Positions 1 to 64,000 of a stretch of DNA of 64,000 bases are shown here, in pieces. Every line of letters begins with the position of its first letter. The first letter of the stretch is position 1. The DNA is taken from contig NC_092678.1 in assembly GCF_964355755.1 (NCBI RefSeq), forward strand, positions 11,158,352 to 11,222,351, read 5' to 3'. Under the pieces are notes generated by a model. That model was not told where the DNA came from, ran no database searches, and saw nothing but the letters and a program-made list of their open reading frames with translations. A program made the position numbers and the translations under genes. The DNA comes from Antedon mediterranea (Eukaryota > Animalia > Echinodermata).

Positions 1-3000
1 TGATTAATTACTGGCCATTGTATTGATTTGTACCATTGAATGGAACAAAATGATTAATTACTGGCCATTGTATTGAGTTGTACCATTGAATGGAACAAAA
101 TGATTAATTACTGGCCATTGTATTGAGTTGTACCATTGAATGGAACAAAATGATTAATTACTGGCCATTGTATTGAGTTGTACCATTGAATGGAACAAAA
201 TGATTAATTACTGGCCATTGTATTGAGTTGTACCATTGAATGGAGCAAAATGCTTAATTACTGGCCATTGTATTGAGTTGTGCCATTGAATGGAACAAAA
301 TGCTTAATTACTGGCCATTGTATTGAGTTGTACCATTGAATGGAACAAAATGATTAATTACTAACCATTGTATTGAGTTGTACCATTGAATGGAACAAAA
401 TGATTACTTACTGGCCATTTTATTGAGTTGTACCATTGAAGGGAACAAATGATTAATTACTGGCCATTGTATTGAGTTGTACCATTGAATGGAACAAAAT
501 GATTAATTACTGGCCATTGTATTGAGTTTTACCATTGAATGGAACAAAATGATTAATTACTGGCCATTGTATTGAGTTGTACCATTGAATGGAACAAAAT
601 GATTAATTACTGGCCATTGTATTGAGTTGTACCATTGAATGGAACGAAATGATTAATTACTGGCAATTGTATTGAGTTGTACCATTGAATGGAACAAAAT
701 GATTAATTATTGGCCATTGTATTGAGTTGTACTATTGAATGGAACAAAATGATTAATTACTAACCATTGTATTGAGTTGTACCATTGAATGGAACAAAAT
801 GATTAATTACTGACCATTGAATGGAACAAAATGATTAATTACTGGCCATTGTATTGAGTTGTACCATTGAATGGAACAAAATGATTAATTACTGGCCATT
901 GTATTGAGTTGTACCATTGAATGGAACAAAATGATTAATTACTGGCAATTGTATTGAGTTGTACCATTGAATGGAACAAACTGATTAATTACTGGCCATT
1001 GTATTGAGTTGTACCATTGAATGGAACAAAATGATTAATTACAGGCCATTGTATTGAGTTTTACCATTGAATGGAACAAAATGATTAATTACTGGCCATT
1101 GTATTGAGTTGTACCATTGAATGGAACAAAATGATTAATTACTGGCCATTGTATTGAGTTGTACCATTGAATGGAACGAAATGATTAATTACTGGCCATT
1201 GTATTGAGTTGTACCATTGAATGGAACAAAATGATTAATTACTAACCATTGTATTGGGTTGTACCATTGAATGGAACAAAATGATTACTTACTGGCCATT
1301 TTATTGAGTTGTACCATTGAAGGGAACAAATGATTAATTACTGGCCATTGTATTGAGTTGTACCATTGAATGGAACAAAATGATTAATTACTGGCCATTG
1401 AATTGAGTTGTACCATTGAATGGAACAAAATGATTAATTACTGGCCATTGTATTAAGTTGTACCATTGAATGGAAAAAAATGATTAATTACTGGCCATTG
1501 TATTGAGTTGTACCATTGAATGGAACAAAATGATTAATTATTGGCCATTGTATTGAGTTGTACTATTGAATGGAACAAAATGATTAATTACTAACCATTG
1601 CATTGAGTTGTACTATTGAATGGAACAAAATGATTAATTACTAACCATTGTATTGAGTTGTACCATTGAATGGAACAAAATGATTAATTACTGACCATTG
1701 AATGGAACAAAATGATTAATTACTGGCCATTGTATTGAGTTGTACCATTGAATTGAACAAAATGATTAATTACTGGCCATTGTATTGAATTGTGCTATTG
1801 AATTGAACAAAATGATTAATTACTGGCCATTGTATTGAGTTGTACCATTGAATGGAACAAAATGATTAATTACTGGCCATTGTATTGAGTTGTACCATTG
1901 AATGGAACAAAATGATTAATTACTGGCCATTGTATTGAGTTGTACCATTGAATGGAACGAAATGATTAATTACTGGCCATTGTATTGAGTTGTACCATTG
2001 AATGGAACAAAATGATTAATTACTAACCATTGTATTGAGTTGTACCATTGAATGGAACAAAATGATTAATTACTAACCATTGTATTGAGTTGTACCATTG
2101 AATGGAACAAAATGATTAATTACTAACCATTGTATTGGGTTGTACCATTGAATGGAACAAAATGATTACTTACTGGCCATTTTATTGAGTTGTACCATTG
2201 AAGGGAACAAATGATTAATTACTGGCCATTGTATTGAGTTGTACCATTGAATGGAACAAAATGATTAATTACTGGCCATTGAATTGAGTTGTACCATTGA
2301 ATGGAACAAAATGATTAATTACTGGCCATTGTATTAAGTTGTACCATTGAATGGAAAAAAATGATTAATTACTGGCCATTGTATTGAGTTGTACCATTGA
2401 ATGGAACAAAATGATTAATTATTGGCCATTGTATTGAGTTGTACTATTGAATGGAACAAAATGATTAATTACTAACCATTGCATTGAGTTGTACTATTGA
2501 ATGGAACAAAATGATTAATTACTAACCATTGTATTGAGTTGTACCATTGAATGGAACAAAATGATTAATTACTGACCATTGAATGGAACAAAATGATTAA
2601 TTACTGGCCATTGTATTGAGTTGTACCATTGAATGGAACAAAATGATTAATTACTGGCCATTGTATTGAGTTGTACCATTGAATGGAACAAAATGATTAA
2701 TTACTGGCCATTGTATTGAGTTGTACCATTGAATGGAGCAAAATGCTTAATTACTGGCCATTGTATTGAGTTGTACCATTGAATGGAACAAAATGCTTAA
2801 TTACTGGCCACTGTATTGAGTTGTACCATTGAATGGAACAAAATGATTAATTACTGGCCATTGTATTGATTTGTATCATTGAATGGAACAAATGATTAAT
2901 TACTGGCCATTGTATTGAGTTGTACCATTGAATGGAACTAACTGATTAATTACTGGCCATTGTATTGACTTGTACCATTGAATGGAACAAAATGATTAAT

Positions 3001-6000
3001 TACTGGCCATTGTATTGAGTTGTACCATTGAATGGAACGAAATGATTAATTACTGGCCATTGTATTGAGTTGTACCATTGAATGGAACAAAATGATTAAT
3101 TACTAACCATTGTATTGAGTTGTACCATTGAATGGAACAAAATGATTAATTACTGGCCATTGAATTGAGTTGTACCATTGAATGGAACAAAATGATTAAT
3201 TACTGGCCATTGTATTGATTTGTACCCTTGAATGGAACAAAATGATTAATTACTGGCCATTGAATTGAGTTGTACCATTGAATGGAACAAAATGATTAAT
3301 TACTGGCCATTGTATTGAGTTGTACCATTGAATGGAACAAAATGATTAATTACTGGCCATTGTATTGAGTTGTACCATTGAATGGAACAAAATGATTAAT
3401 TACTGGCCATTGTATTGAGTTGTACCATTGAATGGAACAAAATGATTAATTACTGGCCATTGTATTGAGTTGTACCATTGAATGGAGCAAAATGCTTAAT
3501 TACTGGCCATTGTTTTGAGTTGTGCCATTGAATGGAACAAAATGCTTAATTACTGGCCATTGTATTGAGTTGTACCATTGAATGGAACAAAATGATTAAT
3601 TACTAACCATTGTATTGAGTTGTACCATTGAATGGAACAAAATGATTGATTACTGACCATTGTATTGAGTTGTACCATTGAATGGAACAAAATGATTAAT
3701 TACTGGCCATTTTATTGAGTTGTACCATTGAAGGGAACAAATGATTAATTACTGGCCATTGTATTGAGTTGTACCATTGAATAGAACAAAATGATTAATT
3801 ACTGGCCATTGTATTGAGTTGTACCATTGAATGGAACGAAATGATTAATTACTGGCCATTGTATTGAGTTGTACCATTGAATGGAACAAAATGATTAATT
3901 ATTGGCCATTGTATTGAGTTGTACTATTGAATGGAACAAAATGATTAATTACTAACCATTTTATTGAGTTGTACTATTGAATGGAACAAAATGATTAATT
4001 ACTAACCATTGTATTGAGTTGTACCATTGAATGGAACAAAATGATTAATTACTGACCATTGAATGGAACAAAATGATTAATTACTGGCCATTGTATTGAG
4101 TTGTACCATTGAATTGAACAAAATGATTAATTACTGGCCATTGTATTGAGTTGTGCCATTGAATTGAACAAAAAGATTAATTACTGGCCATTGTATTGAG
4201 TTGTACCATTGAATGGAACAAAATGATTAATTACTGGCCATTGTATTGACTTGTACCATTGAATGGAACAAAATGATTAATTACTGGCCATTGTATTGAG
4301 TTGTACCATTGAATGGAACGAAATGATTAATTACTGGCCATTGTATTGAGTTGTACCATTGAATGGAACAAAATGATTAATTACTAACCATTGTATTGAG
4401 TTGTACCATTGAATGGAACAAAATGATTAATTACTGGCCAATGAATTGAGTTGTACCATTGAATGGAACAAAATGATTAATTACTGGCCATTGTATTGAG
4501 TTGTACCCTTGAATGGAACAAAATGATTAATTACTGGCCATTGAATTGAGTTGTACCATTGAATGGAACAAAATGATTAATTACTGTCCATTGTATTAAG
4601 TTGTACCATTGAATGGAACAAAATGATTAATTATTGGCCATTGTATTGAGTTGTACCATTGAATGGAACAAAATGATTAATTACTGGCCATTGAATTGAG
4701 TTGTACCATTGAATGGAACAAAATGATTAATTACTGGCCATTGTATTAAGTTGTACCATTGAATGGAAAAAAATGATTAATTACTGGCCATTGTATTGAC
4801 TTGTACCATTGAATGGAACAAAATGATTAATTACTGGCCATTGTATTGAGTTGTACCATTGAATTGAACAAAATGATTAATTACTGGCCATTGTATTGAG
4901 TTGTACCATTGAATGGAACAAAATGATTAATTACTGGCGATTGTATTGAGTTGTACCATTGAATGGAACAAAATGATTAATTACTGGCCATTGTATTGAG
5001 TTGTACCATTGAATGGAACAAAATGATTAATTACTGGCCATTGTATTGAGTTGTACCATTGAATGGAGCAAAATGCTTAATTACTGGCCATTGTATTGAG
5101 TTGTACCATTGAATGGAACAAAATGCTTAATTACTGGCCATTGTATTGAGTTGTACCATTGAATGGAACAAAATGATTAATTACTGGCCATTGTATTGAT
5201 TTGTATCATTGAATGGAACAAATGATTAATTACTGGCCATTGTATTGAGTTGTACCATTGAATGGAACTAACTGATTAATTACTGGCCATTGTATTGACT
5301 TGTACCATTGAATGGAACAAAATGATTAATTACTGGCCATTGTATTGAGTTGTACCATTGAATGGAACGAAATGATTAATTACTGGCCATTGTATTGAGT
5401 TGTACCATTGAATGGAACAAAATGATTAATTACTGGCCATTGTATTGAGTTGTACCCTTGAATGGAACAAAATGATTAATTACTGGCCATTGAATTGAGT
5501 TGTACCATTGAATGGAACAAAATGATTAATTACTGTCCATTGTATTAAGTTGTACCATTGAATGGAACAAAATGATTAATTATTGGCCATTGTATTGAGT
5601 TGTACCATTGAATGGAACAAAATGATTAATTACTGGCCATTGAATTGAGTTGTACCATTGAATGGAACAAAATGATTAATTACTGGCCATTGTATTAAGT
5701 TGTACCATTGAATGGAAAAAAATGATTAATTACTGGCCATTGTATTGACTTGTACCATTGAATGGAACAAAATGATTAATTACTGGCCATTGTATTGAGT
5801 TGTACCATTGAATTGAACAAAATGATTAATTAATTACTGGCCATTGTATTGAGTTGTACCATTGAATGGAACAAAATGATTAATTACTGGCGATTGTATT
5901 GAGTTGTACCATTGAATGGAACAAAATGATTAATTACTGGCCATTGTATTGAGTTGTACCATTGAATGGAACAAAATGATTAATTACTGGCCATTGTATT

Positions 6001-9000
6001 GAGTTGTACCATTGAATGGAGCAAAATGCTTAATTACTGGCCATTGTATTGAGTTGTACCATTGAATGGAACAAAATGCTTAATTACTGGCCATTGTATT
6101 GAGTTGTACCATTGAATGGAACAAAATGATTAATTACTGGCCATTGTATTGATTTGTATCATTGAATGGAACAAATGATTAATTACTGGCCATTGTATTG
6201 AGTTGTACCATTGAATGGAACTAACTGATTAATTACTGGCCATTGTATTGACTTGTACCATTGAATGGAACAAAATGATTAATTACTGGCCATTGTATTG
6301 AGTTGTACCATTGAATGGAACGAAATGATTAATTACTGGCCATTGTATTGAGTTGTACCATTGAATGGAACAAAATGATTAATTACTAACCATTGTATTG
6401 AGTTGTACCATTGAATGGAACAAAATGATTAATTACTGGCCATTGAATTGAGTTGTACCATTGAATGGAACAAAATGATTAATTACTGGCCATTGTATTG
6501 ATTTGTACCCTTGAATGGAACAAAATGATTAATTACTGGCCATTGAATTGAGTTGTACCATTGAATGGAACAAAATGATTAATTACTGGCCATTGTATTG
6601 AGTTGTACCATTGAATGGAACAAAATGATTAATTACTGGCCATTGTATTGAGTTGTACCATTGAATGGAACAAAATGATTAATTACTGGCCATTGTATTG
6701 AGTTGTACCATTGAATGGAACAAAATGATTAATTACTGGCCATTGTATTGAGTTGTACCATTGAATGGAGCAAAATGCTTAATTACTGGCCATTGTATTG
6801 AGTTGTGCCATTGAATGGAACAAAATGCTTAATTACTGGCCATTGTATTGAGTTGTACCATTGAATGGAACAAAATGATTAATTACTAACCATTGTATTG
6901 AGTTGTACCATTGAATGGAACAAAATGATTACTTACTGGCCATTTTATTGAGTTGTACCATTGAAGGGAACAAATGATTAATTACTGGCCATTGTATTGA
7001 GTTGTACCATTGAATGGAACAAAATGATTAATTACTGGCCATTGTATTGAGTTTTAACATTGAATGGAACAAAATGATTAATTACTGGCCATTGTATTGA
7101 GTTGTACCATTGAATGGAACAAAATGATTAATTACTGGCCATTGTATTGAGTTGTACCATTGAATGGAACGAAATGATTAATTACTGGCAATTGTATTGA
7201 GTTGTACCATTGAATGGAACAAAATGATTAATTACTGACCATTGAATGGAACAAAATGATTAATTACTGGCCATTGTATTGAGTTGTACCATTGAATGGA
7301 ACAAAATGATTAATTACTGGCCATTGTATTGAGTTGTACCATTGAATGGAACAAAATGATTAATTACTGGCAATTGTATTGAGTTGTACCATTGAATGGA
7401 ACAAACTGATTAATTACTGGCCATTGTATTGAGTTGTACCATTGAATGGAACAAAATGATTAATTACAGGCCATTGTATTGAGTTTTACCATTGAATGGA
7501 ACAAAATGATTAATTACTGGCCATTGTATTGAGTTGTACCATTGAATGGAACAAAATGATTAATTACTGGCCATTGTATTGAGTTGTACCATTGAATGGA
7601 ACGAAATGATTAATTACTGGCCATTGTATTGAGTTGTACCATTGAATGGAACAAAATGATTAATTACTAACCATTGTATTGGGTTGTACCATTGAATGGA
7701 ACAAAATGATTACTTACTGGCCATTTTATTGAGTTGTACCATTGAAGGGAACAAATGATTAATTACTGGCCATTGTATTGAGTTGTACCATTGAATGGAA
7801 CAAAATGATTAATTACTGGCCATTGTATTGAGTTGTACCATTGAATGGAACAAAATGATTAATTACTGGCCATTGTATTGAGTTGTACCATTGAATGGAG
7901 CAAAATGCTTAATTACTGGCCATTGTATTGAGTTGTACCATTGAATGGAACAAAATGCTTAATTACTGGCCATTGTATTGAGTTGTACCATTGAATGGAA
8001 CAAAATGATTAATTACTGGCCATTGTATTGATTTGTATCATTGAATGGAACAAATGATTAATTACTGGCCATTGTATTGAGTTGTACCATTGAATGGAAC
8101 AAACTGATTAATTACTGGCCATTGTATTGAGTTGTACCATTGAATGGAACAAAATGATTAATTACTGGCCATTGTATTGAGTTTTACCATTGAATGGAAC
8201 AAAATGATTAATTACTGGCCATTGTATTGAGTTGTACCCTTGAATGGAACAAAATGATTAATTACTGGCCATTATATTGAGTTGTACCATTGAATGGAAC
8301 AAAATGATTAATTACTGGCCATTGTATTGAGTTGTACCATTGAATGGAACAAAATGATTAATTACTGGCAATTGTATTGAGTTGTACCATTGAATGGAAC
8401 AAACTGATTAATTACTGGCCATTGTATTGAGTTGTACCATTGAATGGAACAAAATGATTAATTACAGGCCATTGTATTGAGTTTTACCATTGAATGGAAC
8501 AAAATGATTAATTACTGGCCATTGTATTGAGTTGTACCATTGAATGGAACAAAATGATTAATTACTGGCCATTGTATTGAGTTGTACCATTGAATGGAAC
8601 GAAATGATTAATTACTGGCCATTGTATTGAGTTGTACCATTGAATGGAACAAAATGATTAATTAATAACCATTGTATTGGGTTGTACCATTGAATGGAAC
8701 AAAATGATTACTTACTGGCCATTTTATTGAGTTGTACCATTGAAGGGAACAAATGATTAATTACTGGCCATTGTATTGAGTTGTACCATTGAATGGAACA
8801 AAATGATTAATTACTGGCCATTGAATTGAGTTGTACCATTGAATGGAACAAAATGATTAATTACTGGCCATTGTATTAAGTTGTACCATTGAATGGAAAA
8901 AAATGATTAATTACTGGCCATTGTATTGAGTTGTACCATTGAATGGAACAAAATGATTAATTATTGGCCATTGTATTGAGTTGTACTATTGAATGAAACA

Positions 9001-9890
9001 AAATGATTAATTACTAACCATTGCATTGAGTTGTACTATTGAATGGAACAAAATGATTAATTACTAACCATTGTATTGAGTTGTACCATTGAATGGAACA
9101 AAATGATTAATTACTGACCATTGAATGGAACAAAATGATTAATTACTGGCCATTGTATTGAGTTGTACCATTGAATTGAACAAAATGATTAATTACTGGC
9201 CATTGTATTGAATTGTGCTATTGAATTGAACAAAATGATTAATTACTGGCCATTGTATTGAGTTGTACCATTGAATGGAACAAAATGATTAATTACTGGC
9301 CATTGTATTGACTTGTACCATTGAATGGAACAAAATGATTAATTACTGGCCATTGTATTGAGTTGTACCATTGAATGGAACGAAATGATTAATTACTGGC
9401 CATTCTATTGAGTTGTACCATTGAATGGAACAAAATGATTAATTACTAACCATTGTATTGAGTTGTACCATTGAATGGAACAAAATGATTAATTACTGGC
9501 CATTGAATTGAGTTGTACCATTGAATGGAACAAAATGATTAATTACTGGCCATTGTATTGAGTTGTACCCTTGAATGGAACAAAATGATTAATTACTGGC
9601 CATTGAATTGAGTTGTACCATTGAATGGAACAAAATGATTAATTATTGGCCATTGTATTGAGTTGTACCATTGAATGGAAAAAAATGATTAATTACTGGC
9701 CATTGTATTGAGTTGTACCATTGAATTGAACAAAATGATTAATTACTGTCCATTGTATTGAGTTGTACCATTGAATGGAACAAAATGATTAATTACTGGC
9801 CATTGTATTGAGTTGTACCATTGAATGGAACAAAATGATTAATTACTGGCCATTGTATTGAGTTGTACCATTGAAGGGAACAAATGATTA
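1..9890. repeat. 50-bp satellite array, segment 1 (continues beyond the window start)
   Basis: Head-to-tail copies of TGATTAATTACTGGCCATTGTATTGAGTTGTACCATTGAATGGAACAAAA with recurrent point variants plus 49-bp and 32-bp variant monomers. Confidence 0.99.
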
Positions 9891-10382
9891 TTTAATTGGA
9901 TCTACCAATTAGGTCAGCTGCTGTTGATTCCTTGTTTTAATGTACGCAGCTCTCACAACATACAGAAATTAAAAGAGTAAAATTAATGTTTAAAGTACTT
10001 CCTTTAATATGCACCATCCACAATAATGTCAACATTTGCAAAGTAATTCCAAAACAAAGTAAAATCCCAGAGATATCCAATAGTAATAAAGTGTAAATAA
10101 TAAACTGTAGAGCTAGAGCTGGTAAAAGAAAAATAATGGCTGCTGTGCACTTGCACAGACCTGTACCCTTGCACAGGCAAACAACAACTGAACAGAACAA
10201 AAGAAAATTAGGACAAAGGAAAACAAAGGAGAAACAGCACACTGTGCACACTTGGCAAATAATATGTAAATGAGAATGCAAATAAGAAAGTAACAGAATA
10301 AATGAATATTCATAGGGCAGAAACTTCTATTATAATAGGAACTAAAGTAATATAAAATAAATACATGCACTCTGCAGTAACA
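9891..10382 (-). repeat. 3' LTR of the BEL element (492 bp)
   Basis: Direct repeat of 17174-17665 at offset 7283 with no difference seen by eye. Sense strand reads TGTTACTG...CCAATTAAA. Confidence 0.97.
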
Positions 10383-10392
10383 TGGCTCCCTC
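10383..10392 (-). other. Polypurine-tract-like plus-strand priming site
   Basis: Sense GAGGGAGCCA immediately precedes the TG of the 3' LTR. Confidence 0.75.
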
Positions 10393-10593
10393 AAGGACGT
10401 AAAGTAATTACATTAACATTGAAGTCCTTGTAAATTAAATATAAAAGTTCTTGTTGAAACATAAAATAAAAGTACACTCAAAAGTTCTAATGCATATCCA
10501 AGCAAAACGTTCATATGAAAATAAACAAATTTCTTGATTCCATTTTCTCAATACGCATCAAACGGTTGGCTCCCTGACTGGGATTGGACCACT

Positions 10594-13500
10594 TCAAGAA
10601 TCACTAGCCACTAACAATATCAACTTGTGAATAGGTCGTTCGTAATGACCACTCTGATGACGAAGTTTGACCTTCCTTACGAGATCATCCTTGCTCTTCA
10701 TCACTTCCACAATTCGACCAAGCTTCCAATCATTGCGTGGTGCATTTTCATCCTTGATGATAACTATGTCACCTACACAAAAATTCCTTCTAGTGACGTT
10801 CCACGTTTGTCTGGTTTGAAGAGTGGTGAGATACTCGTTACGCCACCGATGCCAAAACTGATTGGCCATAAACTGGACCCGCCGCCATCTCCTTCGGCAA
10901 TATATATCACTTGCCTGGAATTCGCCTGGTGGTGGTAACAGAATATTTGACTTCATTGTCAATAAGTGATTCGGTGTGAGTGCTTCTGGAGCTGTAGGAT
11001 CTGAAAGATTGTTTACAGTTAACGGACGTGAATTTACAATACTCTGTACCTCACACAAAAATGTGCGAAAAGTTTCGTCACACAGATGATCTCCACAGCT
11101 ATTCAATAATGGTGTCAACGCACTGCGCACAGTCCTTATTTGACGTTCCCATACGCCTCCCATGTGACTTGCTGAGGGAACATTAAGTATCCATCTACAT
11201 TGCTGGTCACGTAGAAAGTTTTGCACTTTAGAGAACTCGTTGATCGCCCCAACAAAATTTGTTCCCTGGTCCGATCGCATCTGGTATACTGGACCTCTTA
11301 TGCTTAAGAAACGTCGTAAGGCGTTTATGAATGAATTTGTTTCTAGTGAGTTGACTGATTCAAGATGTATAGCCCGAGACGCCATACAAGTAAATATTAC
11401 ACCATATCTCTTGACTCGACTCCTTCTCTCTTTGATAATAAATGGGCCAAATAAATCAACTCCACAATATGTAAATGGGGGCGATTCCGACAGTCTATCA
11501 ATAGGTAAGTCGGCCATTTTTTGGGCACCTAGTTGACCTCTGGATCGTCTACATGTCACACATTTTCGTAAGTATTGTGAGACAGCGGATACTGCGCCAA
11601 TCAACCAGAAACCACCTTGTCTTAGACTGTTTAACGTGGCACTTCTGCCCATATGGTTTACTTTCTTGTGGTGGTGATCAACAAGAAGAGTCATTAAAGG
11701 TGAGTATTTTGGTATGATTATAGGATGTTTTATTTCCATAGGCATAGACGAATAATGTATTCGACCGCCAACTCTCAGAATTCCAGATTCATCTAGAATT
11801 GGATGTAATTTACACAAACGGGAATTCTTGAGTGCAAATTTCTTGCTTTTAGCCACATCTCGGTCCGGTAAGTCATCTTTAAAGTTTTGCAAAACATTAA
11901 ATTCAGGTAAGTAATGTTCACATTGTACAGAACGAATGATTATTGTCTCTGCTACCTGCAAATCATCAACAGTCGGTATGAAGTCACCAGATAACTTGTT
12001 CATGATGCCATAGGTTTTAAGTTTGATTTTTGCTGCAGTAATTAATCTGGTCTTAAGGTTTAAAAGTCGAGCAATCACTATCTTTACCATTTTCCATTTG
12101 GAGAACTTCTTAATTATTCTACCAATCACATCATTCTTACTTGTAATTACAGCTGTGACAGCAAACGAGCGTTTAAATTCTGTGGAAACAAGTTTTGTTG
12201 CTTCCTCGTCGACGGCATTTTGTCTCAAACATTTTAATTCACCATCCTGCTTCAGAAAATCCGGTCCACCGATCCACTTTGAAGTTGTGAGTAATTTGAG
12301 AGTTGTCAGCCCTCGGCTTGCCTCATCACTTGGGTTATCTAAAGAATTGATGTAGTGCCAATCATCAACATCAGTTTGGTCATGAATTTGTTGCACTCGA
12401 TTACCAACAAACATTTGATACCGTGTAGCTACATTCTGTATGTACCCTAGTACAACTTTACTATCGGTCCAAAAGTAATCCTTTATTGGTACTTTAATAT
12501 CCATCTCATTCTTCAGAATATGACTGACTCGAGCTGATACCACTGCTGCGTTCAACTCAAGGCGAGGTATCGTAATCTTCTTATTAGCAGGAGTTACCCT
12601 GGCCTTGCCAAGCAAAAAGGAGACGGCTGCCTTCCCATCTCCATCAATTAATCGCAAGTACGAGCATTGACCGTACGCAGCTTCACTTGCATCTGAAAAA
12701 TGATGACATTCTGCGGTCACTGCTTTAAAATTGATTGGTTTATAACAACGTGGTATGCTTAGTGTATTTAAGTTCTTAATGTCTTCGCACCATCTCTCCC
12801 ATTTGCTCTGCTCTTCGGGACCCAAAGGATCGTCCCAATCAAGATTCTGTGCACAGACACTTTGCAGAACCATCTTTGCAACAATAAGGACAGGAGCGAT
12901 AAATCCTAACGGATCGTAAATGGAGCATACGGTCTTGAGAACATTTCGTCTGGTAGGGAGATAATCATTTAGTTGCACCCTAAATTTGAACTCATCACTT
13001 TCGATGCACCACGATACGCCTAACACTCTTTCAATAGGTAGAGTGTCAGACTTCACATTGATGTTATATAATGACTTGCCTCGTTGTCCTTCTGGAATAC
13101 AGCTGAGAACTTTCCTATCATTTGAGATCCATTTATGCAGTCTCAAACCGGCTTTAGCACATATACCTGTACTATTTTGTATTAATCTTATTGCTTCATC
13201 AGCTGTAGACAGGGACTTTAAACCATCATCGACGTAGAAGTCATTCTTTATGAAGTTTGCTGCTTCTTTTCCATAGAATTTTTCGCCATCTTCAGCTGCT
13301 CTCTTCAAACCAAAATTAGAGCAACCTGGCGAGCTAGTTGCTCCGAACAGATGAACCATCATTCTATATTCAATTACTTCATTGTTTGGATTATTGTCTT
13401 TAAACCACAGGAACCGCAGCAGATCTCTATCCGCATTAGCAACAAAGAATTGATGAAACATCCCCTTGATGTCAGCCATTATTGCGACGTTCTCCTGTCT

Positions 13501-16500
13501 AAACCTCAGCAAAATTCCAAGTAGACTGTTAATTTGGTTCGGACCGGGCAACAAACGTTCATTCAATGATATACCTTGATATATGGCAGAACAATCAAAT
13601 ACCACTCTTATTTGACCAGGTTTTTTTGGGTGATATATTCCCGTGTGTGGTACATAGTTTATTCTTCCGATAACAGGCTTTGTGTCTTTAGGAACTTCTT
13701 CCGCTACATCAGCCAGTACATCCTTCATGAAACCTAAATAATCTCTCATGAACTCTGGTTGCTTTGTAAATCGTTTCCTCAGACCGTTGAATCGTTTAAC
13801 AGCCAATGGTTTATTATCAGGAAGATTTACATTTGGTGAACGGAGTGGTAATGGCATCTCGTAATGTCCGTCACTTCTCTGACGAATATTATCACTTAGG
13901 ATATTCAGAAACCGTCTTTCTTCAACTGACATGGAAACGCCAACACCTCTATCTGAAAAATCAACTTCCATCATTTCTTTAATGTGAATTGGTAATATTA
14001 TTTCTTTGTGTTTAACCGTGTTAGTAATGTAGGAGACCAAACGATGAGACGTAACATCCTCCGGTTTACAAATGGTGCCAATTATTCCCCAGCCAAGTAT
14101 AGATTGTTGAGCATATGGATGGTTTTCTTCACCAGCAATAATGTTCCGAGGTCGTAGTACACAGGGCACATTATTTCCTATCAACAAGGCAACTGGAACA
14201 TCTTGCATATGAGGAACAATTTTATCAGCAATTTGTTTTAGGTGATCCCACTTGCTCGCTACCTCTGGTGTCGGTATCTGCGACCTTTTAGCTGGTATGC
14301 TGTCTCTCGTGTAGACGGCTGGTAGAGGTATTACTTCTTTCCTGTCAAAGCTTACTATTTCGAGATCAGCTACCCTCATACAATCTATTAAGGAACATGA
14401 AGCATGCATGGTAGAAAGTTTAAGTTGTGCGGGATGAGATTTCACACCCAGTTTACCAACCATATCTTCTTTAATGAAGCAGGTATTGCTTTGTGAGTCT
14501 AAGATACAGTAAACCAGTCTTTCGGATATACTACCTCTACCTCTAACCCATACCGGTAAAATCATAGAGTTATCATTGCATACGGTTTCATCTCCGCATA
14601 CCACAGTGCATTTGCCATCCACACTCGCTAGCTTGTCGAAGTGAAGACAGGATATATGGCCTTTGCTATTACAGTGATGGCATTTCACCTCAGTCTTGCA
14701 GTGCGCTGCAAAATGACCACCAGTACCACACCTAAAGCATAATTTGGATGCAAAGATAAATTTCTTCTTTGTATGCACTGGCTGAACCTTAAAGGAATCA
14801 CATTTGTCTAATGAATGCGAGGACTTACAAAAGGGACATGTAGTAGGTGCCTCACTCTTCTTTTGGTCTGTTTTGATGTTCTCAGTTTCCGTCGATACAT
14901 CTGTTTTCAAAGTCAAATGGCTGGATTTTCTTGGTTTGTGGTCCTCCTTTGCATAACGAGAAGAATCCTTCATCTGTCTCGTAGCTTCCAGCATAGGAAG
15001 ATTAGCTTCTTCTGCCTTATTTGTCAAAAAGACAGCAAATTGCGCAAAGGATGGACTTATTTGATTCTTTTGACACGAAGCCACTATCCCTCTCCATTTG
15101 GTCTCAATGTAAACTGGCAACTTATTAAGAATCTTGCAATTCTCCGCAGAGTAGTTAAGTATGCCTAAATCTGGGATTGTGGCCTGAGCAGTTACAATTT
15201 CATTTATGTAGTCAGAAAAGTCGCGTAACCCTACGTGATCTCTTCCATTAATCTTGGGCCAGGAATCCAACTTCTTCATGAATGCCTGTGCTAAAACGGA
15301 GCTGTGACCATACCTATTGCGCAACTCTTGCCTAGCCTTCAAGTACGCATTTTCCGTTCCAAGTAACAAGTAGTTCTCCACCAAACTTTTTGGTTTACCA
15401 TCCAGATGTTGTCTTAGCAGATACAATTTTTCATTAACTGAGACCGCCTTACATTCTATCAAGGAAGAGAATGCTGCTTCCCACGTAGGAAACTTCAGTG
15501 GGTTTCCATCAAATTTCTCCACTACAACAGGCGGTAGCTTAAATGAATCGGTAAGTTGACGTAAAATGTTAGTGTCATAAATGGATACTTGATCTGGTCG
15601 CACATCAGCTGCAGGCACACCTACAGTAGACGACTGAATAGATACTACAGGTACACTCTTAGATGATGATATAGAAGTTGTGTTAATTGATGAAGTATAT
15701 AGATGCGTCGAAGGTGTAGTGCCAGATGACACACACACCGGAACAGGAAGGTAAGTCATTGGTGCTGCACTAAATGGCACGTAAGTACTAGGTACTTCTG
15801 ACGACGCACAAATTGGAACGTAATTTGACGTGGGCTGTATACTCACTGACGCTGTACAAACTGGTAAGTAATTCACAGGTACACCAACTGACGACGCACT
15901 TGTAGCGTAAGTTGACGTCGCACACACAGGCACGTAGGTAGAGGTGTAAATTGGAACGTACAGTGATGGTACATTAGCATAAATTGAACTTGCAGGAACT
16001 GTGTACGCCTGAGAAGCTGTTGAATTAATATTAAAGTTAGTTGCAGGCATTGTACTAGAAGCATTAATATTTGGGACCTTGGTAACAGTAGTGTTGCGTA
16101 CATCTGCAAATGATAATGGTTGGTTAATGTTAGTGGAAATAATATGGGTGGAAGTGTCTATTGCCGACTTTGCAATATAAGTAGAAGTGGCAGAGGTACG
16201 TACAGTCACACTCGTGGTTGTAGATACATTTGAGGAAGGAATAGTAAATTGAGCCGATTCTGCAACAGATTTAGATCTTGCCACAACTGCCGTTGGTTCA
16301 CCAACCGCCTTTGGTAGATCATCAAGAAATTTCTGCAACCCAAGAGGAATGTAATCATCGTCATCGCCACTTAGCAATGCCTGTGAGTCATCACTCACTA
16401 CATCCTCCTCACGCAAGACATCTATTCTAGCTTCCATCTTTGCTAACTCCTTCTGTTGCTCAATCAAAGTAGTTTCAAACTCAATTTCTAACATCTTCTC

Positions 16501-17142
16501 CTCCATCTTAAATTTATGTTCTGCCGCTTCACGTTCAACCTTAAGTTTATGTTCTTTAAGTTTGTGTTCCATTCCACTAAATTCTAATTCAGCTTTCAAT
16601 TCTGCCCTTTTGGCTTCTTCGAGAATTCTTAAGTGTTCCCTTTTTGCACTTGACGAAGATCTCCGGGAAGTAGAAGAAGCATTAGATGACTGTTTCGACT
16701 TCCGAAACGAATGTCTTGATGAATGAGAGTGATGTGAAGAATGTTGTGTTGAGTGCCTAGAGGAATTACTTTTTACTGAACGACATGGTTTCACACTAGC
16801 TTGTACATTACCAGATGTATCTACACCTAGATTCTCAGCTTCGGCAACTTGACCTCGTCGATGCAGATCTTTTGTCACTTCATTATGCGACAACTGCAAC
16901 ATATTAGTGTATTCTTCTCTTTCAACAACATTCAAAAGTGGACAGAGCTCTGAGTATACTTCACGCAGTATTATCTCCTGGTCTACCATGTCACTTATGA
17001 TACCCTCATTTGGTTCTACGGCGTCACTCACAGCGTCTATAAGTCTGTGCAACCGCCTCCTTTCACTAGTAAAGGCCCTAATCTTCACATCACGATTATA
17101 TTCGAGACCCTTCTCGGTTAACGTTCTCTCTCTTTTCTCCAT
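10594..17142 (-). CDS. BEL/Pao Gag-Pol polyprotein (Gag, three Cys/His knuckles, aspartic protease, RT, RNase H, integrase), 2182 aa
   Basis: FDGNPLKF Gag region; CPFC..H..C, CFRC..H..C and CHHC..H..LH knuckles; LDSQS protease; RVVFDCS, HLFGATSSP and FYVDDGL RT motifs; HHFSDAS, TIPRLEL and WTDS RNase H; GVDLFGP, SDQGTNF and GGVWER integrase; C-terminal W.LGRI..RPIHKL. No stops or frameshifts. Confidence 0.97.
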   Translation of the reverse strand: MEKRERTLTEKGLEYNRDVKIRAFTSERRRLHRLIDAVSDAVEPNEGIISDMVDQEIILREVYSELCPLLNVVEREEYTNMLQLSHNEVTKDLHRRGQVAEAENLGVDTSGNVQASVKPCRSVKSNSSRHSTQHSSHHSHSSRHSFRKSKQSSNASSTSRRSSSSAKREHLRILEEAKRAELKAELEFSGMEHKLKEHKLKVEREAAEHKFKMEEKMLEIEFETTLIEQQKELAKMEARIDVLREEDVVSDDSQALLSGDDDDYIPLGLQKFLDDLPKAVGEPTAVVARSKSVAESAQFTIPSSNVSTTTSVTVRTSATSTYIAKSAIDTSTHIISTNINQPLSFADVRNTTVTKVPNINASSTMPATNFNINSTASQAYTVPASSIYANVPSLYVPIYTSTYVPVCATSTYATSASSVGVPVNYLPVCTASVSIQPTSNYVPICASSEVPSTYVPFSAAPMTYLPVPVCVSSGTTPSTHLYTSSINTTSISSSKSVPVVSIQSSTVGVPAADVRPDQVSIYDTNILRQLTDSFKLPPVVVEKFDGNPLKFPTWEAAFSSLIECKAVSVNEKLYLLRQHLDGKPKSLVENYLLLGTENAYLKARQELRNRYGHSSVLAQAFMKKLDSWPKINGRDHVGLRDFSDYINEIVTAQATIPDLGILNYSAENCKILNKLPVYIETKWRGIVASCQKNQISPSFAQFAVFLTNKAEEANLPMLEATRQMKDSSRYAKEDHKPRKSSHLTLKTDVSTETENIKTDQKKSEAPTTCPFCKSSHSLDKCDSFKVQPVHTKKKFIFASKLCFRCGTGGHFAAHCKTEVKCHHCNSKGHISCLHFDKLASVDGKCTVVCGDETVCNDNSMILPVWVRGRGSISERLVYCILDSQSNTCFIKEDMVGKLGVKSHPAQLKLSTMHASCSLIDCMRVADLEIVSFDRKEVIPLPAVYTRDSIPAKRSQIPTPEVASKWDHLKQIADKIVPHMQDVPVALLIGNNVPCVLRPRNIIAGEENHPYAQQSILGWGIIGTICKPEDVTSHRLVSYITNTVKHKEIILPIHIKEMMEVDFSDRGVGVSMSVEERRFLNILSDNIRQRSDGHYEMPLPLRSPNVNLPDNKPLAVKRFNGLRKRFTKQPEFMRDYLGFMKDVLADVAEEVPKDTKPVIGRINYVPHTGIYHPKKPGQIRVVFDCSAIYQGISLNERLLPGPNQINSLLGILLRFRQENVAIMADIKGMFHQFFVANADRDLLRFLWFKDNNPNNEVIEYRMMVHLFGATSSPGCSNFGLKRAAEDGEKFYGKEAANFIKNDFYVDDGLKSLSTADEAIRLIQNSTGICAKAGLRLHKWISNDRKVLSCIPEGQRGKSLYNINVKSDTLPIERVLGVSWCIESDEFKFRVQLNDYLPTRRNVLKTVCSIYDPLGFIAPVLIVAKMVLQSVCAQNLDWDDPLGPEEQSKWERWCEDIKNLNTLSIPRCYKPINFKAVTAECHHFSDASEAAYGQCSYLRLIDGDGKAAVSFLLGKARVTPANKKITIPRLELNAAVVSARVSHILKNEMDIKVPIKDYFWTDSKVVLGYIQNVATRYQMFVGNRVQQIHDQTDVDDWHYINSLDNPSDEASRGLTTLKLLTTSKWIGGPDFLKQDGELKCLRQNAVDEEATKLVSTEFKRSFAVTAVITSKNDVIGRIIKKFSKWKMVKIVIARLLNLKTRLITAAKIKLKTYGIMNKLSGDFIPTVDDLQVAETIIIRSVQCEHYLPEFNVLQNFKDDLPDRDVAKSKKFALKNSRLCKLHPILDESGILRVGGRIHYSSMPMEIKHPIIIPKYSPLMTLLVDHHHKKVNHMGRSATLNSLRQGGFWLIGAVSAVSQYLRKCVTCRRSRGQLGAQKMADLPIDRLSESPPFTYCGVDLFGPFIIKERRSRVKRYGVIFTCMASRAIHLESVNSLETNSFINALRRFLSIRGPVYQMRSDQGTNFVGAINEFSKVQNFLRDQQCRWILNVPSASHMGGVWERQIRTVRSALTPLLNSCGDHLCDETFRTFLCEVQSIVNSRPLTVNNLSDPTAPEALTPNHLLTMKSNILLPPPGEFQASDIYCRRRWRRVQFMANQFWHRWRNEYLTTLQTRQTWNVTRRNFCVGDIVIIKDENAPRNDWKLGRIVEVMKSKDDLVRKVKLRHQSGHYERPIHKLILLVASDS

Positions 17143-17157
17143 AATTATTACTATATA

Positions 17158-17173
17158 ATTATTTTTCTTTTAC
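17158..17173 (-). other. Primer-binding-site position, non-tRNA type (GTAAAAGAAAAATAAT), complementary to LTR positions 17405-17420
   Basis: Directly abuts the 5' LTR, lacks TGG, and is a 16/16 reverse complement of an LTR-internal sequence. Confidence 0.75.
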
Positions 17174-17665
17174 TTTAATTGGATCTACCAATTAGGTCAG
17201 CTGCTGTTGATTCCTTGTTTTAATGTACGCAGCTCTCACAACATACAGAAATTAAAAGAGTAAAATTAATGTTTAAAGTACTTCCTTTAATATGCACCAT
17301 CCACAATAATGTCAACATTTGCAAAGTAATTCCAAAACAAAGTAAAATCCCAGAGATATCCAATAGTAATAAAGTGTAAATAATAAACTGTAGAGCTAGA
17401 GCTGGTAAAAGAAAAATAATGGCTGCTGTGCACTTGCACAGACCTGTACCCTTGCACAGGCAAACAACAACTGAACAGAACAAAAGAAAATTAGGACAAA
17501 GGAAAACAAAGGAGAAACAGCACACTGTGCACACTTGGCAAATAATATGTAAATGAGAATGCAAATAAGAAAGTAACAGAATAAATGAATATTCATAGGG
17601 CAGAAACTTCTATTATAATAGGAACTAAAGTAATATAAAATAAATACATGCACTCTGCAGTAACA
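17174..17665 (-). repeat. 5' LTR of the BEL element (492 bp)
   Basis: Matches 9891-10382. Sense ATTAAA poly(A)-like signal near 17218-17223 and a U5 hairpin at 17176-17194. Confidence 0.97.
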
Positions 17666-20600
17666 GATTAATTACTGGCCATTGTATTGAGTTGTACCAT
17701 TGAATGGAACAAAATGATTAATTACTGGCCATTGTATTGAGTTGTACCCTTGAATGGAACAAAATGATTAATTACTGGCCATTGAATTGAGTTGTACCAT
17801 TGAATGGAACAAAATGATTAATTACTGGCCATTGTATTAAGTTGTACCATTGAATGGAACAAAATGATTAATTATTGGCCATTGTATTGAGTTGTACAAT
17901 TGAATGGAAAAAAATGATTAATTACTGGCCATTGTATTGACTTGTACCATTGAATGGAACAAAATGATTAATTACTGGCCATTGTATTGAGTTGTACCAT
18001 TGAATTGAATAAAATGACTAATTACTGGCCATTGTATTGAGTTGTACCATTGAATGGAACAAAATGATTAATTACTGGCCATTGTATTGAGTTGTACCAT
18101 TGAATGGAACAAAATGATTAATTACTGGCCATTGTATTGAGTTGTACCATTGAATGGAACAAAATGATTAATTACTGGCCATTGTATTGAGTTGTACCAT
18201 TGAATGGAACAAAATGATTAATTACTGGCCATTGTATTGAGTTGTACCATTGAATGGAACAAAATGATTAATTACTGGCCATTGTATTGAGTTGTACCAT
18301 TGAATGGAACAAAATGATTAATTACTGGCCATTGTATTGAGTTGTACCATTGAATGGAGCAAAATGCTTAATTACTGGCCATTGTATTGAGTTATGCCAT
18401 TGAATGGAACAAAATGCTTAATTACTGGCCATTGTATTGAGTTGTACCATTGAATGGAACAAAATGATTAATTACTAACCATTGTATTGAGTTGTACCAT
18501 TGAATGGAACAAAATGATAACTTACTGGCCATTTTATTGAGTTGTACCATTGAAGGGAACAAATGATTAATTACTGGCCATTGTATTGAGTTGTACCATT
18601 GAATGGAACAAAATGATTACTTACTGGCCATTTTATTGAGTTGTACCATTGAAGGGAACAAATGATTAATTACTGGCCATTGTATTGAGTTGTACCATTG
18701 AATGGAACAAAATGATTAATTACTGGCCATTGTATTGAGTTGTACCATTGAATGGAACGAAATGATTAATTACTGGCCATTGTATTGAGTTGTACCATTG
18801 AATGGAACAAAATGATTAATTACTAACCATTGTATTGAGTTGTACCATTGAATGGAACAAAATGATTAATTACTAACCATTGTATTGAGTTGTACCATTG
18901 AATGGAACAAAATGATTAATTACTAACCATTGTATTGGGTTGTACCATTGAATGGAACAAAATGATTACTTACTGGCCATTTTATTGAGTTGTACCATTG
19001 AAGGGAACAAATGATTAATTACTGGCCATTGTATTGAGTTGTACCATTGAATGGAACAAAATGATTAATTACTGGCCATTGAATTGAGTTGTGCCATTGA
19101 ATGGAACAAAATGATTAATTACTGGCCATTGTATTAAGTTGTACCATTGAATGGAAAAAAATGATTAATTACTGGCCATTGTATTGAGTTGTACCATTGA
19201 ATGGAACAAAATGATTAATTATTGGCCATTGTATTGAGTTGTACTATTGAATGGAACAAAATGATTAATTACTAACCATTGCATTGAGTTGTACTATTGA
19301 ATGGAACAAAATGATTAATTACTAACCATTGTATTGAGTTGTACCATTGAATGGAACAAAATGATTAATTACTGACCATTGAATGGAACAAAATGATTAA
19401 TTACTGGCCATTGTATTGAGTTGTACCATTGAATTGAACAAAATGATTAATTACTGGCCATTGTATTGAATTGTGCTATTGAATTGAACAAAATGATTAA
19501 TTACTGGCCATTGTATTGAGTTGTACCATTGAATGGAACAAAATGATTAATTACTGGCCATTGTATTGACTTGTACCATTGAATGGAACAAAATGATTAA
19601 TTACTGGCCAATGTATTGAGTTGTACCATTGAATGGAACGAAATGATTAATTACTGGCCATTCTATTGAGTTGTACCATTGAATGGAACAAAATGATTAA
19701 TTACTAACCATTGTATTGAGTTGTACCATTGAATGGAACAAAATGATTAATTACTGGCCATTGAATTGAGTTGTACCATTGAATGGAACAAAATGATTAA
19801 TTACTGGCCATTGTATTGAGTTGTACCCTTGAATGGAACAAAATGATTAATTACTGGCCATTGAATTGAGTTGTACCATTGAATGGAACAAAATGATTAA
19901 TTATTGGCCATTGTATTGAGTTGTACCATTGAATGGAAAAAAATGATTAATTACTGGCCATTGTATTGAGTTGTACCATTGAATTGAACAAAATGATTAA
20001 TTACTGTCCATTGTATTGAGTTGTACCATTGAATGGAACAAAATGATTAATTACTGGCCATTGTATTGAGTTGTACCATTGAATGGAACAAAATGATTAA
20101 TTACTGGCCATTGTATTGAGTTGTACCATTGAATGGAACAAAATGATTAATTACTGGCCATTGTATTGAGTTGTACCATTGAATGGAGCAAAATGCTTAA
20201 TTACTGGCCATTGTATTGAGTTGTACCATTGAATGGAAAAAAATGCTTAATTACTGGCCATTGTATTGAGTTGTACCATTGAATGGAACAAAATGATTAA
20301 TTACTGGCCATTGTATTGATTTGTATCATTGAATGGAACAAATGATTAATTACTGGCCATTGTATTGAGTTGTACCATTGAATGGAACAAACTGATTAAT
20401 TACTGGCCATTGTATTGAGTTGTACCATTGAATGGAACAAAATGATTAATTACTGGCCATTGTATTGAGTTTTACCATTGAATGGAACAAAATGATTAAT
20501 TACTGGCCATTGTATTGAGTTGTACCCTTGAATGGAACAAAATGATTAATTACTGGCCATTATATTGAGTTGTACCATTGAATGGAACAAAATGATTAAT

Positions 20601-23600
20601 TACTGGCCATTGTATTGAGTTGTACCATTGAATGGAACAAAATGATTAATTACTGGCAATTGTATTGAGTTGTACCATTGAATGGAACAAACTGATTAAT
20701 TACTGGCCATTGTATTGAGTTGTACCATTGAATGGAACAAAATGATTAATTACAGGCCATTGTATTGAGTTTTACCATTGAATGGAACAAAATGATTAAT
20801 TACTGGCCATTGTATTGAGTTGTACCATTGAATGGAACAAAATGATTAATTACTGGCCATTGTATTGAGTTGTACCATTGAATGGAACGAAATGATTAAT
20901 TACTGGCCATTGTATTGAGTTGTACCATTGAATGGAACAAAATGATTAATTACTAACCATTGTATTGGGTTGTACCATTGAATGGAACAAAATGATTACT
21001 TACTGGCCATTTTATTGAGTTGTACCATTGAAGGGAACAAATGATTAATTACTGGCCATTGTATTGAGTTGTACCATTGAATGGAACAAAATGATTAATT
21101 ACTGGCCATTGAATTGAGTTGTACCATTGAATGGAACAAAATGATTAATTACTGGCCATTGTATTAAGTTGTACCATTGAATGGAAAAAAATGAATAATT
21201 ACTGGCCATTGTATTGAGTTGTACCATTGAATGGAACAAAATGATTAATTATTGGCCATTGTATTGAGTTGTACTATTGAATGAAACAAAATGATTAATT
21301 ACTAACCATTGCATTGAGTTGTACTATTGAATGGAACAAAATGATTAATTACTAACCATTGTATTGAGTTGTACCATTGAATGGAACAAAATGATTAATT
21401 ACTGACCATTGAATGGAACAAAATGATTAATTACTGGCCATTGTATTGAGTTGTACCATTGAATTGAACAAAATGATTAATTACTGGCCATTGTATTGAA
21501 TTGTGCTATTGAATTGAACAAAATGATTAATTACTGGCCATTGTATTGAGTTGTACCATTGAATGGAACAAAATGATTAATTACTGGCCATTGTATTGAC
21601 TTGTACCATTGAATGGAACAAAATGATTAATTACTGGCCATTGTATTGAGTTGTACCATTGAATGGAACGAAATGATTAATTACTGGCCATTCTATTGAG
21701 TTGTACCATTGAATGGAACAAAATGATTAATTACTAACCATTGTATTGAGTTGTACCATTGAATGGAACAAAATGATTAATTACTGGCCATTGAATTGAG
21801 TTGTACCATTGAATGGAACAAAATGATTAATTACTAGCCATTGTATTGAGTTGTACCCTTGAATGGAACAAAATGATTAATTACTGGCCATTGAATTGAG
21901 TTGTACCATTGAATGGAACAAAATGATTAATTATTGGCCATTGTATTGAGTTGTACCATTGAATGGAAAAAAATGATTAATTACTGGCCATTGTATTGAG
22001 TTGTACCATTGAATTGAACAAAATGATTAATTACTGTCCATTGTATTGAGTTGTACCATTGAATGGAACAAAATGATTAATTACTGGCCATTGTATTGAG
22101 TTGTACCATTGAATGGAACAAAATGATTAATTACTGGCCATTGTATTGAGTTGTACCATTGAATGGAACAAAATGATTAATTACTGGCCATTGTATTGAG
22201 TTGTACCATTGAATGGAGCAAAATGCTTAATTACTGGCCATTGTATTGAGTTGTACCATTGAATGGAACAAAATGCTTAATTACTGGCCATTGTATTGAG
22301 TTGTACCATTGAATGGAACAAAATGATTAATTACTGGCCATTGTATTGATTTGTATCATTGAATGGAACAAATGATTAATTACTGGCCATTGTATTGAGT
22401 TGTACCATTGAATGGAACAAACTGATTAATTACTGGCCATTGTATTGAGTTGTACCATTGAATGGAACAAAATGATTAATTACTGGCCATTGTATTGAGT
22501 TTTACCATTGAATGGAACAAAATGATTAATTACTGGCCATTGTATTGAGTTGTACCCTTGAATGGAACAAAATGATTAATTACTGGCCATTATATTGAGT
22601 TGTACCAATGAATGGAACGAAATGATTAATTACTGGCCATTGTATTTAGTTGTACCATTGAATGGAACAAAATGATTAATTATTGGCCATTGTATTGAGT
22701 TGTACTATTGAATGGAACAAAATGATTAATTACTAACCATTGCATTGAGTTGTACTATTGAATGGAACAAAATGATTAATTACTAACCATTGTATTGAGT
22801 TGTACCATTGAATGGAACAAAATGATTAATTACTGACCATTGAATGGAACAAAATGATTAATTACTGGCCATTGTATTGAGTTGTACCATTGAATTGAAC
22901 AAAATGATTAATTGCTGGCCATTGAATTGAGTTGTACCATTGAATGGAACAAAATGATTAATTACTGGCCATTGTATTGAGTTGTACCCTTGAATGGAAC
23001 AAAATGATTAATTATTGGCCATTGTATTGAGTTGTACCATTCAATGGAACAAAATAATTACTTACTGGCCATTTTTTTGAGTTGTACCATTGAAGGGAAC
23101 AAATGATTAATTACTGGCAATTGTATTGAGTTGTACCATTGAATGGAACAAAATGATTAATTACTGGCCATTGTATTGAGTTGTACCATTGAATGGAACA
23201 AAATGATTAATTACTGGCCATTGTATTGAGTTGTACCATTGAATGGAACAAAATGATTAATTATTGGCCATTGTATTGAGTTGTACTATTGAATGGAACA
23301 AAATGATTAATTACTAACCATTGCATTGAGTTGTACTATTGAATGGAACAAAATGATTAATTATTGGTCATTGTATTGAGTTGTACCATTGAATGGAAAA
23401 AAATGATTAATTACTGGCCATTGTATTGAGTTGTACCATTGAATTGAACAAAATGATTAATTACTGGCCATTGTATTGAGTTGTACCATTGAATGGAACA
23501 AAATGATTATTTACTGGCAATTGTATTGAGTTCTACCATTGAATGGAACAAAATGATTAATTACTGGCCATTTTATTGAGTTGTACCATTGAAGGGAACA

Positions 23601-26600
23601 AATGATTAATTACTGGCCATTGTATTGAGTTGTACCATTGAATGGAACAAAATGATTAATTACTGGCCATTGTATTGAGTTGTACCATTGAATGGAACAA
23701 AATGATTAATTACTGGCCATTGTATTGAGTTGTACCATTGAATGGAACAAAATGATTAATTACTGGCCATTGTATTGAGTTGTACCATTGAACGGAACAA
23801 AATGATAAATTACTGGCCATTGTATTGATTTGTATCATTGAATGGAACAAATGATTAATTTTTGGCCATTGTATTGAGTTGTACCATTCAATGGAACAAA
23901 ATGATTACTTACTGGCCATTTTATTGAGTTGTACCATTGAAGGAAACAAATGATTAATTACTGGCCATTGTATTGAGTTGTACCATTGAATGGAACAAAA
24001 TGATTAATTACTGGCCATTGTATTGAGTTGTACCATTGAATGGAACGAAATGATTAATTAGTGGCCATTGTATTGAGTTGTACCATTGAATGGAACAAAA
24101 TGATTAATTACTAACCATTGTATTGAGTTGTACCATTGAATGGAACAAAATGATTAATTACTAACCATTGTATTAAGTTGTACCATTGAATGGAACAAAA
24201 TGATTACTTACTGGCCATTTTATTGAGTTGTACCATTGAAGGGAACAAATGATTAATTACTGGCCATTGTATTGAGTTGTACCATTGAATGGAACAAAAT
24301 GATTAATTACTGGCCATTGTATTGAGTTGTACCCTTGAATGGAACAAAATGATTAATTACTGGCCATTGAATTGAGTTGTACCATTGAATGGAACAAAAT
24401 GATTAATTACTGGCCATTGTATTAAGTTGTACCATTGAATGGAACAAAATGATTAATTATTGGCCATTGTATTGACTTGTACCATTGAATGGAACAAAAT
24501 GATTAATTACTGGCCATTGTATTGACTTGTACCATTGAATGGAACAAAATGATTAATTACTGGCCATTGTAATGAGTTGTACCATTGAATGGAATAAAAT
24601 GATTAATTACTGGCCATTGTAATGAGTTGTACCATTGAATGGAACAAAATGATTAATTACTGGCCATTGTATTGAGTTGTACCATTGAATGGAACAAAAT
24701 GATTAATTACTGGCCATTGTATTGAGTTGTACCATTGAATGGAACAAAATGATTAATTACTGGCCATTGTATTGAGTTGTACCATTGAATGGAACAAAAT
24801 GATTAATTACTGGCCATTGTATTGAGTTGTACCATTGAATGGAACAAAATGATTAATTACTGGCCATTGTATTGAGTTGTACCATTGAATGGAACAAAAT
24901 GATTAATTACTGGCCATTGTATTGAGTTGTACCATTGAATGGAGCAAAATGCTTAATTACTGGCCATTGTATTGAGTTGTGCCATTGAATGGAACAAAAT
25001 GCTTAATTACTGGCCATTGTATTGAGTTGTACCATTGAATGGAACAAAATGATTAATTACTAACCATTGTATTGAGTTGTACCATTGAATGGAACAAAAT
25101 GATAACTTACTGGCCATTTTATTGAGTTGTACCATTGAAGGGAACAAATGATTAATTACTGGCCATTGTATTGAGTTGTACCATTGAATGGAACAAAATG
25201 ATTACTTACTGGCCATTTTATTGAGTTGTACCATTGAAGGGAACAAATGATTAATTACTGGCCATTGTATTGAGTTGTACCATTGAATGGAACAAAATGA
25301 TTAATTACTGGCCATTGTATTGAGTTGTACCATTGAATGGAACGAAATGATTAATTACTGGCCATTGTATTGAGTTGTACCATTGAATGGAACAAAATGA
25401 TTAATTACTAACCATTGTATTGAGTTGTACCATTGAATGGAACAAAATGATTAATTACTAACCATTGTATTGAGTTGTACCATTGAATGGAACAAAATGA
25501 TTAATTACTAACCATTGTATTAAGTTGTACCATTGAATGGAACAAAATGATTACTTACTGGCCATTTTATTGAGTTGTACCATTGAAGGGAACAAATGAT
25601 TAATTACTGGCCATTGTATTGAGTTGTACCATTGAATGGAACAAAATGATTAATTACTGGCCATTGTATTGAGTTGTACCCTTGAATGGAACAAAATGAT
25701 TAATTACTGGCCATTGAATTGAGTTGTACCATTGAATGGAACAAAATGATTAATTACTGGCCATTGTATTAAGTTGTACCATTGAATGGAACAAAATGAT
25801 TAATTATTGGCCATTGTATTGAGTTGTACAATTGAATGGAAAAAAATGATTAATTACTGGCCATTGTATTGACCCTTACCATTGAATGGAACAAAATGAT
25901 TAATTACTGGCCATTGTATTGAGTTGTACCATTGAATTGAATAAAATGATTAATTACTGGCCATTGTATTGAGTTGTACCATTGAATGGAACAAAATGCT
26001 TAATTACTGGCCATTGTATTGAGTTGTACCATTGAATGGAACAAAATGATTAATTACTAACCATTGTATTGAGTTGTACCATTGAATGGAACAAAATGAT
26101 TACTTACTGGCCATTTTATTGAGTTGTACCATTGAAGGGAACAAATGATTAATTACTGGCCATTGTATTGAGTTGTACCATTGAATGGAACAAAATGATT
26201 AATTACTGGCCATTGTATTGAGTTTTACCATTGAATGGAACAAAATGATTAATTACTGGCCATTGTATTGAGTTGTACCATTCAATGGAACGAAATGATT
26301 AATTACTGGACATTGTATTGAGTTGTACCATTGAATGGAACAAAATGATTAATTACTGGCCATTGTATTGAGTTTTACCATTGAATGGAACAAAATGATT
26401 AATTACTGGCCATTGTATTGAGTTGTACCATTGAATGGAACAAAATGCTTAATTACTGGCCATTGTATTGAGTTGTACCATTGAATGGAACAAAATGATT
26501 AATTACTAACCATTGTATTGAGTTGTACCATTGAATGGAACAAAATGATTACTTACTGGCCATTGTATTGAGTTTTACCATTGAATGGAACAAAATGATT

Positions 26601-29600
26601 AATTACTGGCCATTGTATTGAGTTGTACCATTGAATGGAACAAAATGATTAATTACTGGCCATTGTATTGAGTTGTACCATTGAATGGAACGAAATGATT
26701 AATTACTGGCAATTGTATTGAGTTGTACCATTGAATGGAACAAAATGATTAATTATTGGCCATTGTATTGAGTTGTACAATTGAATGGAACAAAATGATT
26801 AATTACTAACCATTGTATTGAGTTGTACCATTGAATGGAACAAAATGATTAATTACTGACCATTGAATGGAACAAAATGATTAATTACTGGCCATTGTAT
26901 TGAGTTGTACCATTGAATGGAACAAAATGATTAATTACTGGCCATTGTATTGAGTTGTACCATTGAATGGAACAAAATGATTAATTACTGGCCATTGTAT
27001 TGAGTTGTACCATTGAATGGAACAAACTGATTAATTACTGGCCATTGTATTGAGTTGTACCATTGAATGGAACAAAATGATTAATTACAGGCCATTGTAT
27101 TGAGTTTTACCATTGAATGGAACAAAATGATTAATTACTGGCCATTGTATTGAGTTGTACTATTGAATGGAACAAAATGATTAATTACTAACCATTGTAT
27201 TGAGTTGTACTATTGAATGGAACAAAATGATTAATTACTAACCATTGTATTAAGTTGTACCATTGAATGGAACAAAATGATTAATTACTGACCATTGAAT
27301 AGAACAAAATGATTAATTACTGGCCATTGTAATGAGTTGTACCATTGAATTGAACAAAATGATTATTTACTGGCCATTGTATTGAGTTGTGCCATTGAAT
27401 TGAACAAAATGACTAATTACTGGCCATTGTATTGAGTTGTACCATTGAATGGAACAAAATGATTAATTACTGGCCATTGTATTGAGTTGTACCATTGAAT
27501 GGAACGAAATGATTAATTACTGGCCATTGTATTGAGTTGTACCATTGAATGGAACAAAATGATTAATTACTAACCATTGTATTGAGTTGTACCATTGAAT
27601 GGAACAAAATGATTACTTACTGGCCATTTTATTGAGTTGTACCATTGAAGGGAACAAATGATTAATTACTGGCCATTGTATTGAGTTGTACCATTGAATG
27701 GAACAAAATGATTAATTACTGGCCATTGTATTGAGTTTTACCATTGAATGGAACAAAATGATTAATTACTGGCCATTGTATTGAGTTGTACCATTGAATT
27801 GAACAAAATGATTAATTACTGGCCATTGTATTGAGTTGTGCCATTGAATTTAACAAAATGATTAATTACTGGCCATTGTATTGAGTTGTACCATTGAATG
27901 GAACAAAATGATTAATTACTGGCCATTGTATTGACTTGTACCATTGAATGGAACAAAATGATTAATTACTGGCCATTGTATTGAGTTGTACCATTGAATG
28001 GAACAAAATGATTAATTACTGGCCATTGTATTGAGTTGTACCATTGAATGGAACGAAATGATTAATTACTGGCCATTGTATTGAGTTGTACCATTGAATG
28101 GAACAAAATGATTAATTACTGGCCATTGAATTGAGTTGTACCATTGAATGGAACAAAATGATTAATTACTGGCCATTGTATTAAGTTGTACCATTGAATG
28201 GAAAAAATGATTAATTACTGGCCATTGTATTGAGTTGTACCATTGAATGGAACAAAATGATTAATTATTGGCCATTGTATTGAGTTGTACCATTGAATGG
28301 AAAAAAATGATTAATTACTGGCCATTGTATTGAGTTGTACCATTGAATTGAACAAAATGATTAATTACTGTCCATTGTATTGAGTTGTACCATTGAATGG
28401 AACAAAATGATTAATTACTGGCCATTGTATTGAGTTGTACCATTGAATGGAACAAAATGATTAATTACTGGCCATTGTATTGAGTTGTACCATTGAATGG
28501 AACAAAATGATTAATTACTGGCCATTGTATTGAGTTGTACCATTGAATGGAGCAAAATGCTTAATTACTGGCCATTGTATTGAGTTGTACCATTGAATGG
28601 AACAAAATGCTTAATTACTGGCCATTGTATTGAGTTGTACCAATGAATGGAACAAAATGATTAATTACTGGCCATTGTATTGATTTGTATCATTGAATGG
28701 AACAAATGATTAATTACTGGCCATTGTATTGAGTTGTACCATTGAATGGAACAAACTGATTAATTACTGGCCATTGTATTGAGTTGTACCATTGAATGGA
28801 ACAAAATGATTAATTACTGGCCATTGTATTGAGTTTTACCATTGAATGGAACAAAATGATTAATTACTGGCCATTATATTGAGTTGTACCAATGAATGGA
28901 ACGAAATGATTAATTACTGGCCATTGTATTGAGTTGTACCATTGAATGGAACAAAATGATTAATTATTGGCCATTGTATTGAGTTGTACTATTGAATGGA
29001 ACAAAATGATTAATTACTAACCATTTCATTGAGTTGTACTATTGAATGGAACAAAATGATTAATTACTAACCATTGTATTGAGTTGTACCATTGAATGGA
29101 ACAAAATGATTAATTACTGACCATTGAATGGAACAAAATGATTAATTACTGGCCATTGTATTGAGTTGTACCATTGAATTGAACAAAATGATTAATTGCT
29201 GGCCATTGAATTGAGTTGTACCATTGAATGGAACAAAATGATTAATTACTGGCCATTGTATTGAGAGTTGTACCCTTGAATGGAACAAAATGATTAATTA
29301 TTGGCCATTGTATTGAGTTGTACCATTCAATGGAACAAAATAATTACTTACTGGCCATTTTATTGAGTTGTACCATTGAAGAGAACAAATGATTAATTAC
29401 TGGCCATTGTATTGAGTTGTACCATTGAATGGAACAAAATGATTAATTACTGGCCATTGTATTGAGTTGTACCATTGAATGGAACAAAATGATTAATTAC
29501 TGGCCATTGTATTGAGTTGTACCATTGAATGGAACAAAATGATTAATTATTGGCCATTGTATTGAGTTGTACTATTGAATGGAACAAAATGATTAATTAC

Positions 29601-32600
29601 TAACCATTGCATTGAGTTGTACTATTGAATGGAACAAAATGATTAATTACTGGCCATTTTATTGAGTTGTACCATTGAAGGGAACAAATGATTAATTACT
29701 GGCCATTGTATTGAGTTGTACCATTGAATGGAACAAAATGATTAATTACTGGCCATTGTATTGAGTTGTACCATTGAATGGAACAAAATGATTAATTACT
29801 GGCCATTGTATTCAGTTGTACCATTGAATGGAACAAAATGATTAATTACTGGCCATTGTATTGAGTTGTACCATTGAACGGAACAAAATGATAAATTACT
29901 GGCCATTGTATTGATTTGTATCATTGAATGGAACAAATGATTAATTTTTGGCCATTGTATTGAGTTGTACCATTCAATGGAACAAAATGATTACTTACTG
30001 GCCATTTTATTGAGTTGTACCATTGAAGGGAACAAATGATTAATTACTGGCCATTGTATTGAGTTGTACCATTGAATGGAACAAAATGATTAATTACTGG
30101 CCATTGTATTGAGTTGTACCATTGAATGGAACGAAATGATTAATTACTGGCCATTGTATTGAGTTGTACCATTGAATGGAACAAAATGATTAATTACTAA
30201 CCATTGTATTGAGTTGTACCATTGAATGGAACAAAATTATTAATTACTAACCATTGTATTAAGTTGTACCATTGAATGGAAGAAAATGATTACTTACTGG
30301 CCATTTTATTGAGTTGTACCATTGAAGGGAACAAATGATTAATTACTGGCCATTGTATTGAGTTGTACCATTGAATGGAACAAAATGATTAATTACTGGC
30401 CATTGTATTGAGTTGTACCATTGAATGGAACGAAATGATTAATTACTGGCCATTGTATTGAGTTGTACCATTGAATGGAACAAAATGATTACTTACTGGC
30501 CATTGTATTGAGTTGTACCATTGAATGGAACAAAATGATTAATTACTGGCCATTGTATTGAGTTGTACCATTGAATGGAACAAAATGATTAATTACTGGC
30601 CATTGTATTGAGTTGTACCATTGAATGGAACGAAATGATTAATTACTGGCCATTGTATTGAGTTGTACCATTGAATGGAACAAAATGATTAATTATTGGC
30701 CATTGTATTGAGTTGTACTATTGAATGGAACAAAATGAATAATTACTAACCATTGCATTGAGTTGTACTATTGAATGGAACAAAATGATTAATTACTAAC
30801 CATTGTATTGAGTTGTACCATTGAATGGAACAAAATGATTAATTACTGACCATTGAATGGAACAAAATGATTAATTACTGGCCATTGTATTGAGTTGTAC
30901 CATTGAATTGAACAAAATGATTAATTACTGGCCATTGTATTGAATTGTGCCATTGAATTGAACAAAATGATTAATTACTGGCCATTGTATTGAGTTGTAC
31001 CATTGAATGGAACAAAATGATTAATTACTGGCCATTGTATTGACTTGTACCATTGAATGGAACAAAATGATTAATTACTGGCCATTGTATTGAGTTGTAC
31101 CATTGAATGGAACGAAATGATTAATTACTGGCCATTGTATTGAGTTGTACCATTGAATGGAACAAAATGATTAATTACTAACCATTTTATTGAGTTGTAC
31201 CATTGAATGGAACAAAATGATTAATTACTGGCCATTGAATTGAGTTGTACCATTGAATGGAACAAAATGATTAATTACTGGCCATTGTATTGAGTTGTAC
31301 CCTTGAAAGGAACAAAATGATTAATTACTGGCCATTGAATTGAGTTGTACCATTGAATGGAACAAAATGATTAATTACTGGCCATTGTATTAAGTTGTAC
31401 CATTGAATGGAACAAAATGATTAATTATTGGCCATTGTATTGAGTTGTACCATTGAATGGAAAAAAATGATTAATTACTGGCCATTGTATTGAGTTGTAC
31501 CATTGAATTGAACAAAATGATTAATTACTGGCCATTGTATTGAGTTGTACCATTGAATGGAACAAAATGATTAATTACTGGCCATTGTATTGAGTTGTAC
31601 CATTGAATGGAACAAAATGATTAATTACTGGCCATTGTATTGAGTTGTACCATTGAATGGAACAAAATGATTAATTACTGGCCATTGTATTGAGTTGTAC
31701 CATTGAATGGAGCAAAATGCTTAATTACTTGCCATTGTATTGAGTTGTACCATTGAATGGAACAAAATGCTTACTTACTGGCCATTGTATTGAGTTGTAC
31801 CATTGAATGGAACAAAATGATTAATTACTGGCCATTGTATTGATTTTTATCATTGAATGGAACAAATGATTAATTACTGGCCATTGTATTGAGTTGTACC
31901 ATTGAATGGAACAAACTGATTAATCACTGGCCATTGTATTGAGTTGTACCATTGAATGGAACAAATTGATTAATTACTGGCCATTGTATTGAGTTTTACC
32001 ATTGAATGGAACAAAATGATTAATTACTGGCCATTGTATTGAGTTGTACCATTGAATTGAACAAAATGATTAATTACTGGCCATTGTTTTGAGTTGTACC
32101 ATTGAATGGAACGAAATGATTAATTACTGGCAATTGTATTGAGTTGTACCATTGAATGGAACAAAATGATTAATTATTGGCCATTGTATTGAGTTGTACT
32201 ATTGAATGGAACAAAATGATTAATTACTAACCATTGTATTGAGTTGTACCATTGAATGGAACAAAATGATTAATTACTGACCATTGAATGGAACAAAATG
32301 ATTAATTACTGGCCATTGTATTGAGTTGTACCATTGAATTGAACAAAATGATTAATTACTGGCCATTGTATTGAGTTGTGCCATTGAATTTAACAAAATG
32401 ATTAATTACTGGCCATTGTATTGAGTTGTACCATTGAATGGAAAAAATGATTAATTACTGGCCATTGTATTGACTTGTACCATTGAATGGAACAAAATGA
32501 TTAATTACTGGCCATTGTATTGAGTTGTACCATTGAATGGAACAAAATGATTAATTACTGGCCATTGTATTGAGTTGTACCATTGAATGGAACGAAATGA

Positions 32601-35600
32601 TTAATTACTGGCCATTGTATTGAGTTGTACCATTGAATGGAACAAAATGATTAATTACTAACCATTGTATTGAGTTGTACCATTGAATGGAACAAACTGA
32701 TTAATTACTGGCCATTGTATTGAGTTGTACCATTGAATGGAACGAAATGATTAATTACTGGCCATTGTATTGAGTTGTACCATTGAATGGAACAAAATGA
32801 TTAATTACTAACCATTGTATTGAGTTGTACCATTGAATGGAACAAAATCATTAATTACTGGCCATTGAATTGAGTTGTACCATTGAATGGAACTAAATGA
32901 TTAATTACTGGCCATTGTATTGAGTTGTACCCTTGAATGGAACAAAATGATTAATTACTGGCCATTTAATTGAGTTGTACCATTGAATGGAACAAAATGA
33001 TTAATTACTGGCCATTGTATTGAGTTGTACCCTTGAATGGAACAAAATGATTAATTTTTGGCCATTGTATTGAGTTGTACCATTCAATGGAACAAAATGA
33101 TTACTTACTGGCCATTTTATTGAGTTGTACCATTGAAGGGAACAAATGATTAATTACTGGCCATTGTATTGAGTTGTACCATTGAATGGAACAAAATGAT
33201 TAATTACTGGCCATTGTATTGAGTTGTACCCTTGAATGGAACAAAATGATTAATTTTTGGCCATTGTATTGAGTTGTACCATTCAATGGAACAAAATGAT
33301 TACTTACTGGCCATTTTATTGAGTTGTACCATTGAAGGGAACAAATGATTAATTACTGGCCATTGTATTGAGTTGTACCATTGAATGGAACAAAATGATT
33401 AATTACTGGCCATTGTATTGAGTTGTACCATTGAATGGAACGAAATGATTAATTACTGGTCATTGTATTGAGTTGTACCATTGAATGGAACAAAATGATT
33501 AATTACTAACCATTGTATTGAGTTGTACCATTGAATGGAACAAAATGATTAATTACTAACCATTGTATTAAGTTGTACCATTGAATGGAACAAAATGATT
33601 ACTTACTGGCCATTTTATTGAGTTGTACCATTGAAGGGAACAAATGATTAATTACTGGCCATTGTATTGAGTTGTACCATTGAATGGAACAAAATGATTA
33701 ATTACTGGCCATTGTATTGAGTTGTACCATTGAATGGAACAAAATGATTAATTACTGGCCATTGTATTGAGTTGTACCATTGAATGGAACAAAATGATTA
33801 ATTACTGGCCATTGTATTGACTTGTACCATTGAATGGAACAAAATGATTAATTACTGGCCATTGTATTGAGTTGTACCATTGAATGGAACGAAATGATTA
33901 ATTACTGGCCATTGTATTGAGTTGTACCATTGAATGAAACAAAATGATTAATTACTGGCCATTGTATTGAGTTGTCTCATTGAATGGAACAAAATCATTA
34001 ATTACTGGCCATTGAATTGAGTTGTACCATTGAATGGAACAAAATGATTAATTACTGGCCATTGTATTGAGTTGTACCCTTGAATGGAACAAAATGATTA
34101 ATTACTGGCCATTGAATTGAGTTGTACCATTGAATGGAACAAAATGATTAATTACTGGCCATTGTATTAAGTTGTACCATTGAATGGAACAAAATGATTA
34201 ATTATTGGCCATTGTATTGAGTTGTACCATTCAATGGAACAAAATGATTACTTACTGGCCATTTTATTGAGTTGTACCATTGAAGGGAACAAATGATTAA
34301 TTACTGGCCATTGTATTGAGTTGTACCATTGAATGGAACAAAATGATTAATTACTGGCCATTGTATTGAGTTGTACCATTGAATGGAACGAAATGATTAA
34401 TTACTGGCCATTGTATTGAGTTGTACCATTGAATGGAACAAAATGATTAATTACTAACCATTGTATTGAGTTGTACCATTGAATGGAACAAAATGATTAA
34501 TTACTAACCATTGTATTAAGTTGTACCATTGAATGGAACAAAATGATTACTTACTGGCCATTTTATTGAGTTGTACCATTGAAGGGAACAAATGATTAAT
34601 TACTGGCCATTGTATTGAGTTGTACCATTGAATGGAACAAAATGATTAATTACTGGCCATTGTATTGAGTTGTACCATTGAATGGAACAAAATGATTAAT
34701 TACTGGCCATTGTATTGAGTTGTACCATTGAATGGAACAAAATGATTAATTACTGGCCATTGTATTGACTTGTACCATTGAATGGAACAAAATGATTAAT
34801 TACTGGCCATTGTATTGAGTTGTACCATTGAATGGAACGAAATGGTTAATTACTGGCCATTGTATTGAGTTGTACCATTGAATGGAACAAAATGATTAAT
34901 TACTGGCCATTGTTTTGAGTTGTACCATTGAATGGAACGAAATGATTAATTATTGGCCATTGTATTGAGTTGTACCCTTGAATGGAACAAAATGATTAAT
35001 TATTGGCCATTGTATTGAGTTGTACCATTCAATGGAACAAAATAATTACTTACTGGCCATTTTATTGAGTTGTACCATTGAAGGGAACAAATGATTAATT
35101 ACTGGCCATTGTATTGAGTTGTACCATTGAATGGAACAAAATGATTAATTACTGGCCATTGAATTGAGTTGTACCATTGAATGGAACAAAATGATTAATT
35201 ACTGGCCATTGTATTAAGTTGTACCATTGAATGGAACAAAATGATTAATTATTGGCCATTGTATTGAGTTGTACCATTGAATGGAAAAAAATGATTAATT
35301 ACTGGCCATTGTATTGAGTTGTACCATTGAATTGAACAAAATGATTAATTACTGGCCATTGTATTGAGTTGTACCATTGAATGGAACAAAATGATTAATT
35401 ACTGGCCATTGTATTGAGTTGTACCATTGAATGGAACAAAATGATTAATTACTGGCCATTGTATTGAGTTGTACCATTGAATGGAACAAAATGATTAATT
35501 ACTGGCCATTGTATTGAGTTGTACCATTGAATGGAACAAAATGCTTAATTACTTGCCATTGTATTGAGTTGTACCATTGAATGGAACAAAATGCTTACTT

Positions 35601-38600
35601 ACTGGCCATTGTATTGAGTTGTACCATTGAATGGAACAAAATGATTAATTACTGGCCATTGTATTGATTTGTATCATTGAATGGAACAAATGATTAATTA
35701 CTGGCCATTGTATTGAGTTGTACCATTGAATGGAACAAACTGATTAATCACTGGCCATTGTATTGAGTTGTACCATTGAATGGAACAAATTGATTAATTA
35801 CTGGCCATTGTATTGAGTTTTACCATTGAATGGAACAAAATGATTAATTACTGGCCATTGTATTGAGTTGTACCATTGAATTGAACAAAATGATTAATTA
35901 CTGGCCATTGTTTTGAGTTGTACCATTGAATGGAACGAAATGATTAATTACTGGCAATTGTATTGAGTTGTACCATTGAATGGAACAAAATGATTAATTA
36001 TTGGCCATTGTATTGAGTTGTACTATTGAATGGAACAAAATGATTAATTACTAACCATTGTATTGAGTTGTACCATTGAATGGAACAAAATGATTAATTA
36101 CTGACCATTGAATGGAACAAAATGATTAATTACTGGCCATTGTATTGACTTGTACCATTGAATGGAACAAAATTATTAATTACTGGCCATTGTATTGAGT
36201 TGTACCATTGAATGGAACGAAATGGTTAATTACTGGCCATTGTATTGAGCTGTACCATTGAATGGAACAAAATGATTAATTACTGGCCATTGTTTTGAGT
36301 TGTACCATTGAATGGAACGAAATGATTAATTACTGGCAATTGTATTGAGTTGTACCATTGAATGGAACAAAATGATTAATTATTGGCCATTGTATTGAGT
36401 TGTACTATTGAATGGAACAAAATGATTAATTACTAACCATTGTATTGAGTTGTACCATTGAATGGAACAAAATGATTAATTACTGACCATTGAATGGAAC
36501 AAAATGATTAATTACTGGCCATTGTATTGAGTTGTACCATTGAATGGAACAAAATGATTACTTACTGGCCATTTTATTGAGTTGTACCATTGAAGGGAAC
36601 AAATGATTAATTACTGACCATTGAATGGAACAAAATGATTAATTACTGGCATTGTATTGAGTTGTACCATTGAATTGAACAAAATGATTAATTAATTACT
36701 GGCCATTGTATTGAATTGTGCTATTGAATTGAACAAAATGATTAATTACTGGCCATTGTATTGAGTTGTACCATTGAATGGAACAAAATGATTAATTACT
36801 GGCCATTGTATTGACTTGTACCATTGAATGGAACAAAATGATTAATTACTGGCCATTGTATTGAGTTGTACCATTGAATGGAACGAAATGATTAATTACT
36901 GGCCATTGTATTGAGTTGTACCATTGAATGGAACAAAATGATTAATTACTAACCATTGTATTGAGTTGTACCATTGAATGGAACAAAATGATTAATTACT
37001 GGCCATTGAATTGAGTTGTACCATTGAATGGAACAAAATGATTAATTACTGGCCATTGTATTGAGTTGTATCCTTGAATGGAACAAAATGATTAATTATT
37101 GGCCATTGTATTGAGTTGTACAATTGAATGGAAAAAAATGATTAATTACTGGCCATTGTATTGACTTGTACCATTGAATGGAACAAAATGATTAATTACT
37201 GGCCATTGTATTGAGTTGTACCATTGAATTGAATAAAATGATTAATTACTGGCCATTGTATTGAGTTGTACCATTGAATGGAACAAAATGATTAATTACT
37301 GGCCATTGTATTGAGTTGTACCATTGAATGGAACAAAATGATTAATTACTGGCCATTGTATTGAGTTGTACCATTGAATGGAACAAAATGATTAATTACT
37401 GGCCATTGTATTGAGTTGTACCATTGAATGGAACAAAATGATTAATTACTGGCCATTGTATTGAGTTGTACCATTGAATGGAACAAAATGATTAATTACT
37501 GGCCATTGTATTGAGTTGTACCATTGAATGGAACGAAATGATTAATTACTGGCCATTGTATTGAGTTGTACCATTGAATGGAACAAAATGATTAATTACT
37601 AACCATTGTATTGAGTTGTACCATTGAATGGAACAAAATGATTAATTACTAACCATTGTATTAAGTTGTACCATTGAATGGAACAAAATGATTACTTACT
37701 GGCCATTTTATTGAGTTGTACCATTGAAGGGAACAAATGATTAATTACTGGCCATTGTATTGAGTTGTACCATTGAATGGAACAAAATGATTAATTACTG
37801 GCCATTGTATTGAGTTGTACCAATGAATGGAACAAAATGATTAATTACTGGCCATTGTATTGAGTTGTACCATTGAATGGAACAAAATGATTAATTACTG
37901 GCCATTGTATTGACTTGTACCATTGAATGGAACAAAATTATTAATTACTGGCCATTGTATTGAGTTGTACCATTGAATGGAACGAAATGGTTAATTACTG
38001 GCCATTGTATTGAGCTGTACCATTGAATGGAACAAAATGATTAATTACTGGCCATTGTTTTGAGTTGTACCATTGAATGGAACGAAATGATTAATTACTG
38101 GCAATTGTATTGAGTTGTACCATTGAATGGAACAAAATGATTAATTATTGGCCATTGTATTGAGTTGTACTATTGAATGGAACAAAATGATTAATTACTA
38201 ACCATTGTATTGAGTTGTACCATTGAATGGAACAAAATGATTAATTACTGACCATTGAATGGAACAAAATGATTAATTACTGGCCATTGTATTGAGTTGT
38301 ACCATTGAATGGAACAAAATGATTACTTACTGGCCATTTTATTGAGTTGTACCATTGAAGGGAACAAATGATTAATTACTGACCATTGAATGGAACAAAA
38401 TGATTAATTACTGGCATTGTATTGAGTTGTACCATTGATTTGAACAAAATGATTAATTAATTACTGGCCATTGTATTGAATTGTGCTATTGAATTGAACA
38501 AAATGATTAATTACTGGCCATTGTATTGAGTTGTACCATTGAATGGAACAAAATGATTAATTACTGGCCATTGTATTGACTTGTACCATTGAATGGAACA

Positions 38601-41532
38601 AAATGATTAATTACTGGCCATTGTATTGAGTTGTACCATTGAATGGAACGAAATGATTAATTACTGGCCATTGAATTGAGTTGTACCATTGAATGGAACA
38701 AAATGATTAATTACTGGCCATTGTATTGAGTTGTATCCTTGAATGGAACAAAATGATTAATTACTGGCCATTGAATTGAGTTGTACCATTGAATGGAACA
38801 AAATGATTAATTATTGGCCATTGTATTGACTTGTACCATTGAATGGAACAAAATGATTAATTACTGGCCATTGTATTGAGTTGTACCATTGAATGGAACG
38901 AAATGGTTAATTACTGGCCATTGTATTGAGTTGTACCATTGAATGGAACAAAATGATTAATTACTGGCCATTGTTTTGAGTTGTACCATTGAATGGAACG
39001 AAATGATTAATTACTGGCAATTGTATTGAGTTGTACCATTGAATGGAACAAAATGATTAATTACTGGCCATTGTTTTGAGTTGTACCATTGAATGGAACG
39101 AAATGATTAATTACTGGCAATTGTATTGAGTTGTACCATTGAATGGAACAAAATGATTAATTATTGGCCATTGTATTGAGTTGTACTATTGAATGGAACA
39201 AAATGATTAATTACTAACCATTGTATTGAGTTGTACCATTGAATGGAACAAAATGATTAATTACTGATCATTGAATGGAACAAAATGATTACTTACTGGC
39301 CATTTTATTGAGTTGTACCATTGAAGGGAACAAATGATTAATTACTGACCATTGAATGGAACAAAATGATTAATTACTGGCCATTGTATTGAGTTGTACC
39401 ATTGAATTGAACAAAATGATTAATTAATTACTGGCCATTGTATTGAATTGTGCTATTGAATTGAACAAAATGATTAATTACTGGCCATTGTATTGAGTTG
39501 TACCATTGAATGGAACAAAATGATTAATTACTGGCCATTGTATTGACTTGTACCATTGAATGGAACAAAATGATTAATTACTGGCCATTGTATTGAGTTG
39601 TACCATTGAATGGAACGAAATGATTAATTACTGGCCATTGTATTGAGTTGTACCATTGAATGGAACAAAATGATTAATTACTAACCATTGTATTGAGTTG
39701 TACCATTGAATGGAACAAAATGATTAATTACTGGCCATTGAATTGAGTTGTACCATTGAATGGAACAAAATGATTAATTACTGGCCATTGTATTGAGTTG
39801 TATCCTTGAATGGAACAAAATGATTAATTACTGGCCATTGAATTGAGTTGTACCATTGAATGGAACAAAATGATTAATTATTGGCCATTGTATTGAGTTG
39901 TACCATTGAATGGAAAAAAATGATTAATTACTGGCCATTGTATTGAGTTGTACCATTGAATTGAACAAAATGATTAATTACTGGCCATTGTATTGAGTTG
40001 TACCATTGAATTGAACAAAATGATTAATTACTGTCCATTGTATTGAGTTGTACCATTGAATGGAACAAAATGATTAATTACTGGCCATTGTATTGAGTTG
40101 TACCATTGAATGGAACAAAATGATTAATTACTGGCCATTGTATTGAGTTGTACCATTGAATGGAACAAAATGATTAATTACTGGCCATTGTATTGAGTTG
40201 TACCATTGAATGGAGCAAAATGCTTAATTACTGGCCATTGTATTGAGTTGTACCATTGAATGGAACAAAATGCTTAATTACTGGCCATTGTATTGAGTTG
40301 TACCATTGAATGGAACGAAATGATTAATTACTGGCCATTGTATTGAGTTGTACCATTGAATGGAACAAAATGATTAATTACTAACCATTGTATTGAGTTG
40401 TACCATTGAATGGAACAAACTGATTAATTACTGGCCATTGTATTGAGTTGTACCATTGAATGGAACGAAATGAATAATTACTGGCCATTGTATTGAGTTG
40501 TACCATTGAATGGAACAAAATGATTAATTACTAACCATTGTATTGAGTTCTACCATTGAATGGAACAAAATCATTAATTACTGGCCATTGAATTGAGTTG
40601 TACCATTGAATGGAACTAAATGATTAATTACTGGCCATTGTATTGAGTTGTACCCTTGAATGGAACAAAATGATTATTTACTGGCCATTTAATTGAGTTG
40701 TACCATTGAATGGAACAAAATGATTCATTACTGGCCATTGTATTGAGTTGTACCCTTGAATGGAACAAAATGATTAATTTTTGGCCATTGTATTGAGTTG
40801 TACCATTCAATGGAACAAAATGATTACTTACTGGCCATTTTATTGAGTTGTACCATTGAAGGGAACAAATGATTAATTACTGGCCATTGTATTGAGTTGT
40901 ACCATTGAATGGAACAAAATGATTAATTACTGGCCATTGTATTGAGTTGTACCATTGAATGGAACGAAATGATTAATTACTGGCCATTGTATTGAGTTGT
41001 ACCATTGAATGGAACAAAATGATTAATTACTAACCATTGTATTGAGTTGTACCATTGAATGGAACAAAATAATTAATTACTAACCATTGTATTAAGTTGT
41101 ACCATTGAATGGAACAAAATGATTACTTACTGGCCATTTTATTGAGTTGTACCATTGAAGGGAACAAATGATTAATTACTGGCCATTGTATTGAGTTGTA
41201 CCATTGAATGGAACAAAATTTTGTACAATTGAATGGAAAAAAATGATTAATTACTGGCCATTGTATTGACTTGTACCATTGAATCGAACAAAATGATTAA
41301 TTACTGGCCATTGTATTGAGTTGTACCATTGAATGGAACAAAATGATTAATTACTGGCCATTGTATTGAGTTGTACCATTGAATGGAACAAACTGATTAA
41401 TTACTGGCCATTGCATTGAGTTGTACCATTGAATGGAACAAAATGATTAATTACTGGCCATTGTATTGAGTTGTACCATTGAATGGAACAAAATGATTAA
41501 TCACTGGCCATTGTATTGAGTTGTGCCATTGA
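17666..41532. repeat. 50-bp satellite array, segment 2
   Basis: Same monomer, with a 2030-bp higher-order period around 19-22.6 kb and an irregular junction at about 41220. Confidence 0.99.
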
Positions 41533-41712
41533 TATACAATCGAGAAGCGATGCGAGTAAGACGTGTCGAATAATCGCTCCTGGAAATCAAACATTTCACG
41601 TGTCACACCAGCTGAATGCATTGTTACACATAGTCGCAACCTACGTTTACTATTGTTCATTTACCTCAAGGAATTTTGTTTACTCGATTTCAGTGTTTTA
41701 TTTGCCCGCAAC

Positions 41713-42537
41713 ATGGGCGGTGGTAAGCCAAAAGGAGGACAGAGGGACGATTCGCCTGCAGCCAGGCCACGTCGTAACCAAAAAGAGGCTGAAGGAAAAG
41801 GCATCCCTTGCCTTAATGATAAATTAGATAAGTCCAATTGCGACATAGACTCTAAGGAAATCGCTGGCATTATCCAATCTGAATTGAAACTCTTATTTGA
41901 TGGCAAATCGGACATATTGGATAACTTAGCGAAACAAATAACATCGATGATCAAGGACCAACTGGCTGAGCATATTATGCAAATTGTTAGTAAAGCCACT
42001 ATGGATGCTCTTAGATTTGAACTTGACGAGTCGAATGATCGCATGAAGAAAATGGAACAGGAAATCGAGGACATTAGGGAATCACTGGATGAAAGTGAAC
42101 AATATTCCAGGAGGAACTGTTTGGTGATACACGGACTGGAGGAGAAAGTAGGTGAGAATACCGATAATATTGTTACACAATTATTTAGTTCTAAGATGAA
42201 CCTTACGGTGAATCATAATGACATTGATAGGAGTCACAGACTAGGCCCCAAGAAACCAAGTAACGGCAAGCCCCGGGGAGTTATTGTGAAGTTCGCTCAA
42301 TACAATAAAAGAAATGAAGTTTATAAAGCAAAAAGAAAACTGAAAGGTACCGATACCTTTATAAACGAGAACCTAACAATGAAAAGGATGAAATTGTTAA
42401 GAACCATCAAAACCCAGCATAATTCCGCCTTGACCGCAGTCTGGACCCAAGATGGACGCATACATGTACTAACTAAGAATAATAAGAAGATTATCGTAAC
42501 AAAATTTTCCGATCTCAACAAACTGCATTCCACCTAA
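41713..42537 (+). CDS. LINE ORF1p (coiled coil plus RRM-like/CTD nucleic-acid-binding protein)
   Basis: First ATG at 41713 (MGGGKPK; the ORF track opens at a non-ATG codon at 41563). Motifs EQYSRRNCLVIHGLEE, IDRSHRLG, PRGVIVKF, FINENLT, WTQDG. Confidence 0.9.
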   Translation: MGGGKPKGGQRDDSPAARPRRNQKEAEGKGIPCLNDKLDKSNCDIDSKEIAGIIQSELKLLFDGKSDILDNLAKQITSMIKDQLAEHIMQIVSKATMDALRFELDESNDRMKKMEQEIEDIRESLDESEQYSRRNCLVIHGLEEKVGENTDNIVTQLFSSKMNLTVNHNDIDRSHRLGPKKPSNGKPRGVIVKFAQYNKRNEVYKAKRKLKGTDTFINENLTMKRMKLLRTIKTQHNSALTAVWTQDGRIHVLTKNNKKIIVTKFSDLNKLHST

Positions 42538-42802
42538 TTTACCGTGTGGTAGTACATTAAATGTGAAATTTTGAGATTTCTTGTTTTTGCCCTGAAACCA
42601 GAATTTTAACTATTGTATACATTATAGACTGCATTAACTGTTTGGTGTGTGTGCTTTATTGTGATTCTTTTTATTGTAAATTGTGTTTTTTTTTTATTAT
42701 TGTATTGCTAACCTGCCGGTTTTTAGTCATTTATTTGAACGCCATTTTGCTTAACAGCTTTGGTGAATTGATTATATTTTGTTCTTTTTCCAATACTACT
42801 TT

Positions 42803-45796
42803 ATGAGCACGACTCAATATGAAAATAAATCGAGTCCTACACATTCCATAGATTGCTTTGAAAGTGACGAGGCTGGTTTATGCAAATATTTCACTCCAAC
42901 ACAACTTAATGAGCTACAGGCGCAAATTGATAACAATGGTATCTTTACAACGTTACACATGAATGCACGTAGTCTTCCAAAACACTTCGACGAAATTAGC
43001 ATTATGTTAGATACCATAGGTCGTGCGTTTGATGTACTTGGTTTCTCGGAAACCTGGATAAATAAGAACACGCCAATTGACTTATTAAATATCAATGGAT
43101 ACAATATGTACACTTGTAATAGAGAAGGTAGAGTCGGTGGTGGAGTTTGTCTATATTTAAAAGAACAAATCAACACCGTAACACGTGATGATTTTGTATT
43201 TAATGATAACTCCATTGATTCACTTTTTCTAGAAATAATAAACACAAACGGCAAAAATACTATTGTAGGTATGTTGTATCGACCACCAAATTCAAACGTC
43301 AACTCATTTAACTCTGATCTGGAAGAAATCTTACATAAACTTAATCGCGAAAACAAAAACTGCTATATCTTAGGAGATTTTAATCAAGACTTATTAAAAT
43401 ATGACATTCAAAAAACAACACAGGAATTCACAAACATTATTTACTCAACATCTTTTAATCCATTAATCAACTTACCCACCAGAATAACATCGTCTTCTGC
43501 TACTATTTTAGATAATATTATTACAAATGATGATAACATTTCGCATTGTGGAGTAATAGTCACTGACATTACCGATCATCTACCCATTTTCATGACAACA
43601 CACTTGTCATTAAATACTAACACACAAGCTCCAATTACAAAACAAAAAGTAATTAATGATACAACATTAAATAACTTGCTTATTGCTATTTCTAATGAGG
43701 ATTGGGGTGAACTATATTTATGCACAGATACCAATACATCATATAACCTATTTATTAATAAACTATCCAATCTCATAGATAGTAACATACCTACAAAAAG
43801 TAATAAGCCAAATGGTAATACAAAGAAAAAACCATGGATCACAACAGGAATTTTGATTTCAATAAAAAAGAAAAATAAACTTTATAAAAAATACCTTAAA
43901 AACCCAACACAATCATTAAAAAATATATATAAAAAGTACAAAAATAAATTAACTCATTTAATTAGAATTCGGAAAAAACAATATTATTCCAAAAAACTGG
44001 ATGCAGCTCGACACGATTCAAAGCAAACATGGAAAGTTTTAAATGAAGTTCTAAATAGAAAAAAATCGAGTGTTAAGCCAAATGAGGTAATTAACCATAG
44101 TAATAAAACTTTGGTATGTGATCCAAAAGGTATGTCTGACGCTTTTAATGACTTCTTCTCCAACATTGGAAATGAATTAGCAAACAAAATACCAAATGTA
44201 AACAATTCTGACTTTAAACAATATATGAAAGAGAGTCAATCCCAATCCATATTTTTCAATCCTACGAATGAAGAAGAGGTCATTGAAATAGTTAGTCAAA
44301 TCAAAAATTCAAATTCAGAAGGTGTTGATAACTTAAGTAATTGCATTCTAAAACATATTATTGCTGCTGTGGCATCTCCTCTTGTACATATCTTTAACCT
44401 CTCTCTTGAGACAGGCATGGTCCCTGATAGTATGAAAGTAGCTAGAGTAGTTCCAATTTTTAAATCTGGCAATAAAAGTGACGTCAGTAATTATAGGCCG
44501 ATCTCTATTCTGCCTACCGCTTCAAAAATTCTTGAAAAAATTGTTCAAATTAGAGTAAATAATTATATCACAAAGTTTAACATCCTTAATAATGCACAAT
44601 ATGGTTTCAGAAAAAACAGTTCTACTTTTATGGCCGTTATAGATCTGGTTGAACGAATAACCGATGCGCTTGATAAGAAAAAAAATACCATCGGAATATT
44701 TATTGATTTGTCAAAAGCGTTTGACACCATCAACCATGATATACTTCTTAAAAAATTGGAACACTATGGCATAAGAGGCACGGCCCTTAAATGGTTTAGA
44801 AACTATATTAGTGGAAGGAAACAATTTACGTCTATTGATAACACAAGTTCGTGTTTGATGGATATAAATTGCGGTGTACCACAGGGTTCAATTCTGGGGC
44901 CTCTACTTTTTATTTTGTACATTAACGATGTATTTAATTGCTCAAACTCGTTATCTTTTGTTTTATTTGCTGACGACACAAACATATCTGCATCTCACGA
45001 AAACTTGGATACGCTCATAGAACTAGTTAATGGTGAACTAAAAAATGTTTCGGATTGGTTCATGTGCAATAAACTATCAATCAACGTTAAAAAAACTAAT
45101 TACATAATTTTCCGCAATCAGCGAAATCCAAGTAATTTAGAGAATGTAAATATTTATGTCAACAATAAAAGAATAGATAGAGTTAAATCGACTAAATTCC
45201 TTGGAGTACATATTGATGAATTTCTCACATATAAGAACCACATCAATGTTACAGCTAGGAAAATATCTCGATATGTAGGCATACTATATAAAGTAAGACA
45301 TTTTTTACCAACCTATGCTCTCTGGACAATATACAAATCACTCATTGAACCAGTATTAAATTATTGCAACATAATATGGTGTAGCACATTTCCAAGTTAT
45401 TTAGATGAGTTATTTAAACTCCAGAAAAGGGCATTACGAGCTATAACATGGTCAAAGTTTAATGATTCAATGACTGAATGTTTCTATAAATTTAAACTTC
45501 TTAAAATTGCTGATATCAATAAGTACCAAATTGGGCTTTTCATGTATAATGTTACTACTAATCAGGACGTGCGTTTTTCATCGCTCTTTATTAAAAATGG
45601 TTCTTACCATAATTATAATACAAGATCTAAAGACAAAATGAGACTCAGAAAACGTAATCGTACTTCTACTAGTTTTACTGTGTCATGTGTGGGACCCAAA
45701 TTGTGGAATGACTTGAATTACGAACTACAAAGTACCAAATCAATATATATATTTAAATCATTGTTTAAAGAACATTTATTATCATTTTACAAATAA
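42803..45796 (+). CDS. LINE ORF2p: apurinic-type endonuclease plus reverse transcriptase
   Basis: HMNARS, SETW, GGGV, YRPP, GDFN, LDN and TDH APE motifs; NYRPIS, QYGFR, DLSKAFD, GVPQGSILGPLLF, FADD and KFLG RT motifs. Uninterrupted frame, first ATG at 42803. Confidence 0.96.
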   Translation: MSTTQYENKSSPTHSIDCFESDEAGLCKYFTPTQLNELQAQIDNNGIFTTLHMNARSLPKHFDEISIMLDTIGRAFDVLGFSETWINKNTPIDLLNINGYNMYTCNREGRVGGGVCLYLKEQINTVTRDDFVFNDNSIDSLFLEIINTNGKNTIVGMLYRPPNSNVNSFNSDLEEILHKLNRENKNCYILGDFNQDLLKYDIQKTTQEFTNIIYSTSFNPLINLPTRITSSSATILDNIITNDDNISHCGVIVTDITDHLPIFMTTHLSLNTNTQAPITKQKVINDTTLNNLLIAISNEDWGELYLCTDTNTSYNLFINKLSNLIDSNIPTKSNKPNGNTKKKPWITTGILISIKKKNKLYKKYLKNPTQSLKNIYKKYKNKLTHLIRIRKKQYYSKKLDAARHDSKQTWKVLNEVLNRKKSSVKPNEVINHSNKTLVCDPKGMSDAFNDFFSNIGNELANKIPNVNNSDFKQYMKESQSQSIFFNPTNEEEVIEIVSQIKNSNSEGVDNLSNCILKHIIAAVASPLVHIFNLSLETGMVPDSMKVARVVPIFKSGNKSDVSNYRPISILPTASKILEKIVQIRVNNYITKFNILNNAQYGFRKNSSTFMAVIDLVERITDALDKKKNTIGIFIDLSKAFDTINHDILLKKLEHYGIRGTALKWFRNYISGRKQFTSIDNTSSCLMDINCGVPQGSILGPLLFILYINDVFNCSNSLSFVLFADDTNISASHENLDTLIELVNGELKNVSDWFMCNKLSINVKKTNYIIFRNQRNPSNLENVNIYVNNKRIDRVKSTKFLGVHIDEFLTYKNHINVTARKISRYVGILYKVRHFLPTYALWTIYKSLIEPVLNYCNIIWCSTFPSYLDELFKLQKRALRAITWSKFNDSMTECFYKFKLLKIADINKYQIGLFMYNVTTNQDVRFSSLFIKNGSYHNYNTRSKDKMRLRKRNRTSTSFTVSCVGPKLWNDLNYELQSTKSIYIFKSLFKEHLLSFYK

Positions 45797-45873
45797 TTTT
45801 AAAAATTATACTTGTTGCAGGATTTAGCTTTTTTATTATTTATGTTTTAGTTTTTTAGGCTAGTTAGGGACTT

Positions 45874-45921
45874 AGGGGGACACAACTAATCAAGCTCTTT
45901 TGAGTTTTTATGTGTTTCCTT
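45874..45921 (+). other. 3' UTR stem-loop of the LINE
   Basis: AGGGGGACACA pairs with TGTGTTTCCTT, enclosing AAGCTC-TTTT-GAGTTT. Such stems are typical 3' recognition elements in CR1/L2 LINEs. Confidence 0.55.
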
Positions 45922-46001
45922 TTCATCTTTTTTATGTTCTCATATATTGTTGTTGTATATTTTCATGATAGAGGATGAATAAAGAATATTTGAATTTGAA
46001 T

Positions 46002-48162
46002 TTGAATGGAACAAAATGATTAATTACTGGCCATTGTATTGAGTGGTACCATTGAATGGAACAAAATGATTAATTACTGGCCATTGTATTGAGTTGTACC
46101 ATTGAATGGAACGAAATGATTAATTACTGGCCATTGTATTGAGTTGTACCATTGAATGGAACAAGATGATTAATTACTGGCCATTGTATTGAGTTGTACC
46201 ATTGATTGGAACAAAATGATTAATTACTGGCCATTGCATTGAGTTGTACCATTGAATGGAACAAAATGATTAATTACTGGCCATTGCATTGAGTTGTACC
46301 ATTGAATGGAACAAAATGATTAATTACTGGCCATTGTATTTAGTTGTACCATTGAATGAAACAAAATGATTAATTACTGGCCATTGTATTGAGTTGTACC
46401 ATTGAATGGAACAAAATGATTAATTACTGGCCATTGCATTGAGTTGTACCATTGAATGGAACAAACTGATTAATTACTGGCCATTGCATTGAGTTGTACC
46501 ATTGAATGGAACAAAATGATTAATTACTGGCCATTGTATTGAGTTGTACCATTGAATGGAACAAAATGATTAATCACTGGCCATTGTATTGAGTTGTGCC
46601 ATTGAATGGAACAAAATGATTAATTACTGGCCATTGTATTGAGTGGTACCATTGAATGGAACGAAATGATTAATTACTGGCCATTGTATTGAGTTGTACC
46701 ATTGAATGGAACAAAATGATTAATTACTGGCCATTGTATTGAGTTGTACCATTGAATGGAACGAAATGATTAATTACTGGCCATTGTACTGAGTTGTATC
46801 ATTGAATGGAACAAGATGATTAATTACTGGCCATTGTATTGAGTTGTTCCATTGATTGGAACAAAATGATTAATTACTGGCCATTGCATTGAGTTGTACC
46901 ATTGAATGGAACAAAATGATTAATTACTGGCCATTGTATTTAGTTGTACCATTGAATGAAACAAAATGATTAATTACTGGCCATTGTATTGAGTTGTACC
47001 ATTGAATGGAACAAAATGATTAATTACTGGCCATTGCATTGAGTTGTACCATTGAATGGAACAAAATGATTAATTACTGGCCATTGCATTGAGTTGTACC
47101 ATTGAATGGAACAAAATGATTAATTACTGGCCATTGTATTGAGTTGTACCATTGAATGGAACAAAATGATTAATCACTGGCCATTGTATTGAGTTGTGCC
47201 ATTGAATGGAACAAAATGATTAATTACTGGCCATTGTATTGAGTGGTACCATTGAATGGAACAAAATGATTAATTACTGGCCATTGTATTGAGTTGTAGC
47301 ATTGAATGGAACGAAATGATTAATTACTGGCCATTGTATTGAGTTGTACCATTGAATGGAACAAGATGATTAATTACTGGCCATTGTATTGAGTTGTACC
47401 ATTGATTGGAACAAAATGATTAATTACTGGCCATTGCATTGAGTTTTACCATTGAATGGAACAAAATGATTAATTACTGGCCATTGTATTGAGTTGTACC
47501 ATTGAATGGAACAAAATGATTAATTACTGGCCATTGTATTGAGTTGTACCATTGAATGGAAGAAAATGATTAATTACTGGCCATTGCATTGAGTTGTACC
47601 ATTGAATGGAAGAAAATGATTAATTACTGGCCATTGTATTTAGTTGTACCATTGAATGGAACAAAATGATTAATTACTGGCCATTGTATTGAGTTGTACC
47701 ATTGAATGGAACAAAATGATTAATTACTGGCCATTGTATTGAGTTGTGCCATTGAATGGAACAAAATGATTAATTACTGGCCATTGTATTGAGTTTTACC
47801 ATTGAATGGAACAAAATGATTAATTAATGGCCATTGTATTGAGTTGTGCCATTGAATGGAACAAAATGATTAATTACTGGCCATTGTATTGAGTTTTACC
47901 ATTGAATGGAACAAAATGATTAATTACTGAGTTGTACCATTGAATGGAACAAAATGATTAATTACTGGCCATTGTATTGAGTTGTACCATTAAATGGAAC
48001 GAAATGATTAATTAATGGCCATTGTATTGAGTTGTACCATTGAATGGAACAAAATGATTAATTACTGGCCATTGCATTAAGTTGTACCATTGAATGGAAC
48101 AAAATGATTAATTACTGGCCATTGTATTGAGTTGTACCATTGAATGGAACAAAATGATTAAT
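46002..48162. repeat. 50-bp satellite array, terminal segment
   Basis: Same monomer with a distinct variant set and 600-bp periodicity. Ends abruptly at about 48162. Confidence 0.99.
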
Positions 48163-48193
48163 GTCACTAATGTCATACAAAATCAAAAAATTA

Positions 48194-49558
48194 AACTAGA
48201 TTTAATTCGTCACTATGACGAATTATAGGTTATATGCATTAATTTAAATAAAGATAATTGATTGATTTAAGATATATTGATTGATTGATTTTCTCAGAAT
48301 TAGTTATTTATAATTAATATATGATAGGATCTTGCTAACGCAAATACAATAGCCGGTATCATAATCCGATCAAAGATCCTTCTGCGTATATAATGTCATA
48401 AACCACATTTGTGTTTTTATTTAGATTTCATTATAAACCATGTGTATAATCTATACACTAAGAAATACAATTGAACAAACAATACGGATAATAAAATAAA
48501 ATCTTATTTCGTTTCGTTTCCCAAGGTGAGACTCGAACTCGGTACCTTGAATGCTATAGACACGAGCAAAGACCACCGAGTCATACACAACTGACTAAAA
48601 GTTATGGAAAGATTCCTCCGTGTACTATGCAGTAACCACTTTGTTACAGATAGATTATTACATACCGCAATGAATTATAATGTTTTACTATGATGACATC
48701 TTTAAAAATTTTTTTAAATGATGCACTGTCAAACTATATACTTTTAACTTTAATATATGAACTTCTTAAGGAAGAAAGTTAATGTTAAGTTTGTTATTTC
48801 GGCCTAAGAAAATGTTGTAATTTGTTTGGTTGTCGAAATTAATTTTTTTAAATTTAAAATGCCATTAATGATGACTTAATCAACTTTTGTCCTCTTAATT
48901 TCATAATAAATCATACATATGATACAAACACTTCAAGAAAATAGGTGTTCCTGAGCATTCTAACGATATATATTAATTTTAAAATTTAGCATATTTTCAC
49001 CATTTTGTTAACTTACACGTGCTCGTATAACGCTGTTTCGAAAAGTGAATAAAATATGATATTATTAAAGAAAAATTATACAACAGTAATCGGACAAAAA
49101 CAGTGCAAATTAACGTTTGACGCGCAGTGTGCGTGCAAAAATCTGCGCACTCATGGCAATTTTTTAAACGCTTAAAATTGCCTGAAACGTCGAAAATAAA
49201 TTCTGACAATATTGAACATTTTAAGCTACGCACGTGATTGTATTGCTATATGATGAAATATGACCTGAAATTTGTGAGTACCAAATTTTGTTTAAAAGTG
49301 ATTCATGCTTGTGAAGATATGATTACAAACGTGATTTCGTTAAATCGCGCGTAAACTGCGTAATGTTTGATTGCGCACCATGAAAACATAACCACATCGA
49401 TTCCTGGCCATAAGGAATATACTCTGAAAAATTGACTTAGCTAGATGAAACTGATGCCAAGATAATTCACGGACAAAATAGGGCTAAGGAAAGAATAAAT
49501 AAATAAAGATCCTGACAGAATCAAGAGGTTATATACATGATAATGCATATAACCTAAT
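48194..49558 (-). mobile_element. Non-autonomous Helentron/DINE-like rolling-circle element
   Basis: Perfect 16-bp subterminal inverted repeats TAGGTTATATGCATTA (48226-48241 and 49541-49556); partial inverted copy at 49526-49535 forming a 5' hairpin; 3' hairpin TAATTCGTCA-CTA-TGACGAATTA (48203-48225) followed by CTAG-TTT on the minus strand. Confidence 0.75.
48518..48590 (-). promoter_or_regulatory. tRNA-derived (SINE-head-like) segment with Pol III A/B boxes
   Basis: Minus strand TGACTCGGTGGT...CCGAGTTCGAGTCTCACCTTGGGA. B box and T-arm are recognisable but the cloverleaf is incomplete. Confidence 0.55.
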
Positions 49559-49907
49559 TACGTCATCATGATTATTTTATTGTCTTCAGTCCTAATATAA
49601 TAGTGCATATTATTACTGAATTAATATTACAATATTTTGCCTTAAGTTCCAAGTTAATTGCCTAACCATAATTACTGGAATAAACAATTGATGACTTACG
49701 ATTTGCAACTAGAAGATGAAATACAGTAGTAGGAAGCAATGAAGTACGAAACCTACAAAAAATATGATTAACATTAAATGTTTATAGTAAACACAAGTTT
49801 TGAAATAATTTAATAAATTAATCTGTAAAGTTAAATGAGGCACTGTTACAAACGGAAATTTGGGAGGGCAATGTGGAATTATATTTCATTATTTACAGGT
49901 AAGTCAA

Positions 49908-50172
49908 ACTGTTTTAAATATGGTTCAGAGTCATGTCACAAAAACTATTTTAAACATGGTTCACAGTTATGTCACAAAAATTATTTTAACAAATTGTTCA
50001 GAGTCATGTCACAAAAACTATTTTAAACATGGTTCAGAGTCATGTCACAAAAACTATTTTAAACATGGTTCAGAGTCATGTCATAAAAACTATTTTAAAC
50101 ATGGTTCAGAGTCATGTCACAAAAACTATTTTAAACATGGTTCAGAGTCATGTCACAAAAACTATTTTAACA
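49908..50172. repeat. 36-bp minisatellite, about 7 copies
   Basis: Unit GGTTCAGAGTCATGTCACAAAAACTATTTTAAACAT. Confidence 0.95.
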
Positions 50173-50398
50173 AATCAAAATATCAATAACTATAAAAAGA
50201 AAATTAATTAATCTTAAAAAAATATCCTCAGCAGGAAGTGAACAAGGGATCTCAACTGTGAAAGGCTGGAAATTTTAGGTACGGGAATTATACTGTAGGT
50301 GAGGGTATGCACTCTCGGAGTGCCTTCTCTAATACTATATATTAATTGTATTTTCAACATAAATTGTTAATTGTTATAATTTTGAAATTGAATTTCAC

Positions 50399-50451
50399 CT
50401 TGCTAAGTTGTCTATGTGTGTCTGGAGTCCACCTAAGAATTCATTGTTTAC
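50399..50451 (-). CDS. Putative 53-nt coding exon of an unidentified gene (VNNEFLGGLQTHIDNLA)
   Basis: Acceptor ttatttcag, donor AAG/gtgaaa. Phase-compatible with the exon at 51605-51669. Confidence 0.5.
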
Positions 50452-50689
50452 CTGAAATAATAACATTAATATCAGTGTTTGTCATGCACATTCTGTGAAC
50501 CAAAGCAATCAGGAAAATATAGGCCTGCATACTTTAATTATAGACAAAATCAGCAGCGTGTAAGACAAATTATAGTTGATTGGTGTCATTTAGTTCAATG
50601 AAAGTTACATTAGTATCTCTATGCAGTCGATCTACCTACATATTGTTAGGCGTTGTTGTGTTTTCGGCCCTATGGAACAAGCTCTCAGA

Positions 50690-51071
50690 TAATTTTTAAA
50701 ATAATACGGCTGAGATAATTAAAAAAGGTCAGCAATGGTTATATTTCCTCAGAAACGTCAAGAAACCGTCATTTTGTACCAAATTCCACGCACATTTTTA
50801 ACTCAAAGATTGTTAGGTCATAATAGCACAAATAAATATATATACAGTGTATATTTTTTAAGTTTTTAAATAGAAATATTATTTCTAACCTATATTACAT
50901 AGTAATTTTATGTGGGATTTTATGTTTTAATGAATGTTTTTGATTATAATTTTTTCTATGTATGATGTATTTGTGAATGTTTTGTTTGTTTTTACCCTAA
51001 TTTTTCTCGAGGAAAACAATATTTCTATGTACACATTTTCATGGAATAAATAAAGATTCGATTGATTGATT
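50690..51071 (+). mobile_element. Decayed 3' end of a non-LTR retrotransposon (Rex1/L2-like)
   Basis: QQWLYFLR-like and RHFVPNS..IFN-like peptide remnants, T-rich UTR, AATAAA and a (GATT)n tail. Confidence 0.4.
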
Positions 51072-51604
51072 AAACATTACATTAAATAGTTTTAAAGAAT
51101 ATAGTTTTTAAGAAATCCCTATAGTCTCTGTAAATGTTATCTAAATGTCTTACAAATTTATATTACATTTTATTATCTTCTGCATATTTTCTATTTGTAT
51201 ATTAAAAAGTTACTGCATGCCATTTTCTTTCTTTTTCTTTAAACCTGGTTGTTTTTAAACACTGTCAATCACTAAGATGCATAACAGTAAACCTCTATAT
51301 TTAGTGGGGAAAAACAATATATAATATGGTGTTTTTTCGAGAAAAAATTTTTTTCAGAAACTGCTTGTTTTCCAGAGACAATTGAGTGCACTTAAAAAAA
51401 CACCTCAAATGTTAATTTTCAAGAATAAAATCAAGGTCAATATACATTTTATAATCTTGCTTCTATTTAAACATGCATTACAAACATTGGTCTATATTTA
51501 GCAAGCATATCAATCAAGAATATCTGAATATACACAAAATAAAAAGATTTTAAAAGAAAAAAAAGACACAAACAACGTTTTGTATTGATATGGTTATACT
51601 ATAC

Positions 51605-51669
51605 CTGTTCTTTGTCATATTTGCTCAGTAATCTCTTTAAACTCTTTTGAAAAACAACTTGGTCTACAT
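51605..51669 (-). CDS. Putative 65-nt coding exon of an unidentified gene (xVDQVVFQKSLKRLLSKYDKEQ)
   Basis: Strong acceptor tttttttttctgcag and donor CAG/gtatag. Only one frame is open. Confidence 0.55.
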
Positions 51670-52115
51670 CTGCAGAAAAAAAAAATTAAAATTATACTTA
51701 ATAGTACGATACTTGTTACTGTATGCAGATATCTGATTTCATTGAGTATGTTGCAGCCTCAGAATATTGTTGTCACTGTAAGTATTAACACCAAAAAAGG
51801 TTAACAAACTGTTTAGTAACAATGATACAAGAAGTGAAATTTCTTATATTGCTAATCTACCTTCTACTGTAGGTAGCATAGTAGACTAGGTGGTCTGTGA
51901 TGTTGAAATAATTCAAAGTATATGCATTATAAAACAAATAATGACCTTTTTTGTATTGGTTGAATGTTGAGAATACTTCATTCATGAAAAAAATTGACTG
52001 CTCTACTTAACTAAGGCTGATTCCATAAAATCATTCACTCAATTTATGAACCTTCATTATTTGTATACTAAAATAGTTTTTGAAAACTGTAAACATTACA
52101 TTGTACTAGATCGAG

Positions 52116-52335
52116 AAACAACGAGAAAAACTTGAAAACTGGAGACCAATCACATTACTAAATGTGGACTATAAAATTATGACACACGTTCTCTCATGTA
52201 GAATGCAAAAAGTGATATTCACCATAGTCAATGATGACCAAAAAGGTTATATCAATAAAAGATTTGGAGGTGAAAATGTAAGGCTTGTAGAAGATATTCT
52301 ATCCTACACAGAAAATAATAATAAAGCTGGTGCTA
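52116..52335 (+). pseudogene. Tx1/L1-type LINE ORF2 fragment (start of RT)
   Basis: Translates LENWRPITLLNVDYKI...IVNDDQKGYI..R..GENVRLVEDI. Confidence 0.85.
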
Positions 52336-52631
52336 ACTCGACAATTTAAATGTTTTATAGGCCTAATTCTTTAAAGAATACCGATTTACCCTTTATGACA
52401 TTCTAACTGTAATTACAGCAGTGAAGGTGTAAATAAACATCTAGTTATTCATCATTGTGTTAATTACTAACATCGAAAACATCCAATGTATAAGTATACC
52501 CTTCGTAAAACTTATGTCAGATGTTGCAGTAATTAGTTCCGTAAACTAAGTTTGATATTCGCCATAACATTATGTCATATCATCAAACGACTTGTCAAAG
52601 TAATTATTCTTTTAGAAGATTGTTAACAAAT

Positions 52632-52662
52632 ACCGATTTACCGGAGTAAAGCGGTCCGCTAG
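52632..52662 (+). mobile_element. Helitron-like 3' terminus (hairpin plus CTAG)
   Basis: ACCGATTTAC-CGGA-GTAAAGCGGT hairpin followed by CCG-CTAG|T. No 5' end defined. Confidence 0.4.
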
Positions 52663-52966
52663 TCACACTAAACGCCCAGTCATTGTCATTGCGTTCTTAA
52701 CTTGAATGTTCATATAAGTAGTTGAAGAAAAGGAAAAATTGTAACAAGAATCATGAAACAATTATTTTTTATGTAACAAATTTAATGACAAAAAAATTTT
52801 ATAACAAATTATGATAAACTTAAATTTATGTAAAAAAAGATTCTCGATAAATTATTTTTTATGTAACGAATTTCATGACAATTAATTAAAATGTAAAAAT
52901 GCATCTTTTTAAACGTAATAGTATGTAGCCTACATTAACGTCATGAAACCATGAAGAAACACTAAC

Positions 52967-53332
52967 CTGTTTTCTAGGTATATTAAACCATCTATCAAAC
53001 ACTTTCACCTTTGAAAGATCACATGTAAAATAATCAATCTCTTCCTCAAATTGTTTATACAAAGTATCAGCTGAGCTTTTATCAAGAAGTTGAATGTAAT
53101 CACAATCTAAATTTTCTCTTGATATTTTGTGTACTGGAAACTTAAAATATGAGGAAATCATCTGCTGCTGATCTGATTTGATTAAATTCCGAGTGAAATC
53201 TATTTCATTACTTTTACGTGCCTCTGTTGGTTTCTTTGTGTAGTCATCCTTTACCTTTTCAGAAGGTACGTTGCATTCTGTGGATTTTCCTTTGGAATGG
53301 GTGAAATCAACTGTTGGTTTATAGGCATTCAT
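52967..53332 (-). pseudogene. ALKBH2: ALKBH2-like (AlkB homolog 2 dioxygenase) first coding exon; orphan, probably a gene fragment
   Basis: ISRENLDCDYIQLLDKSSADTLYKQFEEEIDYFTCDLSKVKVFDRWFNIPRKQ resembles the ALKBH2 N-terminal block as I recall it (I.AEGLDC.Y...A.ADEIFQELE.EVEYFTG.LARV.VFGKWH.VPRKQ). Acceptor tttcag at 53348-53353, donor CAG/gttagt at 52966. No downstream catalytic exons seen. Confidence 0.8.
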
Positions 53333-53907
53333 TCTGGTAGAGATCTACTGAAATGTCTATTTTGACTACAACCTTATACACAGAATATTGTATATAAAAT
53401 AATTTATGCATAATGTCAGTAGCGTATCTCTTTACCCATTTTTGTTTTATTTTAAAAGGAAACAAAGAATTCTTTTTTGTAAACGTAACCATTTTAAATG
53501 AAAATGAAACTAAACATTGGCAATGAAAACGACTTATTATTTCTCACTTTATGCATTCGTATTCTTTATTTGTATTTTGTTTGAGATTCATTGCGAAGCT
53601 CCATTGTTAAAATTTCAGGAAGAAATTAAGTACTACATGTCGGTATAGTTCAATCAAGACATACTTATAATATCACTTCATTATATTCTTGTCTTTTTAT
53701 TGTTGTCATTCATTAACTTCCAAAACCAAACAACTATATTGTCTTACTTCCTTACCATCGTTAACCATTGTCTTTTTCAAATTAAATAACAACTCCATTG
53801 TCTTACTTCCTTACCATTGTTTACCATTGTATTAATTATAATAGGATTAACTAATGTCATCCCCTCAAACGCCCTCTACGGGGGCTAGGCCAGTTTATTT
53901 TACTACA

Positions 53908-55914
53908 GGATTGTTCTACCAAGAACAGAAAACGTTCATGAGAACACTGTAAAAATTGCTCAATTAGCAGATGACACAGTCATTTTTACAAGAGAAGAAA
54001 CGAGTTTAAAATATTTCTTTCATGAAATTGAACGATTTTGTAAAATATCCAGCCTAAAATTAAATAAAAATAAAACCAAAGGGATGTGGATAGGTTCAAA
54101 GAAGGACTGTAATGATACCCCTTTCAATATCACATGGACACAAGAACCAATCAAATTTTTGGGAATATACGTAGGCTATGATAAAGATATATGTAATAAA
54201 AAAACTGGGACGAAAAAGTTATTGAACTACAAAATGTTCTTCAGTTATGGAAAAAAAGAAATCTAACTTTCTTTGGAAGAACAACAATCATCAAAACGCT
54301 TGCAATCTCTAAATTGACTTATAACTCAAGCATAATTAACGTACCCTTACATATAATTCCACTTGTTGAAAAAATACTTTATAATTTTCTGTGGAATGGT
54401 CAACGTAAAAAAATTAAAAGACTTGTTCTTATTAAAAAAGCATGCGAAGGTGGCTTGAATATGATAAATTTCAACTCCGTAATAGATTCATTAAAACTAA
54501 CATGGATAAAAAGATTACTCAGTCCAGATCCAGGAAAATTGAAAAATATTCCGAAATACTTTATGTATCCAATAGAATACACTATAGGTGCTACTCAGCT
54601 TAACTTTGAAGATCATATTGACTTGAATAGAATGCCTGATTTTTATGTATCAATGTTAAAATCAGCGGTTAAGTTGAATAATATTGTTAGTGTAGTTCCA
54701 CAAAATATAGAAGACATTTTAAAACAACCACTTTGGGAAAATAAATATATAATTTCCGCAAGTGGAAAATCTCTTTATTTTAAAATATGGCTACATTCCA
54801 AATACAAATCGGTATGTGACATTATCGTTAATAACAGATTTCTAACTTCAGATGAAGTGATACCTACTTTAAGCAATAAACAAAAAGGACTTATCGAATA
54901 TTTTGCGCTCTTGTATTCAATTCCATGTTTGTGGAAAGAAATCATCTTTAATTCAATAGAAAACAATCAAATTAACCTGCAAGTCAAAGAAACCGTATTT
55001 CATAAAAAAAAAACACAAGGCATCTTTTCATTATACCCTTTTTGTTAGCAAGGTTGCTAAAATCCCTAATATACAAGCAAAGTGGGAAGTTGAGTTAGGT
55101 AAAAATGAAATAGACTGGGACAAGACATGGTACTGTAAAGTTCACAATATGAAACATTTACCAAAAATCGCCCAATTTAATTTTAAATTATTACATCGTA
55201 TCTTAGCTTGTAGAAAAAACTTAAAGAAGTGGAATCTTAATGAAAGTGATTGTTGCGAAAAGTGTTGTATAGAAATAGAAAGTGAAAAACATATGTTGTA
55301 CACCTGTAATAGCATTCAATCAGTTTTAAGGAAGTTCCGTAAACTGATCGTTAAATGTATTCCGACTAATGAAACATTACGGCCAAGTTTCCCCGAATGG
55401 TCAGACATAGTTTTAGGAACTCAGAACACGCTTGTTAATGAACTCATCTCTTTATTTACATTTAGTATTTACAAATCTTGCATTATTTATAAAACAAGCA
55501 AACGGATTATCACTTGGAATTTATTTAAGATAGAACTAAAAAATTTAATTTCAAACGAATACTTATGTAATCTAAACAAAGCAGAAAGAAAATGGAACGA
55601 CGTTAAAGAAAAACTCCTTCAATCAATTAAGAAATACACAAGAATAAACATAAACGTACGGTATACAGTATATTTTCTTGATTTAGATCAATTGTTAATT
55701 TACCATCATTATTATATTATTGTTTTCTAGGAGGCGCCCGAGTCCGGGATGACCGAGACGCAACTGGTGCTAGCCAGGATTTAAACTAGAACTATTAAAA
55801 TAAACCTGACTAGCGACGAGGGCGTATCCCCATACTTCGGTTTGGGTTTAGCTTTGCAATATGTATTAGTTTGTTATTTTATCAAAATAAAAAAAAAAAA
55901 AAAAAAAAAAAAAA
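53908..55914 (+). mobile_element. Decayed Tx1/L1-type LINE, 3' half with poly(A) tail
   Basis: KIAQLADDT, LKLNKNKT, IKFLGIYVG, FLWNG...EGGL, FNFKLLHRIL and C..C..E...H...C zinc finger. Several frameshifts; poly(A) at 55889-55914. Confidence 0.9.
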
Positions 55915-56606
55915 CAATATTATGTTCAAAATGTAAAACTATACAATTTTATAAAAGTATTCAAACAAAACATAATCTTATAATGCAATATACCATTTTA
56001 TCATATATATTTATATTATATCAAATCTCTTTTTAATACTGAATATCAATCTTTATATCGTTTTAGCTCTGTAATATAAATTTTCTCTGTATACATGTTT
56101 GTTTTATCTAGATTTCAACACAATATCAAAATATTTTATATAATCTTTTAACCTCTGTCTGTGTAATATCACTTATATATTCATTGATAAATAGATAAAT
56201 AGACATATATACTGTAACCTTCACCATATTGTTTATCATTGCAATAAAAGTGGGTTGCCCCCACAAAAGAAAAAAAAAATATTTATAGATTAAAAGCAGA
56301 GTCCTTTTGTGGAGCCTTTTTCCCCAAGACCAAATACATGAATACTAATAGTAGCTTATTATCCCATTTGGAGACGTTTTAAACCATATTGAGCATTTCG
56401 AAAAAATTTGTTAACATAAAAAAATCAAAGTGCTAAGAATAGCTTGAAATCGCATTTGGAGACGTTTTAGACTATTTTGTGCATTTCGATGAAACTTTGT
56501 TACACAAATATATCAAAGTGCTTAAAATCACATTTGAAACCGTTTTAGACCATTTGGAGCATTTCGAAAAAACTTTTTCAAACAAAACATCAAAGTGCTA
56601 AGAATA

Positions 56607-59600
56607 TAGTGTAGGCTGGTATGTCGTTTATATGAATGTCGTGTATATTTTTTGTTAAAAGCAAACTTTGACTTTATTTCATATCTTGATAATATAAGGA
56701 ATGAAAAAAAATATGTTGCCATTTTTTCAAAAGACATTTAAAGGACCAAATTCAAGATGGCCGCCAACATTCAAATAACCCTATTAAAAATCAGAATATC
56801 ACCAATAATACAAATTATGAATGTGGAACAAGTCCGTTTTGATGGTATTACTGTACCCTTTATACAATCCTAACTATGTAAAGCGATAATATGTCGGCCA
56901 TCTTGGATTTCAAAATGGCCGCCATTAAAATTAAATTCTTTAAATAATTTTTTTTAAATGTGTGCATAAATTGTTGTTTGTACACAATGTTCTAAAATTG
57001 TCACTTCCCACAGGATTGTAAATTGTAAATATAAGGCTAAAGTTGTCAATGTCCTCTATAACAGATATATAATACCCCACTATGACTATTAAATTAAATA
57101 ATCGTTCAAAGTTGGAGTTGCAAAAGTATGGAACAAATTAACAATTTATATCTAATATTCAACAACAATTACGTCTAACTAGAGGGTTAGACCTCTAGGT
57201 CGCTTGCTCCCCTCAAGGAAGTGTAAACGAAGGTTCTCGGAAGGATAATGACTCGGGTAAAAAGGTTTTAGAAGGGCGTTCTCTTTGTACGTTTTCTGTC
57301 GGTTACCATTATTGAAAATGCTTGACATTCGAAAAATTAAACCTACTCTGTTTCACAGTGTCTTAGATGATTAATAACATTTTAAAGTATAGTGTTTATT
57401 GTTTAATAGGGCGGAGGTGGGGAGGCAGAGTTCATTTGAGGGAGATGCTTATTCGAGGGATTTTTTAGTTTTAATAATATCGTAACATTTATAATCAAAT
57501 AAAATCCTCTAATAGATATGAAAAGTGGTAAAAAATTATAACAAATGCTTGGTAAATTATAGTTAACAGTGTAATGAATTCTATTATAAATAGTATATAC
57601 AATATTATGTGTATAATTAATGTAGATGGGCGTTTATTAGATAGTTGGGTAGGTGGGACGGGGGGGTGTAGGCGATTATTATTCAAAGTGATGTTTTATT
57701 GGGGAGGCATTTATTCAAATAAATACCATCATAATACATTATTTCATTTAAACATCTTTTGAAACTAACTTCCGCGACAGTGTAGGCCGTTTCGGCCCAA
57801 GAAGGAAGATGTTTTTAGACTGCTTGCAATATGGGCCCTAATGGGACACAGATAGCCTACAGTTATTCCTGCCAGCTTACTCAATACAACTCGGCTATCG
57901 GGATTTAATTTTTTAACTACTGTACCTTCACACGCGCGGTCCGATCCGAAAATAAACAAAAAACTAAAATAGCTATAGCCACTAACGACCAACTTAACTG
58001 AAACCAGGTAGTTGCAAGGTGAGCCTGTGAACTCATCGTGAACCCGGAAATTACTTTGACCGCGTACAATTGAAATTGAGTTGAAAATCTACCGATGAAT
58101 CAGAAATTTTGTTTTAAAACTCTTTATAATATATTCCTAAGATAGAAATATGGAACAATATCGTAATAGTGAAAACTGTTTTACATTTTGCGGTACACCT
58201 GAGATAGTTCAGGTAGGTATCCAAGGCAGAAATTTGTTCCAAAGTTTTTCCATTGTGCTCGCCTATGTCAGAATTAACCATAATTTATATATAGATTCTA
58301 AATTACAGATCTCATTTCTTTTCATGAAACTGAAACTTGACAGGAGACAGGACCACAATATAAAACAAGTGCATTTATACCTTATTGTGAAATCCTGTAT
58401 AAATATGTTAAATAATAAATGCGTTATTGCTATGTAATTCAATGTCTGAACCTTCAGGGCCATAGTCACGAGTATGGTTGGTAAGTTTTCAACCTGTCAA
58501 CTTTTGGCAGAAGCTTGAAGGAAATACAGATACAGCTCTGCCTATAAATAACCTTGTAAATGAATGAACTCCTACTTCTCATCTTCTACAATCTCAACCA
58601 ATTTCATTAGATATGTACCCCCTACAGACAGACCAGCATTATACACTGGTTTGATGAGTGCACATGGTTGTGGTATAAAAACTCATGTACTAGGGAAAGA
58701 CAAGAATGCCTGTTGATGACTCTTGCCCAAGATGAGTGGAGGTGGACAGAGATGACATCAAAAAGCAATTATTATGTCGACCTGGTGAACTATATGGCTT
58801 TTGGACATGTAGCATTGTGAAAATAGTTTTGAGGCAAGTGCTTTTGTTGAAACTGAACTTGTATTACCTATACAACCAGTGACACAAATCGGGACACAAA
58901 TATCTTAAATGGAAAACATCTGTAAAGGACAAAAGCACACTAAATCTGCTTTCTCTCTACAACTTGCTTCTACAAATGCAGACGGAGAAAGAAATTCTAA
59001 GTTAAGTATCATTTTGTTTGAAAGAGGCTGATCATAAAGATATTAACTTGAATACAGAGAGTCGACGAAATCTAAATGATGTGGTTAAACTATATCCCTA
59101 TATATGTATATGAGAGGACATGTATGTGTGGGACTTGCTGGATTTACATCAATTGATCAGGGTCATTGAGCGTGGTATCATTGGAATAACACAAATTAAT
59201 GATTTCATCAGAGCTGGCAAATATAGTTAACATTTAAAGGGAGATGATATCCCGATTAATGAAGAATGCTGCAATTCGCATAAAGGTGTTTGTTGGCCAT
59301 GGCATGATGAAATTGGACAGAAAATGTTTGAGGCATTTGTAAAAGTCTTGTAGAAGGCAAACTGTCTATATGGGATCCTAAGAAAAAGACGAATATTGGC
59401 AAAAAATATATATGACGGTGAATACAGGTGACAAACTTATCAAAGTAAAAGAAGACTCCTATAGAGATTATTTGCCGGTGAAATGAGGTATTTCAGTTAT
59501 TTTGCCAATTTGTTTCTGAACAAGGTTGTTGAGAACGCAGATCAGTCTGTGGAAGTTTGATGGATACAGTAGTACAGAACGAAGGAAGGTCAACTTACTG

Positions 59601-60245
59601 TATCGCATTCAAGATTAGAAATATTTCATTGAAGGACTTTGGCAGAGTTAGTTGTCATTTAACTGAAGAAGTTTATGAGATGTTTTAATATGAAGAAGTG
59701 TACAGTCAGTACTATAGAACTCCTGATGGTCAACATTTTGTGTTAATCACCATGTTGTTGTCATAAGCATATCATTTTGTATATTTCAATCTAATTTTAT
59801 TTAACTTATACAAGTTTTAATAAGAAATTTAACCCATTTAAAAAAAATGTTGTTGTCATAGGCCTATCATTTTATGTGATTTCAATCAACGTCATAACTT
59901 GCACATGTTTTAATAAGAAATTTAATCCATTTTTTAAAAATGGCGGCCATTTTGAAATTCAAAATGTCAGAATACTAATGAATATAGGTTTATAATAATT
60001 CTTATATAGCAGAGAACCCATATGAACTTAAAATATTATTCATAATGGGTGTTACTTTGTCCAATATGGTAAATGTATTGGATATTTTACGTATTGGCGG
60101 CCATCTTGTATTTGACACCCTTAAGCTTTTTTTAAAAAAATGGCAACATATTTTTTTCATTACTTTACATCCTAAAGACACTAAATCAGCTGGAATTTTG
60201 CTTTTAACAAAAAAATGACACAAAATTACATAGTGGCCTACACTA
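56607..60245. mobile_element. TIR DNA transposon, Academ-like, decayed or non-autonomous
   Basis: Termini TAGTGTAGGC...GCCTACACTA, imperfect inverted repeats over more than 150 bp with repeated AAGATGGCCGCC motifs, and TSD ATA (56604-56606 and 60246-60248) whose removal restores the satellite AAGAATAGCTTG. The superfamily is inferred from TAG..CTA ends and the 3-bp TSD only. Confidence 0.75.
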
Positions 60246-60286
60246 ATAGCTTGAAATCGCATTTGGAGACGTTTTAGACCATTTTG

Positions 60287-62589
60287 CAATGGAACACAAC
60301 CTAAATGTGGCAAATACGTATTTCAAAAAACATAAGACTAGGTACTGGACTTGGGAGAGTCCCAACAGAAAACACAAAAACCAGATTGACTACATACTAA
60401 GCAACCAGCGGGAATAATTCAGAATTGTGAAGTAATAACCAGTGTAGATATTGCAAGTGACAATAGAATGATCAGGGCAACTCTCAAAATCAACAAAAGA
60501 CTAGCCAGGCTGAAGTTTATCCAAAATAAAAAGAAGAGAAGAATTAACATCATGAAGTTGAAAGAGAATAGAGAGGAATTTCAACTAAAAATAAAAAACC
60601 GCTTCGCAGGGTTGGAGTTGGAAGAGTCGGATATTGATGAAAAATGTAATATGGTGATAACCATTATGTTAGAAGAAGCCAGAGCTGTAGCTCCAGCAGA
60701 AAAAATAAAGGTCCAAAGATCGGAGGAGGATAAAGAAATAGAGGAGTTAGATCAAAGAAGGAAAGAACTTAGATTAAAAGAAACAATGTCTGTACATGAA
60801 AAGGTGGAATATGCCGAAGTAGTGAAAACAGTGAAGAAGAAGCGCAGACAAAGAAAGAGGCGGAGAACTGCTAAATTCATCTTAGAATCACTGGAAAGAG
60901 GAAGGGGGCCAAAGACAATACAAAAAAAGCAATGCAAAAAATCTAGAATGAGTAAACTAAAGAAAAAAGATGGAACTGAAACTTCAAAGAGATCTGAACT
61001 GCTAGATATTTGTGCAGATTTCTACCAAGATCTCTACAAATCATCAACCCAACAGTCTGAACATATAAACATTTCATCAAGAAATACAGATATACCACCG
61101 ATACTGGAAAAAGAAGTGGAGGAAGCATTAAAGAGCATGAAAGATGATAAAGCACCAGGAAACGATGAACTTACAAGCGACATCATCAAGCAAGGAGGGG
61201 AGGAGATAATCCAACAGCTAATAAAACTTTTCAACCAAATCTTAGTGATACAGAAGATACCAAGAGCATGGAAAGAAGCCAAGATCATTCTTTTGTTCAA
61301 GAAAGGGGACAAAGCAGATGTTAAAAACTACCGTCCCATTAGCCTCTTGTCTCATCTGTACAAAATCTTCACTAAAATAATCCATAACAGAATAAGAGAT
61401 GTTTTAGACAACAACCAACCTAGAGAACAAGCAGGTTTCAGAGCAGGGTACTCGACAATAGATCATCTACAAGCAATAAACCAGCTAATTGAAAAGGCAA
61501 GTGAATACCAACTCAAACTCTGTCTTGGCTTTGTGGATTACCAAAAGGCATTCGATTCTATTGATCATTTGGATATGTTTGAGGCGCTCCGAAAAATAAA
61601 TTTTGATGAAGGTTACGTCAGAATCATAGAAGATATCTACACTGATGCAATAGCCAGAATCCATACTGATAATGATATATCAAGAGAGGTTCATATACAG
61701 AGGGGGGTACGACAAGGTGATACTCTGTCCCCAAAGATATTCACAGCAACCATCGAAGAAGTATTCAAAAAGGCTCAGCTTAATGGAGGTATAACTATTG
61801 ATGGAGAAATGCTTACAGACCTCCGTTTTTACGGATGACGTGGCATTGATTTCAACATCAGTTGCAGATATGAAAAACCAACTCTCAAGTCTGAATAAGG
61901 AGAGCAAATCAATCGGACTAACTATGCACAAAGACAAAACAAAATACATGACTAACTTTGACACACAGGACGACATTGAAATAGAGGGCCGGAAACTAGA
62001 AAAAGTGGAAGAATATAAATATCTAGGACAAACACTGAGAATGGAAAACACCACGAAGGAAGAAATTCTGTTAAGAATAAAAGCAGGATGGATGAATTTT
62101 GGCAGACACAAACACATGTTGACTGACAAGAGTATACCAATGTCACTGAGAAAGAAATTATTTAACCAATGTGTGCTATCAAGTATGACATATGGTTCAG
62201 AGACATGGGCAATAACAAAGGAACTTGAACAGAAACTTACAACTACTCAAAGAGCAATGGAAAGGAAGATGATGAACTTATCGCTTCGAGACAGGGTAAA
62301 TCATACAATCATAAGAAAAAAGACAGGTGTTACAGATATAATGGAGAAAGTAAGACAATCAAAATGGAGATGGGCTGGGCATGTGGCGAGATTTCAAGAT
62401 AATAGATGGACATACAGATTAACAGAATGGCAACCAAGGGTAGGAAAGAGGAAAAGAGGAAGACAAAAAAGAAGGTGGAGAGATGATCTAACAACATACA
62501 TTGGAACGGCTGCATGGACTAGGACAGCAAGAATTAGACAGAAATGGAAATGTTATGAGGAGGGCTTCATTCAACAATGGATGAACTAA
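60287..62589 (+). pseudogene. RTE ORF (partial APE plus RT) with a frameshift at the catalytic F-x-DD motif near 61830
   Basis: NYRPISLLS, EQAGFR, DYQKAFDS and GVRQGDTLSP in one frame; FTDD, YKYLG, YGSETW, WRWAGHVAR and RW.DD in the next. The shift lies in a T run. Confidence 0.9.
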
Positions 62590-62613
62590 TGCCTAGATAG
62601 ATAGATAGATAGA
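60287..62613 (+). mobile_element. 5'-truncated RTE-clade LINE
   Basis: Begins in the APE C-terminus (ANTYFKK..WTWESP..QIDYIL); 12-bp TSD TAGACCATTTTG (60275-60286 and 62614-62625); very short 3' UTR and (TAGA)n tail. Confidence 0.93.
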
Positions 62614-63387
62614 TAGACCATTTTGTGCATTTCGATGAAACTTGGTTACACAAATATATCAAAGTGCTTAAAATCACATTTAAAACCGTTTTAGACCATT
62701 TTAAGCATTTCGATAAAACCTTTTACACAAAAATATCAAAGTCCACAAAATAGCTTAATATCGTATTTGGAAACGTTTTAGACCATTTTGAGCATTCCGA
62801 CAAAACTTTTTCAAACAAAACATCAAAGTGTACAGAATAGCTTCAAATCGCTTTTAGTGACGTTTTAGACCATTTTGAGCATTTCGATGAAACTTGGTTA
62901 CTCAAATATATCAAAGTGCTTAAAATCACATTTGAAACCGTTTTAGACCATTTTGAGTATTTCAATAAACTTTATACACAAAAATATCAAAGTGCACAAA
63001 ATAGCTTAACATCGTATTTGGAAACGTTTTAGACCATTTTGAGCATTTCGACAAAACTTGTTCACACAAAACATCAAAGTGTACAGAAAAGCTTATTATC
63101 CCATTTGGAAACGTTTTAAACCATATTGAGCATTTCGACAAAACATTTTCAAACAAAACATCAAAGTGCTAAGAATAGCTTGAAATCGCATTTGGAGACG
63201 TTTTATACCATTTTGTGCATTTCGATGAAACTTGGTTACACAAATATATCAAGGTGCTTAAAATCACATTTCAAACCGTTTTAAACCATTTTGAGCATTT
63301 CGACAAAACTTTTTCAAACAAAACATCAAAGTGCTAAGAATAGCTTGAAATCGCATTTGGAGACGTTTTAGACCATTTTGTGTATTT

Positions 63388-63521
63388 GACGTGAATGAGT
63401 TATGGTTAAACTTTAAATGTAAATTTATTGCAGCTATTAATGATGTTGTACCACTAAGGTCGGCCAAAAGGCGCCCTAAAAACCTTGGATCTCAAGGGAG
63501 ATTCTTAGTTTAATTAGAAAA
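63388..63521 (+). pseudogene. Short CR1-group LINE ORF2 linker fragment
   Basis: DVNELWLNFKCKFIAAINDVVP.../KPWISREILSLIRK. Confidence 0.6.
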
Positions 63522-63522
63522 A

Positions 63523-63559
63523 CTAGATGGTACGCTCGCTTCGCTCGCGTACCATCTAG
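63523..63559 (-). mobile_element. Helitron-like 3' terminus; the element probably extends to the right
   Basis: 13-bp perfect stem CTAGATGGTACGC/GCGTACCATCTAG around GAGCGAAGCGA, ending CTAG|TTTT on the minus strand exactly where LINE homology stops. Confidence 0.55.
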
Positions 63560-64000
63560 GTCGTGTCCACAGATGGCTCTCGAATACGTACCGCAGGACT
63601 ATAGTACATTGTCGTTTACAGAAACGAATAAATAGACACGATGATTTATGTAAAATTAGCACCCTGGGAATTAGGCCTTGTCTTAAAAAAATGAGTCCCA
63701 ATTTTTTATTTGAACTCATTTAAACAAACCCAATTTGTGTTTTGTATATAACATTAGAGTTGAGGGATGGGGAAGAGGATGGGAAGAACAATTTTAAAAT
63801 ATATTCTCTATCCACCTAGTAACGAAATATTGTTTTAAATGTTGTATAGGCCTATTAATAATATACCACTAAACACAGTAAAACATTTACGATTTATAAT
63901 ACTTTTTTAAAACTGTCCCTGTTATACGGTAGTCAATTGAAATAGTAAAGTCCATGTAACGATACACCACTACGACGTTTATATTTTTTTATAATTATTA

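Follow-up and report, generated by a model that had tools for sequence, protein, structure and literature searches.

A BEL/Pao retrotransposon that probably primes reverse transcription with its own transcript, and relatives in which splicing appears to assemble the primer

Introduction

In the Tf1 retrotransposon of S. pombe, the transcript's first 11 bases pair with its primer-binding site (PBS), and RNase H cuts the RNA between bases 11 and 12 (PMC7175516, in the part of the article available to us). According to the available parts of PMC7175516 and PMC4600332, the 5' end folds back, is cut by RNase H, and then primes synthesis on U5. Self-priming has been named for a small number of other lineages: the accessible sections of a survey of plant elements list Tf1/sushi, Tcn1 and TAR only, and the Tcn1 chromoviruses and plant TAR Ty1/copia elements were predicted there by a rule that asks for at least 10 bp of LTR complement starting 0-5 bp past the 5' LTR (PMC6317226). 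A tRNA site is also missing from fungal GalEa Copia elements and from bivalve TRIMs that lack a PBS, where the available text of PMC6934838 describes a hairpin inside the internal region instead. For the BEL/Pao elements, the ICTV profile of the Belpaoviridae terms replication poorly understood and gives tRNA priming, with an 18-nt PBS for tRNA-Arg or tRNA-Gly (PMC8742986).

Here we describe a BEL/Pao element that departs from this profile. Like Tf1 and Tf2 of S. pombe, Tj1 of S. japonicus and the Tf1/sushi group as their sources describe them in part, it has no tRNA site, and the PBS adjoining its LTR is complementary to the LTR itself. The complement is about 11 nt long in most of its relatives, as in Tf1 (PMC7175516 and PMC4600332, available parts), and 16 nt long in the element itself. 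Unlike the Tf1/sushi elements, which are Ty3/gypsy chromoviruses, it is BEL/Pao by its domains; Tcn1 and TAR likewise belong to other superfamilies and other hosts, and the internal hairpins of GalEa and the TRIMs differ from the LTR complement found here. No report of self-priming in BEL elements was found among the papers listed by searches of the literature outside subscription journals and Repbase. The main texts of PMC3118150 and PMC6238403 do not contain the word "primer", PMC554778 uses it for PCR only, and BEL self-priming is not mentioned in the available parts of PMC3601003, PMC6934838, PMC13524379, PMC11042837 and PMC10886601.

Structure of the element

The window, by which we mean the whole 64,000-nt stretch of Antedon mediterranea DNA that was analysed, holds a full-length BEL/Pao LTR retrotransposon on its minus strand, inserted within a 50-bp satellite array (Table 1). 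The insertion is recent, as the LTRs are identical at 492 of 492 positions and the same TAATC is read on both sides. The LTR end at 17174 is set by the second LTR together with the target duplication, and independent contigs from runs X2, X9 and X10 also depart from the element sequence at this base. Deletion variants are present in runs X1 and X2, one without most of R (17221-17407) and one without 2 kb of gag (14832-16831). Both LTRs in the window finish in AA rather than CA (17174-17178 and 9891-9895), yet a clean 5-bp duplication was made; this ending is a departure from ICTV-type Belpaoviridae, and the LTRs of most relatives finish in ACA. The satellite makes up most of the window; it occupies positions 1-9890, 17666-41532 and 46002-48162, is about 95% homogeneous and contains recurring 82-bp variant units. 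An intact endonuclease-RT LINE frame borders it and further LINE frames are broken (42767-45796, 54200-55730 and 60390-62589, all on the plus strand).

Table 1. Features of the BEL/Pao element and its surroundings, in window coordinates
Feature	Position	Strand	Basis
Full-length BEL/Pao element	9891..17665	-	LTR pair, domains, target duplication, satellite context
5' LTR, 492 nt, TG...AA termini	17174..17665	-	LTR pair; end backed by independent junctions
3' LTR, same as 5' LTR	9891..10382	-	0 mismatches, 492/492
Target-site duplication TAATC, upstream copy	17666..17670	-	Read on both sides
Target-site duplication TAATC, downstream copy	9886..9890	-	Read on both sides
Single gag-pol ORF, 2182 aa, ATG at 17142	10594..17142	-	Domains and motifs
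Polypurine tract adjoining 3' LTR	10383..10392	-	Sequence
Putative primer-binding site, without TGG, adjoining LTR	17158..17173	-	Sequence
Predicted self-primer, 16 nt contiguous	17405..17420	-	Complement observed
Predicted transcription start; predicted cut	17420; 17405/17404	-	Prediction from C/A step and Tf1 analogy
16-mer copy in 3' LTR	10122..10137	-	LTR identity, offset 7283
ATTAAA, likelier poly(A) signal	17286..17291	-	U/GU-rich stretch behind; putative function
Second ATTAAA	17224-17219	-	Position read; putative poly(A) function
R-side arm of possible 5-bp R-U5 helix, weak	17400..17404	-	Two possible partners
U5-side arm of R-U5 helix	17198..17202	-	Fold
U5 terminal hairpin, 7 bp	17176..17194	-	Present, not exceptional
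Purine-rich stretch in early gag, competitor for 16-mer in longer folds	17058..17066	-	Folding

The element has one open frame with the Pfam domains DUF1759 (PF03564), Peptidase_A17 (PF05380), Integrase_H2C2 (PF17921) and DUF5641 (PF18701) in this order. By eye, gag-pol contains DSQ, YVDD, DAS and a set of acidic motifs, which we take, partly as general background, to be those of the protease, reverse transcriptase (RT), RNase H and integrase, respectively, and the RNase H motifs look intact. The motifs were also checked against those named in the available part of PMC554778. Among named proteins, the nearest share 51-59% identity over RT/RNase H and belong to echinoderms, tunicates, cnidarians and other marine invertebrates. 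Features by which BEL/Pao elements are recognised are found, namely domains in the order PR-RT-RH-IN, a pair of LTRs, a target-site duplication and a polypurine tract, and the single gag-pol frame, the LTR length (0.2-1.2 kb in the family) and the shortness of the polypurine tract agree with the ICTV description as well (PMC8742986). The tRNA-Arg or tRNA-Gly PBS of that description is what the element, along with the group of relatives described below, does not have. As a tRNA PBS is a described trait and not a phylogenetic criterion, we file the element by its proteins as a BEL/Pao variant. It falls outside Tf1/sushi, because its domains are BEL/Pao and not those of a Ty3/gypsy chromovirus Pol.

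Primer-binding site and its complement in the LTR

An earlier note on this DNA had claimed that the sequence directly after the 5' LTR has no TGG, that it is a perfect 16/16 complement of a stretch inside the LTR, and that the pairing reaches the first base after the LTR. All three claims hold: the nearest TGG lies 32 nt past the LTR, the two 16-mers are exact reverse complements, and the match starts at offset 0 and continues for 16 nt. None of 20000 dinucleotide shuffles of the LTR gave a 16-nt match (two gave 15), and of 1000 internal decoy sites compared with the LTR none gave 16 and one gave 10. The 16-mer is of low complexity, and the window PBS also gives 11 nt against two non-cognate LTRs. 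The arrangement is the one that a Tf1-type rule describes (at least 10 nt of LTR complement, starting 0-5 nt past the 5' LTR, without a tRNA site). The changes listed for close variants from four runs leave the PBS, the 16-mer and the U5 hairpin untouched, in a listing that omits differences near contig ends and three indel rows; one change, at 17202, occurs in a divergent contig. With so few changes this conservation is not significant, and we do not count it as support. An Rfam search over 17050-17700 returned no match at E up to 1.

Relatives and covariation

Relatives were sought in genome bins (10 loci) and in metagenome contigs (the best 80 of 166 loci), and three scans of viral contigs found none. 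Twenty-seven of these 90 loci were scored for a self-match between LTR and PBS. We excluded near-duplicates of scored families (L016, L019, L020, L022, L024, L028, L030, L051, L057, L073, L076 and L078) as well as loci without a readable LTR or junction, and six further unscored loci (L003, L012, L014, L025, L043 and L059), with the junction placed by eye, also lack a TGG. The LTR ends of the 27 were set by a second LTR copy in eight cases, by homology in two and by motif in 17, and the motif-set subset is partly circular, as most of these ends were picked after a scan that sought the match. Whole animal-type BEL/Pao elements inside bacterial genome bins (L001-L010 and G001-G005), with 13 matches in one bin, most likely reflect host contamination.

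An unbroken Watson-Crick match of 10-13 nt to the element's own LTR, running from the first base past the LTR, was found in 20 of the 27 relatives, while decoy sites reach 10 nt in 0-0.7% of cases (51-1000 decoys per LTR). Covariation between LTR and PBS in related families had been proposed as a check on the self-priming idea, and it was borne out: with the window element included, 21 of 28 cognate combinations reach at least 10 nt versus 11 of 734 non-cognate ones. Fifteen different PBS starts are represented, the window's among them, each matching its own LTR and rarely another's. If the comparison is confined to pair-defined LTR ends, six of eight relatives pass, or seven of nine with the window element. 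Most readable relatives thus keep the pairing with different letters, which suggests that the group likely primes with its own RNA.

Several loci deviate from this pattern. L001 has a single internal mismatch (10/11 by eye, strict score 4), and the match is perfect in its family member L062; L055 and L063 fall short at offset 0 with 8 and 9 nt, and in L036 and L053 the match sits in the 3' LTR copy, with scores of 5 and 9 for the 5' copies. A match of 10-12 nt behind a spacer of 4-5 nt was found in L002, L074, L075 and L069. These four belong to an outer part of the group, and the ends of their polypurine tracts also differ. For L069, a 6-bp terminal inverted repeat sets the LTR end and the self-match is 12 nt; a TGG-type assignment of this locus was ruled out, as the repeat puts the LTR end 61 nt further on. 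The PBS of L053, L056, L023, L055 and L077 opens with the same five letters as that of Tf1 (PMC11042837, available part), which is possibly a shared cleavage preference and possibly chance. L022 and L029 are tandem element pairs with one common LTR, the L022 pair coming from different families; they resemble the tandem products described for Tf1 in the available part of PMC11042837, but could be assembly artefacts.

A later-fetched set of 14 further regions from five genome bins, of which 13 were analysed and two have an LTR pair, provided an additional test. In L121, whose ends are set by its LTR pair, an 11-nt match spans a 76-nt intron, and its PBS is new to the set. L112, at 27-35% identity, has a TGG site and a self-match of at most 4 nt, and L113, L114 and L116 have TGG sites by motif, with a self-match of at most 7 nt in L113. 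In a tree built with FastTree only and rooted on distant TGG-type BEL elements, the self-matching elements form one group versus the TGG-type outgroups, with a FastTree local support of 0.91.

These observations also bear on the possibility that a host tRNA, a tRNA fragment or another small RNA primes at the PBS. Priming by tRNA-Arg or tRNA-Gly is what the ICTV profile gives for the Belpaoviridae (PMC8742986), and half-tRNA priming exists in Copia elements (PMC6317226 and PMC10886601, in part), but the distance of the nearest TGG from the window LTR argues against this, and the PBS starts, at least 15 in number, would each need a separate host RNA even though each matches its own LTR. We consider such a primer extremely improbable. 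The main reading of the earlier note, Tf1-like self-priming in a BEL element, is by contrast supported by the covariation and by the TGG sites of the outgroups, with priming and cleavage carried over by analogy from Tf1. We think it fairly probable that the window element uses its own transcript's first 16 bases, rather than a tRNA, to prime minus-strand synthesis. On this analogy, the element likely works like Tf1, yet it is not a member of Tf1/sushi.

Predicted introns within the LTR

In 16 of the 20 matching relatives, the complement appears only once a predicted GT..AG intron of 98-625 nt is removed from the LTR. A few bases of the complement stand before the GT donor, while its remainder comes after a pyrimidine-rich AG acceptor. 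Such an intron is not mentioned for Tf1 in the parts of the Tf1 literature available, and the blastn rule described above uses unspliced LTRs and so would miss intron-split primers. The 168-nt intron of L018 is missing, to the base, from L017 of the same family, which means that the intron is removed either in RNA or by precise loss from DNA. Contiguous primers are found in the window element, L017, L023/L055, L026 and L077/L075. These elements are dispersed among intron-bearing families in both trees, which fits repeated intron loss. No GT(A/G)A donor lies upstream of the 16-mer in the LTR of the window element. We predict that this element is one of the group's members that became intron-less secondarily, and that its primer is unusually long.

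The window 16-mer resembles the 3' end of the L007/L041 LTR introns plus exon 2, minus the AG. We considered whether it serves as the pyrimidine tract of an LTR intron that is still spliced, which the missing donor ruled out. More speculatively, the 16-mer may descend from a splice acceptor that was lost, the PBS being rewritten later, and not from precise intron loss.

Taking the relatives and the window element together, we judge the chances to be evenly balanced that in a broad BEL/Pao group the host spliceosome builds the primer for reverse transcription. A capped exon 1 of 3-6 nt would be joined across the LTR intron, and the 5' LTR would be spliced while the 3' LTR usually would not, so that splicing would gate replication. 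Intron-less members such as the window element would recur through copying of fully spliced RNA, and the PBS would be rewritten from whichever primer was used.

The same introns bear on the idea that the PBS pairs instead with the 16-mer in the 3' LTR (10137-10122), with the RNA's own 3' end priming on a circularised genome. This copy is identical to the 5' copy, but no poly(A)-like signal is met until 113 nt past the 16-mer, so the RNA would not end there, and a cut in the 3' copy would detach the R that is needed for strand transfer. Moreover, a spliced primer from the 3' copy should yield daughters without the intron, as U3 comes from the 3' LTR, yet 16 of 20 relatives retain it. Priming from the 3' end is thus very improbable.

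Predicted start site and proposed mechanism

In 8 of 17 clades, the first paired base and the base before it form a C/A step, where about 7% would be expected (p ~1e-5, with relatedness ignored), and L121 and L069 also read C/A at this position. A pyrimidine-purine step of this kind is initiator-like, and such a boundary agrees with an initiator and with rewriting of the PBS from a primer whose end is the cap. A start at the first paired base would lead to first exons of 3-6 nt in the intron-bearing relatives. First exons this short are unusual, and we regard them as the weakest link of the model. By eye, no common TATA box was seen upstream.

In the mechanism that we propose, Pol II would start at about 17420 and the capped 5' end of the RNA would fold back onto the PBS. 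Cleavage of the RNA would then follow base 16, probably through the element's own RNase H as in Tf1, and the freed 3' end would serve as primer while U5 and R are copied. For most relatives, the host would have to splice out the intron of the 5' LTR to assemble the primer. When the primer is copied into the plus strand, the PBS would be rewritten in every cycle, so that, within this model, the match is kept perfect and stops where the transcript starts.

Self-priming could also have another geometry, in which transcription starts further upstream and leaves an unpaired 5' tail, or in which the primer acts in trans from a short LTR-only transcript or a second packaged genome. An upstream start would avoid the 3-6-nt first exons. 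The sequence before the primer in L023 and L055 resembles an intron 3' end by eye, the poly(A) signals of most relatives lie only 6-82 nt past the primer end, and in folds of the element's RNA that end at 17120, starts at 17470-17480 give a better-populated duplex than a start at 17420. However, in unrelated families the match breaks off sharply at 9-13 nt, and it does so at a C/A step more often than expected; with a long primer, copying should extend further into the PBS. We therefore see these geometries as unlikely, and keep the start at the first paired base as the preferred reading.

RNA folding

For Tf1, a U5 stem-loop or R-U5 structure beside the duplex is reportedly a requirement. The earlier note had described a comparable arrangement at this locus, namely a short R-U5 helix and a U5 hairpin that form a three-way junction at the predicted cut site. 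Both the helix and the hairpin can be read in the sequence, and the minimum-energy fold of 17420-17140 contains them, but a special junction was not supported, as the structure does not go beyond shuffles: z is -1.1 for the last 50 nt of U5 in the window element, and U5 structure over 17 elements has a mean z of 0.09. The U5 hairpin is thus not supported as a conserved signal, and the R pentamer at 17404-17400 has a second possible partner near 17228-17234. Compared with Tf1, a special U5 stem is unsupported in the window element, and its start and cleavage are predicted from sequence.

The PBS duplex itself has a probability of 0.93-0.96 in folds that end at 17158-17130, but of at most 0.17 once gag to 17120 or beyond is in the fold, and it is also gone in a fold of the whole LTR. 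Forcing the duplex in the longer folds costs 0-6.5 kcal/mol at 37 C, and among 16 relatives folded, three have a duplex probability of at most 0.30. As the duplex is favoured only when the fold ends by 17130, folding is not independent support for it, and thermodynamic folding was rejected as an independent proof of the duplex because its outcome varies with the fold boundaries. In the proposed fold-back step, help from the nucleocapsid is probable, given that naked folding of the longer RNA disfavours the duplex.

The existence of competing folds for the 16-mer also allows a reading in which the pairing is real but serves something else, such as a switch in translation, splicing or packaging, or in which it arises incidentally where a pyrimidine tract lies opposite a purine-rich stretch, with priming achieved otherwise. 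The start codon is just 31 nt past the LTR, and the 16-mer and the bases that follow it read like a 3' splice site, although the LTR upstream offers no GT(A/G)A donor. Against such a role, the pairing ends exactly at the first base past the LTR in 21 of 28 elements, and no alternative primer site is visible. We hold a non-priming role to be quite improbable.

Conclusions

If self-priming is true of this element and its group, the Tf1 mechanism would have arisen independently once more, and in a superfamily without such a report in the literature searched. The predictions for the window element are exact to the base, with a start at 17420 and a cut after 17405. PBS finders that use tRNA matches only, or unspliced LTRs only, would miss the group. 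The more surprising part of the analysis is the relatives, in which splicing appears to assemble the primer. A splicing-assembled primer, if true, would couple the replication of a retrotransposon to RNA processing by its host in a manner that is undescribed in the literature consulted.
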